Below, in pieces: positions 1 through 64,000 of a DNA stretch of 64,000 nt. A model generated the notes under the pieces. That model was not told where the DNA came from. It saw nothing but the letters and a program-made list of their open reading frames with translations, and did no database searches. Both the position numbers and the translations under genes were made by a program. The stretch comes from Gammaproteobacteria bacterium (GTDB taxonomy: Bacteria > Pseudomonadota > Gammaproteobacteria > SZUA-140): contig JBHHVB010000006.1 of NCBI GenBank assembly GCA_046754065.1, forward strand, positions 11,080-75,079. The letters run 5' to 3'. Every line of letters begins with the position of its first letter. Position 1 is the first letter of the stretch.

Positions 1-892
1 ACAGACTAACCAGACTAAATATTCCCGCCCAAACCGGAAGATAATCAAGCCAGCGCCTGTCAGGAGTGCGTCGAACCAACAAACTCCCCAGCGCGGTACC
101 CAAAAGAAATACCGCGAGAATGATGGCCAGCACATACTCAGTGCGTAACATAATCATGCCGTAAAGGCGTGTCCAGCCAATTTGCAATATTAACGCTGCT
201 GCGCCCAGGCCGGCATAAGGTATTAAGAATTTTAAACCTGGACGGACATATACTGTCTCTGTTACAGACGAAGGTTGTGTTAGACGAGACAGCGTAAAAG
301 CGGTAAATCCGATAAGAATTCCCAGAAGCGCTATCAAATTGATTGAAGCAGACCAGCCATAATTTGGCAATAACAGCAATGGAACCAGTGCACCTAATGC
401 TCCACCGAGTGTATTGAGTCCATAAATTTTTGCTAAAGAAAGTTGTGTAGACCTAACTGCCCTGAGAATCAGGGGAAAACTCGCTCCCATTGCGGTAGCA
501 GGTAATAACATCATCGCCAGTGCGCTAATAACTTCTGTACCAAGCCACGAATAATAAGCTGAGGAGGAATCAAGATGTGTAACCACTTCATCCACAAAAG
601 GCATAAGCTTAGGTAAGGCGAGCGCGTAAATCGCTATGCCTGTTTCTAATGCTGAGAACATTAAAAGCGGTGTGGCTACGTCGAACCGTCGTTGTGAGAT
701 TGCAAGACTACCAAGCCCCAGGCCAAACATAAATGCAGCAACTGTAATCACAACGCCAAAAATGCTAACCCCGAACTGAAGCGCAAACATTCTTGCCCAT
801 AGTACTTCATAGCTCAGCGCTGTTACGCCCGATAGGGTATATATGACAAGAAGAATTATTATCCAATAGGACTGCGGTGCTTTAGTCTGCAT
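1..892 (-). CDS. Partial CDS (N-terminal ~297 aa, runs off the window start): polytopic membrane domain resembling the N-terminal part of fused membrane/spermidine-synthase-like proteins
   Basis: Absent from the ORF track because it is open at the window edge. My translation from the ATG at 890-892 reads MQTKAPQSYWIIILLVIYTLSGVTALSYEVLWARMFALQFGVSIFGVVITVAAFMFGLGLGSLAISQRRFD... I checked the frame to about position 420 and found no stop. It is a series of hydrophobic helices. The family assignment comes from a recalled N-terminal pattern only. Confidence 0.5.
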   Translation of the reverse strand, partial: MQTKAPQSYWIIILLVIYTLSGVTALSYEVLWARMFALQFGVSIFGVVITVAAFMFGLGLGSLAISQRRFDVATPLLMFSALETGIAIYALALPKLMPFVDEVVTHLDSSSAYYSWLGTEVISALAMMLLPATAMGASFPLILRAVRSTQLSLAKIYGLNTLGGALGALVPLLLLPNYGWSASINLIALLGILIGFTAFTLSRLTQPSSVTETVYVRPGLKFLIPYAGLGAAALILQIGWTRLYGMIMLRTEYVLAIILAVFLLGTALGSLLVRRTPDRRWLDYLPVWAGIFSLVSL

Positions 893-947
893 TATCTATC
901 ACACCACATCTTTGAAAAAACCAGTCAGGTCTGCCCGAACCACCTTG

Positions 948-1331
948 TTATAATGGGAAATACCAGATAATTGCAGCAATTGCATGGGCAGCTGCTAACG
1001 TGACGCTCAAACCCGCACTTACCATATGCGGCACGAAGACCTGTTTGCCATACATCCCCATTGCTATCCCGAACCCGGCTGTCGTACATAACAAGACCAG
1101 AAGCGCGATACCCATAATAAAGAGGATCATATGCTTGGACTCATCACTGATCTCATGTTCTTTCAGTTTTTCATCAGCTAATTCGGTAAATCCCTGAATA
1201 ACCTGAGTACGCTCCTCGGGCGGCTTATTTGTCGCGAATGCGACACCTGCATTCAGGCTTATTAGCAAATAACCAACGACCAGGAGCCATTTACTGCCAA
1301 AGAATACTTTGCTGATCGTACTAGCCATCAT
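948..1331 (-). CDS. Hypothetical membrane protein (127 aa), last small gene of the oxidase cluster
   Basis: ORF with about three hydrophobic segments and no recognisable motif. It overlaps the upstream gene by 11 nt. Confidence 0.5.
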   Translation of the reverse strand: MMASTISKVFFGSKWLLVVGYLLISLNAGVAFATNKPPEERTQVIQGFTELADEKLKEHEISDESKHMILFIMGIALLVLLCTTAGFGIAMGMYGKQVFVPHMVSAGLSVTLAAAHAIAAIIWYFPL

Positions 1332-1560
1332 TTTTGTCTATTTTTTCTTCATCATCGCTTGGCTTATGGTTAGCAAATCGCCAGTAGAGAATAGCCATCA
1401 GGAAAAATGGTGTAAGAATCATGGCTACCAGAAACAGAAAAATTACGTACGGTGTTTCTATGGTAACATGAAAAAATTCGTAACTATCAAGCGAAGCCCA
1501 GGATATTGCAGGGAAAAACCCTGCAAATGCAACTAACATAATACGTATTGATCTAATCAT
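1321..1560 (-). CDS. Hypothetical small membrane protein (about 79 aa)
   Basis: The track ORF is 1321..1620. I prefer the Met at 1558-1560, 7 nt after the upstream stop at 1568. Two hydrophobic helices (IMLVAFAGFFPAISWA, VIFLFLVAMILTPFFLMAILYW). Confidence 0.45.
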   Translation of the reverse strand: MIRSIRIMLVAFAGFFPAISWASLDSYEFFHVTIETPYVIFLFLVAMILTPFFLMAILYWRFANHKPSDDEEKIDKNDG

Positions 1561-1567
1561 TATCGAG

Positions 1568-2638
1568 CTACCTTGTATTTTCTTTCCCTGCCGCAACATC
1601 TTTTGCACAACGAAACCCATAAAAATCTGAAGCGTAGTGCGGGAAAGAAAAATTACGATGATAAGACGAAGTAGAGAATGGGTCGCTTTTCCACGACCCC
1701 CCCCTTAGAACCTTGTACTCTGCATTCACCTCAATCAGATCTACTACTTTTAGTGCCTTATCTTGTGGATTCGTGACGGCTCCAATTTTACCTTTGAAAA
1801 TATCATCCGATGCGTCACTTCCCTCGTATTTATAAAAGGAATCTTGTGTCCATTCACTCACATTACCAGCCATATCCATCACGCCGTATGGACTTACGCC
1901 AGCAGGAAACATAGTGACATCGGTTGTGGAACCCATATTATAATAGGTATTCAAGCGTTTCGCGTCCATCTTATTTCCCCATGGCCAGCGGCGACCATCA
2001 GTCCCTCGCGCAGCCTTTTCCCATTCAGCCTCAGTGGGTAATCTTCCACCAATTGACTCGCAGTAATTGTTCCCGTCATACCAGGAAACCAACGTAACGG
2101 GATGCAACAGTTCTGATTGGTTAATTTTACCATTTCTCCAACTTGACGGAGGCCGATAGTCATTATTAGCGACAAATTTTGCGTACTGTACATTAGTTAC
2201 AGGGTACTTACTAATCTGATAGGCTGGTAACGTAACGACATGTTCGGGCCTGTTTTGCGGGTCAGCTAAACGATGATTAGTCCCCATCTTAAACTCACCT
2301 TCGGGAATAGTAATCATCGAGTCCAGTTCCTTCCATTGTACAGGTGAAATTAATTCGGACACTTCTGATAAGGCATATTTTTCATGCTCTAGTTTACCTG
2401 CTTCATGTTTTTGGTGTAGAAAAACATCTTCACCGGCAGCCCGAATATGCAGGTCCATTTCAGCGAGATCGTAAGTTGCCTTGCTTTTCATAGTTGCCAT
2501 TCCCTTATCCAGCATTCCTATGAGATGAATAGCAATGCCTAGAGCCAGGAATGCAACACAGGTAATAATCGTTGCGGCAAAGTATCGCTTACGTTTACTT
2601 CTATCCTCATCACTAATTGTAACTTCAGTTTTTAGCAT
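1568..2638 (-). CDS. Membrane-anchored FGE-sulfatase (SUMF1/NirV/EgtB-like) domain protein
   Basis: N-terminal TM helix (FAATIITCVAFLALGIAIHLIG) followed by hallmark FGE-sulfatase motifs: PEGEFKMGT, VTLPAYQISKYPVTNVQY, RLPTEAEWEKAARG, RGGSW and YGFRCA. The Cys pair used by true formylglycine-generating enzymes is absent between RGGSW and GFRCA. Confidence 0.8.
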   Translation of the reverse strand: MLKTEVTISDEDRSKRKRYFAATIITCVAFLALGIAIHLIGMLDKGMATMKSKATYDLAEMDLHIRAAGEDVFLHQKHEAGKLEHEKYALSEVSELISPVQWKELDSMITIPEGEFKMGTNHRLADPQNRPEHVVTLPAYQISKYPVTNVQYAKFVANNDYRPPSSWRNGKINQSELLHPVTLVSWYDGNNYCESIGGRLPTEAEWEKAARGTDGRRWPWGNKMDAKRLNTYYNMGSTTDVTMFPAGVSPYGVMDMAGNVSEWTQDSFYKYEGSDASDDIFKGKIGAVTNPQDKALKVVDLIEVNAEYKVLRGGSWKSDPFSTSSYHRNFSFPHYASDFYGFRCAKDVAAGKENTR

Positions 2639-2646
2639 CTGGAAAA

Positions 2647-3207
2647 TTACGGCTTGTTGTCTTTTAATTCCGGTGCCGTATTCTTTCCTTCCTTGCTCGC
2701 AAGAAGTTCGGCCTTTTCCGCTTGCGTAATATAGTTCGGCTTTTTATTTGGGCGCCCGTATATTTTCTTGATCATAACCTCACCCAGGAAGCCTCCAACC
2801 CAGGCTACTTCTACTGTAATAATCACCGGAAGAATCCAGTACAAAAACGGTAATGTTTCACCTTCGCCCGGGGGGGTAATAAATGTCAGGCTATAATAGC
2901 AGTAGCCACGAACAAGGACTGGTGCGAATCCGCTTAGTATTTTTCCACCGAGACCGTAGATCGATGTAACTACAAACCCGCCAATTAATGGAACGATGAA
3001 CATATCTACCATCAACATTGGCGTAAAATAACTCAGCAAATAGCCGGGTACTTTTATAACTTCAAGCTGGACACCTACCAGTGTATCACCAACGTAGATT
3101 ACAACCGCACCAGCCAATACTGAGACTGATACAAAAAAAATCTCTTTATATAAATTATTCACCTGTCGACTCGTCATCCGGATAGGCCTTTCCGGTAAGT
3201 TTTTCAT
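2647..3207 (-). CDS. Hypothetical polytopic membrane protein (186 aa; start may be Met-11 at 3177)
   Basis: ORF with 4-5 hydrophobic helices and a Lys-rich C-terminal tail. It overlaps the upstream cytochrome c gene. No motif recognised. Confidence 0.5.
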   Translation of the reverse strand: MKNLPERPIRMTSRQVNNLYKEIFFVSVSVLAGAVVIYVGDTLVGVQLEVIKVPGYLLSYFTPMLMVDMFIVPLIGGFVVTSIYGLGGKILSGFAPVLVRGYCYYSLTFITPPGEGETLPFLYWILPVIITVEVAWVGGFLGEVMIKKIYGRPNKKPNYITQAEKAELLASKEGKNTAPELKDNKP

Positions 3208-3664
3208 ATTCGGCTTTTTTTGTTTCCTCCAGGTACCAGTCTTCTACCTTCAAACTGGCAAGAAACGAGGCTAACGTCTTGCGTTCGTTCTCTGGTAAAT
3301 TGGAGTACGAGGGCATACGGTATTCTTTTTTAAGTCTGGACTGAAGTATAGACTGTGGATTTTTCGCCGAAAAATACGTGTACAACCAGTCCTCAGTTCG
3401 TATTGAACCGATTCCATCAAGAGCCGGGGCTGGTAACCCCCCTCTCATGAGGTCCTTTAGCGTCCAGAGAGAGTGGCATTCCCGGCAATTTTCCCGATTT
3501 ATTAATACTGCACCTTTTTCGCTTAAATCCTTAGAGGCTGTACTATAGTAGGGAATACCGGGATCTTTGTTTTTCTCGATAAAACTGTTTTTGAGATTGA
3601 GTCCGAAAAACAAAAGGACAACCATACCCAAAGTAGAATAAATTACTTTTTCACCTCTTTTCAT
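3155..3664 (-). CDS. Membrane-anchored monohaem c-type cytochrome
   Basis: N-terminal TM helix, a single CRECH haem-c motif and a candidate distal Met (YRMPSY). It is a clear paralogue of 10351..10965 (LDGIGSIRTEDWLYTYF versus LDGLGSRRSRDWIYTFL). Confidence 0.8.
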   Translation of the reverse strand: MKRGEKVIYSTLGMVVLLFFGLNLKNSFIEKNKDPGIPYYSTASKDLSEKGAVLINRENCRECHSLWTLKDLMRGGLPAPALDGIGSIRTEDWLYTYFSAKNPQSILQSRLKKEYRMPSYSNLPENERKTLASFLASLKVEDWYLEETKKAEYEKLTGKAYPDDESTGE

Positions 3665-3938
3665 GCTTGGCGGCTTTTCTTGCAGCCATTTCCTTTAACT
3701 CTTTTTCTCTTAGTTCCATCTGTTCCTTGTTGACTTGCTTGGCTTTTTCGAATTCTTCCGGTTCCATTTTATCCTTATCTTTTTCATCAAAAACAAGATA
3801 TTTTACATCCTCATCGAACTGTCCATGTTTACGAGCCCATAATATAGCAATGATGGACGCGAGTATGATACCGGCAGCCGCAACAATCCAAAGATAGATT
3901 GTCCAGCCATCGGGTAAAGATTGCATATATTCTTTCAC
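3651..3938 (-). CDS. ccoS: CcoS/FixS-like cbb3 oxidase maturation protein with a long charged C-terminal extension
   Basis: A single TM helix followed by ILWARKHGQFDEDVKYLVFDEKD. This matches the recalled CcoS signature W-A-x-[RK]-x-G-Q-F-D-[DE]...LFDD. The Lys/Glu-rich tail is longer than in typical CcoS proteins of 50-70 aa. Confidence 0.6.
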   Translation of the reverse strand: MKEYMQSLPDGWTIYLWIVAAAGIILASIIAILWARKHGQFDEDVKYLVFDEKDKDKMEPEEFEKAKQVNKEQMELREKELKEMAARKAAKHEKR

Positions 3939-3952
3939 GTTACATTTACTCC

Positions 3953-4270
3953 TTAAAAAAGGTGGCCAAACAGTAATTGAGCTGCACCAAATATTGACGC
4001 GGCAATAACACCTAGCACTAACCAGATAAACATTATTCGTTCACCTGTTTTCATTCCTTTACCTGATTTAACACCTTCTCTTTTAGCGCTGAGAAAAAAA
4101 TTATATAAAATCGCTGAAAATACAATTATGCCAAACACCATAAATATAAATATCCCGATGCTATACTCCTGACTGCGCATACTTTCTATAGTAAACGCGT
4201 CAGTTTCTGCAAATTCCTGGATTTTCAGTATTCTACTAAAATCCGTAGCAAGAGATAGTTTGGTCAACAT
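3953..4270 (-). CDS. Hypothetical small membrane protein (105 aa)
   Basis: ORF with two to three hydrophobic helices, in the same orientation and tightly packed within the oxidase cluster. Confidence 0.45.
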   Translation of the reverse strand: MLTKLSLATDFSRILKIQEFAETDAFTIESMRSQEYSIGIFIFMVFGIIVFSAILYNFFLSAKREGVKSGKGMKTGERIMFIWLVLGVIAASIFGAAQLLFGHLF

Positions 4271-4324
4271 CAGGGAAAGATTAAATTCCGGAAGCTTAAA
4301 CAGAGGAGGGGTACGAAAAAGATA

Positions 4325-4353
4325 TCGCCCCGTAGGGCGACATCTTTTTTTCT
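4325..4353. terminator. GC-rich hairpin with flanking A/T runs inside the oxidase cluster (possible bidirectional intrinsic terminator or attenuator)
   Basis: The stem is TCGCCC (4325-4330) pairing with GGGCGA (4335-4340), with loop CGTA. It is followed by a T8 run on the plus strand and preceded by AAAAAGATA, which reads as TATCTTTTT on the minus strand. Confidence 0.4.
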
Positions 4354-4376
4354 AACTTGCTTGAAACATCCAAGTG

Positions 4377-4490
4377 CTATTTATCATCCTTATCGTAGTT
4401 ATCTATAAAAAAACTATAGATAAACGGGAATATAAACACAACCAAAATTGCTACAAGCATTGCCAGTGGCGGATTATCTACGTCTAACAT
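4377..4490 (-). CDS. Candidate 37-aa single-TM peptide
   Basis: My translation is MLDVDNPPLAMLVAILVVFIFPFIYSFFIDNYDKDDK. The ATG at 4488-4490 lies 14 nt after the upstream stop and is preceded by GGGAGAAAGGA. It is too short for the ORF track. Confidence 0.4.
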   Translation of the reverse strand: MLDVDNPPLAMLVAILVVFIFPFIYSFFIDNYDKDDK

Positions 4491-4504
4491 ATCCTTTCTC
4501 CCTC

Positions 4505-5131
4505 TTAATGAACGTCGTGTCTTGGTTGCCAGGTACTAGGTGGTAAACGCTTGATCACTAACGTTACCGCGATACAGAAGTAGGTCACATAGAATACATC
4601 AATTGTGTACCCTTTATCCCACCATGGTTGTATTCTCACCCGAACACCGTTTGCATCAGGATCTGTCTCGAAATTAGCTAATACGACCTTATCACCAACT
4701 ACAGTATATTCAGCTAAATTTACGCCAGAATTCTTGAGCTCGATAATCTGATCCTTAATCATCCGCAGATCGTCCATCTCCAAGGGGTGACGTTCTTGCA
4801 AAGCAGCCCATTCACTTCCCCGAGACTTTACCGTATCGACGATATACTTCATCGCAGCGGCATCGTCGGTCGCATTCGTCACTTCAGGAGAGTCCATCAA
4901 CGCAACGTATTCTTCGTAGATCGAAGCCTGTGGACGTTGCCCCCATAGCGGTGCGGTAATAAGGAAAGCAGTGATAATCGTAATCGCCATCAACCAAACA
5001 ACTGGAATCGGCACACGGTTGTTATCCTCAGTGATCCCACCCAGGCTCTCACCTTCCCAAACTCTTTTAAAGCTTTCTATTTCATCATCATGCGAGAGCG
5101 TGATGAGTGGATTATCTAATTTCCAAGCCAT
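4505..5131 (-). CDS. Haem-less membrane protein with a CcoP N-terminal (FixP_N)-like segment
   Basis: VWEGESLGGITEDNNRVPIPVVWLMAITIITAFLITAPLWG resembles the recalled FixP_N pattern (W-D-G-I-x-E-x-N-N-P-L-P-x-W-W followed by a TM helix). There is no CxxCH anywhere. A second TM helix sits near the C-terminus. Confidence 0.45.
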   Translation of the reverse strand: MAWKLDNPLITLSHDDEIESFKRVWEGESLGGITEDNNRVPIPVVWLMAITIITAFLITAPLWGQRPQASIYEEYVALMDSPEVTNATDDAAAMKYIVDTVKSRGSEWAALQERHPLEMDDLRMIKDQIIELKNSGVNLAEYTVVGDKVVLANFETDPDANGVRVRIQPWWDKGYTIDVFYVTYFCIAVTLVIKRLPPSTWQPRHDVH

Positions 5132-5144
5132 TAGTCATCCCCCC

Positions 5145-6095
5145 TTATTTGAGGCTTAAAACAAAGTCAATCAACTTCTTAATTTCGGTATCTTTTGCGT
5201 ACTCAGGAACTTCTGGTGGATAGATACGCTTACCTTCTACGTATTCATCGTAGTCCTTGCGCCATTGATCGAAATTAATAGCCTGACCGTTAGCATCTGT
5301 TTGACCCCACAAATAATCAAACCTTGGCATGATAGAATGTGGCTGCACCAAACGCGGATTGAAAAAGTGCATCAACATCCATTCTCTGGAGGAGTTTCTG
5401 GAACCTACATGCATTAAATCAGGCGCTTTTCTATCTGATCCGAATGCTGTAGGTGATTCACCATTAAAATCGCCCAGACGCGGTGGAACACCGAAGTACT
5501 GCCAGTCTTGAGTTTGCTCAGGCAGTAGTGTGTGACACCACCAGCATTGTTCACGAACGAAAATGATTTTACCTGCACCAATTTCGAAGGTATTCGCTTC
5601 ACCTGCGGTAGCTAAAACACCATCAGGTGTCCATCCACGTGTTGCGGTAGCGTTTTCAATGTAAGGAAACTCCTTACCATTGACCGTACCATGACCCACA
5701 ACAAAGACTGCACCTGAAGATTCGCTTGCAGAACCTACCTGGCCTTGTGAAGTTGTTAACTCCGCAGATTCAGTACCAAGAATTCTTGGATGACGTATAC
5801 CATTTGGAAACGGAATTCCCGCCTTGTATACATATGCATCCATCGTATCCATGGCAGCACCAGTTTTAGGGTCCTTATTCAATCTAACGGTCAGAGGTTT
5901 CCCGTCACCGTTGTTGAATGGATCCTCATAACTGAAGCCTGAAATACGGCCGTATGAAAGTTCTTTTGTGATACCAATTTCTGAGGTACCCACCCCTACG
6001 ATAGTCAAGCTCGGCATATACAAGGTAATCATCATCGATCCACCCAGTGCCAGCCCGAACAAGCGTACACCTATTTTATATTCACGAAATGCCAC
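5145..6095 (-). CDS. ccoO: CcoO/FixO-like monohaem cytochrome c subunit with a ~150-aa insertion after the TM anchor
   Basis: N-terminal TM helix. The C-terminal part reads REQCWWCHTLLPEQ...FGSDRKAPDLMHVGSRNSSREWMLMHFFNPRLVQPHSIMPRF, matching the recalled CcoO core (GC-x-x-CHSQ, GS-x-R-x-GPDL, P-x-S-x-MP). It is 316 aa, compared with about 200 aa for typical CcoO. Confidence 0.8.
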   Translation of the reverse strand: MAFREYKIGVRLFGLALGGSMMITLYMPSLTIVGVGTSEIGITKELSYGRISGFSYEDPFNNGDGKPLTVRLNKDPKTGAAMDTMDAYVYKAGIPFPNGIRHPRILGTESAELTTSQGQVGSASESSGAVFVVGHGTVNGKEFPYIENATATRGWTPDGVLATAGEANTFEIGAGKIIFVREQCWWCHTLLPEQTQDWQYFGVPPRLGDFNGESPTAFGSDRKAPDLMHVGSRNSSREWMLMHFFNPRLVQPHSIMPRFDYLWGQTDANGQAINFDQWRKDYDEYVEGKRIYPPEVPEYAKDTEIKKLIDFVLSLK

Positions 6096-6139
6096 TTTTG
6101 TTACCCTCCCTTATCCGGTTAACAATTGGTAGTTATCGA

Positions 6140-7546
6140 TTAACGTTCGTATGCAAGCTCATGTGGCATACGACCAGCAGGTACGATGGTACCTTCTCTA
6201 GCGGTCATCCACATATTGTAGAGCCATACTACATTACCAGTGAACACCATAGTGCCTCCTACCCAGCGAGCAATCATGTACGGGTGTTCTGCGATTACTA
6301 CGTCGATATATGGCACCTCATAAATCTTCGCTGCACCCTGAATCAGACCTGCAATCGTAATTGAGATCCAATAGGTACAGAAACCGATCAATAGGAACCA
6401 GAAGTGGAAGTTAGCTAATGCCAGTGAATACAGCTTACGACGCATAACTGTTTGTAAACCATAATACACGGCAGCACCTTCCAGGAAGGTGGAGAAGCCC
6501 AGTAATGCCAAATGCGCATGAGCAACAATCCAGCCAGTACCATGAATATACCAGTTAATAGCACGAGTCTGTTGAAAACCACCCTGCATATTTAGTGGAA
6601 TAGCTAAAAGCACACCTACCATGGTAAAGCGCACTTCGATATTGTTTACAAAGTAATGCCATTTACCCGTCATTGTTAACAGCAGGTTTGATACGAATGC
6701 AATCGCAGGCACAAGAATCAATACACCTTCAACTGATGCAAATGACTTGGTCCACTCAGGAAGTGGAGATGACATAATATGGTGAGCCGCCGGTGTCGAA
6801 TAGAACACAACAACAGACCAGAAATGAACGTGTCCAATTCTGTGAGAGTATAGCGGGTTACCCGTAATCTTCGGAATTGTGTAGTACGCGATTGCCGCAG
6901 CAACTGGTGTAATCCAGAGACCCAGGATGTTATGCGCGTGCCACCATGTGAGATACGCTTCAGTCAAGCCACTCAACTGAAAGTATTCTGGAAGATTACC
7001 AACCAGTACCACGATACCAACCATGAAACAGCCAGCCCCGAAGAACCAGTTAGTGGTATAGATACCCTGGGTTCTACGATGGATAATGGTCATCCAAACG
7101 TTGATACCTAAAGGCGCTACCATAAAGAATAGAACGAACAGATCAATAAACCATGGAAAGTCTGTGTACTCACGACCGGACGTCATCCCGCACCATAACA
7201 AAGTCAGTGCTAGTGATAAACCGACGTTGAACAGTAAGCAGTTCCAAAGACCCAGCTTCTCTGACCACAACTTGGTGTTACCTAGTGCTGGTGTGATATA
7301 CATCATCGCCATAGCAAATGCCATGGTAATCCAACCAAAGATTACTGCGTGCACATGCACCTGACGCATATGACCAAATGCAAACATTTCCGATCCTGTC
7401 ACAAAGTCCGGAAATGCCAGTTTAGCCGCATTAAAGGATCCGAGACCGGTCCCTATAACAAACCATATAATTGACGAAAACCCCCAATATACCGCTGAAC
7501 TACCTTTTGGTATATCTTCGTTTCTCGCGAAAAGGTACTTAAACAT
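6140..7546 (-). CDS. ccoN: cbb3-type (C-family) haem-copper oxidase catalytic subunit I
   Basis: About 12 TM helices. Motifs seen: RQVHVHAVIFGW (low-spin haem His), SGREYTDFPWFID, WWHAHN (CuB His), VHFW...VVFYSTPAAHH (Tyr five residues before the HH pair, as for the C-family cross-linked Tyr) and VAHAHLALLG (the HxH haem ligands). Confidence 0.9.
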   Translation of the reverse strand: MFKYLFARNEDIPKGSSAVYWGFSSIIWFVIGTGLGSFNAAKLAFPDFVTGSEMFAFGHMRQVHVHAVIFGWITMAFAMAMMYITPALGNTKLWSEKLGLWNCLLFNVGLSLALTLLWCGMTSGREYTDFPWFIDLFVLFFMVAPLGINVWMTIIHRRTQGIYTTNWFFGAGCFMVGIVVLVGNLPEYFQLSGLTEAYLTWWHAHNILGLWITPVAAAIAYYTIPKITGNPLYSHRIGHVHFWSVVVFYSTPAAHHIMSSPLPEWTKSFASVEGVLILVPAIAFVSNLLLTMTGKWHYFVNNIEVRFTMVGVLLAIPLNMQGGFQQTRAINWYIHGTGWIVAHAHLALLGFSTFLEGAAVYYGLQTVMRRKLYSLALANFHFWFLLIGFCTYWISITIAGLIQGAAKIYEVPYIDVVIAEHPYMIARWVGGTMVFTGNVVWLYNMWMTAREGTIVPAGRMPHELAYER

Positions 7547-7625
7547 AATTTTCGACCCCCCTCGTATCCTACAATTTTATTACTAAATACATAATTTTGA
7601 TGACCAAATTCACAAACTGCAATTC

Positions 7626-7715
7626 TTAATGTTTACCTGGCATCAACAAATACCAAGCGAACCACATACTTGAGAATGCTAGTACTAAACAAAAGCCGGT
7701 TGCGATTGCTGACAT
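7626..7715 (-). CDS. Candidate 29-aa single-TM peptide immediately upstream of ccoN
   Basis: My translation is MSAIATGFCLVLAFSSMWFAWYLLMPGKH. A GGAGGG Shine-Dalgarno sequence lies 6 nt upstream of the ATG at 7713-7715. It shares an AWY[LI]L motif with the peptide at 11945..12040. Confidence 0.5.
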   Translation of the reverse strand: MSAIATGFCLVLAFSSMWFAWYLLMPGKH

Positions 7716-7752
7716 ATTCTTCCCTCCGAAAAAAATTCAAATATTAATTTTA

Positions 7753-8052
7753 TTAACCGTGTGCGCCGGCACTTTCAGCCTTTGCTTCCAGCTCACCGTG
7801 GCGACTCAACGCGACCATCGTAATGATCATGAAGGCCACCCCAAAAACAATCATCGACCAGTTTACAAAACCGTTGAAAGAAGTTGGATAATACTGCTGA
7901 GCTCCCCATCCCCCCCACATTTCAAATTTTCCGCGCCCCAAGGCACACATCATTGCGGCGCCAAACACACTACCGTTTCCCATGCCAGTTGTGACCCCGG
8001 CAATCAGACCTACCCAAAATGTCTTAGCGAATGACAATCTGTTATTTCCCAT
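7753..8052 (-). CDS. Hypothetical membrane protein (99 aa), first gene of the oxidase cluster
   Basis: ORF with two to three Gly-rich hydrophobic helices. A 500-bp non-coding region lies upstream. Confidence 0.5.
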   Translation of the reverse strand: MGNNRLSFAKTFWVGLIAGVTTGMGNGSVFGAAMMCALGRGKFEMWGGWGAQQYYPTSFNGFVNWSMIVFGVAFMIITMVALSRHGELEAKAESAGAHG

Positions 8053-8245
8053 GTGGCTCTCCCGTTCGCGATATCAAATTATTTGGCTTGTAACTGAACA
8101 ATGCAGTGAAATTAATCGAGTTATAATTTCGGTTTACATTGATTCAGAGTATTTATTCTTATCTCTCTACTTGAGTGGCGGCAGTTTTACATATACTTCC
8201 ATATACGTCAAGCCTTTATAAAGCAATAACAGCAGGCGGAAAAAC

Positions 8246-8274
8246 ATATTATTCTTGTCAAGTATGGGCGTCAA
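8246..8274 (-). promoter_or_regulatory. Candidate sigma-70 promoter for the oxidase cluster
   Basis: The minus strand reads TTGACG (8274-8269), a 17-nt spacer, then TAATAT (8251-8246), about 190 nt upstream of the first gene. This is a pattern match only. Confidence 0.25.
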
Positions 8275-8490
8275 AAATAAAAAAATATTTACATTACCTA
8301 AAGTTACACAAACCACAAGGTATCAAGCCTGCAACGCCCTAAGCTAAACCTTAAATATTTAAAATAAAAAAATAATTTGGTTAAATCCACCCGCTGCAAG
8401 TTATCCATAAACAAACATATCCACGCGCCATGAAATTACGTTAGAATTATGCCATTTAAAAACGGGTTGAGCGTGTCTTGTATAAGAAAA

Positions 8491-8534
8491 TGCCAATTTT
8501 GGCAGCAAGATTCAAAAGTTTTGAATTTAATCAA
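8491..8534. promoter_or_regulatory. Cluster of three dyad-symmetric elements (candidate regulator binding sites)
   Basis: TGCCAA-tt-TTGGCA at 8491-8504, the perfect palindrome ATTCAAAA-g-TTTTGAAT at 8510-8526, and TTGAATTTAATCAA at 8521-8534 (TTGA-N6-TCAA, an FNR/CRP-family-like box). All lie just upstream of the ATG at 8552. Confidence 0.3.
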
Positions 8535-8551
8535 TCTTTTTTACATAAAAT

Positions 8552-8788
8552 ATGCAAATCTCGATGAATAGCCGATACCCATTTCAGATCAAGGAAATCA
8601 TTATCTATGCGATGGTTGCGTTCGCATCTCTTGTGATACTTGGATATTCGGTACATATGTTGATTGGTGACATTGTCAGCCCCTCGACTGAAAAATTAGC
8701 TATCATCATCGCCTGCGTTGCTGGAGCCGCTGTCATCGCGTTTATGGCGTGGGACGTTGTAAAACAAAGAAAAAACAGAATGGGATAG
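8552..8788 (+). CDS. Hypothetical two-TM membrane protein (78 aa)
   Basis: ORF with two hydrophobic helices and a basic C-terminus. It is the only plus-strand gene between the two cytochrome clusters. Confidence 0.4.
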   Translation: MQISMNSRYPFQIKEIIIYAMVAFASLVILGYSVHMLIGDIVSPSTEKLAIIIACVAGAAVIAFMAWDVVKQRKNRMG

Positions 8789-8892
8789 CAGAAACGCTCA
8801 GGAACCGGACAGCGCGTCGATCTATTCTAGTAATTAACAAGTAATAGGGCAAAGCCGGACAGGAAACAATCTATTCCCACAAAGCCAGCAGG

Positions 8893-9345
8893 CTATTTAT
8901 AGATATTAAGCCTCGAGCATAGGTCCTTGTAATCGGCCTTACTGACAAACTGACCACGATGGAAAACGAACTGGCGCTTTTTACCCGTAATATCCATACC
9001 AGTCAAACCAAAAGATTTTCCCGCATAATCGGGATGAAAACGCAAATCTTTCGCTAAATCGACTTTATCGCCACCGTTTAGGTTTAACGCAACATTTTGC
9101 CTTGATACCTCCAGACTTTTAGGTGAAGAAGGTAACACCAGTAATCTGGTCAAAATGCGGTTCATACCAATGAAAAATATAAAACTTGCCAGAAAGAACA
9201 ACACGTAAGCAAGGGTTTGCCCACCGCTATACCATTGCTTGAAACAGAATGACAATAGCAGTAATACTGTTGGCACATAAAGCACCAAATCCCACAAAAT
9301 GCCTTTTTTATCTTTTACGAGTTGATAACTTGAGACTTCACCCAT
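8893..9345 (-). CDS. Hypothetical membrane protein (two TM helices plus a ~80-aa soluble C-terminal domain)
   Basis: ORF starting 3 nt after the stop of the thioredoxin-like gene. It is the last gene of a tightly coupled four-gene unit. Confidence 0.5.
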   Translation of the reverse strand: MGEVSSYQLVKDKKGILWDLVLYVPTVLLLLSFCFKQWYSGGQTLAYVLFFLASFIFFIGMNRILTRLLVLPSSPKSLEVSRQNVALNLNGGDKVDLAKDLRFHPDYAGKSFGLTGMDITGKKRQFVFHRGQFVSKADYKDLCSRLNIYK

Positions 9346-9348
9346 GAC

Positions 9349-9846
9349 CTAACCCGCAGCTAAAGCATTTTGAATCACTGCATCCAGTTCGCCATATAAC
9401 AAACGCCCAGCCTGCTTGAACTGGACAACATTATTCTCGTCAATCACAAATGTCCAGGGATCACCCTGAATCTGATACGCGATAAAGGCTGCGGTATTCT
9501 GGTACTGATCCATATGTAAAAACAGAATATCTTCGCCATATTTATTGATTAGTGCCTTCAGCATCTGTAATTGCTTATCACAAACCGTACAGTGTCCTGG
9601 TGTAGCAAATTCAAGAACGACAGGCTTTCCAGTGGCTAATGCATCATCCAGCGAATATTGGTACATCCGTTCATCAGGTTGCCTGTATGTGGTAATACGA
9701 CTAAAGTCACCATCAACATCGGCAAGGGTTTTGGTTTTTAGGCTGGGTGCTTTCATCCCGACTCTCAAGCTGCTTCCCTCGGGCTTAAAGTCACAGCCAC
9801 TTAACAACAATGCTGTAAAAACAATTATTAGAAGCGCTAATCTCAT
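9349..9846 (-). CDS. Thioredoxin-fold (TlpA/ResA/Sco-like) lipoprotein with a CxxC motif
   Basis: I prefer the Met at 9844-9846, giving MRLALLIIVFTALLLSGC, a lipoprotein signal with an LSGC lipobox. That start forms an ATGA overlap with the upstream stop. The redox motif reads FATPGHCTVCDKQL. Confidence 0.65.
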   Translation of the reverse strand: MRLALLIIVFTALLLSGCDFKPEGSSLRVGMKAPSLKTKTLADVDGDFSRITTYRQPDERMYQYSLDDALATGKPVVLEFATPGHCTVCDKQLQMLKALINKYGEDILFLHMDQYQNTAAFIAYQIQGDPWTFVIDENNVVQFKQAGRLLYGELDAVIQNALAAG

Positions 9847-10376
9847 ATTTGTTTTTCCCACCCCATACATGTTCTGAATATATTATACCCCCAAATGCAG
9901 TTGGCCAATAATACCATTGAACCAAACATACCCATCATAGCCAGAATAGGGCGAATTATAGCTTCAACCTGTTCAGGTGATGAATGAACACTGGCATTCC
10001 CACCCAACACACCAGCAGTGGTAAACAAAACCACCATACCAATGAGCCCAAAATTATGAATCCAGAAGTGGGCTATAACCAACTTAAGACTAAATATAGG
10101 CCGTTTTACCAATCTGGGAATGATAAAATAGATCGCGCCAAAGATAGCCATTTCCACCCAACCCAGCAGATTTATATGGGTATGCGCCCGAACAATTAAA
10201 TTACCATGCATCCTGTGGTCAACAAAGTGACGAAATTCAGCGATACCGCCCATCATCGCTCCCCAGGAAAAGCCAATAATGCTATATATTACACATGCAT
10301 AGATAAACCACAGCGTGTATCTAGTATAAACTTTGTCCTGCACCCAGGGCTCATTCATTTCGCTGTTGTCCCTCAC
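9843..10376 (-). CDS. Mini haem-copper-oxidase-like membrane protein, homologous to only the C-terminal helices (about IX-XII) of CcoN
   Basis: An ungapped comparison with the CcoN in this window gives about 21 identities over 67 positions. The mini protein segment is LIVRAHTHINLLGWVEMAIFGAIYFIIPRLVKRPIFSLKLVIAHFWIHNFGLIGMVVLFTTAGVLGG. The CcoN segment is GWIVAHAHLALLGFSTFLEGAAVYYGLQTVMRRKLYSLALANFHFWFLLIGFCTYWISITIAGLIQG. The HxH, LLG, FSL/YSL, HFW and AG..GG positions are retained. The CuB ligands and the helix-II His are absent. Confidence 0.75.
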   Translation of the reverse strand: MRDNSEMNEPWVQDKVYTRYTLWFIYACVIYSIIGFSWGAMMGGIAEFRHFVDHRMHGNLIVRAHTHINLLGWVEMAIFGAIYFIIPRLVKRPIFSLKLVIAHFWIHNFGLIGMVVLFTTAGVLGGNASVHSSPEQVEAIIRPILAMMGMFGSMVLLANCIWGYNIFRTCMGWEKQI

Positions 10377-10965
10377 CCATTATTTCATTTTGCTTATCTG
10401 ACGATCTGACATCCTTGTACTTTTCTTTCCACCCTTCAGGTGCCCAGGTTCCAATCATCTCATCAATAAATTCAGACCGGCCCTCTGGCGGTAGCGGTGC
10501 GGTCGATGCCCCTCTTTCGGCTCTTAATCCGGAAAGAAAGGCTGCTATCAGTTGAAGATCCTCATCTGGCATATCGGCCACATAACCCGCTTCTTTTCCT
10601 GATCCATGGTCGAGGGTTACGGTGTTGTGTTCTTCCTCATATGCGGACTCCGGGTCCGTCAAAAAGGTATATATCCAGTCTCGGCTTCTGCGCGAACCCA
10701 ACCCGTCTAAAGACAGCCCCATACTCGTCCCACTTCCCATGGCTCGATGGCACGAGGAACAACGTCCCTTTCTAAAGAGAATTGATCCCTTTTTTCCTTC
10801 CTCTGAAAAATCGTAATGGGTTTTACTGGCAAACATCGGTTTATCTGTAGTAAGGCGTATTGTTTCCATCGCGACGTATGCGATGAAACACACCCCGATA
10901 AACGCAATGATAATACCAAATAATATTTTTTCACCTTGCTTTAGAGGCTGTTTAGCTTTTGCCAT
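10351..10965 (-). CDS. Membrane-anchored monohaem c-type cytochrome (paralogue of 3155..3664)
   Basis: N-terminal TM helix, a single CSSCH motif and a candidate Met ligand (VADMPDE). It shares LDGxGSxRxxDWxYT and FLxxL blocks with the 169-aa cytochrome. Its 3' end overlaps the mini-HCO gene. Confidence 0.8.
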   Translation of the reverse strand: MAKAKQPLKQGEKILFGIIIAFIGVCFIAYVAMETIRLTTDKPMFASKTHYDFSEEGKKGSILFRKGRCSSCHRAMGSGTSMGLSLDGLGSRRSRDWIYTFLTDPESAYEEEHNTVTLDHGSGKEAGYVADMPDEDLQLIAAFLSGLRAERGASTAPLPPEGRSEFIDEMIGTWAPEGWKEKYKDVRSSDKQNEIMGEGQQRNE

Positions 10966-11033
10966 GAGGTAGACTTTCTATAATGTTTTGGGAGATGGAA
11001 GGCGTTTTGAGTCGTATAAAACCCGGAGAAAAC

Positions 11034-11058
11034 AAAGGCGGGCATAATACCCGCCTTT
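11034..11058. terminator. Intrinsic terminator downstream of the dihaem cytochrome gene
   Basis: The stem is AAAGGCGGG pairing with CCCGCCTTT, with a 7-nt loop. On the minus strand the hairpin is followed by TTTGTTTTCTCC. Confidence 0.6.
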
Positions 11059-11080
11059 TAAAAAAGATACAACTTGATTT

Positions 11081-11860
11081 TTAGTGATCTTCGAACTGCC
11101 TGTGTGCCCTTGGACGACCCATTTCGCCTGGACTCTGGGTTCTGGAACCTGTGGAACTCAGGAAAGTCGCAAGGTCCCTGATATCATTATCATCCAAAAG
11201 CTGAGCAACTTTTTGCATGGCTTCATGAGGATCATTGTGTCTTGCACCACTTCTCCAGTTTTTAAGCTGATTGGTGATGTATACATATTTCTGTAAACCA
11301 ATCAACGGGAAGATCGGATCAACACCACGACCATTGTAACCATGACAAGACCGGCAAGCAGGTATCCCTTTGTCGGTATCTCCGTAATTAACAAGCGCTT
11401 TGCCTCGGTACGAAACACCAATTTCTGTACCACCCGCTTCCAGCGCCTTCAAATCAGATGGTTGAAAATCAGCATCCCAGGTGCTAACAAAGGCGGCAAT
11501 GTCGATTCTATCCTGCTCTGACAATCCCAACGCATTGGTATTCATAACAAACATGGTTGTATCCTGGCGCTTACAGGTTGAATGGTCTTCAGGATTTGAA
11601 CAGGTGCCAAAATCAGTTAATTGCTTGACAATGAACTGATAAACCTGACCGACCAGGCGTGGCGTTCCTAAAGCATCATTACCTTCGCCATGCTCGCCAT
11701 GGCATGAAGTACAGGCCGGTACATCGCCCTTACCATTCATGAAAATATTTTTACCGTTGCCAGGATTAGCGTGCGATAAATCAACCGCACTAGCAGAAGT
11801 AGATATTACAAAACCAATAACTATTGCGGTACTCGGTATTAACTTGGCTAGAAGCGACAT
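11081..11860 (-). CDS. Periplasmic dihaem c-type cytochrome (c4-like)
   Basis: Signal peptide (AIVIGFVISTSASA) and two haem motifs, CTSCH and CRSCH, in two repeated class-I-like halves. Confidence 0.85.
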   Translation of the reverse strand: MSLLAKLIPSTAIVIGFVISTSASAVDLSHANPGNGKNIFMNGKGDVPACTSCHGEHGEGNDALGTPRLVGQVYQFIVKQLTDFGTCSNPEDHSTCKRQDTTMFVMNTNALGLSEQDRIDIAAFVSTWDADFQPSDLKALEAGGTEIGVSYRGKALVNYGDTDKGIPACRSCHGYNGRGVDPIFPLIGLQKYVYITNQLKNWRSGARHNDPHEAMQKVAQLLDDNDIRDLATFLSSTGSRTQSPGEMGRPRAHRQFEDH

Positions 11861-11944
11861 GAGCTACCGTCCTCCCTTTTTCATTAAATTATATTTAGCA
11901 GGCTACAATCTTTGAAAATTATTTATTAAATGTAGTCTACGAGT

Positions 11945-12040
11945 TTACTTAGAATTTGCTTTGAGAATATACCAAGCAAGCCCCCAGGCTAACGGAAACC
12001 AAAGCGCGTACAGTGTGAAAACTTCTCCAGTTTGAAGCAT
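11945..12040 (-). CDS. Candidate 31-aa single-TM peptide upstream of the dihaem cytochrome
   Basis: My translation is MLQTGEVFTLYALWFPLAWGLAWYILKANSK. A GGAGG sequence lies 6 nt upstream of the ATG at 12038-12040. It shares the AWY[LI]L motif with the peptide at 7626..7715. Confidence 0.45.
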   Translation of the reverse strand: MLQTGEVFTLYALWFPLAWGLAWYILKANSK

Positions 12041-12556
12041 ATTAACCTCCCAATTGCTGCAAAAGCCCTAGCGGGCATTAACCCCCAAAACGGGTGTATG
12101 TATATCATGATCACAAGTCGTAATGCAAGATACACTTAATCCGATGAGTTGGGGATTGTAACCCTGTTAAATTCAAATGTTAAGTTCTAAATATCAAATA
12201 TTTCCCAAGGCTTGGCGATTAGCGAACTCAACAAGGTCCCAAGCACTGCTATTAATACCCTCAACTAACTATTTTTATTAGAATTTCCGGCAATATTAAG
12301 CATGCCTGGTTTAGTCCGGTATCTGGCTATTTTCGCCATCAAAATTCACTTAAACCGCCCTGGTGCCCCGTTGTATTTACTTGACCATTTTAGTCGGCAT
12401 CCTCAGATTACGAAATAATTTAATAGGTGTTGGCCTTCACAATTATCCTGCTTACACCGGAATACGCTTCCAATTTAATTCCAGGCATCTAGAAAGTGAC
12501 CAAAGTTATTATTTACGTTATTCTTTTGCGCTTTCGAAAATCCGTAACGACCGATT

Positions 12557-14014
12557 ATGACCTTATTAGAAAAATTGTTACCCAAAAACTGGACGCCCCG
12601 CTATTGGACACTGTTCAGCCTTTTATGCTGGGGTGGAGTTATCCTGTCATCAGGCGTTTTGCGTTTTGATGCCTATGGCATTGATGAATCAGCTGCTAAA
12701 GCATTGTTGCTCAGCTGGTCGGTTGCTGACAGGGTAATTAGCCCGGTGGTTATATTTGGTTTACCTGATTTTCGATCAATCCTTTTTTTACCTGTTGGTC
12801 TATATTGGCCGGGTAGCATTCTTGCGGCAAAGGTGTTTACGCTACTCATTATGTTTATCGGTGCAATGTTTTTTTACCGCTGGAACAAAAATAACAGCGG
12901 CGCTGAATCCGCATTAATCGCAACAGGCCTTTTACTTATTTCCCCTCTAACGCTGGCTCAAATCGACGCGATCGGTATAGGGCCCTACCTGATATTCACT
13001 TTTGGTCTGGGTATTTGGCTCGATCAAAAACACCGTACCGCAAATAAGCCTTTGGGTGCCTGGTATTTTATTCAACTTTTACTTATTGTATTTGCTGTCA
13101 GTCTTCATCCGATGGCTCTGGCTTACCCGATTGCACTTGCTATTTACTGGTACAACAATCCGGTGGATGAAAAACAACAGAAACATGCCTTCATAGGCAT
13201 AGGCTTAGCGACCATTTTCGCACTGCTTCTTCATATTGGATGGACACATGTCATCTGGTTTTCAAATCCATTTGGTTTATTCATCAATATAGTTATAGGA
13301 GAGTGGACCACCGATACCTTGCGCATGATGATAGGATCGGTACTTTTAGGCCTTTTGGTTATCACGCTGCTGGCAGATTGGAAAAGCCTGACGTCCAGCC
13401 TGACTGGTTTAATTTTAATGATTTCTTTTATCATCGGGTTAACCTGCGCTGATGAAACCTGGGCATTGCTATCATTTTTGCTACTCGTCTATCTTGGCAC
13501 GCCACGCCTGATACGCGTCAATGCAGCACTGGGCAAAAACGGTTTTGCGGGCCAACGTGGCATTGTCATGGTAGTATTTTCTTTATTGGCGATTTTATTC
13601 ATGCAAGCGGACAAGGCCCAGTACTATGCCAATGCACAAAACCAACTATCACCCCAAGACAGGTTAATCCTGACGCTGGAATCCATGTTTCTGGACATCG
13701 ATGAAGAAACCGAAATTCTGGTCATGAGTGAATGGCCGGCACGGACCATGCTCGCCACAAAGCGGAATGTACTGCCATTGCCTCCTTCTTTTGAGAACAG
13801 CCAGGAGCTAATGGAGAATATTAAGGGAACGACACATGTTATGTTCGATAAATCCAGCGAACAGAATAAGGTATTGGGGACTCAACTGGCCGAACTAAGC
13901 GGCCTGACCAAGACATTATCGCTTCAAGAAGGCGGCGTCATCATGGAGATCAAACGTTCATCCGACGACAAAAACATTCCTATGGGACATGACTCATTAC
14001 AAGGAATTCAATAA
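12557..14014 (+). CDS. Polytopic membrane protein (485 aa), possibly a GT-C-fold (ArnT/PMT-like) glycosyltransferase-like protein
   Basis: More than ten hydrophobic helices, an acidic first loop (FDAYGIDESAAK) and a soluble C-terminal ~110 aa. The functional guess is weak. Confidence 0.6.
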   Translation: MTLLEKLLPKNWTPRYWTLFSLLCWGGVILSSGVLRFDAYGIDESAAKALLLSWSVADRVISPVVIFGLPDFRSILFLPVGLYWPGSILAAKVFTLLIMFIGAMFFYRWNKNNSGAESALIATGLLLISPLTLAQIDAIGIGPYLIFTFGLGIWLDQKHRTANKPLGAWYFIQLLLIVFAVSLHPMALAYPIALAIYWYNNPVDEKQQKHAFIGIGLATIFALLLHIGWTHVIWFSNPFGLFINIVIGEWTTDTLRMMIGSVLLGLLVITLLADWKSLTSSLTGLILMISFIIGLTCADETWALLSFLLLVYLGTPRLIRVNAALGKNGFAGQRGIVMVVFSLLAILFMQADKAQYYANAQNQLSPQDRLILTLESMFLDIDEETEILVMSEWPARTMLATKRNVLPLPPSFENSQELMENIKGTTHVMFDKSSEQNKVLGTQLAELSGLTKTLSLQEGGVIMEIKRSSDDKNIPMGHDSLQGIQ

Positions 14015-14035
14015 TCAAGCCCTGTCACCCAAGGT

Positions 14036-14851
14036 TTATCGCTGGCATTTTGAACAATAAAAAGTCGATCGTTGTGCCAGATTGATTTTTTTAATCGCTG
14101 CGCCACATTGGAAACAGGGCTGGTCGGCTCGATCATATACCTTCAGGTGCTGACTGAAATACCCGGGCCTGCCATCGTTGTTTACAAAATCACGTAACGT
14201 TGTACCACCCTGTTTTATCGCCGCCGCAAGCACCTTTTGCATTGCTCTACAAAGTGCCCCAAGCCTGTCCATAGAGATTCGACCCGCTGCACGCTGGGGA
14301 TGTATATTGGCAAGAAATAATGCCTCACTTGCATAAATATTTCCCACACCAACGACTATCTTTGAATCCATGATAAATTGTTTGATCGAAATTTTTCGCC
14401 CTCTTGAACGCTCGTAAAGGTATTTCGCATTGAATAGCGGCATCAAGGGCTCAGGCCCAAGATTCTTTAAAAGCTCATGTTCCAGCGGATTTTTTCCGGT
14501 CCACAATACCAGACCGAATCGCCTGGGATCTCTGTAACGCAAGCATCGATTGTCATTAAACACAATATCAATATGATCATGTTTTTCCGGCTTAACTGAA
14601 TCTTCAACAATTCTTATCGACCCGCTCATTCCCAGATGGATTATTACCGACCCGGTATCCAACCCAAGAATGATATATTTTCCGCGCCGCTTAACACTTT
14701 TAACAATATTACCAGCCAGCTTACGATTAAAGCTTGCTGGCACGCGATACCTCAATCGCGCCTCACGAACCGTTACCCTACAGATTTTTTTATCGGTAAC
14801 ATAACGTGCTATTCCACGCCTGGTGGTTTCTACTTCTGGTAGTTCTGGCAT
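14036..14851 (-). CDS. mutM: Formamidopyrimidine-DNA glycosylase
   Basis: It has the MPELPEVETTRRG N-terminus, an H2TH region and a C-terminal zinc finger (CFQC...CSKCQ). Confidence 0.95.
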   Translation of the reverse strand: MPELPEVETTRRGIARYVTDKKICRVTVREARLRYRVPASFNRKLAGNIVKSVKRRGKYIILGLDTGSVIIHLGMSGSIRIVEDSVKPEKHDHIDIVFNDNRCLRYRDPRRFGLVLWTGKNPLEHELLKNLGPEPLMPLFNAKYLYERSRGRKISIKQFIMDSKIVVGVGNIYASEALFLANIHPQRAAGRISMDRLGALCRAMQKVLAAAIKQGGTTLRDFVNNDGRPGYFSQHLKVYDRADQPCFQCGAAIKKINLAQRSTFYCSKCQR

Positions 14852-14969
14852 CTTTCCATCAACTGTTAGCTTGATCTGGTATGATTGAATTTAACAAAGT
14901 TTGGCCATCGTGCGGACTGTTAGTTAAATTTATACTCGATAATCCAGTTATGTACAGTATTACTATGAT

Positions 14970-16952
14970 ATGCCCTTTTCAAAACAGCCTGGCACGACGA
15001 TGATTTTAGGTGTCGATACAGGCGGTACCTTTACCGACTTCGTTTTTTACGATGGCCAGAAAATAATCGTGCACAAGGTTTTGTCTACGCCTGACGAACC
15101 CGAAGCCGCCATCATACAGGGTATCAACGATTTAAAAATTAACCACCAAGACCTGTATATCGTGCACGGCAGCACCGTGGCCACTAATGCTGTTTTGGAG
15201 AAAAAGGGGGTGACAACGGCATTTATAACCAATCATGGTTTTGGTGACATGTTAACAATTGGCCGCCAAACAAGAAACGAATTATATAATCTTCAACCTC
15301 AGCCCGCATCTCCTCCCGTACCTCGGGAACTATGCATTGAAACCGGGGGGCGCATTGCTTCAGATGGAACCGTCGTTGAACCACTAAGCAAGCAAGCGCT
15401 CTCCCAGCTTCGTAAACAAATAAAGGCAATATCGCCACAGGCCGTAGCAATCAACCTGCTCTTCTCATTTATCGATGACCGGTTTGAAAGCGAAATAGCA
15501 GCGGTTATTCCTGAAGGAATTTTTATTTCAAAGTCGTCAGCGATCTTACCGGAAATCAAGGAATATGAACGGGGTATTACGACCTGGCTAAATGCCTGTG
15601 TAGGTCCAATTGTTGAAAAATATATTGATCGCCTGCTTCAAAAGGTGCTGACAAACAAAGTTTCTGTTATGCAAAGTTCCGGGGGTACCGTGGCGGCTAC
15701 CCAAGCTGGCAAATTGGCAGTGCACATGCTGTTATCCGGACCGGCGGGTGGACTCTCCGGAGCGAAATTTGTTGCTAGCGCGTCTGGCAGGCAAAGACTA
15801 ATGACTTTTGATATGGGTGGAACATCTACCGATGTTGCCCTGATTGATGGTGATTTCAAGCTCACTAACGAAGGTCAAATTGCCTCCTATCCTGTTGCAA
15901 TCCCGATGGTTGATATGCATACCATTGGAGCCGGAGGAGGATCAATTGCACGCATCGATGCTGGAGGTATGCTACAGGTCGGCCCCAAATCTGCCGGCGC
16001 CCGGCCTGGCCCTGCGTGTTATGGAAATGGCAGCAAGCTGGCAACGGTGACCGACGCCAACCTGGTACTCGGTCGACTACCCAGGGATTCGGCTCTGGCT
16101 GGCCACATGCTGCTTGATTTCGAATCAGCAAACATTGCAATTGCCTCATTAGCCGATAAGATTGACAAGACCATCGAGGAAACCGCCGCCGGAATCGTTA
16201 GTATCGCCAATGAACACATGGCGAATGCATTACGCGTCATTTCAGTGCAACGCGGCTATAATCCACGCGATTTCACCCTGGTTTCATTTGGAGGGGCTGG
16301 AGGCTTGCATGTCTGTGCGCTCGCTGACGCATTAGGTATGAATAAGGCATTAGTGCCAATTCATTCGGGCGTTTTATCTGCATTGGGAATGCTCGCAGCA
16401 CCACGGGAACGTCAACTTTCTCGCACGATCTCTTGCGTTCTCGATAAATTTTCAATGACAGATTTTCACAAGCAGTTTAAATTACTGGAAGATGCCGGCA
16501 GAGAGGCTCTGCTTCGTGAAGGCGTTGACGAGACTGCTATTACCATTCAAAAATCGGTGGATCTGCGGTATCTGGGGCAAACCTTTACATTAAATATCGA
16601 TTGGTCAAATTCCGAGTCAATCATCCAGTCATTTCATCAGGCCCATAAACGTCGCTACGGACACACACTCGATTTGGCTATTGAATTAGTCAATATACGA
16701 ATGGCCATACAAGGACCACGATCTTCAATTCCATTAACAACCAGTTTTGCGACCAACAGCGTGCCATCCAGTTTCAGTAACGTTGTTGGCATTCAGTCAC
16801 CTGTTGAAATCATTACCCGAAGCTCGATTCAAACGGGCAAGGTAATTGGCGGTCCAGCGATTATTAGCGAAAATATTGCAACAACCTATATTCCACCCGA
16901 ATGGACGTATCAGATAGATTCTGTGGGCAACCTTCTCCTGAGTAAAAAATAA
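14970..16952 (+). CDS. Hydantoinase A/oxoprolinase (HyuA) family protein
   Basis: It has LGVDTGGTFTDFV, HGSTVATNA, FDMGGTSTDV and IGAGGGSIA motifs, typical of the ATP-dependent hydantoinase/oxoprolinase alpha part. No HyuB-like partner gene is adjacent. Confidence 0.85.
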   Translation: MPFSKQPGTTMILGVDTGGTFTDFVFYDGQKIIVHKVLSTPDEPEAAIIQGINDLKINHQDLYIVHGSTVATNAVLEKKGVTTAFITNHGFGDMLTIGRQTRNELYNLQPQPASPPVPRELCIETGGRIASDGTVVEPLSKQALSQLRKQIKAISPQAVAINLLFSFIDDRFESEIAAVIPEGIFISKSSAILPEIKEYERGITTWLNACVGPIVEKYIDRLLQKVLTNKVSVMQSSGGTVAATQAGKLAVHMLLSGPAGGLSGAKFVASASGRQRLMTFDMGGTSTDVALIDGDFKLTNEGQIASYPVAIPMVDMHTIGAGGGSIARIDAGGMLQVGPKSAGARPGPACYGNGSKLATVTDANLVLGRLPRDSALAGHMLLDFESANIAIASLADKIDKTIEETAAGIVSIANEHMANALRVISVQRGYNPRDFTLVSFGGAGGLHVCALADALGMNKALVPIHSGVLSALGMLAAPRERQLSRTISCVLDKFSMTDFHKQFKLLEDAGREALLREGVDETAITIQKSVDLRYLGQTFTLNIDWSNSESIIQSFHQAHKRRYGHTLDLAIELVNIRMAIQGPRSSIPLTTSFATNSVPSSFSNVVGIQSPVEIITRSSIQTGKVIGGPAIISENIATTYIPPEWTYQIDSVGNLLLSKK

Positions 16953-16972
16953 TCCTGTAAAATCACGAATAG

Positions 16973-18334
16973 CTAGATCAGGAACATGGTAGCCAAACCC
17001 AAAAAGACCATGAATCCGACAACATCTGTTACTGTCGTTAACATGACACTGCCACCTAATGCCGGATCTGCCCCCAGTTTTCGCAAGACCAATGGAATGG
17101 TAGTTCCAGCAATTGCAGCCACAATTAGATTAATGACAATTGCCGCCGCGATAATCGCTCCTATCTGGTAGTCTCCAAACCAGACTATTGCCAGTGCAGA
17201 CACCACCGATGCCCACAACAGCCCGTTCAATATACCCACCGCAATCTCTTTAACGAGTAATTGACGCGCATTCGAGTCCGCTATTCGACCCAGTGCAATA
17301 CCTCGAATGACGAGCGTCAAGGTCTGACTTCCAGCAATACCCCCCATACTCGCCACGATTGGCATTAGGACTGCCAACGCAACCGCTTTCTCAATCGTGT
17401 TTTCAAACAGCCCTATAACCCAGGATGCAAGAAATGCGGTTAATAAATTCACCCCTAACCAAACCGCACGATTTCGACTACTCACAATGACTGGTGAAAA
17501 CATATCGTCTTCCTGATCGAGGCCAGCCAAACTCATTAACGAATGCTCAGCCTCATCACGTATAACGTCTACAACATCATCGATTGTAATTCGCCCTAAT
17601 AATTTCTCATTCTCGTCTACAACCGGTGCAGAAACGAGATCCCGATGTTCAAACAAACTGGCAACCTCCTGTACAGCCGTTTCAACAGGTATCTTTTCGA
17701 CGCCCGTTGTCATCACACTGGTTACCGTGAGAGACGGAGATTGCGTCAGCAATTTGGTTAACGATAAAACGCCCAGATATTTATCCGTTCTGTCAACGAC
17801 AAAGAGATTGTCGGTCGTTTCCGGAATTTCTCCCCGCAACCGCAAATAACGAAGCACCACATCCAGCGTCACATCCGGTCTCACTGTCACGGCATCGGTA
17901 TTCATTAAACCACCAGCGGTATCTTCGGGAAATGATAATACCGCTTCCAGTCTATGGCGGTCCTGTTCGTCCATCGACTGCAATACTTCCTGAATAACCG
18001 CATCGGGCAGGTCTTGAAGAATATCAGCCAGATCATCCGTTTCCAGGCCCCCGGCTGCTGCGACAAGTTCATGTTGAGCCATATCACGAATCAGACTCGC
18101 TCGCAGCTCATCATTAACGTGAATCAGAATGTCACCGTCGAGTTCCGGATCAACCAACTCCCATAGCAACTCCCTCTCGACTGGAGGCAATGATTCAAGC
18201 AAGTGCGCGATCTCGGCAGGGTGGAGCCCATTCAGCATGTGCCGCACATTTATCAGCGCACCGCTGTCTAGCGCCGCTGTAAAACTTTGCAGTCTTTTGT
18301 GGCGCAACTCTTTTTCTGATGAATTTGACATCAC
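16973..18334 (-). CDS. mgtE: Magnesium transporter MgtE
   Basis: It has an MgtE N-domain, tandem CBS region and C-terminal 5-TM domain (PIVASMGGIAGSQT, TVTDVVGF). Confidence 0.9.
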   Translation of the reverse strand: MMSNSSEKELRHKRLQSFTAALDSGALINVRHMLNGLHPAEIAHLLESLPPVERELLWELVDPELDGDILIHVNDELRASLIRDMAQHELVAAAGGLETDDLADILQDLPDAVIQEVLQSMDEQDRHRLEAVLSFPEDTAGGLMNTDAVTVRPDVTLDVVLRYLRLRGEIPETTDNLFVVDRTDKYLGVLSLTKLLTQSPSLTVTSVMTTGVEKIPVETAVQEVASLFEHRDLVSAPVVDENEKLLGRITIDDVVDVIRDEAEHSLMSLAGLDQEDDMFSPVIVSSRNRAVWLGVNLLTAFLASWVIGLFENTIEKAVALAVLMPIVASMGGIAGSQTLTLVIRGIALGRIADSNARQLLVKEIAVGILNGLLWASVVSALAIVWFGDYQIGAIIAAAIVINLIVAAIAGTTIPLVLRKLGADPALGGSVMLTTVTDVVGFMVFLGLATMFLI

Positions 18335-18427
18335 AAGCTCACATTTAACTAATTAGTTACTGGCGTGACTAAACATTGCTAGTAAAAGTCCTATTATAAC
18401 AGCATGATCCAGCACAAGCCTGTTAAA

Positions 18428-20185
18428 TTATTTTGAGGCAGAACTACCCTGACAGTTAAGTAAACTGACGTGCCTTTGAATATCGGAGGGATCAGCCAGT
18501 TTCAATATTTTCTTTACTGGCTTTGTTAATGTTGTGACGTCGGAGGCTTTAACAATCTGCTTTACCTGAAGAAGACTGGCTGGCAGCATACTGAACTCAC
18601 GTAAACCCATCCCCAACAGCAGGCGTGTAAATCGCATATCGCCCGCCATTTCCCCGCACATAGCAACGGGAATATTTGCCTTTTTGCCTGCTTTTATAAC
18701 CATGTTGATAAGCCGTAGAATCGCTGGATGCATGGGATCAAACAGGTAATTTACCTCATCATCCCGCCTATCCACTGCCAACGTATACTGAATAAGATCG
18801 TTAGTACCGATCGAAAAGAAATCCACATATTTGGCAATCATATCGGCTGCCAATGCAGCAGCTGGCACCTCAATCATACAACCTACCGGTATGTTTGGGT
18901 CGAATTTTCGGCCTATCGCCTTTAACCTGTTTTTCTCTTCGTTCATAATTCGTCGTACCTCAACCATCTCCTGAACACCAGACAACATGGGCACCATAAG
19001 GCGTACAGTTCCATAATGCGATGCTCTCAAAATGGCTCTGAGTTGTGGGCGGAATAGTGATGGATCTTTCAGACACCATCGAACAGCACGCAATCCCAAT
19101 GCGGGATTGGTCGCCACCTGGCTTTCCTGGATATTTGAAGCTGACTGCTTATCAGCTCCAAGGTCTAACGATCTGATCGTCACAGGAATTCCTTTCATCG
19201 ATTTCACGACTTGCCGATAGTTGCGAAATTGTTCCTCCTCACCCGGAAAATCGGTACGATTCATGAACAGCATCTCTGTTCTATACAGCCCAACACCCGC
19301 AGCACACACTCGCCTGACCATAGGCAAATCAGTTGGAAGTTCAATATTCGCCATCAGGGACACCAACGTACCATCAACGGTGCATGACGACCGCTTTTTC
19401 AGTTTATTCAATTCCGCCTTGTGACGGTTCTCTATCCTTTTCTTTTTACGAAAATATTCAAGCTCAGTTTCGTCCAGTCCGGCCAGAACGACCCCGGCAC
19501 TGCCATCAACAACCAGCAGATCACCCTGCCGAATATAATGGTGAATATTATGGACACCGACAATGGCCGGAATACCTAAACTACGAGCAAGAATTGCGGT
19601 ATGAGAATTGGCACCCCCAAATTCGGTAATAATTGCTGAAACCCCCTGCTGCTGCATTATCATCGTGTCCGAAGGCGCAAGATCATCGGCAATTACAACC
19701 CCATCTTTCAACCATTGATTTTTGGTCTCTTGCATTTGATCAACCTGTTGTAACAACATACGCTGGATACTGTTAACAACATGATCGACATCATCTTTGC
19801 GGGTTTTTAAATAGGGATCATCCATCTTGTCGAAAACTGCAACCAGCTCATCACGCTGCAACTTAAGTGCCCATTCAGCGTTGCAGCGTTTAGACCTGAT
19901 TATATTTAGCGGTGCCATGGACAGAGTTGAGTCATCCAGCATCAGCAAATGAGCATCAACAAACGCGACAATCTCGGACGGCGTATCTCCAGGGATTTGC
20001 TGGCAAATTGATTTTAATTTTTCTTTTGATTTTTTAATGGCGGCCTTGTATCTGGCACACTCATTATCAATCATTGATAACGGGACTGGATATTCGCTAA
20101 TCTCAAGATCATCCCGCTTTAAAAGATAAGCAGCACCGATAGTAATGCCTTGAGAAACGCTGATTCCCCCAAGCATCAAACCCAT
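18428..20185 (-). CDS. ptsI: Phosphoenolpyruvate-protein phosphotransferase (PTS enzyme I, no GAF domain)
   Basis: It has GGANSHTAILARSLGIPA (phospho-His region), GLYRTE, GTNDLIQYTLAVDR and CGEMAG motifs. Confidence 0.9.
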   Translation of the reverse strand: MGLMLGGISVSQGITIGAAYLLKRDDLEISEYPVPLSMIDNECARYKAAIKKSKEKLKSICQQIPGDTPSEIVAFVDAHLLMLDDSTLSMAPLNIIRSKRCNAEWALKLQRDELVAVFDKMDDPYLKTRKDDVDHVVNSIQRMLLQQVDQMQETKNQWLKDGVVIADDLAPSDTMIMQQQGVSAIITEFGGANSHTAILARSLGIPAIVGVHNIHHYIRQGDLLVVDGSAGVVLAGLDETELEYFRKKKRIENRHKAELNKLKKRSSCTVDGTLVSLMANIELPTDLPMVRRVCAAGVGLYRTEMLFMNRTDFPGEEEQFRNYRQVVKSMKGIPVTIRSLDLGADKQSASNIQESQVATNPALGLRAVRWCLKDPSLFRPQLRAILRASHYGTVRLMVPMLSGVQEMVEVRRIMNEEKNRLKAIGRKFDPNIPVGCMIEVPAAALAADMIAKYVDFFSIGTNDLIQYTLAVDRRDDEVNYLFDPMHPAILRLINMVIKAGKKANIPVAMCGEMAGDMRFTRLLLGMGLREFSMLPASLLQVKQIVKASDVTTLTKPVKKILKLADPSDIQRHVSLLNCQGSSASK

Positions 20186-20252
20186 ATAATTACTCGCTCA
20201 GGACCGACAGGTGGAATGGCATCTATTTCCCCTCATCAATTGTATTTGATTT

Positions 20253-20528
20253 TTACGCATCCTCACCAAAGCGCTGATCAATTAAATCTTCAAGATTTTT
20301 CATTGCCTCAGATTCATCAGACCCATCAATACAAATTTCTATTGTCGAACCTTTTGCGGCTGCAAGCATCATCATTCCCATGATACTTTTGCCATTCACC
20401 TGTTTATTGTTTTTCTTTACCTTGATATCACTAGCAAACTCCGAGGCCAGCGTCACAAATTTCGCTGCAGCCCTGGCGTGCAATCCCAGCCTGTTGATTA
20501 TCTGCATTTCCTTACACAGCATAATCAC
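20253..20528 (-). CDS. ptsH: HPr/NPr-type phosphocarrier protein
   Basis: It has NRLGLHARAAAKF (His-15 region) and NGKSIMGMMML (Ser-46 region, the HprK target). Confidence 0.85.
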   Translation of the reverse strand: MIMLCKEMQIINRLGLHARAAAKFVTLASEFASDIKVKKNNKQVNGKSIMGMMMLAAAKGSTIEICIDGSDESEAMKNLEDLIDQRFGEDA

Positions 20529-20932
20529 GCCTCCGCCACATCGGATTTACATAAAAAGATGCTGTCCCGGCCACCGCTAATCGCCTTGCCAGTCAATTGA
20601 TCCAGCGTCAGGTGTGGGTAATTCAACAGCCGCACAAGCATTGGTAGATTCAAACCGGTAATCACCACTACATCTTCATACGCTGATTCAATATTAGTTG
20701 CGATATTACTGGGCGTAGAGCCATACATATCGGTCAATACAATAACCCCTGCACCCTGATTGACCATTGAAACTTTTTTCCTTGCCAACTCATTAAGCCC
20801 ATCAGGATCACAACCCGACGTTACCGAAATGCAATCCACAGCCAAAGGACAAACGCCCATCATATTGATAGCGGTATCCAGCAAGCTACTCCCAATATGA
20901 TCATGGGTAATGATTAACAAACCAACCTTCAT
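20525..20932 (-). CDS. PTS EIIA component, mannose/fructose family
   Basis: It has MKVGLLIITHDHIGSSLL (N-terminal phospho-His motif) and is 135 aa. Its ends overlap rapZ and the HPr gene. Confidence 0.75.
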   Translation of the reverse strand: MKVGLLIITHDHIGSSLLDTAINMMGVCPLAVDCISVTSGCDPDGLNELARKKVSMVNQGAGVIVLTDMYGSTPSNIATNIESAYEDVVVITGLNLPMLVRLLNYPHLTLDQLTGKAISGGRDSIFLCKSDVAEA

Positions 20933-21789
20933 GCAATATCTCGATGTGTTATGAGTATTTTTTTATCAGATTCCATAAAATTCTTTGCCAATTGTTCGGT
21001 TAAATAGACCGAACGATGCTGCCCCCCGGTGCAACCTATCCCGATCGTCATATAGCTACGATTTTCTGCCTCGAAGCTTGGAATCCAGGTTTTTAGGAAA
21101 CTACTAATATCTTCAAACATTTTGCTCACCAGTGGTTGGTTCTGAAGAAACTCGATGATCTCCTCATCTTTACCAGTATACCCTCTAAGCTCCGGATACC
21201 AGTATGGATTAGGTAAACAACGCACATCAAAAATATAATCTGCATCAACAGGCGTACCATTTTTGAAACCAAATGAAATAAAAAGCAATGACAGCAGCGG
21301 ATTTTGCCTTTTTGCAACCCGTTCACTAATTTGTGATCTTAATTGATGAACATTCAATCGACTCGTGTCAATAATCAGATCAGCATTAACCATCATCGGT
21401 TGAAGAAGCTTTTTTTCATCCGCGATAGCCTGATACAAATGTCTTTCAGTCGTAGACAGCGGGTGCTTTCTCCGTGTAGACGAAAATCGCTGTAATAATG
21501 TTTTTTCATCGGCCTCAAGGAACAAGACTTCACATACGATACCCTCTTTACGAATTTCCTCGGTAATACCTTTCAGATTCCTCAGCTCATCAACCAGGTT
21601 CCGCGCGTCAATTCCGACTGCCACGCTATCTGTCCCCCTGTTTTTTGCAGCCTCCAGCATTTTATTGGCAAACTGTGGCAATAAAGCCACAGGCAAATTA
21701 TCAACACAGTAAAATTCAAGATCTTCCAGTGCCTGAATAGCAATGCTTTTACCCGATCCCGATAAACCACTTACAATAATCAGTCTCAT
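20929..21789 (-). CDS. rapZ: RNase adapter protein RapZ (YhbJ)
   Basis: It has a Walker A motif (SGLSGSGKS), FYCVDNLP and a C-terminal GCTGGQHRSV motif. Confidence 0.9.
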   Translation of the reverse strand: MRLIIVSGLSGSGKSIAIQALEDLEFYCVDNLPVALLPQFANKMLEAAKNRGTDSVAVGIDARNLVDELRNLKGITEEIRKEGIVCEVLFLEADEKTLLQRFSSTRRKHPLSTTERHLYQAIADEKKLLQPMMVNADLIIDTSRLNVHQLRSQISERVAKRQNPLLSLLFISFGFKNGTPVDADYIFDVRCLPNPYWYPELRGYTGKDEEIIEFLQNQPLVSKMFEDISSFLKTWIPSFEAENRSYMTIGIGCTGGQHRSVYLTEQLAKNFMESDKKILITHRDIA

Positions 21790-22742
21790 TAATGCCTGCC
21801 CATGACTTCTCGATGCCTATGGATAAAATCAGTTGATGCCGAATAACCACTTAATTCAAGGAGGTGATTTCTTACCGCACTTTCTATCAAGACCGCAAGA
21901 TTACGTCCTGGTGCAACAGGTATGGTAATTTTGGGAATATTGACCTCCAGAAGCGGCGTATTCTCCTTGCTTCCATATAACCTGTCTATCTCCTTTAAAT
22001 CCTGACTCTTTAGTTCCTGCAAATGAATAATCAGTCGAAGATTCTTGTCCTGCTTAACTGCACTATCACCATAAATGGCTTTAATATTCAGGATTCCAAT
22101 TCCCCTGACCTCCAGAAAACCCTGCAATAATTGAGGGCATACGCCATTTAACTTATCTGGAGCGATGCGTAAGAACTCCGGAGCATCATCTGCAATTAAC
22201 CTGTGGCCACGAGTGACAAGCTCCAGTGCAAGCTCACTTTTCCCAACACCACTCTCCCCAGTCAACAATACACCTATCCCCATCACCTCCATAAAAACAC
22301 CATGCAGAGTTATTTTTTCGGCAAGAAGACCGGAAAGGTAGTAATGCAGATGGGTTACCAGTTTATGCCCAGGCAACCGGGACTGAAACAGGGGGGTATC
22401 TGATGCCTCAGCAAAATCCAGGATACTTTTTGGCACTCGCTTGCCATTCGAGATCACGAGTAGCGCCGGTTCGTTTGCAAAAAGCTGGTCCAGCGTATCC
22501 TTGAAGGAATTTTTACCCAAACTGCGTAAATACCGCAATTCCATTCGGCCGATAACCTGGATTCTATTAGGATGAATCAGATTTAAATGCCCAACAAGCG
22601 GACTCACGGGCCGTTGATTTTTTGAGGACGAAACTGGACCCTTGATGACGCGATCAGCTCCCGCTCTACCGGCAAGCCAGTCAAGCACCAGCTTTTCTTT
22701 TAACGTATTGTAAAGCGTCCCCGTAGTAAGAGGTGCTTCCAT
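21789..22742 (-). CDS. hprK: HPr kinase/phosphorylase
   Basis: It has HGVFMEVMGIGVLLTGESGVGKSELALEL and RGHRLIADD motifs. Confidence 0.9.
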   Translation of the reverse strand: MEAPLTTGTLYNTLKEKLVLDWLAGRAGADRVIKGPVSSSKNQRPVSPLVGHLNLIHPNRIQVIGRMELRYLRSLGKNSFKDTLDQLFANEPALLVISNGKRVPKSILDFAEASDTPLFQSRLPGHKLVTHLHYYLSGLLAEKITLHGVFMEVMGIGVLLTGESGVGKSELALELVTRGHRLIADDAPEFLRIAPDKLNGVCPQLLQGFLEVRGIGILNIKAIYGDSAVKQDKNLRLIIHLQELKSQDLKEIDRLYGSKENTPLLEVNIPKITIPVAPGRNLAVLIESAVRNHLLELSGYSASTDFIHRHREVMGRH

Positions 22743-22749
22743 AATAGAC

Positions 22750-23259
22750 TCACGCAGCAGGCCCTACAGCCAACTGCGATTCCTTTTGTTTCAAACTGAC
22801 TAGTGTCTCAAAAATCTGGTGCGGAGCAGTTGCTGATCGTAATGACTTGCAAGTTTCAATATCGCTGAACATCTCTGCTAATAATGCAAGAAGATTTAAA
22901 TGTTCATCCGTAGATTTTTCAGGAACTAATAATGCGCAGATCAAATCAACAGGTTCGCCATCAATTGCATCAAAATCGACTGCAGTTTCTAGCTGCATGA
23001 ATGCGCCAATCGCCTTATCCAGCCCTTGAATTCTTCCATGTGGAATAGCGACACCATGACCTAACCCTGTGCTCCCGAGACGCTCTCGCTCGCACAGACT
23101 TTCAAACACTTCTTCCTGATCCAGACCTGGCTCGCCATACGCCAGCAGCTCACTTAATGCTTCAAGCGTACGCTTTTTACTGGATGCACTGCTTTTGCAT
23201 ACGATATTTTCGGATTTAATAAATTCTGACACAGCTATCATTGGTAATCTGGCCTGCAA
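22750..23259 (-). CDS. ptsN: Nitrogen-regulatory PTS EIIA (EIIA-Ntr)
   Basis: It has RERLGSTGLGHGVAIPHGR (active-site His) and sits in the conserved position between hpf and hprK/rapZ. Confidence 0.85.
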   Translation of the reverse strand: MQARLPMIAVSEFIKSENIVCKSSASSKKRTLEALSELLAYGEPGLDQEEVFESLCERERLGSTGLGHGVAIPHGRIQGLDKAIGAFMQLETAVDFDAIDGEPVDLICALLVPEKSTDEHLNLLALLAEMFSDIETCKSLRSATAPHQIFETLVSLKQKESQLAVGPAA

Positions 23260-23270
23260 ATAACTGGATT

Positions 23271-23579
23271 TTATATTTTTCCGCTATTGCGATGATAGTC
23301 TTTCTGTTTTTCTTTATGCTTTTTAATTTGTCTATCCAACTTATCCACCAATGCATCGATAGCCGCGTACATGTTTTCTTCTTCTGCATCGGCGAAAATA
23401 TTACCTCCACTGACATGCAAAGTAGCCTCTGCCTTCTGGCGCAGTTTCTCCACACTCAATACAACATTAACATTGGTAATATGATCGAAATGACGCTCAA
23501 TTCTGTCAAATTTGCTCGTTACGTAATCCCGCAATGCTGATGTTAGATCAATATGGTGTCCGCTTAGGTTAATTTGCAT
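23271..23579 (-). CDS. hpf: Ribosome hibernation promoting factor
   Basis: From the internal Met at 23577-23579 the sequence reads MQINLSGHHIDLTSALRDYVTSKFDRIERHF. The longer ORF-track start at 23672 adds a non-homologous extension. Confidence 0.85.
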   Translation of the reverse strand: MQINLSGHHIDLTSALRDYVTSKFDRIERHFDHITNVNVVLSVEKLRQKAEATLHVSGGNIFADAEEENMYAAIDALVDKLDRQIKKHKEKQKDYHRNSGKI

Positions 23580-23700
23580 CTCATACCCCTTTTTTAAGTT
23601 TTTATATTTTACCGCCAAAGCTAATGGATTGACAGCTACCCGTCTATCAGCAAGCATTGATTCCCACGTCAATTCCTCTATGCTTGATATCTGAGATAAC

Positions 23701-25239
23701 CTACATTAGTCTTTTTCTTTCGCTTGATGATGGAATGGAAATCGATTCACGATATTTGGCTATCGTCCTTCGCGCCACATTGATGCCTTCACCCGCTAGT
23801 AACTGTGCGATTTTGCTATCACTTAACGGTTTACGCGGATCCTCTGCTGCAACCAGCTTCTTTATAAAAGCGCGTATAGCGGTAGCGGAACACTCCCCTC
23901 CACTTGCTGTTCCCACATGGCTGGAAAAAAAATATTTCAGCTCAAATATCCCGCGCGGGGTGTGCATATATTTTTGCGTGGTTACACGTGAAATGGTCGA
24001 TTCATGCATTTCCACTTCTTTCGCGACATCATGCAGTACCAATGCCTTCATTGCCTCCTCACCGTGCTCCAGGAAGCCTCGCTGTCTCTCAACAATACAG
24101 GTAGCTACCTTCAGCAAGGTATCATTTCTACTTTTTAGACTTTTAATAAACCAGCGGGCTTCCTGTAAGTGGTTTTTCAAATACGTGTTATCGCTGCTAT
24201 TATCAGCTCGCTTTACCAAACCCGCATAGTCAGAATTAATCCTGATTTTTGGTATAGCCTCGGAATTTAACTCCACTTTCCATTTGCCTTCAACTTTTTT
24301 CACCACGACATCCGGAACCACATATTCCGCCTGTTTACTCGCTATGACACTACCGGGCCTTGGGTTCAACGTCTGTATTAATGTAACGACTTGCTGCAAA
24401 TCAGATTGAGACAACTTCATTCGTCTCATCAGCTGATTGAATTCTCTGTTAGCAAGCAATTGTAAATGGTCATTTACCAACACTTTTGCAGTTTGTAACC
24501 AGGGGGTATCATTTGACAAGTGTTGTAACTGGATTATCAAGGACTCTCGAATATCACGAGCACCCACACCAACCGGATCAAAGTTGTGAATTCGATGTAA
24601 AACTGCCTCGACTTCGTCCAGCTCTATCTCCAGGTCTTCGTCCAGACTTTCAAGAATCTCCTCACAACTAGTTGTAAGGTACCCCTGTTCATCGATCGCA
24701 TCGATGATATTCATAGCAATCTCAAGATCCTTATTGCTAAATGGAGTAAGGCGCATTTGCCATAACAGATGCTCACGCAATGTTTCGGAGCTATTGTCCT
24801 GATTTTCAAAGCTGTGTGACTCTTGAGCAGGGGCTGATGATTGAGGTATTACGTTGTCAAATGTGTCCTCCCAGGAACTATCCACTGGCAATTCATCGGG
24901 AATATCATCCATCTGTGATGGTTCGTCCGAATCCATTTTTTCTTTTTTTGTGCCGGTGCCTGAGTCAACATTGATCTGGTCAAGTGTAGACGTCTTATCT
25001 GATATTTCTTTCTCCTGACCGTTAACCCCTGAGTCGGTCTCTCCATCCCAGTCACTATCTGAAGACAAGCCTTCAGCCGACCCATCTTCATTCATTTCCA
25101 GCATAGGATTGGAATCCAGCGCTTCTTGTATCTCATTTTGTAAATCAAGTGTCGACAACTGCAACAAGCGTATTGCCTGCTGCAATTGCGGCGTCATGGT
25201 TAGGTGTTGCCCAATACGTAACTGGATTGTTTGCTTCAT
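23701..25239 (-). CDS. rpoN: RNA polymerase sigma-54 factor
   Basis: It has an N-terminal [23 protein letters not shown], an acidic linker and a C-terminal RpoN box ([10 protein letters not shown]). Confidence 0.95.
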
Positions 25240-25425
25240 AAATACCTTTTACCCAATAAGGCACTCTCTGTGCCTGAAACTATGCCTAGTTTAACCCATT
25301 TAATGACTCAATACAGTCTTCTCTGCCGCTTTGATCATAACCGTGCAAGTTCTTCCGCTTCAACCATGATATTACCCATCAAATAAAATGGATCAGGATA
25401 GGCAGACCAGGGTTTCAAACGTCAT

Positions 25426-26166
25426 CTACAAGCGAAAATGCTGGCCAAGATAGACTTCCCTCACCTTCTCGTTTTCTAATATATCGGCGGGCTTTCCTTC
25501 GGCTAAAGTCTGCCCTTCGTTTATAATATATGCTCTTTCACAAATGCCCAATGTCTCCCTGACATTATGGTCTGTAATCAGAACGCCTATCCCCTGATCC
25601 TTTAGGTAATTGATTATCCTCTGAATATCGATTACCGATATGGGATCGACGCCCGCAAAGGGCTCATCAAGTAAAATAAAGTCTGGCCTTGTAGCCAGGG
25701 TACGCGCTATCTCGACACGCCTTCGCTCTCCGCCAGAAAGACTCATCCCCATCTCATCTCTTAGATGAGAAATATGTAGCTCGGACAAAAGCTCTTCAAG
25801 CAGCGTTTCCTGTTTTTCCTGGTCGAGATCTGGCTGCGTTTCCAGAATGGCCATTATATTATCTGCGACGGTCAGTTTCCTGAATATGGAGGCTTCTTGA
25901 GGCAAATAGGCGATACCCATTCTGGCTCTTGCGTGCATCGGAAAGGTCGTAATGGCCTGATGATTCAACCAGATATGACCGTCATCACATGGGACCAGAC
26001 CTACAATCATATAAAAACAAGTCGTTTTACCTGCGCCATTAGGGCCCAACAGGCCAACTATCTCACCGCTCTTAACATACAATGACACACCGTTAACAAC
26101 TGATCTGGCTTTGTAGCGTTTTGCTATTTGATTAACAGATAATTCATTCACCATGTCAACATGCAT
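25426..26166 (-). CDS. lptB: LPS export ABC transporter ATPase
   Basis: It has a Walker A motif (GPNGAGKTT), the signature [13 protein letters not shown] and a Walker B motif ([12 protein letters not shown]). Synteny with lptA supports the call. Confidence 0.9.
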
Positions 26167-26700
26167 CTACTCAGTGTTACCCGATTCATTCATTTCTGAT
26201 TTTTTACGTGGTTGAATCACCACCTGGACACGTTCTTTACCAGTTGAGCTTTTCCTTGCATTGACTACATCCTGTACAGAATCATACTCAATATAATTTC
26301 CTGTAAACTCATCCTGATCGCGCCACACATGTGCATTTCCTTCGAGAATCAGCCTTTCTGGTTCAAGCAAAAACTCCATTTTTTCTGCTGATGCGCGAAG
26401 CTCCTTTTGGATCCCGTCTTTTTCCTGCAATTGGCTATAACTCGCAGGTGAGCCATTCGCGATTAATTTATACAACTGCCCATCTTTTTTATGCACTTTA
26501 ACCACATCAGCGGTTAACTTTAATGAGCCCTGAATATAACTGACATTGCCTTTGTAAACGCTGATACCCGTTAACTCGTCAAGTTCCACACTATCAGCTT
26601 CAAGTAATATCGGTAGCTCTCTGTCATCTGGCAAAGCAGCAACCAGGGTCGAATTTAAGACAATTAGAAGCACGAAGATTATTCGACTATTGCGAATCAT
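26167..26700 (-). CDS. lptA: LPS transport periplasmic protein LptA
   Basis: It has a signal peptide and an OstA-like beta-jellyroll sequence, and lies in the lptC-lptA-lptB order. Confidence 0.8.
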   Translation of the reverse strand: MIRNSRIIFVLLIVLNSTLVAALPDDRELPILLEADSVELDELTGISVYKGNVSYIQGSLKLTADVVKVHKKDGQLYKLIANGSPASYSQLQEKDGIQKELRASAEKMEFLLEPERLILEGNAHVWRDQDEFTGNYIEYDSVQDVVNARKSSTGKERVQVVIQPRKKSEMNESGNTE

Positions 26701-27259
26701 ATTTTCCCCTGACCTTGTTCAATAGATGTAGTACCCTGTTTTTATAATACATCTGCATACCAATTGCGGTGGTTATGCCCAGATCGCTAACTATCTCGAC
26801 CGGTTGACTGGTCTCCGCATATTCAACACCGGTCTTTACCGTTAAATCTCTGGTTGAGATTTTCATTGAATCACGACGAACCACATTCAATCTTGTAATC
26901 AACACATCCCCCCCCAAAAACAACGTTTCTCCATGATGCTGCAAATGTCCCTCGTCTGATTTAATTTTCCACGCCTCCAATTCGTCATCGAAAACAATCA
27001 TGCTGGGATTTACAAGCCTGGATGAATCGTCATGGGAATAATGCTGCATCGACGACGCGGTTAAACGGTACCTGGGATTTCCAATTTCATCCATCGAGGT
27101 AATTTCAAAATCTCTCAGGAAATAGTCCGGAACTGACCGCAAATCAGTCAGTGCTTTTAAATGTTTCGGCTCAGTGCTCCTCAACAACAGCCAGCTTAAT
27201 ACAGCTACCACAGCTATTATCGATATAATGATTAAACGTTTGTCTGAATGTATTCGCAT
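26687..27259 (-). CDS. lptC: LPS export system protein LptC
   Basis: It has an N-terminal TM anchor, is 190 aa, overlaps lptA and lies downstream of kdsC as in enterobacterial synteny. Confidence 0.75.
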   Translation of the reverse strand: MRIHSDKRLIIISIIAVVAVLSWLLLRSTEPKHLKALTDLRSVPDYFLRDFEITSMDEIGNPRYRLTASSMQHYSHDDSSRLVNPSMIVFDDELEAWKIKSDEGHLQHHGETLFLGGDVLITRLNVVRRDSMKISTRDLTVKTGVEYAETSQPVEIVSDLGITTAIGMQMYYKNRVLHLLNKVRGKYDSQ

Positions 27260-27329
27260 CCTGTGCTAAAACTGTTATGCGATACCGCATTTTATTGCTA
27301 ACCGGGTGAACACTGCACACCCCCGGTAA

Positions 27330-27857
27330 TTATACTGCCAAATATCTGGAAAGCATGCTTTCAAGATTTCCTTGACCCTCCATGATTAGTTCACAGACAT
27401 CTCGTGCAGCACCAAACCCTCCCCGATTCGGGGTTTGCCAGTGTGCATGTTTCTTTACCATTATATGGGCATCCTGAACGGCAATAGATAACCCAACTCG
27501 TGACATGACCGGCAGATCCACCACATCGTCGCCAACATAGGCAACCTGCTCATCAACAAGCGAAAGCTTTTGTAATAATTCTTTATAGGCAGGAAGTTTA
27601 TCTTGCTGCCCCTGGTAAACATGTTCAATGCCCAGGCTTTTCATTCTATGTGTAACGGCATCCGTAGTTCGACCTGTAATGATTGCTATCTCTACGCCAG
27701 TATGCTGCAACATTTTCATACCATGGCCATCTCGGGAATGAAATATTTTGTGCTCATGGCCATTATTATCAATGATAATTCCTCCATCGGTAAGCACGCC
27801 ATCAACATCAAATATAACCAATTTAACAGGCACCGCTCGTTCGAGAATATCTTTCAT
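27330..27857 (-). CDS. kdsC: 3-deoxy-D-manno-octulosonate 8-phosphate phosphatase
   Basis: It has the HAD motif VIFDVDGVLTDG and a GDDVVDLP motif, and is 175 aa. Confidence 0.85.
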   Translation of the reverse strand: MKDILERAVPVKLVIFDVDGVLTDGGIIIDNNGHEHKIFHSRDGHGMKMLQHTGVEIAIITGRTTDAVTHRMKSLGIEHVYQGQQDKLPAYKELLQKLSLVDEQVAYVGDDVVDLPVMSRVGLSIAVQDAHIMVKKHAHWQTPNRGGFGAARDVCELIMEGQGNLESMLSRYLAV

Positions 27858-27874
27858 CTTTAGTTTACCGTTAT

Positions 27875-28948
27875 CTATACAACACCCGCTCTTAGTAAAT
27901 CATGCATATTTAAAACGCCTACCAACGCACCTCCGCAGTCCACAACAAGCAGCGCATTTATCTTAAAACTTTCCATGATCTGTAACGCCTCTGCAGCCAA
28001 TATGTCTTGAGATACTGTTTTACAATCATGCGTCATAACATCAGCCATCAGCACTTCATGAATATTGATTTTTTGATCCATAACACGACGCAGATCTCCA
28101 TCAGTAAATATTCCGACCACATGATCATTCTCATTGACTACCGCAGTCATACCGAGACCTTTTTCAGTAATGGTGATAAGCGCATCCCCAAGTGTAGTTG
28201 CCTTCGTCACCTTCGGAATATCACTGCCAACTCTCATAATATCCCTAATTAAAAGCAGTAACCGGCGTCCAAGTCGACCGGCCGGATGCGTACGTGCGAA
28301 GTCCTCTGAGTCAAAACCACGCGATTCTAATAGCGACACGGCCAATGCATCACCCATCGCCAACGTTGCTGTGGTAGAAGAAGTCGGCGCTAGACCCAAG
28401 GGACAAGCTTCCTGTGCTACACTCACATCAATATTTACATTTGCTGTTCGAGACAGTGTCGAACTGGCATTTCCAGTCATTGAGATCAAGGGTACACCCA
28501 GCCGTTTAATCAGTGGCAATATCGTGAGCAATTCGTCTGTTTCGCCAGAATTTGATATTGCAATAACAACATCCTGCCTGGTGATCATACCCAAATCACC
28601 GTGACTCGCTTCTCCGGGGTGCACAAAGAAAGATGGACTACCAGTGCTAGCCAATGTTGCGGCAATTTTTCCCCCAATATGACCGGATTTACCCATCCCC
28701 AACACAACTATTCGCCCATTACATGCCAGCATATAGCGACACGCCTGGACAAAATTGTCGTCAATTCTTGTGGAAAGCGCTGCAACGGATTGAGATTCAT
28801 TTTGGATAACGGCCAAACCCAGCTTTTTTAGTAGCTGATCTTCGTGTTCGGAATTCATCGACGAGGATTCAGCAGACGCCTGTTGACCAGCAGTTGGGTT
28901 ACTATTTTTCACATTTTTCTCCAAAATGATACCCGCACGGCTCATCAT
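27875..28948 (-). CDS. kdsD: Arabinose-5-phosphate isomerase (start possibly the internal Met-31)
   Basis: It has a SIS domain (VLGMGKSGHIGGKIAATLASTGSPSFFVHPGEASHGDLG) followed by tandem CBS domains. Confidence 0.9.
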   Translation of the reverse strand: MMSRAGIILEKNVKNSNPTAGQQASAESSSMNSEHEDQLLKKLGLAVIQNESQSVAALSTRIDDNFVQACRYMLACNGRIVVLGMGKSGHIGGKIAATLASTGSPSFFVHPGEASHGDLGMITRQDVVIAISNSGETDELLTILPLIKRLGVPLISMTGNASSTLSRTANVNIDVSVAQEACPLGLAPTSSTTATLAMGDALAVSLLESRGFDSEDFARTHPAGRLGRRLLLLIRDIMRVGSDIPKVTKATTLGDALITITEKGLGMTAVVNENDHVVGIFTDGDLRRVMDQKINIHEVLMADVMTHDCKTVSQDILAAEALQIMESFKINALLVVDCGGALVGVLNMHDLLRAGVV

Positions 28949-29145
28949 ATAAGCGGATAACCTAACTCATTTAATTTTTCAATAATATCAGTTTGTAGCA
29001 ATTCTGCACGTTCAATTGTTATTTTTCCATTGGTGACATCAACGTCCACTTCACTTATCCCGGGAAGCATCATCAAATTATCTTTTATCGCAGACACACA
29101 TCCGTTACATTTAACATTGGATACCATTATCGAAATTTTTTCCAT
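28945..29145 (-). CDS. Small heavy-metal-associated (HMA, CopZ-like) domain protein
   Basis: It is 66 aa and has a NVKCNGC metal-binding motif near the N-terminus and a ferredoxin-like pattern. It overlaps kdsD by 4 nt. Confidence 0.65.
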   Translation of the reverse strand: MEKISIMVSNVKCNGCVSAIKDNLMMLPGISEVDVDVTNGKITIERAELLQTDIIEKLNELGYPLI

Positions 29146-29159
29146 TTACACTCCACCCT

Positions 29160-30173
29160 TTATCCAGTTGATGTCAAATAAAGAGAATACATGTAACTGA
29201 TGTAAACCAGCAGCAACACCCCTCCCTCTATTCTATTAATTCGCCCATGCCTGCCAACCCCATATGCCATGACAATAAGGCCTACCGTCAAACCCAGCAT
29301 AAGTGGAAAATCTCTTACCAAAAGGTCATCCGGTACATCTCCGGGGTTCATAATGCCTGGCATCGCAAGCACCCCAAGCAAATTGAACATGTTCGAGCCT
29401 ATAATATTTCCAATGGCAATATCATGTTCATTTTTAAGCGCGCTCATTATCGAAGCAGCAAGTTCTGGTAAACTTGTACCAATAGCAATAATAGTCAGAC
29501 CAATAATCAAATCACTCAAACCAAACGCCTTCGCCACATTAACGGCGCCCCATACCAGCATATGTGAACTCCCGAATAACACGATCAGCCCAATCAACAA
29601 CCAGGTCAATGCCCTGGTCATAGACATTTCTGCGGGTATTTCTTCATCGAACTCTGCGGTTAACGGATCAGAACGACGCGTACGAAGGCCTAGCATCACT
29701 ACACTGTAAATCATCAACCCCATCCCGAATATCAGCAACAGTCCGTCGCCGCGCAGCAAATCCCCATCAACAACCAGCAACAACACCAGAATCATAACGA
29801 TAAGTAGAATAGGAAGCTCCCGTTTCAGGGTTTCTGATTTTACTGTTAGCGGCATCACCAATGCCGTTACACCAAGCACTAACGCGATATTGGTAATATT
29901 TGAACCGATTGCATTACCCATCGCCAGTCCGGCATTGTTATTCCATGATGCAACTCCAGACACAAGCATCTCTGGTGCAGACGTACCAAACCCTACAATG
30001 GTCAAACCTATAATCAGTGGCGACACACCAAGATTTTTCGCTGTACCGGACGCACCGAAGACAAAACGATCAGCTCCCCAAATCAGCAGAAGAAATCCAG
30101 CGACTATTGCAACGATCGATTCAAACATGTCAACCAGGATATTACGGATAGCCCTTCCAGGGACTTTTGACAA
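29160..30173 (-). CDS. yrbG: CaCA-family cation/calcium antiporter (YrbG-like)
   Basis: It has two alpha-repeat motifs (GTSAPEMLVS and GTSLPELAAS), about ten TM helices, and the conserved position next to kdsD. Confidence 0.85.
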   Translation of the reverse strand: MSKVPGRAIRNILVDMFESIVAIVAGFLLLIWGADRFVFGASGTAKNLGVSPLIIGLTIVGFGTSAPEMLVSGVASWNNNAGLAMGNAIGSNITNIALVLGVTALVMPLTVKSETLKRELPILLIVMILVLLLVVDGDLLRGDGLLLIFGMGLMIYSVVMLGLRTRRSDPLTAEFDEEIPAEMSMTRALTWLLIGLIVLFGSSHMLVWGAVNVAKAFGLSDLIIGLTIIAIGTSLPELAASIMSALKNEHDIAIGNIIGSNMFNLLGVLAMPGIMNPGDVPDDLLVRDFPLMLGLTVGLIVMAYGVGRHGRINRIEGGVLLLVYISYMYSLYLTSTG

Positions 30174-30175
30174 GG

Positions 30176-31033
30176 CTAATGTACATAGTAATTCAGTAAA
30201 ATCCCGATAAATATTACAAAACCAAACCAGTTGTTATTAAGAAATGCCCTGAAACAAAGTGTTTTGTCGCGACTCTTTATTAAATATTGCTGATAGATTG
30301 CGAATATCGCAGCACCCAGAATTCCCAGATAATAGTAAAAGCCCAGGTTGATTTGAATACCAGTCACGACCAGGACTGAAAGCACAATAACCTGGATAAT
30401 CGCAATGATGGTGCGATCAAAGTCTCCAAACAGAATCGCTGTTGATTTCACGCCCACTCGCAAATCGTCATCGCGATCAACCATTGCGTACATCGTATCG
30501 TAGGCAACAGCCCATAAAACCGTTACGATAAATAATAACCACGCAACAGTCGGCAAACTTCCGGTCTGAGCCGCAAATGCCATGGGCACAGCCCATCCAA
30601 ACGCCATACCGAGAAATAATTGTGGTATGTACGTATATCGTTTCATAAAAGGATAGCTTGTAGCTAAGAGGACCGCCACAATTGATAATTTAATTGTAAA
30701 ATAATCCAGGGTTAATACGAGCAAAAAAGCTGAAAATACCAGCACAAGGAACAATACCATGGCCTCAGTGAGTGATACTCTTCCCGCTGCGATTGGCCTG
30801 TTGCGAGTCCTCGCAACATGTGGATCAAACCCCCTGTCCGCTATGTCATTAATAACGCATCCGGCCGAGCGCATCAAAATCACACCGGCAACGAACACCA
30901 ACACGATATGCACATCCGGCTTACCATCCGATGCTATCAAAATTGCCCACAAGGTAGGCCATAAAAGCAAAAAAATACCAATAGGCTTATCAAGCCTCGT
31001 TAACAGATAATATTCATGAAGCCGATTTAGCAT
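30176..31033 (-). CDS. ubiA: 4-hydroxybenzoate polyprenyltransferase
   Basis: It has UbiA prenyltransferase motifs (NDIADRGFD and YAMVDRDDD) and about eight TM helices. Confidence 0.9.
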
Positions 31034-31107
31034 GAGTTCAGTTTGATTCTGATTGGTACATTACCAAGCACGATTTTTTGGCCCATTAATTTCGCAAGTT
31101 TGAATCA

Positions 31108-31737
31108 TTACCGTCCTATTGGCGTACATTTATTATTAATGCCGGGCAGGAAAATCTCGTTGACCAAAAGTGGTTTTTCACCAAAATAAAACACGGATCG
31201 TCTTCCCCATATTTCCCTGGGCGTACGAGCCAGTGTTTCAGTGGCGATTTTAAACAAGCCGTGCTTCTTATCTAACATCGCTATTTGCAACCCTCCACGG
31301 GTTACCCGTTTATCGGCAAACAACATTGCTCCAAGCGGTCTCTCTCCCAGTTGGCTCAAGCGCCGCTGTCTTCCCTGAAGTGTCCGTGCAGGAACCACAG
31401 TCCGTGCAAAAACACACGGCGTATTTCCACATTTCAGCATGACATGCCTGATTAGACCTGTAGTCCGTTCAGCCATACCCAACACCAGTCTTTCGTTATG
31501 CATTGGCATACCCCATTGCTGATGCAGCAAAATCACTGAAAATGGCCCGATGCACCTGGTTTGCAAACGCCGGGTAAGAGAACCTTCGTCAAACAACCAG
31601 GGAATCAACTTGTCTGGCGCACCACTTTTGGACTTCATCACACATCGATTCAAATCGTTATTAACGGGGAATCTATCCCGCGAGATAACAGATTTCCATA
31701 TAGGCTCACTACCTATCGTCTTCAATTTAACTTGCAA
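31108..31737 (-). CDS. ubiC: Chorismate pyruvate-lyase (start uncertain)
   Basis: It has WLFDEGSLTRRL and a GERPLGAMLF-like motif, and lies immediately upstream of ubiA. Confidence 0.7.
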   Translation of the reverse strand: MQVKLKTIGSEPIWKSVISRDRFPVNNDLNRCVMKSKSGAPDKLIPWLFDEGSLTRRLQTRCIGPFSVILLHQQWGMPMHNERLVLGMAERTTGLIRHVMLKCGNTPCVFARTVVPARTLQGRQRRLSQLGERPLGAMLFADKRVTRGGLQIAMLDKKHGLFKIATETLARTPREIWGRRSVFYFGEKPLLVNEIFLPGINNKCTPIGR

Positions 31738-31820
31738 CCAAAACTCTTCAGATTATCATTACTGCAACAATTTAAGGTATATCATGTTACCCACCATCAA
31801 AAATACTTCATTACATCCAG

Positions 31821-34037
31821 CTAAACATGCCCGTATTGTGAAGCATCTCCCAGCCAACGGTGTATTATCGATGCAACACATTGCGGATAATCTTTCATAA
31901 TCAGATCTGCAGCTCTGTTTACGGAAGGAATTAATGCCTGATCTCGAAGCAGATCCGCAATGCGAAACTGCATCGACCCTGCTTGTCGGGGTCCTAGCAA
32001 TTCACCCGGCCCACGCATTTCCAGATCTTTTCTTGCGATTTCGAATCCATCATTCGTCTCTCTGATAATCTGGATACGCGAGCGACTGACCCCGGATAAA
32101 CGCCCATGATACATTAAAACACAAGTACTTTTATCAGCGCCTCGACCAATTCTTCCTCGTAACTGGTGCAACTGAGCCAAACCAAAGCGTTCAGCATTTT
32201 CTATTATCATTAAACTGGCATTCGGAACATCTACACCTACCTCTATTACCGTTGTAGAAACCAAAAGATCAATATTACCGTTTTTAAACTCTGTCATAAC
32301 CAACTCTTTCTCATCGGCAGCCATTCGCCCATGGACCAGGCCAACCTTCATCTCGGGAAACGATTCGGCCAGATATTGCGCCGTTTCAACTGCAGTCTGA
32401 CATTGAATTTTCTCCGACTCTTCGATTAATGGGCATACCCAATAGACCTGTTTACCCTCTAAGCAGGCATTCAAGACACTCTTTAATATCTCATTTCTAC
32501 GAGTATCAGAGACAGCTATAGTCGTTACCGGTAATCTTCCGGGGGGTAGTTGGTCAATAACAGATATATCCAGATCCGCATACGCGGTCATAGAAAGTGT
32601 TCTGGGTATGGGTGTAGCGGTCATAATCAACTGATGCGGATAAGCATCTCTAATTTTGCCTTTCTCTCTTAATGCCAGACGTTGATGCACCCCAAAACGA
32701 TGCTGCTCATCGACAACGATGAGCCCCAGATTAAGGAACTCAACACCCTGCTGAAACAGCGCATGCGTGCCGATGACAACACATGATGGATCATTATTGA
32801 TATCTTCCAGCACTTGTCGTCTATTTTGCGCTGTTAAGGATCCGGTTAACAGCAACACTTTTATACCTATCGGCTCAAGCCAATTCTTGAAATTCTGGAA
32901 ATGTTGTTCGGCAAGCAGCTCTGTAGGCGCCATTACTGCGGCCTGAAAACCGGATTCGATTGAATGAACAATCGCTGCAGCTGCAACCACCGTTTTTCCG
33001 GAACCCACGTCTCCCTGCACTAATCGTTGCATTGGAAAATCTTGAGTCATATCTGCAAGTATCTCTTCAATCACCCGATTCTGTGCTTTTGTAGGGGAAA
33101 ATGGCAGGTTTGTCATGAATTCTTTTTGTAATACCCCGGATGACCGCAAAACAGGCGCACTATACTGTTGTAACTTTCTCCTTAGTATTCTCAATGAAAG
33201 AATTTGCGCCAACAGCTCCTCGAAAGCCAATCTCTTTTGTGCGGGATGCCTCCCCAATTGCATATCATTTAAGTCAACGTCTGAAGTGGGTTTGTGTATA
33301 AATTTTACCGATTCGATCAATGAGGGAAACCCGTTATCATTTATCACCACATCCGGCAACAACTCTTCGAGACCTGTGTTGCTATCATTTTTGATCTTTT
33401 TCCCACTTTCTTCCCCAACACAATGCGCCTTGTTCAATAGCTCCAGCGCCTGATCCACCAGCATACGCAAGGTTGTTTGGCGCATACCTTCGACACAACC
33501 ATATATGGGCGTCAGGTTCTCATCTACCTGAACGTCGGAAGATTGATTAATCCTTTTGTATTCGGGATGTACCATTTCCAGCATGAGCGGTTGCGAACCC
33601 GGCTGAACCCTCTTCCTGTTTCGCCGAGCTGAAACCCCTAAAAGTCTCACCTGACCGAAGCAGCGAACCCATGTACCCCTTGCCAGATTTTTTTGCTGGC
33701 TCGTTGAAAAATGAAAAAACCTCAGCGTAATCGAACCAGTTCCATCACTGATTCGGGATAACATGGTTCGCCTGCCTCCGAATTTAACCTCTGTCAGTAG
33801 CACTTCTCCCTGAATAAGCACCTCAGTTCCAGCACGAAGTGCACCAATTGGAACCAGGCGACTTCTATCCTGATACCTGAGCGGTAAATGAAATAGCAGA
33901 TCCTGAACCGTGATAATGTTCAACCTCGAAAGCTTCTCTGTCATCTTGTCACCAACGCCTTTGAGACAGGAAATCGGGCGTAATAACAAGGAGGTATTAT
34001 TTTCGCCAGACGGCTTGGTGCGGGCCAAAGATATCAT
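31821..34037 (-). CDS. recG: ATP-dependent DNA helicase RecG
   Basis: It has an N-terminal wedge/OB region and helicase motifs GDVGSGKT, DEQHRFGV, TATPIPRT and QLRGRIGRG. Confidence 0.95.
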   Translation of the reverse strand: MISLARTKPSGENNTSLLLRPISCLKGVGDKMTEKLSRLNIITVQDLLFHLPLRYQDRSRLVPIGALRAGTEVLIQGEVLLTEVKFGGRRTMLSRISDGTGSITLRFFHFSTSQQKNLARGTWVRCFGQVRLLGVSARRNRKRVQPGSQPLMLEMVHPEYKRINQSSDVQVDENLTPIYGCVEGMRQTTLRMLVDQALELLNKAHCVGEESGKKIKNDSNTGLEELLPDVVINDNGFPSLIESVKFIHKPTSDVDLNDMQLGRHPAQKRLAFEELLAQILSLRILRRKLQQYSAPVLRSSGVLQKEFMTNLPFSPTKAQNRVIEEILADMTQDFPMQRLVQGDVGSGKTVVAAAAIVHSIESGFQAAVMAPTELLAEQHFQNFKNWLEPIGIKVLLLTGSLTAQNRRQVLEDINNDPSCVVIGTHALFQQGVEFLNLGLIVVDEQHRFGVHQRLALREKGKIRDAYPHQLIMTATPIPRTLSMTAYADLDISVIDQLPPGRLPVTTIAVSDTRRNEILKSVLNACLEGKQVYWVCPLIEESEKIQCQTAVETAQYLAESFPEMKVGLVHGRMAADEKELVMTEFKNGNIDLLVSTTVIEVGVDVPNASLMIIENAERFGLAQLHQLRGRIGRGADKSTCVLMYHGRLSGVSRSRIQIIRETNDGFEIARKDLEMRGPGELLGPRQAGSMQFRIADLLRDQALIPSVNRAADLIMKDYPQCVASIIHRWLGDASQYGHV

Positions 34038-34088
34038 ATCCAGACAATACCTCGGTAGGAAGTGGACTAACCGGGGAGAAATTAATTT

Positions 34089-34472
34089 CTACGAAAGATG
34101 CATAACAGCATCCATCTCAACGGAAGCATTTTTAGGCAGTCCTGCCACTTCGATGGCGGCACGCGCAGGATAAGGCTCAACAAAATAATCAGTCATAATT
34201 CCATTGACGACGGCAAAATTCGCCAGGTCCGTCAGGAAAACATTCAGTTTAACGATATCCTGCAAATCGCCACCTGCAGAGCGGGCAACAGCTTTCAGGT
34301 TTTCGAATACCCGTTTTATCTGATTTTCGACGCCTCCCTGAACCATTTCCATACTGCGAGGATCCAGCGGAATCTGCCCCGACAGATAGACAATGTTGTC
34401 TACCTTGACAGCCTGAGAATAGGTACCAATCGCCGCCGGCGCATTATCAGTGTGAATAATTTCTTTTGTCAT
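34089..34472 (-). CDS. ridA: RidA/YjgF-family reactive intermediate deaminase
   Basis: It is 127 aa and has [12 protein letters not shown] and [12 protein letters not shown] motifs. Confidence 0.9.
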
Positions 34473-34496
34473 GCCATCCCCATTTAATCATTTTCA

Positions 34497-36743
34497 TCAA
34501 CCTTTTACCCTGTTTATCTTGTTGACAAGATCTATGGCGCGAATTTGACGCATAAGATTAGCTAAATGAATGCGCCCATGTACGCCGATCGTAAAAATAA
34601 TTGTACTATATTTACCATCACGCTCTGATATATTCACATTATTAATGTTGGCATCCATGTCTGATATGGCAGACGCCAAGGTTGCGAGCACACCACGCTT
34701 GTTGACAACCTCTACTCTAATATCAACGAGGAATTCCCCTTCGACTTCCGCCTCCCAATCAACGTCCAGCCATTTATCCGGATGTTTGCGAAATTCTTTT
34801 ACGTTTTTACATGACTCCGTATGGATGACAATACCTCGCCCTGTTGATACAAAGCCTTGAATAGAATCCCCGGGAATAGGCCGACAACACTTTGCAAATG
34901 TCACCACCATACCTTCGGTACCCTTGATGGCCAATGGACGAGATAAAGACTTCTCACCACCCAGCCAGGTTGGCATATATCGCGTAATGACGCTTTTAAT
35001 CGCCCTGGGATGCAGATTGGATAAACCATGACTGGACGACGAACTCTCTGCTATTCTCTTCGCAACGAAAGGGGCGAGCCGGTTACCAAGCCCAATATCT
35101 TCAAACATATCATCCAGCGTATCGTTCTTGAGCTCCTTGAGAATCTTGTCCATATTACCTTCGGGGATTTCATCCACCGACAACGAGAATGGATTCAATG
35201 CCCGGTTCAACATTCTTCTGCCAAGCTCTATAGACTCTTCCCTTTTCAGGTTTTTCAGGAAATACCTGATATTGGTGCGCGCCTTGCCCGTCACGACAAA
35301 GTTCAACCAGGAGGGATTGGGACGCGCACCAGGCGCAGTGATAATCTCAACCGTTTGCCCATTGGTCAGCGAAGTGCTCAATGGTGCCAATCGTCGATCC
35401 ACCTTCGCCGCAACGCAGGTATACCCCACATCGGTATGTACGGCATAGGCAAAATCAACAGCCGTGGCCCCCCTTGGAAGCTCCAGAATCTTTCCTTTCG
35501 GTGTAAACACATAAACTTCCTCCGGGAAAAGATCAATTTTTACATTTTCAAGGAACTCTAATGAATTACCTGCATTTTTTTGCATCTCTAGCAGGCTTCG
35601 CATCCATTCTCTGACTCGCCTTTGCGCGCTGTGACCTGAACCCTCGTTGTCACCAATTTTGTATAGCCAGTGCGCAGCGATACCTGCCTCAGCCACTTTG
35701 TCAATTTTCTCGGTCCGAATCTGAACCTCAATATGAACCCCATAGGGTCCAACCAGTACGGTATGCAGGGACTGATATCCATTTGTTTTAGGAATCGCTA
35801 TATAGTCTTTGAATTTCCCGGGAACCGGTTTATAGACATTATGAATGACGCCCAAAACCCGATAGCAGGCATCAACGCTGTCAACGATTATACGAAATGC
35901 ATAAACGTCAAATACTTCGGAAAACGAGAGGTTTTTATCACGCATCTTCTGATAAATACTGTAGAGATGCTTCTCTCGGCCACTTACGCGCCCGACAACA
36001 CTTTCCTGCTGTAAACGCGACTCTATTGCAGACTGGATCTTGCCTATAATCTCCTTGCGATTGCCTCGCGCCCGCTTGACTGATTCGGCTAAAACCCGGT
36101 ATCGCAACGGGTAAGTTTCGGAAAAACCCAGGTCTTGTAATTCTTTACGCACCGTATTCATCCCCAGCCTGTTGGCTATTGGCGCGTAGATTTCCAGCGT
36201 TTCCCGTGAAATACGCCTGCGTTTTTCCAGTCTCACAGACCCCAGTGTACGCATATTATGCAAGCGGTCAGCTAGCTTGATAATAATGACCCGGATGTCC
36301 TGGACCATCGCAAGCAACATTTTTCGAAAGTTTTCTGCCTGTGCTTCAACCCGACTCTCAAACTTTATTTGCGCCAGTTTACTCACACCATCAACAAGTT
36401 CGGCGACATCATGCCCAAACTCTTCGGCAATGTATTCTTTTACTGTGGGTGTATCCTCAATAACATCATGGAGTAACGCCGCCATGATACTCTCGGCATC
36501 CATACGCATGTCCGCCAAAATACCCGCAACTGCAATGGGATGGGTAATATATGGCTCGCCGGAATAGCGAAACTGGCCGTCATGTGCCTTCGCGGCAAAG
36601 GTATAGACCCGACGAATTTCTGAGATTTGATCCTGATCGAGATAATTGTCTAATGACGAACAAAGATTATCGATCAATAATGCCGGGCCCGACAGATCCG
36701 AAGGGGGAATTGGAGATTCGGTTACCGAGCTGGTTACTTTCAA
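34497..36743 (-). CDS. spoT: Bifunctional (p)ppGpp synthetase/hydrolase SpoT/RelA family (start uncertain: TTG at 36743 or 36677)
   Basis: It has an HD domain (HDVIEDT), a synthetase region (YQSLHT), TGS and ACT domains. The ORF-track start at 36827 would overlap rpoZ by 77 nt, so I prefer an in-frame TTG after the rpoZ stop. Confidence 0.9.
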   Translation of the reverse strand: MKVTSSVTESPIPPSDLSGPALLIDNLCSSLDNYLDQDQISEIRRVYTFAAKAHDGQFRYSGEPYITHPIAVAGILADMRMDAESIMAALLHDVIEDTPTVKEYIAEEFGHDVAELVDGVSKLAQIKFESRVEAQAENFRKMLLAMVQDIRVIIIKLADRLHNMRTLGSVRLEKRRRISRETLEIYAPIANRLGMNTVRKELQDLGFSETYPLRYRVLAESVKRARGNRKEIIGKIQSAIESRLQQESVVGRVSGREKHLYSIYQKMRDKNLSFSEVFDVYAFRIIVDSVDACYRVLGVIHNVYKPVPGKFKDYIAIPKTNGYQSLHTVLVGPYGVHIEVQIRTEKIDKVAEAGIAAHWLYKIGDNEGSGHSAQRRVREWMRSLLEMQKNAGNSLEFLENVKIDLFPEEVYVFTPKGKILELPRGATAVDFAYAVHTDVGYTCVAAKVDRRLAPLSTSLTNGQTVEIITAPGARPNPSWLNFVVTGKARTNIRYFLKNLKREESIELGRRMLNRALNPFSLSVDEIPEGNMDKILKELKNDTLDDMFEDIGLGNRLAPFVAKRIAESSSSSHGLSNLHPRAIKSVITRYMPTWLGGEKSLSRPLAIKGTEGMVVTFAKCCRPIPGDSIQGFVSTGRGIVIHTESCKNVKEFRKHPDKWLDVDWEAEVEGEFLVDIRVEVVNKRGVLATLASAISDMDANINNVNISERDGKYSTIIFTIGVHGRIHLANLMRQIRAIDLVNKINRVKG

Positions 36744-36750
36744 GGTCAGT

Positions 36751-37017
36751 TCAGACTTGCTGGGCTTCCTGTAGCTCATCATCTGAAACGATGGACTCTT
36801 CAGCATGCTCCTGGGCATTGACCTCATCCAGAATAGAAGCGTCTATATTTCCCTTGGCGATTTCGCGTAACGCTACCACGGTAGGCTTATCATTTTCCCA
36901 TGGCAAGCTGGGCTCTTTGCCACTTGCAAGCTGGCGTGCACGCTTGCTAGCGATTAACACCAAATTAAACCGGTTATCTACATTTTCCAGACAATCTTCG
37001 ACAGTAACACGCGCCAT
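36751..37017 (-). CDS. rpoZ: RNA polymerase omega subunit
   Basis: It begins [30 protein letters not shown]. Confidence 0.95.
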
Positions 37018-37121
37018 TCTTTTTCTCCTGAAATCTAAATATCACACTATACAACATTTTTACGAAAAATTATTCCTGTCAGCATCAAAAGTTCAGGACC
37101 CCGTATCTGATTCGAGCCCAA

Positions 37122-38653
<1,532 letters not shown>

Positions 38654-38883
38654 ATGCTGTCCTTTATTAACTCTTTCACTTTCCGCAAAATAACATTAAA
38701 ACCCTGAAACGAATATACCCGAAGAATTGAAAATTAAAAAATTTGGGGGGGATCGCAAATCAGCAAGACGAGTCAAGGTACTTCCGTTGCCATTAATTAG
38801 AATGGCCAGAGATAGTTAAATCAATTTATATCGCCCGTATTCAAGGGTATAATCGTGTTTTTTGTCAACCGGAAGGAAATGCC

Positions 38884-39600
38884 ATGCGGCCCAGTGGACG
38901 TCAACCCAATGAATTACGCAATATAATCATTACCCGCAATTATACGAAACATGCCGAAGGCTCGGTCATGATAGAATTTGGTGATACGCGAGTACTTTGT
39001 AACGCAAGCATCGAAGAAAAAGTGCCCGGCTTTCTCAAAGGTAGCGGACAAGGGTGGCTAACAGCGGAATACGGCATGCTGCCTCGCTCGACAGGCCAGC
39101 GTATGGGACGAGAGGCATCTCGAGGTAAACAAGGTGGCCGAACGCAGGAAATTCAGAGGCTCATCGGCCGCTCTCTGCGAGCCGCACTGGATATGAAAGC
39201 GTTGGGTGATAGAACAATTACCATTGATTGCGATGTCATCCAGGCCGATGGCGGAACAAGAACCGCGTCGATCACGGGTAGTTTTGTGGCGCTCTGTGAT
39301 GCTGTCCATCATCTGCTAGACAAAAAGCTCATTTCAAAAAACCCGATTCACGGCTATATCGCATCGGTTTCAACGGGTATTTTCAACGGCATACCGGTAC
39401 TTGACCTGGATTATGCGGAAGACTCTAATGCAGAAACCGACATGAATTTTGTAATGAATGATGGTGGCGCCTTCATTGAGATACAGGGAACAGCAGAAGG
39501 TCATGCCTTCACAATGGAAGAAATGAATGCAATGACAGATTTGGCAAAAAATGGAATTCGTGAGCTGCTTAACAAGCAAAAAGAGGCGCTCGCAATATAA
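38884..39600 (+). CDS. rph: Ribonuclease PH
   Basis: It has [14 protein letters not shown] and [18 protein letters not shown] motifs. Confidence 0.95.
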
Positions 39601-39654
39601 TTGAGATGGATGCTCAGCAACGTATATTCAGGTATAGGCTGAGGGCAGATCACT

Positions 39655-40275
39655 GTGACTGAAATCGTCCTGGCAAGTAGCAATAAAGGCAAGTTGGCAG
39701 AGATTCAAAAAATTTTATCTGCCTTTGACATTAGCATAACTCCGCAATCCGACCTGAACGTGTCCGACGCTGATGAGACCGGATTAACTTTTATAGAAAA
39801 TGCGATTATCAAGGCGCGTCATGCGTCTGCCATAACAGGGAAACCAGCCATTGCAGACGATTCAGGACTTGAAGTGGACTTGCTGAATGGCGCACCAGGC
39901 ATTTACTCCTCGCGTTATGCCGGTGAAGATGCCACCGACCAGGAGAATGTCGAAAAACTTCTCGATGCATTGGATGGTGTATCAGAAGATCAACGCAGTG
40001 CCCGGTTCTATTGCATAATTATTTTCATAAGACACCAGGATGACCCGACACCACTGATTTGCGAAGGAAGCTGGGCAGGAACCGTTATGACCCAGCCACG
40101 CGGCACTTATGGTTTTGGTTACGATCCCGTTTTTTATGTGCCCACACACCAGTGCAGCTCGGCAGAGCTACCTCCAGATGTAAAAAATACGATTAGCCAC
40201 CGGGGACAGGCATTACGCGCACTCATTCAATACTTGCCTGTCATTCAGACACATCTAACGCTGAACCAAATCTAA
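39655..40275 (+). CDS. rdgB: Non-canonical purine NTP pyrophosphatase (RdgB/HAM1)
   Basis: It has VLASSNKGKLAEI, ADDSGLEVD, GFGYDPVF and SHRGQAL motifs. Confidence 0.9.
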   Translation: MTEIVLASSNKGKLAEIQKILSAFDISITPQSDLNVSDADETGLTFIENAIIKARHASAITGKPAIADDSGLEVDLLNGAPGIYSSRYAGEDATDQENVEKLLDALDGVSEDQRSARFYCIIIFIRHQDDPTPLICEGSWAGTVMTQPRGTYGFGYDPVFYVPTHQCSSAELPPDVKNTISHRGQALRALIQYLPVIQTHLTLNQI

Positions 40276-40340
40276 TAATGAGTTGTCTATTTAGACAGGT
40301 CAGTGCAAACCACCAATCCGTATGTTAAGGAGCATAGATA

Positions 40341-40625
40341 ATGAAACAGCTTACAGTATCTGCATTGTTAATTTCTTTTTTGACATTCTTTTCAATTAAT
40401 AGCTTTGCCTGCAGCGCAATGGGTCCTAACACCCATGTTGGGAATATCACCGCTGTCGACAATGACGCAAAGACATTTACCATCCAGGATGTCGAAACCA
40501 ATAAGCCAATCACCTTCCATATGAATGAAAAAGTTATGCTGAGCCTCACGGGCGCGAGTGGACAGATTGTTGTCAGATATTCTGGAGAAGAAAAAGGAAA
40601 TTTAATCGCGACCAGTATCGAGTAG
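40341..40625 (+). CDS. Small secreted protein of unknown function (94 aa)
   Basis: It has a signal peptide (LLISFLTFFSINSFA), a short beta-rich mature part and a good RBS (AAGGAG). Confidence 0.55.
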   Translation: MKQLTVSALLISFLTFFSINSFACSAMGPNTHVGNITAVDNDAKTFTIQDVETNKPITFHMNEKVMLSLTGASGQIVVRYSGEEKGNLIATSIE

Positions 40626-40665
40626 CACTGATATCAAATTACTATCCTGGATTCTGATTTTCGTC

Positions 40666-40698
40666 AAAAAAAGCCCCATTGTAGAAATGGGGCTTTTT
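40666..40698. terminator. Bidirectional intrinsic terminator between convergent genes
   Basis: An A7 run, then the stem AGCCCCAT (40672-40679) pairing with ATGGGGCT (40687-40694), then a T5 run. Confidence 0.8.
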
Positions 40699-40724
40699 CT
40701 GACATCAACCTAGCGAATAGATAA

Positions 40725-41843
40725 TTAAAAGGTTGGCGCTGCCTGCCTAGAAGGATCAACAGCGATGTTGGTCGCTGCATTCAGCGTCCAGTTCATATCG
40801 GCGGTTGCGCTGACTGGCCAGTCAACCGGCGCCGTAACACCCACATCTGCGCCCACCTGTGTCTGTGACGCACTTCCCGTTAATACAGTACCTGCAACAT
40901 CGCTAAACGTATCCACTCTTTCAACACCTACATAACCACCACCACCTTGCGTATAGGCACCAATCCATGTCGCATCAACATGCTCGGTTGCTGCCCATGA
41001 AACGGTAGTGCCCCCAAGCGTTGCGGATCCACCATTCGTCACATTATATGGCTGAGTTCCAAACCAGCTCCATCCTGTTCGACCGGCACGTATACGCTTA
41101 TCAAACTTTTGCTGGGTAACCTCACCCGTACCCGGGTCTGTGCTATCGAGCGTCTGCCAGACATCAATAGCCTTACCTCTTACGACATCACTATCCGGAA
41201 GAATCTGCCCACCACTGATAACCCCGTTATAGATTACCGCCGCAAAATTATCGGTTACTGTACCCGCTGCCGTTGTATTGGCCTGGCTTTGGGCCAACTG
41301 CAAAGACCAGGCGTCCTGATAGGCCTGTGCGGTGTTTGGCAACGCAAATTGAGTTATATCCTTGGCAAAACCACGCTGGATTTTAGCGGATGACTCCAGT
41401 GTCGCATCACGAATAACCTGGCTAGCCGCCACACCCTGTGCAATCAGTCCGCTACTGGCGAATGTGAACGCGCCAGCGGCTGTCGCTCGCGTCAGGAACG
41501 GTGTATAAACTTCATTGACAAAAGGCAGTGTTGCCGAGTCACCTGTTGCACCGACATCGGTCACGATCAGGCGCATAAACGTTCCATCGGCAGTATTAAC
41601 GGTTTCATAGCGGAATCCATCATCTACGGTTGTTCCGCTACAAGCAACCCCGGCGGTGCCGCAGACAGTATCGGTAATCGTGCCGGTGTTGACTGACCAG
41701 GATCCGTATGATACGGGTGGTCCGGCGGCGAATGCCGCTGGAACAGTAACACCAGAAAGCATCAGCGCGCCGATGATACGTCGCAATTTTTTATCAGGGC
41801 GAAATGATATATCCTTCTCGTGACTAAACAAGATTTGGCTCAT
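40725..41843 (-). CDS. Secreted Thr/Gly/Ala-rich protein of unknown function (372 aa)
   Basis: It has a signal peptide (RRIIGALMLSGVTVPAAFA), low-charge T/G/A/V-rich composition and no recognisable domain. A 317-bp AT-rich region lies upstream. Confidence 0.6.
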   Translation of the reverse strand: MSQILFSHEKDISFRPDKKLRRIIGALMLSGVTVPAAFAAGPPVSYGSWSVNTGTITDTVCGTAGVACSGTTVDDGFRYETVNTADGTFMRLIVTDVGATGDSATLPFVNEVYTPFLTRATAAGAFTFASSGLIAQGVAASQVIRDATLESSAKIQRGFAKDITQFALPNTAQAYQDAWSLQLAQSQANTTAAGTVTDNFAAVIYNGVISGGQILPDSDVVRGKAIDVWQTLDSTDPGTGEVTQQKFDKRIRAGRTGWSWFGTQPYNVTNGGSATLGGTTVSWAATEHVDATWIGAYTQGGGGYVGVERVDTFSDVAGTVLTGSASQTQVGADVGVTAPVDWPVSATADMNWTLNAATNIAVDPSRQAAPTF

Positions 41844-42160
41844 ATGAATGCCTACTTTGTATATATATTGTTATCTGTAAATTACTGAATACTACATTTT
41901 GTATTCAATAGCGCACCACTGCATTTCATAGTGGTTATTTATATCATATTGAAAAGTTTATTTAAAACTGATTATTTTTACTTAAGATCCTGTTAATGTG
42001 TAATGAAAACCGACACAACAGCTCGTGGTTTCTGCCTAGTTCAACAATTATGCTAATCCTTATCAACTATTTAGTCGATACAATTCTATTTAATGTTAAA
42101 CCCAACCTTTTTTTCCATGATCAGTTTTTTAATAAATGCTTGCTGAATTAATTTTGATTC

Positions 42161-43336
42161 ATGTTTAATTTCACCCAGAATCCGCCGCTTTCCCTTTATG
42201 TTCACGTTCCGTGGTGCGTACATAAATGCCCGTACTGTGACTTCAACTCCCACGAAGTGAAAAATGAAATACCGGAAAGGGCCTATGTTGATGCACTCAT
42301 AACCGACCTCGAAATACTACTCCCCGAGATATGGGGCAGAAGCGTCGTTAGCCTGTTTATTGGCGGAGGCACGCCCAGCCTTTTAAGTCCTGATGCTATT
42401 TCCAGATTGTTATCCGCAATCAAGGCCAGAATACCGTTGTTACCTCAAGCCGAAATAACGCTGGAAGCCAATCCCGGCAGCTTTGAGCAGGAAAAGTTTT
42501 CGGAGTTTGCAAATGCCGGCATTAATCGCCTGTCAATCGGAATTCAAAGTTTTGACAACGAATTACTGAGAAGACTGCAGCGAATACATGATCAGACCCA
42601 GGCATTCTCTGCAATTGAGATTGCACATCGCGCAGGTTTCAAAAACATCAATCTGGATTTAATGTATGGGCTGCCCGGACAGACCATTGACCAGGCAATA
42701 TTCGATATTGAGCGAGCAGCGAAGACGGATCCATCACACATTTCCCATTACCAGCTCACGATTGAGCCAAACACCTTGTTTCATACCCAGCCGCCAACAT
42801 TGCCTGATGAAGACTGTATCTGGGCAATGCAGTTAAAAAGCCAACAATTATTGCAATCAGCCCGTCTCGAACAGTACGAAGTTTCGGCCTACGCTACGTC
42901 CAGATCACAGTGCATACACAATCTCAACTACTGGACCTTCGGGGATTATATTGGCATAGGTGCCGGTGCACATTCCAAACTAACCAGCGCTCAAAAACAA
43001 AATATCACTCGCCACTGGAGGGTTAAACACCCCGCCGACTATATCAAAAAGACTGCTACCGCAACCGTCGACGATCCCAACCATATTAGCGGAACGCAGA
43101 CACTGTCGCGGGCAAATGTTTGTGCCGAATTCATGATGAATGCGTTGCGGTTGACAAGCGGTTTTTCCCCCAACCTGTTTTTTCATCACACAGGCATGCC
43201 GATCTCCACAATTGAACAACAATTAAAACACGCGTCTAATCAAGGCCTGTTAGACTATTCAGTTGATAAGATCTGTCCTACCGCGTTAGGCTTCCAATTT
43301 CATAATGATCTAATCGAAATTTTTATCGCTTCATGA
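42161..43336 (+). CDS. hemW: Radical SAM haem chaperone HemW (coproporphyrinogen-III-oxidase-like)
   Basis: It has the CVHKCPYCDF radical-SAM cluster motif and a GGGTPS motif, and is 391 aa. Confidence 0.9.
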   Translation: MFNFTQNPPLSLYVHVPWCVHKCPYCDFNSHEVKNEIPERAYVDALITDLEILLPEIWGRSVVSLFIGGGTPSLLSPDAISRLLSAIKARIPLLPQAEITLEANPGSFEQEKFSEFANAGINRLSIGIQSFDNELLRRLQRIHDQTQAFSAIEIAHRAGFKNINLDLMYGLPGQTIDQAIFDIERAAKTDPSHISHYQLTIEPNTLFHTQPPTLPDEDCIWAMQLKSQQLLQSARLEQYEVSAYATSRSQCIHNLNYWTFGDYIGIGAGAHSKLTSAQKQNITRHWRVKHPADYIKKTATATVDDPNHISGTQTLSRANVCAEFMMNALRLTSGFSPNLFFHHTGMPISTIEQQLKHASNQGLLDYSVDKICPTALGFQFHNDLIEIFIAS

Positions 43337-43527
43337 ATATCGTCGAGGAACATTCCGTTAATTGTCCCTATTGTGGTGAACTGTTCACTATAGTCATTGA
43401 TTTATCGGCAGGGAATCAGCAATATACCGAAGACTGCAGTATCTGTTGTCAACCCGTTTTTTTTGATATCTGTATTGATCCGCCTGAATCGACGGTACTA
43501 ATTAATGCCAGACGTGAAAACGACTAA
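43333..43527 (+). CDS. CPxCG-motif cysteine-rich small protein
   Basis: It is 64 aa and has CPYCGE...CSICCQP (four-Cys zinc-ribbon pattern). It overlaps hemW by 4 nt. Confidence 0.7.
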   Translation: MNIVEEHSVNCPYCGELFTIVIDLSAGNQQYTEDCSICCQPVFFDICIDPPESTVLINARREND

Positions 43528-43558
43528 ACTTGCATAACAATTTTCCGGATAATCTAGT

Positions 43559-44431
43559 ATGATGAGCGGCCTATCAGAAAATCAGCCTCTAGCGACCATG
43601 TCGACTATCATACTGCAAGGTTCCAACCTGACTATTAAAGACGCAAACTCTATTGCCAATCAATTCAATGGAAAATTGCATAGTATCGGAAACTTTTACC
43701 AGGTAAAAATTAATCATGCTTTATCGACTACCGAAATAAACCAGTTACGAGAGCACTATCATTTCGATATTAACCAGCTTCCTGCTGATTTCGAACCGAA
43801 ACAGGTCAGACTTCTTGTCACTGATATGGACTCAACGTTTATCAATATTGAATGCGTCGATGAAATTGCCGATTTCGCAGGCATCAAAACCAAAGTAGCC
43901 GAAATTACCGAATCAGCGATGCGCGGTGAAATTGATTTCGAAACATCACTAACCAGACGAGTCCGCTTGCTACGCGGTCTATCAACTAGTGTTTTAAGCA
44001 AGGTTTACGAAGAACGGTTACGAATAAATCAGGGCGCCGAGGTCATGCTGCAAACATTGCGCGATCGCAATATCAGGATTGCGCTGGTATCAGGCGGCTT
44101 CACCTATTTTACTGATCGCCTGCAACATCAATATCAACTGGATTACACGCTGGCAAACACCCTTGAGATTAAAGAGGGAAAGTTAACGGGCGGCATTCAT
44201 GGGAAAATCGTAGGCGCACAAAGCAAGGCAGACTTTCTGCTCGCTTTATGTGATAAACTGGACATTAACCCTATGCAAGTAATCGCGATGGGAGATGGTG
44301 CTAACGATCTTTTGATGATGAAGGAAGCTGGACTAAGTATAGCGTACCACGCCAAGCCCAAGGTTCAACGACAGGCATCCGTAGCGATAAATTATTGTGG
44401 CCTCGACGGCTTACCTGGATTGCTGGGATAG
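43559..44431 (+). CDS. serB: Phosphoserine phosphatase
   Basis: It has HAD motifs (VTDMDSTFI, SGGFT, GDGANDL) and an N-terminal ACT-like region. Confidence 0.85.
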   Translation: MMSGLSENQPLATMSTIILQGSNLTIKDANSIANQFNGKLHSIGNFYQVKINHALSTTEINQLREHYHFDINQLPADFEPKQVRLLVTDMDSTFINIECVDEIADFAGIKTKVAEITESAMRGEIDFETSLTRRVRLLRGLSTSVLSKVYEERLRINQGAEVMLQTLRDRNIRIALVSGGFTYFTDRLQHQYQLDYTLANTLEIKEGKLTGGIHGKIVGAQSKADFLLALCDKLDINPMQVIAMGDGANDLLMMKEAGLSIAYHAKPKVQRQASVAINYCGLDGLPGLLG

Positions 44432-44452
44432 GCCAGATAATCCTGATAAACC

Positions 44453-45880
44453 CTAAAATGCCGTAGGTAGTGAGCTTGAATTCCCCGTGGAAATGTCTTT
44501 TAACAGCAACGTGCCCAGATCAGTTCCATCTGTTACCCATGGCTCCAGCCCATTTACACCATCGTCGGCCCAAAAAAAGACCAGATTACCCAGACTGGCG
44601 GGTAACTGAATATCTGAATTCACTACACCGGGATAAATATCCTTCACTAGATTGGTGCCCAGTTCGGTACCGTCACTAACCCAAAGCTCTTTACCGCTGG
44701 ATCCATCATTAGCAATAAAAAACAATTTCGAATTTGAAACAGTTAACATCGTAGGAATTGACCATTCAAATCCACCCCTGATATCTTTAACAAGCTGGGT
44801 CCCATTCGCAGAACCATCCGTCTTCCAAAGCTCCTCACCCGTATTACTGCTGTTAGCCCGAAACATTAATGTGCCGTTTACGTCGACCAAAGCATCCTGA
44901 TCAAACTCTGCTCCACCGGGATTTACGATGATCGTTCCCGCTTGTGAACCGTCGCTTATCCAGAGCTCCTTGAAGTTAATACTGTTCGTTGCAATAAGAA
45001 ACAGGCTGCCTCCCGAAGCCGTTAACTCTTTCGGAAATGATTCCCCGCTACCAGTCTCTATATCCCTAACCAGCTCCGTTCCCGGCCAGGTTCCGTCACT
45101 TTTCCACAGTTCCCTGCCATACAAACCGTTGTCTGCAGTAAAAAATAACGAACCAGCGACATTGGTCAAATCCGCCGGCATTGAACCGTTTGGCCCAGGA
45201 TAAATGTCTCTTACCATCATTGTTGTTAAACTTGAGCCATGACTTACCCATAGCTCATTACCGTTAACGTCTTCGTCTGCTGTAAAAAACAGTTGTCCAT
45301 TAGATTCAGTCAGATTGGCTACTGCTGGTGATTGCGCCAATGAATCAAAACTTTTAAGCAAAACGGTACCTGCATTCGTACCATCACTGAGCCACACTGC
45401 AACGCGGCTGGCGCTATTTTCTGCAACAAAGTACAACACTCCTCCAGCAATGGTTAAATGATGAGGGTTTGAGCTGGGCTTACCGGTGAATATATCTGCG
45501 ACGAGAACGGTGCCGGCATCCGTTCCATCTGACTTCCATAATTCGTAACCGCTGGAGCCATCGTCTGCAACAAAAAATAACGTGCCATTCAAATCAATAA
45601 ATTCACCCGGGTTGGAGTTCCCCAACCCCGGGTTAACATCCTTAACCAGGACAGTTCCAGCCGGACTACCGTCAGACTTCCAAAGTTCGATACCACTGGA
45701 TTGTGTACCAGCGGCAAAAAAAACGGCATTGCCCACAGCAGCCGGTTGGGGAAGATACCCATCAGGGAAACTTTTGGTATCGTTGTTTTCCAGATTTTCA
45801 AGTGTACAGGCACTTAAATACAGCAACAGCAATAGCACTGAAACTATTTTAGCGTGATAAAGTGTCGATAAATTACCCAT
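44453..45880 (-). CDS. ELWxxDGT-repeat lipoprotein (about nine repeats of ~48 aa)
   Basis: There are nine copies of [ELW][KVI][ST]DG[ST]xxGTxLVKDIxxG, for example ELWKSDGSPAGTVLVKDVNPG and ELWVSDGTELGTNLVKDIYPG. I prefer the start at the Met at 45878-45880, 4 nt after the trmB stop. That gives the signal MGNLSTLYHAKIVSVLLLLLYLSAC with a lipobox. Confidence 0.8.
   Translation of the reverse strand: MGNLSTLYHAKIVSVLLLLLYLSACTLENLENNDTKSFPDGYLPQPAAVGNAVFFAAGTQSSGIELWKSDGSPAGTVLVKDVNPGLGNSNPGEFIDLNGTLFFVADDGSSGYELWKSDGTDAGTVLVADIFTGKPSSNPHHLTIAGGVLYFVAENSASRVAVWLSDGTNAGTVLLKSFDSLAQSPAVANLTESNGQLFFTADEDVNGNELWVSHGSSLTTMMVRDIYPGPNGSMPADLTNVAGSLFFTADNGLYGRELWKSDGTWPGTELVRDIETGSGESFPKELTASGGSLFLIATNSINFKELWISDGSQAGTIIVNPGGAEFDQDALVDVNGTLMFRANSSNTGEELWKTDGSANGTQLVKDIRGGFEWSIPTMLTVSNSKLFFIANDGSSGKELWVSDGTELGTNLVKDIYPGVVNSDIQLPASLGNLVFFWADDGVNGLEPWVTDGTDLGTLLLKDISTGNSSSLPTAF
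44456..45742 (-). repeat. Tandem intragenic repeat region (period about 144-150 nt) encoding the ELWxxDGT repeats
   Basis: The periodic recurrence of the ELW..DG..GT..L.KDI motif is visible in the translation. The repeats are divergent at the DNA level. Confidence 0.7.
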
Positions 45881-46601
45881 ATACCCGGACTGGACCATGG
45901 TAGCGGTACTTAATATCCCAGACACCATGCCCCAATCGATGCCCTCGATGCTCAAATTTGGTTTGCGGCCGGTCTTCTGGTCTGGGTATATAATCACCGT
46001 CTTCGGAGACGTTCTCAAATTGCTTGCAGGATGAAAGCACCTCTATCATATGCTGTGCATAATCCTGCCAGTCAGTCGCAAGGTGCACAATCCCTCCTTT
46101 CACCAGTTTACTACCCAGCAGCGAGATAAATTCGGGTTGAATCAGTCGTCTTTTGTGGTGCCTTTTTTTCGGCCAGGGATCCGGAAAGAAAATTCGAACT
46201 GCATCAATAGAATGGCCAGAAATCATTTGCTCCAGCACAGTTACCACATCTTCATTGATGACGCGCACATTTTGGATATTATGGCTTTCCAGTTCGCACA
46301 GTAATTTACCCACGCCTGGCTTATAAACGTCTACCCCAATAAAATTTTTCTGTTGATTATTGATGGCAGATTCCAGTAAAGACTCCCCCATACCGAATCC
46401 AATTTCGAGAATTCTGGGCGCACTTCTTTGAAAAATTTCATCCAGATCTATTATCTGATTTTTACAATCGATTCCATATCTTGACCAGGATTCAGTCAAC
46501 GCTTTTCTTTGCGCCTTCGTCATGCGACCTTCACGACGAACAAAACTACGAACTGTTCGCAACACCGCTGGTGTGCGGTTCTCTAATTGCTCAACTGACA
46601 T
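45873..46601 (-). CDS. trmB: tRNA (guanine-N7)-methyltransferase
   Basis: It has LEIGFGMGES and FFPDPWPKKRHHKRR motifs. I prefer the start at the Met at 46599-46601, after the thiG stop at 46609, rather than the track start at 46700. Confidence 0.9.
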   Translation of the reverse strand: MSVEQLENRTPAVLRTVRSFVRREGRMTKAQRKALTESWSRYGIDCKNQIIDLDEIFQRSAPRILEIGFGMGESLLESAINNQQKNFIGVDVYKPGVGKLLCELESHNIQNVRVINEDVVTVLEQMISGHSIDAVRIFFPDPWPKKRHHKRRLIQPEFISLLGSKLVKGGIVHLATDWQDYAQHMIEVLSSCKQFENVSEDGDYIPRPEDRPQTKFEHRGHRLGHGVWDIKYRYHGPVRVYG

Positions 46602-46608
46602 TGATGAT

Positions 46609-47442
46609 TCAGAAAAATGTTCCGTCCAGTGGTGATGAGGCACTCGCAAACCGTTTGCGGGGGATACGACCCGCCAGATATGCCTCACGCCCGGCTTCAA
46701 CTGCCTTTTTCATTGCTGAAGCCATCAGGACTGGATCCTTCGCGCCTGCAATCGCGGTATTCATCAACACGCCATCGCATCCCAGCTCCATTGCAATCGC
46801 TGCATCTGACGCAGTTCCTACACCGGCATCCACCAGAATCGGCACATTAGCATTTTCGATAATTGTAAGAATATTATGGGGATTTCGTATACCGAGCCCA
46901 GATCCAATCGGTGCAGCCAACGGCATCACAGCAACACAGCCCAGCTCTTCCAAACGCTTTGCTGCAATCGGGTCGTCATTGGTATAAACCATTACCTTAA
47001 AACCTTCCTTAACCAGTGTCTCAGTCGCCACGTAGGTCTGATCGACATCAGGGTACAATGTCTTCTCGTCACCAAGCACTTCCAGCTTGACCAGATCATG
47101 TCCATCGAGAAGCTCACGTGCGAGACGGCAGGTTCTCACCGCATCTTTAGCACTATAACAACCCGCGGTATTTGGCAACAAGGTGTACTGATCAAGAGGG
47201 ATTACGTCAAGCAGATTAGGTTCATCTGCATTTTGGCCAATGTTTGTCCGCCTGATCGCAACAGTAACAATCTGTGCACCACTAGCCTCCGTTGCCAACC
47301 GGGTTTCCTCCAGGTCTTTGTATTTACCTGTTCCGACCAGCAACCGGGAATGATAGTCTTTACCTGCAATAGAAAAGGTGTCTTGCCCATTACTTATAGC
47401 TGATTTATTTTTCATATAATTATTGAATGCTAATTCGGTCAT
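46609..47442 (-). CDS. thiG: Thiazole synthase
   Basis: It has [29 protein letters not shown] and LMNTAIA motifs. Confidence 0.95.
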
Positions 47443-47476
47443 CTAGTTACCCAATTGTGTTATAACGATTATGTAT

Positions 47477-47677
47477 TCAACCACCGCCAATGGCTTGAAC
47501 TATTTCGACTTCATCCCCTTCCTTAAGAACAAGGGTACTTAAACTGCTTCTCGGCACAATTTCCAGATTTATTTCAACCGCGATCCGTTTATTTTGGAAT
47601 CCCGTTTCGGCTAATAATTCTGCAGCGGTGATACCTGCTGCAACCGTTTGCGATTGACCATTTACAAATAATTTCAT
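47477..47677 (-). CDS. thiS: Sulfur carrier protein ThiS
   Basis: It is 66 aa, has a ubiquitin-like pattern and a C-terminal GGG, and lies upstream of thiG. Confidence 0.9.
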   Translation of the reverse strand: MKLFVNGQSQTVAAGITAAELLAETGFQNKRIAVEINLEIVPRSSLSTLVLKEGDEVEIVQAIGGG

Positions 47678-47776
47678 TACTAATAGTTCCCAAAGCCAAT
47701 ATATCCGCCATTATACCGTTATAAACCAGATCTAAAAGGGATAAGCGTTGTATTTTGCGGGAAAGTACGGCGTTGA

Positions 47777-49912
47777 TCAGTGTTTTTCGGTTAACAGGGA
47801 AGATATCATTTTCGACATCCTGTCAAAATCGATCGGTTTGGTCAGATACCCCTTTACGCCTTGCGCAACCGCATCATCCTCATTGACGTTTTCGCTGAAC
47901 CCGGTGCACAGTATGACTGGTAATTCGGGATTTAATTTGAGCATTTCATGGGTCAATTCGATCCCCGTTAGTTTCGGCATGGTTTGATCAGTAATCACAA
48001 GATCAATCCCATGCGTGTCAGCCTTGAACAGATATAAAGCTTCTCTGGGATCATTCGTAACCGCCACATTGAATCCATTATTGAGCAACATTTCCGACAA
48101 AAGACCTGTGATCGCCTGTTCATCATCAACTACCAATATATTTTTACCGGCTATTGATTTTTCGACACCGGCGGTGGTCTGATGATCTTCCGCACCATTT
48201 AGGGATTCAGATCCTGTTAGGGATTCAGGTCCTGTGGATGGCGGGAACAATATATGAAAGATAGTGCCTTTGCCAATTTCGGATTCGACAAGGATATGCC
48301 CCCCGTATCGATGCAGAATACCATGCACAGCTGCCAAACCCATACCGCTGCCCTTTCCAACCTCCTTGGTTGTATAAAAGGGATCAAAGATATAATCCAG
48401 CTGATGTTTTTCGATACCAGTGCCGGTATCTTTAATTAATAGCTCAACAAAAGATCCCGACAACGGGGCGCAACAGGATATACAACTTTCGCCGTTCAGC
48501 TCTGTTTTTTGAAGGCTAACATCCATTTCACCCTCCCCGTCCATCGCATCTCTTGCATTGATACAAAGATTCATAATCACCTGTTGAATCTGAACCGGGT
48601 CCGAATCGATCAACGGCAACCCCGGTTCGATGTATTGATTGATGACCATGCTCGATGGCAACGTTGACTGAAGCATTTTAATCACTCCCTTGATAACCGT
48701 TTGCAACCCAATTCTTTGCGTTACCGCCGCACCACCGCGACTAAAAGCCAGCATTTGCACCACCAGGTTACGGGCCCTTTCACCAGCGGAGCTGATCTCA
48801 TACAAATACTCGGCGAGCTTGCCACGTTTATCCGGCACATACCGATCCAGAGCCAATCCGACATAACCGAGGATGCTGGCCAGTATATTATTAAAATCAT
48901 GGGCTATTCCGCCGGTAAGGTGGCCAATCGCTTCCATTTTTTGCGCTTGTAACAACTGCCGTTGCAATTGTTCCTTTTCCCCCTCCGCCAGTTTTTCCAC
49001 TGTCTTGTCACGTACGACCACTATAAACCTGCGCTTTCCTTCCAGCACACTTTCTCCGATTGAAATCCCCACAGGAAATTCGGTCCCGTCAGACTTAACA
49101 CCTGTGACCTCCCGGGATCCTTGCCCGATAATGTGCTTTTCACCGGTACGTAAATAGCGCTGTAAATATTGTTGGCGATTCTCACGATCCTCAGCAGACA
49201 AAAACAATCCAATACTGTGACCTATGATCTGTTCACGACTGTATCCAAAAATTTGCAACGCAGCGGGATTGATTGAATCTATGATTCCCGCCTCATCAGC
49301 AGATATGATTCCGTCCACAGCGCTGGCAAATATGGCTCGAAGTTCACTCTCGGCTTTATCTCTGTTTTGCTGGGCACGAATGGCGACAATACCGTAGGCA
49401 AGATCATCAGCAAGACCCTGCAACAGGCTCACTTCATCGTCAGAAAATACGTCAGGTTTCGTCGCATAAATATTTAATGCCCCAAAAACCTCCCCGTTAT
49501 CTATCAACGGTAATGCCAGAGAAGATTGAAATCCGCGATTCTGTTCATCCCTACGCCATGGCGCGTAGCCTGATTGTCGGCTAATATCTGTTACCGCAAC
49601 TGACTTTCCCGTTCTAATGGCCTTACCGGTTGGTCCTTGACCGAATTCATTATCTGCCCAACTGATTTTTATGTTTTTTAGATAACCCGCATCATATCCA
49701 GCGGAGGCAATTGGTTTAACACTCCTTTTTTTATCTTTTTCCGCGAATCCTACCCATGCCAACCGATAACCTGTTTTATCAACGACGATCCCGCAAATAG
49801 CCTGAATCAGTTCTTCTTCATTTCTTGATCGGATCAGAGCGCGATTCGCTTCACTAACCGCAGCCAACGTTCGATTTAAACTCTGGACCAATTTTAGTTC
49901 ACTCTCTGGCAT
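47777..49912 (-). CDS. Hybrid sensor histidine kinase (GAF-PAS-HisKA-HATPase-REC), cytoplasmic
   Basis: It has a GAF-like N-terminus, a PAS domain (DGIISADEAGIIDSINPAALQIFGY), the H-box TGGIAHDFNNILASILGY, the N-box NLCINARDAM, the G-box GKGSGMGLA and a C-terminal REC domain (ILVVDDE...ITDQTMP). Confidence 0.9.
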   Translation of the reverse strand: MPESELKLVQSLNRTLAAVSEANRALIRSRNEEELIQAICGIVVDKTGYRLAWVGFAEKDKKRSVKPIASAGYDAGYLKNIKISWADNEFGQGPTGKAIRTGKSVAVTDISRQSGYAPWRRDEQNRGFQSSLALPLIDNGEVFGALNIYATKPDVFSDDEVSLLQGLADDLAYGIVAIRAQQNRDKAESELRAIFASAVDGIISADEAGIIDSINPAALQIFGYSREQIIGHSIGLFLSAEDRENRQQYLQRYLRTGEKHIIGQGSREVTGVKSDGTEFPVGISIGESVLEGKRRFIVVVRDKTVEKLAEGEKEQLQRQLLQAQKMEAIGHLTGGIAHDFNNILASILGYVGLALDRYVPDKRGKLAEYLYEISSAGERARNLVVQMLAFSRGGAAVTQRIGLQTVIKGVIKMLQSTLPSSMVINQYIEPGLPLIDSDPVQIQQVIMNLCINARDAMDGEGEMDVSLQKTELNGESCISCCAPLSGSFVELLIKDTGTGIEKHQLDYIFDPFYTTKEVGKGSGMGLAAVHGILHRYGGHILVESEIGKGTIFHILFPPSTGPESLTGSESLNGAEDHQTTAGVEKSIAGKNILVVDDEQAITGLLSEMLLNNGFNVAVTNDPREALYLFKADTHGIDLVITDQTMPKLTGIELTHEMLKLNPELPVILCTGFSENVNEDDAVAQGVKGYLTKPIDFDRMSKMISSLLTEKH

Positions 49913-50373
49913 ATCAATATTTACCTGTCACCACACACACGATCGGCGCGGTTATCCGAATTGACATTTACTAAGCAGGTTATTGCTAACAGGCACAAAA
50001 ATCTGGTCGGCATGACGACCGAAAATCCTGTCTGAACAGAATGGGTAGCTAGTTCCAAACGCAGAATGGACATCTGCAAGAATGGGTAAAAAAGAACGGT
50101 TGCTTGATTGTCATATCGCCTGTTTCTCCGAAAAGCAATTAAACACCACACCATGAGTAATCACCGTACCTCCATTTGACATACAATTACGACACCAGCT
50201 TTGGAAGATGCTATCTGGGTTAGAAAGTTTATCAGCAGGATACAATAATAACCACACATATTCGCATGGTAATAGCCGTACTGATTAGCCGATGACCTCG
50301 GATCAGGGTACTGGTCTCAATTAAACTAGCGCCGGTATTCGAGTGTCGAAAGGTATAGCAATGCAGTTATGTT

Positions 50374-52143
50374 TTAACTGCTGTTTGCCTGGGCAGGCTT
50401 TAAGGCATGGTTTTCTGAGAGAACAGTTGCCATTACCCTGATCAGCAGATCCATATTCAGCGGCTTGTCCAAAAAATATTCGATGCCTAACTCCCTGGCT
50501 CGCTCTCTGTTAATATCATCTGTATAGCCACTGTACAGGATAATGGGTATATCTGGTCTCTTTTGGAACATAACTTGAGCCAACTCTACTCCGGAAAGCG
50601 CAGGCATGGTTTGATCCAGAATAACAACATCAACATTTTCACTGTTCATTGAGAACCAGGTCAGCGCTTCCCGACTATCAGATTCATAAACAACCCGACA
50701 ACCTTTGGACTCAAGGAGTTCCCTGACGAAATTCCCCACCGCCTGTTCGTCATCCACTATTAATACCTTACCGGTCAGCTTGTCAATGTTAACCTGTGAG
50801 CCAAGGTGCTCGTGTTCAACAACGACATCCTCGGCAACTGTTGCCTTCGGAAACAACACTCTGAATTTCGAACCTTTCTCCGGGACCGATTCGACGATGA
50901 TATGACCATGATGTTCATGTAAAATGCCATGCACCATCGATAACCCCATCCCGGTTCCCTTACCAACTTCTTTTCGGGTGAAAAAAGGATCAAAAATCAT
51001 CTCAATCGTATTCGAGTCTATGCCATGCCCGTTATCCTGAACAACCAACTCGGTATACTCGCCAATAATCGTTTCATGACAGGACGAACAAGGTTGAGAT
51101 TCAATAAACACATTCTCGATAGAAAGTGTAATTCGTCCGTATCCATCCATCGCGTCTCGCGCATTGATACACAGATTCATGATAACCTGATCCAGCTGAA
51201 CTGGATCTATCACGATCATGCCAGCCTCACTATCAAATCGCTTTACAATTTCAATCGAAGAGGGCAGGGTCGCTCGAATCATCTGAATCGCTCCAGTTAC
51301 AGAGGGTTTCAAATAAATTGTTTCGCCACTGGATTTAGCCCCTCGACTAAAAGCAAGCATTTGCGCAATCAAATCCCTTGCTCGTGCACTGGACCGATAT
51401 ATCTCTCCCAGATACTTTGCCATTCGCTCATCACCATTCTTTGCATTAAGCTCACGTGCAAGTTCGGTGTACCCCATAATAGCTGCCAACATATTATTGA
51501 AGTCGTGTGCAATACCACCGGTCAACTGTCCAATCGCCTGCATCTTCTGTGATTGGCGAAGCTGTTTTTGCATCATTTGTCTCTCGGTAATATCCCGCCC
51601 ATAAACACTCACATACCCTTCTTCTTCTACTGGGCAAATGACAAAATTAAATACGCGATCATCCAATTCGTGTTTGACCTCACAAACCTCGCCATTATCA
51701 TTGCGACAAAACAGGTTTAACTCCTCTTTGGCCAAGGTTCGCCGATCACCTTTGAACAAATGTTTTAGTAAGGATTCGCTCGATGGATTAGCGTACATGA
51801 GCTGACCATCCTTGCTAAAACGTAATACTGGCTGAGGATTCTCATGAGGGAAACTGGCCAGACTTTTTATCTTCTCCTGAGATTTCAAGAGCTCCTGCTG
51901 ATAATCATTGATAGCACGCACCATATGATCAAATCCCGTTGCAAGTTCGTTGATCTCCCTAAACGGAGATTTGACTGCTATCGGCGTGTAATTACGCTTA
52001 CTAACACGCTCATACGCTTTGGTTATCAATATAAGCGGATTAATCATTCGGTTGATGATTAACAAACCTGAAAGGGACACCACAAAAATGATTAACACGA
52101 TGATAACGCCAATTTCAAACAATTCCTTGTATATTGGCTTCAT
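50374..52143 (-). CDS. Hybrid sensor histidine kinase, C-terminal portion (TM-HAMP-PAS-HisKA-HATPase-REC) of an apparently split gene
   Basis: It starts with a TM helix plus a HAMP-like linker, then has the H-box TGGIAHDFNNMLAAIMGY, NLCINARDAM, GKGTGMGLS and a REC domain. The upstream ORF supplies the missing TM1 and periplasmic sensor domain. Confidence 0.85.
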   Translation of the reverse strand: MKPIYKELFEIGVIIVLIIFVVSLSGLLIINRMINPLILITKAYERVSKRNYTPIAVKSPFREINELATGFDHMVRAINDYQQELLKSQEKIKSLASFPHENPQPVLRFSKDGQLMYANPSSESLLKHLFKGDRRTLAKEELNLFCRNDNGEVCEVKHELDDRVFNFVICPVEEEGYVSVYGRDITERQMMQKQLRQSQKMQAIGQLTGGIAHDFNNMLAAIMGYTELARELNAKNGDERMAKYLGEIYRSSARARDLIAQMLAFSRGAKSSGETIYLKPSVTGAIQMIRATLPSSIEIVKRFDSEAGMIVIDPVQLDQVIMNLCINARDAMDGYGRITLSIENVFIESQPCSSCHETIIGEYTELVVQDNGHGIDSNTIEMIFDPFFTRKEVGKGTGMGLSMVHGILHEHHGHIIVESVPEKGSKFRVLFPKATVAEDVVVEHEHLGSQVNIDKLTGKVLIVDDEQAVGNFVRELLESKGCRVVYESDSREALTWFSMNSENVDVVILDQTMPALSGVELAQVMFQKRPDIPIILYSGYTDDINRERARELGIEYFLDKPLNMDLLIRVMATVLSENHALKPAQANSS

Positions 52144-52150
52144 GATGTCA

Positions 52151-53032
52151 TCATAATTTATCTCGGATACGACCCCCCCAACTCACTGTTTTCACCGGGG
52201 TAATAACACCAAACACCTCATTCCCTTTCAATCCCTGATATTCATTTTTACTTTGCCATTCTTTCCCGGTAAAAAGACTACGAGTAATTGGCATATGAGT
52301 CATCAAATCTCCGGATTGGTATTTATTATTTTTTGGCGCTGTCATCAGCGAACCTCGCCTATCAACCAGATAGGTCAACGTGCGCTGATCAGATAAAAAA
52401 TGATCAACACTTTCCCAAAATGTATTTACAGCAACTTCCGCCAGTAACACAGCCACAACATTTTCTGCGGTACCTACAGGTACTGCAATATGGAAATTCC
52501 AACCTCTACCGTGTGTCTCGTGCACTGGACCAATATACGTTCTGCCATACAATGGAACCGCCAATTCAGGTGAGAACCCATCTGGTTTTGAGTCATCCGA
52601 AAACGGCCAATAATCATAATTTTCAATGAACTCGTACTGGACTGAATTTTTGTCATACCGATCCCGGTCCAAACTGGACAGGACATGCCCTTCAGGAGCC
52701 AGAACTGCCAAAGCGTTAAGGGAATCCTCGCGCCGAATTGCGCCATACAACAGGTCTTGTATCAACGAGTGGTCACTATGTTTTAGCAACATACTGTATG
52801 CAATAGCATCACTTTTATTTTGGAGTATTGAAACAAGTTGTTCCACACGCCTTTCAATATTCAAAGAAATCTCTCCGTTAACGCGCTTTTTTTCAAAAAG
52901 CGCTTTGTCCAGATAATTAGACTTCAGAATCGGAATCAAAGAAGCGGTAGAAATTATCAACAAAGACACACCACTAAGAAATATAAGGCTATACCATGCT
53001 TTTTTTAATGACATTGTTCCAGCAGAGGTCAC
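52151..53032 (-). CDS. TM1 plus periplasmic Cache-like sensor domain, the N-terminal portion of the split kinase
   Basis: It has a TM helix (AWYSLIFLSGVSLLIISTASLI) and a ~250-aa extracytoplasmic domain with a Cache-like pattern (VAVLLAEVAVNTFWESV, TYLVDRRGSLMTAP). It ends 7 nt before the next ORF, just after a G7 run. Confidence 0.75.
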   Translation of the reverse strand: MTSAGTMSLKKAWYSLIFLSGVSLLIISTASLIPILKSNYLDKALFEKKRVNGEISLNIERRVEQLVSILQNKSDAIAYSMLLKHSDHSLIQDLLYGAIRREDSLNALAVLAPEGHVLSSLDRDRYDKNSVQYEFIENYDYWPFSDDSKPDGFSPELAVPLYGRTYIGPVHETHGRGWNFHIAVPVGTAENVVAVLLAEVAVNTFWESVDHFLSDQRTLTYLVDRRGSLMTAPKNNKYQSGDLMTHMPITRSLFTGKEWQSKNEYQGLKGNEVFGVITPVKTVSWGGRIRDKL

Positions 53033-53043
53033 ATTGATATTCC

Positions 53044-54060
53044 TTATTGTGATGAATATGCTAAAGATTGTGATAACGCTTTATTTAGAAAACGATTATC
53101 GTAATAAACGGTCATATCGACTGGCAGCGTATCCCATAGACGCATCTCAACCATTTTTTCAGACATTTGCTGAAGGTCTTTCTCCGTCATCATCATATCT
53201 GAGTAATCAATCCAATCGGGTGGAGTTGTCAATACTTTCTCGAATACAGATGCTGCCGATCCTGTATAATCCTCCCCCATCGCCGCAGAAATTTTAGGAT
53301 TACTCTCGATAAATTGACCACTTTTAACAAGCACGTTAACTAACTCCTGCAACTGCTCAGGGTGGCCCTCGATAAAGTGGTCACTGGCGATGAACACGTG
53401 ATCCATATGATCTTTCCAGATTTCTGGCGAAATAGCTGCCATCCAACCCTCCCCCATTGATATCGACTTATTCGCCTCAGGCTCTCCCACCACAAATCCA
53501 TCAATCTCGCCTTGCTTCATGGAGTTAATCATATCTCTCGGCGGCATGGCGACGACACTTATCTTGTTATGATCCACATTGTGTTGATCAAGCGCCAAGC
53601 GTAATAACACATGGTGCTGAGAGTAGAGATGCGGCACCGCAATAATGGATCTTGTGCGGTTTAGGTCATTTATTGATCTGAATTTGTTGGACAGCACAAA
53701 ACTATTGCCATTGCGGTCCGCCTTCAGCACAATTTTCGCCTCCAGGCCATTTCGGATCAAATCCATCGCTAACGGAGAGAGAATAAAGGTACCCGCTAAC
53801 TTACCCGATCTCATATCGTCAACCACGTCGTTCCAATCATGGTTTTGTATCGTTTTTAGTTGAAACGTTTTTAAATCCTGTTGAAACCGTTTTTCCACGA
53901 TAGCCAACGGCAAATGACCACCACAAATTAACCTGCCGATATTTACGATAGGCTTGTTAGTATTGGGCAGGGAGCTTCCTGGTTGAGTTTCGCAGCCAAC
54001 CAAAATTGCCAATGCTGTAAACAAAACGAGTATTCTTTGTACACTATCCATATATTTCAC
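53044..54060 (-). CDS. Periplasmic solute-binding lipoprotein (NMT1/THI5-like, NitT/TauT-type ABC SBP fold) without cognate permease or ATPase genes
   Basis: It has a lipoprotein signal (LFTALAILVGC) and a type-2 SBP-like sequence of 338 aa. It sits directly upstream of the Cache sensor kinase. Confidence 0.65.
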   Translation of the reverse strand: MKYMDSVQRILVLFTALAILVGCETQPGSSLPNTNKPIVNIGRLICGGHLPLAIVEKRFQQDLKTFQLKTIQNHDWNDVVDDMRSGKLAGTFILSPLAMDLIRNGLEAKIVLKADRNGNSFVLSNKFRSINDLNRTRSIIAVPHLYSQHHVLLRLALDQHNVDHNKISVVAMPPRDMINSMKQGEIDGFVVGEPEANKSISMGEGWMAAISPEIWKDHMDHVFIASDHFIEGHPEQLQELVNVLVKSGQFIESNPKISAAMGEDYTGSAASVFEKVLTTPPDWIDYSDMMMTEKDLQQMSEKMVEMRLWDTLPVDMTVYYDNRFLNKALSQSLAYSSQ

Positions 54061-54101
54061 ACCCGCGCTAACCGGTTCATAATTGACTCACTACCGTCGT
54101 T

Positions 54102-55712
54102 CTAGCCATCACTAAATATTTCACTAATTTTATTTAATAGTTCATGCGATGGAACCGGCTTCATAAAAAATCCGCTAATACCCATTTTATAGGCCTTGTC
54201 TTCATCAATCGTTTCACTAAAACCAGTACATAAAATCACTGGCAAATCGGGTCTAAGCTCGAACATCTTTTTAATCATCTCATCACCGGAAAGACCGGGC
54301 ATCGTTTGGTCCGTGACGACGAGATCATAAGCATCAGGATTCTCGACGAATGCATTTAATGCTTGCAAGCTATCATTTTCAACTGTGACGCGGTAATGAT
54401 TCGATTGCAGCAGATCACTCAGGAATCTGGCGAGACTAGGCTCATCATCAACAACAAGGACGTGTTCACCCGAACCTGACTGAAATCCCGAAATCGTTTC
54501 ATCTTCTTCAAGATGATTATCCGGCAGATCATGGTGCGCCGGAAAATACAATAGAAAGCGCGCACCTTCACGCTCAGAATCCAGCACAATATGCCCGTTC
54601 GTATCGTGCACAATTCCGTGCACAACCGACAAACCCATTCCTGACCCCTTCCCGACCTCCTTGGTCGTAAAGTAGGGATCAAAGAGCCGGCCTGCTGTTG
54701 CCTGGGGTATACCCTCTCCATCATCCTCGACACAGATTTCAACGTACTCGCCACTGATCATTTGACCACAGGAAGAGCATTGACGATGCACATTGTGTCG
54801 AGAGGCGACGCTAATACCAATCCTCCCCTCTCCCTCAACAGCATCTCTCGCATTGATACACAGATTCATAATGACCTGTTCCAGTTCCACGGGGTTGGCC
54901 AGAATTTTGGGAAGACGGCCTTCAACTGAAACAGTCAATTCAATACGAGATGGCAGAATTGGTTTCATGATTGAGATGATATCGCTTACAACCTCTGACA
55001 CGTCGATAAAGGGTAGTGGGCTATCATCCCCCTGGCGACAAAATGTCAACATTTTATCAACCATTACCTGCGCCCTACGACCGGATTGGTATATCTCATT
55101 GAGATAAATTGACAGCTTTTCATCGCTATCCGAACCATACTTCTCCAGAGCCAGCTCGGTGTATCCTAAAACACTAGCCAGGACATTGTTAAAATCATGT
55201 GCAATTCCACCTGTAAGCCGACCAATAGCCTCGATCTTCTGAACCTGGCGTAGTTGCAACTCGATTCGTTTTCGATCTCGCTCGGCTCTTATTCGATCGA
55301 TGATGTTTTTCATACGGTAAAATAACAAAGGCCAATTGTATGGTTTTGGAATGTAATCGATTGCACCAACCTCAAAACCGCGAGAAATGGATTCCCCATC
55401 GTCCAGCATCGTTAAAATGAGTATCGGGATATCTTCGGTTTTTTGGTTATTGGTGATACGCTGGCACGCTTCATATCCATCCATTTCGGGCATAATCGCA
55501 TCCATCAGGATAATATCGGGTATGGATGATTCCAGAATTGACAATGCTTCCAGACCATTTTCAGCCTCGACGACATCGTACCCGTGCCCGGCAAGATAAG
55601 AAACCAGGACTCGACGACTGTAAATATCGTCCTCGACCACCAATACCAGCGGCTTTTCCTCGGCATTGCTTTCTGTGCGGTTCAAATCCTTTTCATCTTT
55701 ATTCGGTATCAT
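54102..55712 (-). CDS. Hybrid histidine kinase (REC-HisKA-HATPase-REC)
   Basis: It has an N-terminal REC domain (VLVVEDD...ILMDAIMPEMDG), the H-box TGGIAHDFNNVLASVLGY, NLCINARDAV, GKGSGMGLS and a C-terminal REC domain (VLVVDDE...VTDQTMPGLSG). Confidence 0.9.
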   Translation of the reverse strand: MIPNKDEKDLNRTESNAEEKPLVLVVEDDIYSRRVLVSYLAGHGYDVVEAENGLEALSILESSIPDIILMDAIMPEMDGYEACQRITNNQKTEDIPILILTMLDDGESISRGFEVGAIDYIPKPYNWPLLFYRMKNIIDRIRAERDRKRIELQLRQVQKIEAIGRLTGGIAHDFNNVLASVLGYTELALEKYGSDSDEKLSIYLNEIYQSGRRAQVMVDKMLTFCRQGDDSPLPFIDVSEVVSDIISIMKPILPSRIELTVSVEGRLPKILANPVELEQVIMNLCINARDAVEGEGRIGISVASRHNVHRQCSSCGQMISGEYVEICVEDDGEGIPQATAGRLFDPYFTTKEVGKGSGMGLSVVHGIVHDTNGHIVLDSEREGARFLLYFPAHHDLPDNHLEEDETISGFQSGSGEHVLVVDDEPSLARFLSDLLQSNHYRVTVENDSLQALNAFVENPDAYDLVVTDQTMPGLSGDEMIKKMFELRPDLPVILCTGFSETIDEDKAYKMGISGFFMKPVPSHELLNKISEIFSDG

Positions 55713-55762
55713 TTTCCTGGCCTAGGTGCCCTTGGAGACAATACGAACGGTAAAAACCAGAC

Positions 55763-56131
55763 TCACCCCAAAACCTGATTAACTGTATTACGCAGATCAC
55801 TCATCTGAAACGGCTTCTCCATCACCGTTGCAGCACCAATCAGCTTCGCAATAGGCAAGTATTCAAAGCGTCCGGTAATTCCACCTCCACCCGAGATTCC
55901 TATAATCTTTATGTTCGGATAATCTTTTTTTAACTCAAGAATCAGGTCCAATCCGTTTTTTTCCGGCATGACCATATCGGTTATTACCAAATCGATTTTT
56001 GACTGCCTAAAGACCTGGCAAGCTTCAACGCCATTGCTGGCCTCAAGGATTTCGTGCCCGCCTCCTTCAAGCATTTCCCTAATCATCATTCGTACTGAAT
56101 TCTCGTCATCGACCACTAAAATCTTTGCCAC
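55763..56131 (-). CDS. Single-domain (CheY-like) response regulator
   Basis: It is 122 aa and has ILVVDDE, LVITDMVMPEKNG and KIIGISG motifs. Confidence 0.9.
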   Translation of the reverse strand: MAKILVVDDENSVRMMIREMLEGGGHEILEASNGVEACQVFRQSKIDLVITDMVMPEKNGLDLILELKKDYPNIKIIGISGGGGITGRFEYLPIAKLIGAATVMEKPFQMSDLRNTVNQVLG

Positions 56132-56163
56132 TGTTCACCTCATTAATGGAAAATATTTGCAAT

Positions 56164-57435
56164 TCAGAATAGCTCGATATCTCCGTTGTCAACGCTTTGT
56201 TGCTTAATTGGGTTATGGCTGGCAGCAGTCAATGACATATCCTTCTCATTCATGGTTGAACGCAGTTTAAGCTGCAGGTTTTCATACTTATCACTAACCT
56301 CAGCCAGGTTTTCCCCCTGAACGTTCTGTCCCGCTTCGTTAAGCACATTTATCAACAGGCCTAACGAATGCACGCGCTTACCTATATGGGCGATTAGCTG
56401 GCTCGTCATATCTTCAAACTGTAAAGACTGAACCGCAACGCCCACATTGTGTCCGATGGATTCGGTAATGGACGACACTTCGTTCAACTGGACAGTCATA
56501 TCCTTATTCATTGAATCCATATCAGCCATCAACTCAGATAACCGGTCTTTCGTACCCAGGGTAAGATGCAGGTCTCGTGACGCCATGGTTCCAATGATGC
56601 CGCTACTCTTCTCCATCGTTAGCCTGGTGTCTTTAAATCGTGCCTTGACTTGATCGCTAAAATGGTTGCTGCGCTCGGAAAGCGATCTTACTTCATCCGC
56701 AACCACCGCAAAGCCTCGACCAGATTTTCCAGCTCTAGCCGCCTCAATTGCAGCATTCAATGCCAGTAGATTTGTCTGGGCACTGATTCCATCAATTTCT
56801 CCCAGCATCTTATCGACCTCTTCCATTTGCCCGGTCATTTCATTCATCGCCTCTACAAGCTTCATACTGCTCTCGCTCATATCACGAATACTGTCAACAA
56901 ACATCTGAATTAAATCTGCAGCTTCCAGCGAAAATGACTTTACATCACCGTTTTCACCCGTGTGCTTGGATAAAACATTTATCACGTTATGCACAATACC
57001 CAGCTGTGTCTTTGATTCATTTTCAAGTCCTGTAAAACTCTCTACGAGTCCATTTATCGCACTCCCTTGAATATCGACTATCTGATCGAGCCCCTCATTC
57101 ATTTTCTCCAGCTGATTATTGATTTCAGCATTGGCCTGATCCTTTATTTTTTCCAGCTCTTGAACAATTTCGGTAGCACCAGGATTTGTAGAGGGCTTTG
57201 GATTATTCTCGCGCAACACGTTATCGTCTTTCCCGGAGTTCTTTAACTTTATATTCCAGGCAATGGTCATACCCAATAGGACCACCAAAACCGTAGAAAA
57301 ATCCGGCATATAGAAATATGCGCCAAACCCTGGCGGCAATAAAACATTTGGCCACCAATATTTACGAAACGAGTTTTTGGCACTCACAATTTTCCTCCTT
57401 GTCCCAATCGAGGATGCCAGTTGAGACAATGTCAT
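56164..57435 (-). CDS. Methyl-accepting chemotaxis protein-like signalling protein (short N-terminus; start may be the Met at 57309)
   Basis: It has the highly conserved MCP hairpin [40 protein letters not shown], a single TM helix and no recognisable ligand-binding domain. The track start overlaps the upstream gene by 74 nt. Confidence 0.85.
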
Positions 57436-58465
57436 CGTAAATCTTTTTACCTGAATCGTTTTCCCATAGTTCAGGCATGACTAGCATTTCGGGGCTCTCT
57501 TTAAGCACATTAATAAACCGGTTAATCAAATCAGGGTCTCTCCATCCCTGGTCTCTCTCTTCTTCTAAAACTTGTATAATCCTGGCAGTAGACATAGCAT
57601 CCTTGTACGGCCTCGCGTTTGCGAGCGCATCGTATATATCCAGTATCTGAAAAACTCTGGCAAGAAACGGAATTTGCTCACCCTTTAGGCCATCCGGGTA
57701 ACCTGTTCCGTCCCAACGTTCATGGTGATGCCGGATGATAGGAACAGTTTGCCTGATACTTTTCAAGCTACTGCATAGTCGCGCACCAATTATGGTATGT
57801 TTACGCATAACTTCCCATTCGTTCTCATTCAACGGACCCGATTTGAGCAGGACGCTGTCTGGTACTGCGAGTTTGCCAATGTCGTGTAATACACCGCCTC
57901 TTCGTAACGCCAGTATCTCCATTTCATCCAGATCCAGTAATTCGCCAAACACCTTGGCGGTATATTCGAGACGAGAGCAGTGGTCACCCGTCTGCTCATC
58001 TTTTGCTTCAACCATTCGGGCTAATGCAAATAACAGGGATTCAGCACTGTCCAGCTGATCAGTCAGTTTTTTTTGATTGACTGCCGCATCCAGTCTTGCC
58101 TGTAATTCAACCGGACTATAAGGTTTTCGGATAAAATCATTAGCACCCGCATTCAGGCTCTCCACAAGGTCATAATTTGAACTGTCACCTGTGACCATTA
58201 TGATTGGAAGCAACTGCAAACCCATTTTTTCCCTGATAATATGACATAAGGTGTTGCCGTCCGTACCGGGCATATTTTTATCGAGCAGAATCACATCCAC
58301 TTCATTCTTTTTGATAATATCCAACGCGTCGTTTGCATTGCTCGCCTCAATCACCTCATATTTTGAGTTCGACAGGATCTCGCGCTCCAGAGCACGATGA
58401 TGATCATCATCGTCGACTAACAGCACACGGATAGTATTAGGTTGAAACTGGTTCTCAAACATCAT
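57362..58465 (-). CDS. Response regulator with HD-GYP domain (putative cyclic-di-GMP phosphodiesterase, RpfG-like)
   Basis: It has a REC domain (VLLVDDDD...[12 protein letters not shown]) and an HD-GYP domain ([26 protein letters not shown]). Confidence 0.9.
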
Positions 58466-59097
58466 GACTTACTCACCGCACTTTTTGCATGACTAATCAC
58501 GTCTACTTCGGAATGTTCAAGATTATCGGTGATACCGATTGCCCGAAGTAGAACCTGTTCGTTCACTGGTTTCGCCAAACAGGTCTCCGCACCAGCACTG
58601 ATGATGCGATTGACATTTTCCTGCGTGTAATATCCCGTCATCCCGATAACCCGAACCAATTTTGTCTGTGGATCTTTTTTAATTAATTCACACACGCTGA
58701 TTCCGTCCAGACCCGGCATCTTCAGGTCCAGCAATACGCAATGGGGGTGAAAAGACCTCACCAGACTACCCGCGCTAAATCCATCTACTGCCGTTTCAAC
58801 GGAGAGGTGAGGGCCGGAACTGGTCAGAAACTCAACGAGAAAACCTGAAAACTGAACATCATCATCGATTATCAGAATTCTGAGTTCATCCGATGCCTCT
58901 TTCTTCAGCGTTAAGCCCCTGTCCTTACCGTATTGCTCAACATCCTGAATTAAGAATCGACGATGGCCTCCGGGTGTTTTATGTGCCTTCAGTCGACCCT
59001 TTTGCGCCCATTGCCGCACCGTAACGGGAGAAACCATCAGCATTTCCGCAACTTCGTTGGGCGTCAAATATTTCCTTTTTTGATCTTTAGCACTCAT
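58462..59097 (-). CDS. Response regulator with an N-terminal excisionase/MerR-type HTH and a C-terminal REC domain
   Basis: It has YLTPNEVAEMLMVSPVTVRQWAQKGRL (HTH_17-like) followed by a REC domain (ILIIDDD...VLLDLKMPGLDG). Confidence 0.8.
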   Translation of the reverse strand: MSAKDQKRKYLTPNEVAEMLMVSPVTVRQWAQKGRLKAHKTPGGHRRFLIQDVEQYGKDRGLTLKKEASDELRILIIDDDVQFSGFLVEFLTSSGPHLSVETAVDGFSAGSLVRSFHPHCVLLDLKMPGLDGISVCELIKKDPQTKLVRVIGMTGYYTQENVNRIISAGAETCLAKPVNEQVLLRAIGITDNLEHSEVDVISHAKSAVSKS

Positions 59098-59169
59098 TTC
59101 GTATTTTTTCTGTTCCGTTAGCCAAATTAGACAGCACAGAGATTGCGGTTTTTTTCAATGATCGCGCTG

Positions 59170-59203
59170 AATCGATTTAATCGATCACGTCGCTTTAATC
59201 GAT
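59170..59203. promoter_or_regulatory. Three copies of AATCGAT (palindromic ATCGAT core) upstream of the HTH-REC gene
   Basis: The copies lie at 59170-59176, 59179-59185 and 59197-59203, with spacings of 9 and 18 bp. They are 73-106 bp upstream of the start at 59097. Confidence 0.35.
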
Positions 59204-59246
59204 TTCGGCAATTTTTCATTTTCCTTTAATAATTGTGGCAAGATAT

Positions 59247-59555
59247 CTATAAAATTGTTGGAGTATCAAACCACGTCATTGACAAGGTCTTGTAACATGA
59301 CCGAAAACAAGCACAAAACCGAGGAAATTCGATTTGTCCAGTCACCCGTTCATCCTTAAATCCAGACTGATAATTAAGCCCAGGCAACTGTCTGAGAGAT
59401 CGACCGTGAACATTCCAGGTGAAACCCATGCTCTGCATTTCCATGCGTATTCCAGGTAAAATTGGCGCAATAATTGGGGAATATTCAGTCAATTTTTCCC
59501 TTAGGTAATCGAAAATGTCCAGATGCGTGTCAGAACCGACGAAGCAGCTCAACAT
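59247..59555 (-). CDS. Hypothetical ORF (102 aa), doubtful
   Basis: It is an open frame only, with a weak RBS, no recognisable motif and an in-frame stop 7 codons upstream of the ATG. It lies in a region of gene decay. Confidence 0.25.
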   Translation of the reverse strand: MLSCFVGSDTHLDIFDYLREKLTEYSPIIAPILPGIRMEMQSMGFTWNVHGRSLRQLPGLNYQSGFKDERVTGQIEFPRFCACFRSCYKTLSMTWFDTPTIL

Positions 59556-59613
59556 CGGCTTAAAAAATATGATTCAAACAGGGAGGAATTGAATTTTGGA
59601 AGGGTTGCGGGTA

Positions 59614-60021
59614 TCAGATGTGATGTTTCAGCATCTCAATGAGCCGTTTAACTTTTTCTTCAATCAGACCCCCTGACTTCCCTGAAAACCCGCTCATTCA
59701 TATGCTCCGGATCGGGAATACCCCAATCAATACGATACGCCGCACGCATGGCTGGACGCCCGTCACCGTATCCCATTGTAACCACCGCATCGTATTCAAC
59801 CTCGGGGAGTTCACTCAACGATTTTGAATGGTGGGTACCTAAATCGTATCTAGGCTCTTGCATGGTTTGAATCGCCGTTTCATCACCACCCCGGATGGTC
59901 TGGAGCCACTGCTGTATGAATTAATCACGCCTTTACCCTGAAGTTTTGCACCGGCCGCGGCCAATTGACTCCGGCATGAATTTTCCACACAGACGAACAG
60001 AACCTTTTTTATGCATATCAA
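59614..60021 (-). pseudogene. arsC: Frame-disrupted ArsC/LMW-phosphatase-family gene
   Basis: The homologous sequence is spread over three reading frames. The first gives KKVLFVCVENSCRSQLAAA...SSGSRPSGVV (CX5R P-loop). The second gives DETAIQTMQEPRYDLGTHHSKSLSELPEVEYDAVVTMGYGDG...DWGIPDP...FREVRG. The third gives LIEEKVKRLIEMLKHHI. Together they reconstruct a family-typical protein of about 140 aa. Confidence 0.7.
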
Positions 60022-60278
60022 GTTATCTCGAAATCCGGTGGATAATGATCCTGACGTGATAAGCCTTTGCTGGATTCTGGTCACAATGAGCGCTTGAACT
60101 AATTGCAAGCGCAATAGCGTTTTTCTCCATGACAGGGGAATCCATTAACCAACGATACCCAAAAGATATAATCCCAATGTAATGGTAACGATGGCTGACG
60201 CCAGTAAAACACCCACAATTATGATAGCAAATAATGGTCGCACTCGATCACCTGAGAGAGAAACGCTTCACTGATTGG

Positions 60279-60662
60279 TTAGCTACGGTCTTCCAGCACC
60301 TGTACCGGGTCATTGTTGGCTGAACAATACGTCCACAACGGCAACTTATCCGCCGGATCTAATGAAATGGTGACCTGCTCTCGACAGGTAGGACACTCAC
60401 CATAAACATTTTCCTTTGTCTCATTAACCTTGTAACGAGAATAGGCCATGATCGGGCCAGCAATCAGAAATCCGGGCACCAGAAAAAAATGCGCTATCGG
60501 AATGAACAAGGTGACGATCGCCAATCCCCATAACAGCGCGAGCAACTTGATTGCTCGTGACATTTTTTCATGAGAATCATACACAGTAAAATTTAATACC
60601 CCGGAAGTTTTCACACTATCAGAATTCTCAATAAATACGGGGCGCTGATCGGTTGTTGGCAT
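60279..60662 (-). CDS. Hypothetical two-TM protein with a C-terminal Cys-containing (CPTC...C) segment
   Basis: It is a 127-aa ORF with two adjacent TM helices and a C-terminal GECPTCREQ...YCSANN segment. The family is not recognised. Confidence 0.45.
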   Translation of the reverse strand: MPTTDQRPVFIENSDSVKTSGVLNFTVYDSHEKMSRAIKLLALLWGLAIVTLFIPIAHFFLVPGFLIAGPIMAYSRYKVNETKENVYGECPTCREQVTISLDPADKLPLWTYCSANNDPVQVLEDRS

Positions 60663-60934
60663 TGAAAGTCCTGTTTTAATATTGTTAGCCTAATACTACA
60701 GTAATACGTGCTTTAAAACGCAACCGAAATCTGGTTGCGGTTAATCTGATTTCGTTATCCAGGCACCTGCAAAACTGAAAATTACTGATTTGTGGTCTGT
60801 CCAATGCCTAGCGGAAAATATTAGAATACACATCCTTAACACCGGTTTGCAAACAAAAATAGGTGGTATTCAGACTATTGGGTCAATGTCTGAATCGATT
60901 AGCCCGGATATGATGTCGTACAAGGAATATTCAG

Positions 60935-63121
60935 ATGAATAAAATCATTAAAATAGCACTAACCGTTTCCGTTATTGTATTTGCCGGCTTTGTCATTATT
61001 GCTGGTCTGGTCATGACACTATTTGACCCCAATACTTACAAGGAAACCATTGCGTCCACCATCAAGAAGCAAACAGGGCGTGAATTGGTCATTCAAGGCG
61101 ACATCAACCTGTCACTGTTCCCCTGGATAGGCGCAGAATTGGGTCAAATCAGCCTTGGTAATGCCGATCTATTCGGACCGGAACCTTTTGCCCAAATCCA
61201 GGGCGCAGATATACATGTCAAGGTTTGGCCGCTGTTAAGCAAGGAAATTGTTGTAGATACCATCACGCTACACGGACTACACGTAAACCTGGAAAGAAAC
61301 GCCACCGGCGTAACAAACTGGCAGGACCTTGTTGCAGACAAACCGGGCTCTGCACCTGACGCCCCCGCACCTAAGGCCAGCGGGCGTAACGCCCGGGCAA
61401 TCGCTGCATTAGCAATTGCAGGCCTGGAACTGGAAGATACACACATAACCTGGAAAGACCGAATGCAAAATACCTATTATAAGGTTTCAGACTTCACGCT
61501 AAGCAGCGATGCGATCGTAGCCGGACAGCCATTCGATATCGATTTGGCATTTGAGTTTGATAGCCAGAATCCGGCTATCGCGGGTCAGGTAACGTTGGTG
61601 TCAACTGTCATGATAGACATCAACGCACAGCGCTATAACGCTACCCATCTCAAACTGGCAACGTTAGTGAAAGGAAATATGATTCCGGGCAACGAGCAAT
61701 CGGCAACGATTATGGCTGATATCGAAAGTAATCTCGGCACACAGACAGTGGAGGTAGATAATCTGTCAATTCAGGCTGCTGGTAGTGAGCTTACTGGCTC
61801 GATTTCCGCAACGAATATTGCGAGCGACCCACTTGTTAAAGGGAAACTAAATACTGGAACACTCAACCCCAGATCAGTATTGACCCAGTTGGCAATCGCT
61901 GTTCCAGATACCTCGGATAGAGACGTACTAACTAAAGCAACTGCCAAAATCGAATTTGATGCATCCGGCAATCACATCAACATTAACAAGTTAATCAGTA
62001 CGATTGATGATTCGACACTTACTGGCAATATTACCGTTATGGACTTTGGTGAACCAAACATTAATTTTCTAGCAAATATCGATCAAATTGACCTTGACCT
62101 GTATATGCCACCCACAGAGCAAGAGAGGGCAACTGCAACACCCGCAGCAGCGGCAACGGCCGGCGCACTGGAATTACCGTTAGATATGTTGCGGTCAATG
62201 CAACTGAAAGGAACATCCACCATCGGAAAGCTTAAGTTTTCAAACCTGCAAACATCAGACATAAAGCTTACAATAGATGCAAAAAACGGACTCATAAAAA
62301 TCCATCCTGCTTCAGCGCAGTTATACGATGGTCAGTACAGCGGTCATATACAACTGGATGCCAGTGGAAATGTCCCCGCCTTTTCGTTTAACGAAAAACT
62401 ATCGAATATACAAGCCGGGCCATTCCTGAAGGATCTCATGAACACTGACTTTTTTTCGGGCACAACCAACGCCAACGTCAAACTGGCGACTCGTGGTGCT
62501 ACCGTAGACGACTTGAGAAAATCACTCAATGGAAATCTGTCGTTTTCATTCAGTGACGGTCGCGTACATGGATTAAACCTTGCAAACTCTATCAAGGAAG
62601 ATTATGGACAGTTAACAAAAAAGCTAGTGAAAGACCTTGATAGCCTTGATCAAACCGTTTTTTCATCGTTAGCCGGTAATGCTCAAATCAAGAATGGCCT
62701 GGTCAGCACCGACAATTTAGTACTTAAATCAGCCCAGATGGATATCAATGGGAAGGGCTCCGCTGATCTTGTGACGGAAAAACTGGATCTCAGACTGGAC
62801 ATTTCAGCGAAAAAGGAATTGGAAAAACAGTTAGCAAAATTGGACAACTACCTCGTCGAGCATCCGATCCCCTATTATATTAAAGGTACGTTCTCAAACC
62901 CCAGAACCAGATCCGGCCTCTCTGACATGCTAAAGGCAAAAGCGAAACTAGAAGTCGATAGAGCGGTAAACAGGGAAAAGAAAAAGCTGGAGAAAAAGAT
63001 TCTGGAGAAAAATGCGCCGTCTTCGGTAAAGGAAGATGCCGCAGTTTCTCCCGAGGAAAAGATCAAGAAAAAACTGAAAAATGAATTGGACAAGCAACTA
63101 AACAAGCTTTTCAGGTTTTAG
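60935..63121 (+). CDS. asmA: AsmA-family outer-membrane biogenesis protein
   Basis: It has an N-terminal TM anchor followed by the AsmA-type start (DPNTYKETIASTIKKQTGRELVIQGDINLSLFPWIG), a long beta-rich periplasmic region, and an AsmA C-terminal-like region with a Lys-rich tail. Confidence 0.8.
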   Translation: MNKIIKIALTVSVIVFAGFVIIAGLVMTLFDPNTYKETIASTIKKQTGRELVIQGDINLSLFPWIGAELGQISLGNADLFGPEPFAQIQGADIHVKVWPLLSKEIVVDTITLHGLHVNLERNATGVTNWQDLVADKPGSAPDAPAPKASGRNARAIAALAIAGLELEDTHITWKDRMQNTYYKVSDFTLSSDAIVAGQPFDIDLAFEFDSQNPAIAGQVTLVSTVMIDINAQRYNATHLKLATLVKGNMIPGNEQSATIMADIESNLGTQTVEVDNLSIQAAGSELTGSISATNIASDPLVKGKLNTGTLNPRSVLTQLAIAVPDTSDRDVLTKATAKIEFDASGNHININKLISTIDDSTLTGNITVMDFGEPNINFLANIDQIDLDLYMPPTEQERATATPAAAATAGALELPLDMLRSMQLKGTSTIGKLKFSNLQTSDIKLTIDAKNGLIKIHPASAQLYDGQYSGHIQLDASGNVPAFSFNEKLSNIQAGPFLKDLMNTDFFSGTTNANVKLATRGATVDDLRKSLNGNLSFSFSDGRVHGLNLANSIKEDYGQLTKKLVKDLDSLDQTVFSSLAGNAQIKNGLVSTDNLVLKSAQMDINGKGSADLVTEKLDLRLDISAKKELEKQLAKLDNYLVEHPIPYYIKGTFSNPRTRSGLSDMLKAKAKLEVDRAVNREKKKLEKKILEKNAPSSVKEDAAVSPEEKIKKKLKNELDKQLNKLFRF

Positions 63122-63136
63122 CGATACAATTTATCA

Positions 63137-64000
63137 ATGACAGCGCAAGAACCTATCAACTACGCGTGGTTCAGCCAAAAACTACTTGACTGGCATCAAT
63201 TGCACGGGCGTAAAAACCTGCCCTGGCAGAAAAACCCCACACCTTATCGGGTCTGGATTTCTGAAATTATGTTACAGCAAACCCAAGTGGCCACCGTCAT
63301 TCCTTACTATGAACGTTTTATGCAGCGATTTCCAGATTATCGCAGTTTGGCGAGCGCGTCCATGGATGACGTATTAAATTTGTGGGCCGGTTTGGGCTAC
63401 TATGCCAGAGGGCGCAATGTTCATCGCACTGCACAATTGGTCATCAAAGAACATGACGGCGAGCTCCCTGTTGACATTGATCAATTACAGAAACTGCCGG
63501 GCCTTGGAAGATCAACTGCAGCAGCGATTCTTTCATTGGCCCATCATCAGTGCCAGGCCATACTGGATGGTAATGTGAAGCGAGTGCTCACACGATTCCA
63601 TGCTATCGAAGGCTGGCCGGGCCAGCGTAATGTACTAAAAACATTATGGTCTCTCGCTGAAAAACATACACCAAAGAAGAATACTGCACGGTATACGCAG
63701 GCCATTATGGATCTCGGTGCAACCCTATGTACCCGTAGCAGCCCGCTCTGCCAGCAGTGTCCAGTCAACACTGACTGCACGGCATATAAGAATGACACCG
63801 TTACTCAGTATCCGGCCTCGAAACCGAAGAAAAAACTGCCAACACGCAAAACAATTATGTTAATGCTGGTCAACAGGGATAATGCTGTGCTTGTTATCAA
63901 AAGACCACCTACTGGTATATGGGGAGGGTTATGGGCATTACCTGAATGTTCGGAACAAAATACACTAAAAGACTGGTGCAGAAACACGCTTCATATAAAA
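63137..64000 (+). CDS. mutY: A/G-specific adenine DNA glycosylase, partial (runs off the window end)
   Basis: It is absent from the ORF track because it is open at the window edge. My translation from the ATG at 63137 reads MTAQEPINYAWFSQKLLDWHQLHGRKNLPWQKNPTPYRVWISEIMLQQTQVATVIPYYERF...LPGLGRSTAAAILS...CTRSSPLCQQCPVNTDC. This covers the HhH-GPD region and the 4Fe-4S Cys cluster. Confidence 0.9.
   Translation, partial: MTAQEPINYAWFSQKLLDWHQLHGRKNLPWQKNPTPYRVWISEIMLQQTQVATVIPYYERFMQRFPDYRSLASASMDDVLNLWAGLGYYARGRNVHRTAQLVIKEHDGELPVDIDQLQKLPGLGRSTAAAILSLAHHQCQAILDGNVKRVLTRFHAIEGWPGQRNVLKTLWSLAEKHTPKKNTARYTQAIMDLGATLCTRSSPLCQQCPVNTDCTAYKNDTVTQYPASKPKKKLPTRKTIMLMLVNRDNAVLVIKRPPTGIWGGLWALPECSEQNTLKDWCRNTLHIK

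Follow-up and report, generated by a model that had tools for sequence, protein, structure and literature searches.

The window, which is the whole 64-kb stretch of DNA that was analysed, contained a signalling cluster of about 11 kb. The positions and the domains claimed for this cluster in an earlier note were confirmed by Pfam on the minus strand, with weak matches for dCache_1, HAMP and PAS_4. The gene number was revised from ten to eight, encoded by nine open reading frames (ORFs). The eight upstream ORFs were packed on one strand, overlapping or spaced by no more than 50 bp. The features are listed below from upstream to downstream.

58462..59097, minus strand: HTH_17/MerR-type domain with a C-terminal receiver, 211 aa (Pfam HTH_17 6e-14, Response_reg 1e-21)
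57362..58465, minus strand: REC-HD-GYP response regulator, 367 aa (Pfam Response_reg 8e-28, HD_5 9e-36)
56164..57435, minus strand: MCP, McpA-like chemoreceptor (Pfam MCPsignal only)
55763..56131, minus strand: stand-alone receiver, 122 aa (Pfam Response_reg)
54102..55712, minus strand: soluble REC-HisKA-HATPase_c-REC hybrid kinase, 536 aa (Pfam)
53044..54060, minus strand: NMT1_2/SsuA-like periplasmic solute-binding lipoprotein, 338 aa (Pfam NMT1_2 1.5e-31; SsuA_fam; lipobox)
50374..53032, minus strand: dCache-TM-(HAMP/PAS)-HisKA-HATPase_c-REC gene, 885 aa when repaired (Pfam on the repaired protein)
52151-53032, minus strand: dCache_1 ORF of this gene, 293 aa (Pfam, weak)
52173-52179, minus strand: G7 homopolymer (C7 on the plus strand), frameshift site
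50374-52143, minus strand: HisKA-HATPase_c-REC ORF of this gene, 589 aa (Pfam)
49913..50373, no strand: non-coding gap, 461 bp (ORF list; no families by six-frame Pfam; none in Rfam)
47777..49912, minus strand: soluble GAF-PAS-HisKA-HATPase_c-REC hybrid kinase, 711 aa (Pfam)

The host was an uncultured hydrothermal-vent gammaproteobacterium, and the cluster was chromosomal, located between thiS/thiG and asmA in a variable stretch. Pseudogene debris was observed at 59660-60114, immediately upstream of the cluster.

The five genes at 59097-54102 (HTH-REC, REC-HD-GYP, McpA-like receptor, SGGGG-family receiver and REC-HisKA-REC kinase) would form a first module. The receptor likely starts at 57387, giving a protein of 407 aa with an N-terminal hydrophobic hairpin and a C-terminal DIELF, without a periplasmic, HAMP or ligand-binding domain. 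The family alignment revealed a canonical signalling tip, with a stretch of 29 residues that was invariant across the family. The receptor shared 31-38% identity with the copies that Vibrio, Alteromonas and Sulfuricella carry in che clusters; these copies ended in D[VI]ELF, and the DIELF of the receptor itself agreed with the McpA-like signatures DIELF/EVELF/EIELF (Suppl. Table 12, PMC7184735). From these sequence features, the MCP of the cluster is classified as an McpA-like receptor. Such receptors, namely PA0180/CttP/McpA of P. aeruginosa, VCA1088 of V. cholerae and SO_2117 of S. oneidensis, were described by Ortega et al. 2020 (PMC7184735) and Fortier et al. 2022 (PMC9855816). Like them, the cluster receptor had about 400 aa, a membrane region, no sensor domain, a canonical tip and a tail of the form x-[VIL]-[ED]-L-F without the aromatic residue required for CheR tethering, and its remoter relatives were located in cheY-cheA-cheW-aer2-cheR-cheD-cheB clusters. 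F7 che clusters encode this family, which has been reported in the main chemotaxis array; there, the receptors cluster with the CheA/CheW proteins of the F6 chemotaxis system, which is unlinked (PMC7184735, PMC9855816).

To define the gene neighbourhood, 86 related loci were surveyed with home-made HMMs built from few seeds, and the counts are approximate because the HMMs missed some genes and some loci are possibly redundant. It was observed that the receptor gene was directly followed by a small receiver gene in 44 of the 86 loci and lay inside a che operon in 29 (CheA seen in 21, CheW in 26). A HisKA kinase came next in 26 of the 38 receptor-receiver loci with enough downstream sequence, and 25 of these 26 kinases bore a receiver, while CheA was less than 8 kb away in only 7 of the 44. 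Of 45 receptor-adjacent receivers, 38 contained the motif ISGGGGITGRF[DE]YLPIAKL, and none of 21 che-operon CheYs did; the median identity of the small receiver of the cluster was 54% to the receptor-adjacent receivers and 31% to the che-operon CheYs. The SGGGG receivers are, by this motif, a distinct family that is predicted to partner McpA-like receptors. Unlike F7 mcpA, the receptor gene stood apart from the che cluster, both in the window and in roughly half of the 86 loci. Its partners were an SGGGG receiver that is not a CheY, a HisKA kinase bearing a receiver, and either HTH-REC or c-di-GMP phosphodiesterase regulators. No description of a detached McpA-like receptor arranged with an SGGGG receiver and a kinase was found in the literature searched.

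Close relatives further defined this arrangement. L125 encoded an HTH-REC protein, an MCP, a small REC and a 536-aa REC-HK-REC kinase with 48-55% identity to the cluster, the kinase being a full-length orthologue (50% identity) of equal length in the same position. In L270, the block comprised CheA-REC (Hpt+HATPase+CheW+REC), HTH-REC, REC-HD-GYP, MCP and small REC, with 37-56% identity. HTH_17-REC genes adjoined the homologous MCP in nine related loci, with orthologues of 49-57% identity in L125, L221, L225, L229, L261 and L270, and the HTH-REC protein is a probable transcriptional output regulator. The REC-HD-GYP gene overlapped its upstream gene by 4 bp, and the HD motif and an 11-residue motif of its product were intact. 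Such proteins were present in the window, L225, L270 and seven che-operon loci; the orthologues with 54-56% identity occupied the same position in L270 and a nearby one in L225, and a REC-EAL regulator replaced REC-HD-GYP in L216. c-di-GMP phosphodiesterase regulators with two unrelated catalytic domains (HD-GYP and EAL) thus recurred by the receptor, and the window protein is probably, judging from its motifs, a c-di-GMP phosphodiesterase output. These data fitted the proposal that transcription and c-di-GMP turnover are the outputs. Module 1, a conserved unit, branched off from the F7-type che cluster, where mcpA adjoins cheY, cheA, cheW, aer2, cheR, cheD and cheB.

As had been claimed, Hpt, CheA and CheW were all missing from those parts of the window that were scanned. 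Pfam detected none of them in 49 window ORFs lying outside 22.7-29 kb, in six frames of 49880-50400 or in the minus-strand frames between 59080 and 60300. When all window ORFs of at least 50 aa were searched with a home-made Hpt HMM and by tblastn, only noise was obtained, and tblastn with the CheA-REC of a relative gave only generic REC and ATPase matches. The absence is no anomaly; it is expected because the receptor is of the known orphan-type McpA-like kind, which is reported to assemble with unlinked CheA/CheW (PMC7184735, PMC9855816). Distant relatives had the McpA-like receptor inside full che operons, and we infer that the CheA/CheW partners of the cluster receptor are encoded elsewhere in the genome.

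The gene order could also mean that a HisKA hybrid kinase replaced CheA/CheW, with the receptor controlling the kinase directly or scaffolding receivers via its DIELF tail. The kinase gene stood where cheA stands in the che clusters of L129, L130 and L210, and the recurring receptor-receiver-kinase order, the scarcity of nearby CheA and a dedicated receiver family distinct from the che-operon CheYs point the same way. No partner is known for the conserved tail, which does not bind CheR (PMC7184735), and there is precedent for direct MCP-REC binding (PMC3411652). However, the invariant tip is as expected if CheA/CheW binding was retained, and the clustering of characterised McpA homologues requires CheA/CheW (PMC9855816). 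Several receptor-receiver loci lay beside che operons (L128, L216, L230, L239 and L243), and CheA-REC was encoded in the same gene string as the receptor in L270. We also know of no HisKA kinase that docks on an MCP tip. On balance, the replacement of CheA/CheW is improbable; if true, it would represent a new chemoreceptor-coupled two-component system driving c-di-GMP turnover and transcription.

A second alternative is a classical phosphorelay, in which the C-terminal receivers of the three kinases would phosphorylate an Hpt outside the window (stand-alone or in an unorthodox kinase), which would then serve HTH-REC and REC-HD-GYP. Stand-alone Hpt genes are commonly unlinked. In L215, a 122-aa Hpt (Pfam Hpt 1.8e-6) directly followed the receptor and a REC-HK-REC-Hpt kinase was present; a small Hpt gene adjoined the receptor in L268, L275 and L281, and L125 carried a divergent HK-REC-Hpt gene. 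Against these cases, Hpt was not seen in most related loci or in the window regions scanned, and the kinase cores resembled the CckA/VirA-like type (best NCBIfam matches of the REC-HK-REC kinase: CckA/VirA-like/PRK13557, all far below cutoff). Nor is an Hpt required by every hybrid kinase, as receivers can be internal regulators (examples in PMC3868531). We regard this phosphorelay as unlikely.

The downstream genes would form two further modules. Module 2 (54060-50374) would consist of the solute-binding lipoprotein and the dCache hybrid kinase. The latter had been described as a split pair of genes; the two ORFs were present, but they represented one dCache-HK-REC gene broken by a +1 frameshift. 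Deleting one G from the G7 run restored a continuous 885-aa ORF, and the homologues in L297 and L298 were single proteins uninterrupted through the frameshift point. Contigs from two further runs of this sample (X3 and X4) carried G6, a linked T>C at 52104 and an intact gene, showing that the run was polymorphic between two co-occurring strains. The G7 slip is predicted to have inactivated module 2 in this strain. dCache_1 scored 28.6 bits in the separate ORF and 30.6 bits in the repaired protein (cutoff 45), and HAMP (E=0.042) and PAS_4 (E=0.02) were only weak. No transporter genes were adjacent to the binding protein gene, and its homologues (58-67% identity) preceded a homologous dCache sensor in 11 of the 12 related loci with enough downstream sequence. 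This supported the suggested periplasmic input, and the binding protein is a probable co-sensor for the downstream kinase. The pair was found elsewhere without the receptor module, and no binding protein was present in the related receptor loci; module 2 is, as far as these neighbourhoods indicate, a separately conserved periplasmic sensor pair.

Module 3 (49912-47777) would be the GAF-PAS hybrid kinase, a cytoplasmic protein whose gene would have a promoter region of its own and, set apart by the 461-bp gap, would form a separate transcription unit. All three sequence boxes said to be shared by the kinases were present in each of them, but the kinases were not near-identical: the pairwise identity of their cores was 44% across about 395 aa, and they are paralogues. 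Since they are paralogous, cross-talk into the same receivers is plausible, and paralogous kinases of a common H-box family tend to cross-talk (PMC8175716). As in the GacS/RetS/LadS networks (PMC5992135, PMC8175716), paralogous hybrid kinases with differing sensors could converge on shared regulators; those networks, however, rely on GacA and on an unorthodox kinase that includes an Hpt, whereas the cluster has no Hpt or GacA-type regulator and its convergence is putative. Of the proposed multikinase network, the recurrence of GAF/PAS hybrid paralogues beside the receptor module was corroborated (L125, L217, L220, L228 and L261, GAF-type in the last four). Its integration into one 11-kb unit was not, given the separate binding-protein/Cache pair and the gap before the GAF kinase: module 1 and the pair were each conserved, and the whole 11 kb was not.

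This raises the possibility that there is no integrated network, and that three independent modules with their own unlinked partners lie side by side by chance. Consistent with this, thiG was never accompanied by the cluster in the 80 loci retrieved for homologues of ThiG (73-86% identical), the Cache kinase was frameshifted in the dominant strain, and pseudogene debris lay upstream. The tight packing of the eight upstream ORFs, the common H-box family of the kinases and the extra GAF/PAS paralogues in several lineages argue against it, and a chance assembly seems doubtful. Modules 2 and 3 may nevertheless be unrelated to module 1.

Taken together, the 11-kb cluster combines three modules, each conserved separately, into a mosaic around an orphan-type McpA-like receptor. 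For module 1, we propose that the receptor would join a CheA/CheW array encoded elsewhere, as has been described for McpA of Shewanella, Vibrio and Pseudomonas. The small receiver would act together with the REC-kinase as a CheS3/CheY3-like two-component pair, as in Rhodospirillum centenum, with the N-terminal receiver of the kinase as a regulatory input from CheA or another kinase. Phosphoryl groups would exit via HTH-REC to transcription and via REC-HD-GYP to c-di-GMP breakdown, and the C-terminal kinase receivers would be internal sinks or regulators, or else feed an Hpt encoded elsewhere. In R. centenum, CheA3 phosphorylates REC1 of CheS3 (REC-REC-PAS-HK), and CheS3, rather than CheA, phosphorylates CheY3 (PMC3868531); that cluster likewise has an MCP together with a single-domain receiver and a kinase whose N-terminus carries a receiver. 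The parallel is functional and not one of orthology, because CheS3 is an alphaproteobacterial HWE kinase and the Che3 cluster also encodes CheA3, CheW, CheR and CheB; its output is cyst development, without an HD-GYP or HTH-REC regulator. In P. aeruginosa, the MCP PA2573 bound the REC of PA2572 (REC-YN-GYP) in a REC-dependent manner in two-hybrid assays (PMC3411652). There, too, a receiver-HD-GYP-type regulator gene adjoins an orphan MCP and a histidine kinase gene, a likeness of gene arrangement; PA2572 has a degenerate YN-GYP without detectable phosphodiesterase activity, whereas the HD and GYP motifs of the window protein are intact. The three-module mosaic with this McpA/CheS3-like mechanism is, as a whole, the best explanation, at a probability of roughly 0.55. 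The main value of the cluster is that it offers a lead on the function of McpA-like receptors.

The gene content of the signalling cluster was determined with Pfam. The results indicated that all genes lay on the minus strand from 59097 to 47777, and the domain calls of the earlier note were borne out, although nine ORFs were counted where ten genes had been claimed. The ORFs are as follows:

58462-59097, minus strand, HTH_17/MerR domain with a receiver (REC)
57362-58465, minus strand, REC with HD-GYP (HD_5)
56164-57435, minus strand, MCP consisting of the signalling domain alone (Pfam MCPsignal, 1.6e-27)
55763-56131, minus strand, stand-alone REC of 122 aa
54102-55712, minus strand, REC-HisKA-HATPase-REC kinase
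53044-54060, minus strand, NMT1_2/SsuA-like binding protein with a lipobox
52151-53032, minus strand, dCache ORF (weak match)
50374-52143, minus strand, HisKA-HATPase-REC ORF
47777-49912, minus strand, GAF-PAS-HisKA-HATPase-REC kinase, past a 461-bp gap

In the second of these proteins, the HD_5 match (Pfam, 8.7e-36) was accompanied by intact LHDIGK and HHExxDGxGYP-type motifs; by domain and motifs, 57362-58465 encodes a predicted HD-GYP c-di-GMP phosphodiesterase response regulator. According to Pfam, each of the three kinases contained HisKA with the phospho-acceptor His, HATPase_c and a receiver with the acidic pocket Asp, and all three are thus class I (HisKA) hybrid histidine kinases. Their motifs comprised the H-box GGIAHDFNN, the N box VIMNLCINARDA, the G box GKG[ST]GMGL and the receiver pattern DD...D...T...K, and the three sequence boxes quoted earlier were recovered in every kinase. 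The kinase cores were pairwise 44% identical over about 395 residues, indicating that the kinases are paralogues. The nearest NCBIfam models for these cores (CckA, VirA-like and PRK13557) scored far under their family cutoffs.

The Cache sensor and the following kinase had been described as a split pair. Two ORFs were indeed found; they are not separate genes, however, but one gene broken by a polymorphic frameshift. The junction zone, where the Cache ORF ends and the kinase ORF starts, contains a G7 run at 52173-52179, and removal of one G gave a continuous protein of 885 aa with dCache, a TM helix, weak HAMP/PAS, HisKA, HATPase and REC. Homologues in two related loci (L297 and L298) aligned over the break point as a single uninterrupted protein. 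We aligned to this region the assembled contigs of four runs (X1-X4) from the same hydrothermal-vent sample. Two runs carried the G7 allele at 23-26x depth, and the other two (X3 and X4) carried the G6 allele at 6.5-8.7x together with T>C at 52104, to which it is linked; across 17 kb (46500-63500), the two sets of contigs differ at about 14 SNPs. Because the G7 and G6 contigs differ by linked SNPs across runs, the sample contains two closely related, co-occurring strains, of which one has an intact kinase and the other the broken version. Sequencing error was rejected as the source of the split gene, since both alleles were assembled at 6-26x in different runs with linked SNPs. The window itself carries A where the X1 and X2 contigs carry G at 53663 and 59469, so it is an exact match to neither contig set. 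Apparent 'joints' in the run comparison were 20-28-nt matches between the paralogous kinases and not rearrangements.

Elsewhere in the window, Pfam identified chromosomal housekeeping genes, including cytochrome oxidases, fpg, mgtE, the ptsP/ptsN/rapZ/hprK region, ubiA/ubiC, recG, spoT, gmk, yicC, rph, hemN, trmB, thiG and asmA. Three ORFs of 521, 372 and 485 aa (44453-46018, 40725-41843 and 12557-14014) had no Pfam match at the thresholds used. A 177-aa ORF at 9843-10376 (minus strand; considered with 6140-7546) had a match confined to the C-terminal third of COX1, cytochrome oxidase subunit I (positions 306-427); it lies amid cytochrome c and AhpC/TSA-like genes, with full-length COX1 several kb away, and could represent either a partial gene or a small subunit of unusual type. 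At 59660-60114 (minus strand), overlapping ORFs of 91 and 67 aa matched LMWPc in two stretches (Pfam, 4.3e-07) and together look like a frameshifted low-molecular-weight phosphatase/ArsC-type gene. The break was identical in all four runs, so this pseudogene, which lies immediately upstream of the cluster, is fixed. A 127-aa ORF (60279-60662, minus strand), located between the cluster and asmA and a called gene in the source assembly, showed a hydrophobic stretch and CxxC...C cysteines, with no match in Pfam or NCBIfam. Promoter-like sites occurred at chance level in a promoter/terminator scan. At gathering thresholds, Rfam gave 0 hits in the 64-kb window, and no TPP riboswitch was found in the approximately 100 bp that separate thiS from the stop codon of the GAF kinase (47443-47776).

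A homology search placed the MCP in a compact family of approximately 400-aa MCPs with 30-48% identity over nearly the full length. The family alignment showed a short N-terminal hydrophobic hairpin with no periplasmic or HAMP domain, an invariant signalling tip (the canonical hairpin) and a conserved C-terminus, ...P.xQxxMDxGD[VI]ELF. The window MCP has two short hydrophobic stretches in its first ~65 residues (weak hydropathy, maximum 1.71), followed by the cytoplasmic domain, and ends in ...DNGDIELF. Previous studies have reported McpA-like receptors as the second receptor in F7 che clusters (PA0180, VCA1088, SO_2117), in many gammaproteobacteria, e.g. Pseudomonas aeruginosa, Vibrio cholerae and Shewanella; they have a TM region, an unassignable heptad class and a C-terminus that is "highly conserved" and has valine as the second pentapeptide residue (PMC7184735). 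At this position Val, Ile or Leu replaces the aromatic residue, the endings in Supplementary Table 12 are DIELF, EVELF, EIELF, DLELF and EIDLF, and the conserved tail has no known partner (PMC7184735). The window MCP combines an MCP domain and canonical tip, a predicted membrane region without a ligand-binding domain, and an x-[VIL]-[ED]-L-F C-terminus, and it was 31-38% identical to its counterparts in the che clusters of Vibrio aestuarianus, Alteromonas marina and Sulfuricella. Judged from comparison with the Vibrio, Alteromonas and Sulfuricella sequences, it is a member of the McpA-like family of Ortega et al. 2020 (PMC7184735).

Within the parts of the 64-kb window that were scanned, no che gene and no F7 che cluster (cheY-cheA-cheW-aer2-cheR-cheD-cheB) was detected. 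Such a cluster does surround the receptor gene in L129-L131 and in 29 family members that are more distant. In Vibrio aestuarianus the order was cheY, cheA, cheW, cheW, an Aer2-like receptor (...EWEEF), cheR, cheD, cheB and McpA (...DVELF), and in Alteromonas marina it was McpA (...VELF), cheY, cheA, cheW, an Aer2-like receptor, cheR, cheD and cheB; both are the textbook F7 arrangement. The latter genome (L130, NZ_JWLW01000006.1) carries two complete F7-type che clusters in tandem, each beginning with its own McpA-like gene (endings EVELF and DVELF), and its Aer2-like receptors end in canonical xWExF pentapeptides.

The earlier note had reported that Hpt, CheA and CheW were missing, which holds as a bare fact for the scanned parts of the 64 kb. 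Pfam detected none of the three in 49 window ORFs, a set outside which the ORFs at 22.7-29 kb lie. As the note had proposed, the gaps were searched for Hpt by six-frame Pfam (minus-strand frames for 59080-60300), and none was found. A custom Hpt HMM with tblastn over all window ORFs of at least 50 aa gave only noise, tblastn across the window with the CheA-REC of a relative gave no CheA, and the gap ORFs of 77 aa (49921-50154), 102 aa (59247-59555) and 127 aa (60279-60662) matched no Pfam or NCBIfam model. The scanned parts thus lack the CheA and CheW partners of a minimal chemosensory core (MCP + CheA + CheW), as well as the Hpt of a multistep His-Asp-His-Asp phosphorelay. As an anomaly, however, the absence becomes ordinary once the receptor is recognised as McpA-like. 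The F6 (flagellar) array, not F7, is the reported home of these receptors, and in Shewanella CheA3/CheW3 are required for McpA clustering (PMC7184735; PMC9855816). Since McpA-like receptors are reported to join the F6 array rather than F7, an mcpA without neighbouring cheA/cheW is not anomalous. We infer that the window receptor would sit in a CheA/CheW array encoded elsewhere.

Hpt was present in relatives L215, L125 and L270, and stand-alone Hpt genes adjoined the receptor in L215, L268, L275 and L281. In the last three loci, a 108-122-aa homologue of the L215 stand-alone Hpt is encoded immediately beyond the McpA-like gene, on the other strand, in the position held by the small receiver in other loci. 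The C-terminal receivers of the window kinases may serve internal regulation or feed an unlinked Hpt. A classical phosphorelay through such an Hpt is consistent with the Hpt genes of these relatives; with none in the scanned window parts, we consider it unlikely.

To characterize the receptor neighbourhood, we examined 12 family members and then searched the species representatives of GTDB with the C-terminal half of the alignment, which is specific to the family; the full alignment drew on universal tip motifs and yielded, for the most part, unrelated MCPs. Genes in the loci were called with HMMs made from a few seed sequences, so the counts are approximate. In about 44 of 86 loci, the receptor was directly followed by a small stand-alone receiver (pair type). 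Where at least 1.2 kb of downstream sequence was available, a HisKA kinase came next in 26 of 38 pair-type loci, 25 of these kinases carrying at least one receiver. In about 29 of 86 loci, mostly from cultured purple sulfur bacteria and Ectothiorhodospira, the receptor lay within cheY-cheA-cheW-mcp-cheR-cheD-[McpA]-cheB; a CrsR-like REC-PP2C-kinase follows this operon (Pfam; cf. PMC9855816), succeeded by REC-HD-GYP in 7 cases. Ectothiorhodospira and Thiocystis are among the cultured bacteria in which the che-operon form has REC-HD-GYP. The motif ISGGGGITGRF[DE]YLPIAKL was present in 38 of 45 pair-type small receivers (hence SGGGG receivers) and in 0 of 21 operon CheYs, and the median identity of the window small receiver was 54% to the former and 31% to the latter. 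The pair-type small receiver is distinct from the operon CheY. A PDB sequence search with it returned only generic CheY/Spo0F matches.

The outputs proposed earlier, c-di-GMP turnover and transcription, gained support from the relatives, where HTH-REC and c-di-GMP regulators recur beside the receptor. HTH_17-REC adjoined the receptor in 9 loci, REC-HD-GYP was near it in the window, L225 and L270, and REC-EAL in L216. L125 matched the window in HTH-REC (53%), MCP (48%), small REC (55%) and a 536-aa REC-HK-REC (50%, full length), and additionally encoded a PAS hybrid kinase and a divergent HK-REC-Hpt gene. In L270, HTH-REC (52%), REC-HD-GYP (56%), MCP (37%) and small REC (56%) come after a further MCP and a CheA-REC hybrid of 1315 aa, in which Pfam detected Hpt, HATPase_c, CheW and REC; these four genes correspond to the first four of the cluster and have the same order. 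A GTDB scan with the REC-HK-REC protein showed no synteny and gave only generic kinase/receiver matches (at most 43%, chiefly in REC).

In R. centenum, CheA3 phosphorylates the receiver of the CheS3 kinase, and CheS3 phosphorylates CheY3 (PMC3868531). This system, like the window and 25 of the 38 related loci, encodes an N-terminal-receiver kinase, a single-domain receiver and an MCP together; in the window and those loci the gene order is MCP, REC, REC-HK-REC. The R. centenum kinase is of the HWE type and its cluster includes a CheA-REC, whereas the window kinase is of the HisKA type with no CheA in the scanned parts; among the relatives, a CheA-REC was found only in L270. The REC-HK-REC kinase and small receiver may thus form a CheS3/CheY3-like pair, with output through the HTH-REC and REC-HD-GYP regulators. 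There is precedent for a REC-HD-GYP-type regulator binding an MCP directly, in PA2572/PA2573 (PMC3411652). In an alternative reading, the McpA-like receptor, the SGGGG receiver and the receiver-bearing HisKA kinase would constitute a self-contained pathway without CheA/CheW, the HisKA kinase replacing CheA; the DIELF tail would dock the receiver or the kinase, and the state of the array or membrane would be passed to c-di-GMP breakdown and transcription. The recurrence of the three genes together is consistent with this pathway, but the receptor tip is invariant and characterised McpA homologues depend on CheA, and taken as a whole it is quite improbable.

The neighbourhood-conservation check did not bear out one co-conserved 11-kb unit. 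Binding-protein homologues with 58-67% identity were found in 16 metagenome loci, and in 11 of the 12 loci that extended far enough, the next gene, 27-60 bp on, encoded a dCache sensor with homology to the repaired kinase. The receptor module was present in none of the 16 loci, the binding protein in none of the receptor loci. With the binding-protein pair and the receptor module found apart and the GAF kinase behind a 461-bp gap, the cluster is a mosaic of at least three modules: HTH-REC to REC-HK-REC (59097-54102), the binding protein with the dCache kinase, and the GAF-PAS kinase. No permease or ATPase genes lie beside the binding protein in the window; the pair would resemble TorT/TorS or LuxP/LuxQ, in which a periplasmic binding protein is encoded next to the membrane sensor kinase and no transporter genes accompany them. 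In the dominant strain, the Cache kinase is broken. The modules could be merely juxtaposed, without interaction, in line with loci that are never shared; GAF/PAS kinase paralogues nevertheless recur near the receptor module in L217, L220, L228 and L261, and we regard simple juxtaposition as doubtful. As paralogues, the Cache and GAF kinases may engage in cross-talk (cf. PMC8175716). In ThiG-anchored synteny, the cluster stood beside thiS/thiG in 0 of 80 loci around ThiG homologues, the best of which was 86% identical, suggesting an organism without a close species representative.

Multikinase clusters are common, and the individual parts described here belong to known families. A detached McpA-like receptor with an SGGGG receiver and a HisKA kinase, together with c-di-GMP/HTH regulators, appears undescribed in the literature searched. 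This arrangement recurs in dozens of sulfur-oxidiser and vent lineages. It places the McpA-like receptor with a receiver family of its own and a HisKA kinase, and in repeated cases with regulators of the DNA-binding or c-di-GMP phosphodiesterase type. McpA-like receptors may accordingly connect the chemotaxis array to the motile-sessile decision. The CheA-free pathway, if true, would provide the first concrete function for these receptors, whose role in the ancestral F7 system has been described as unclear.
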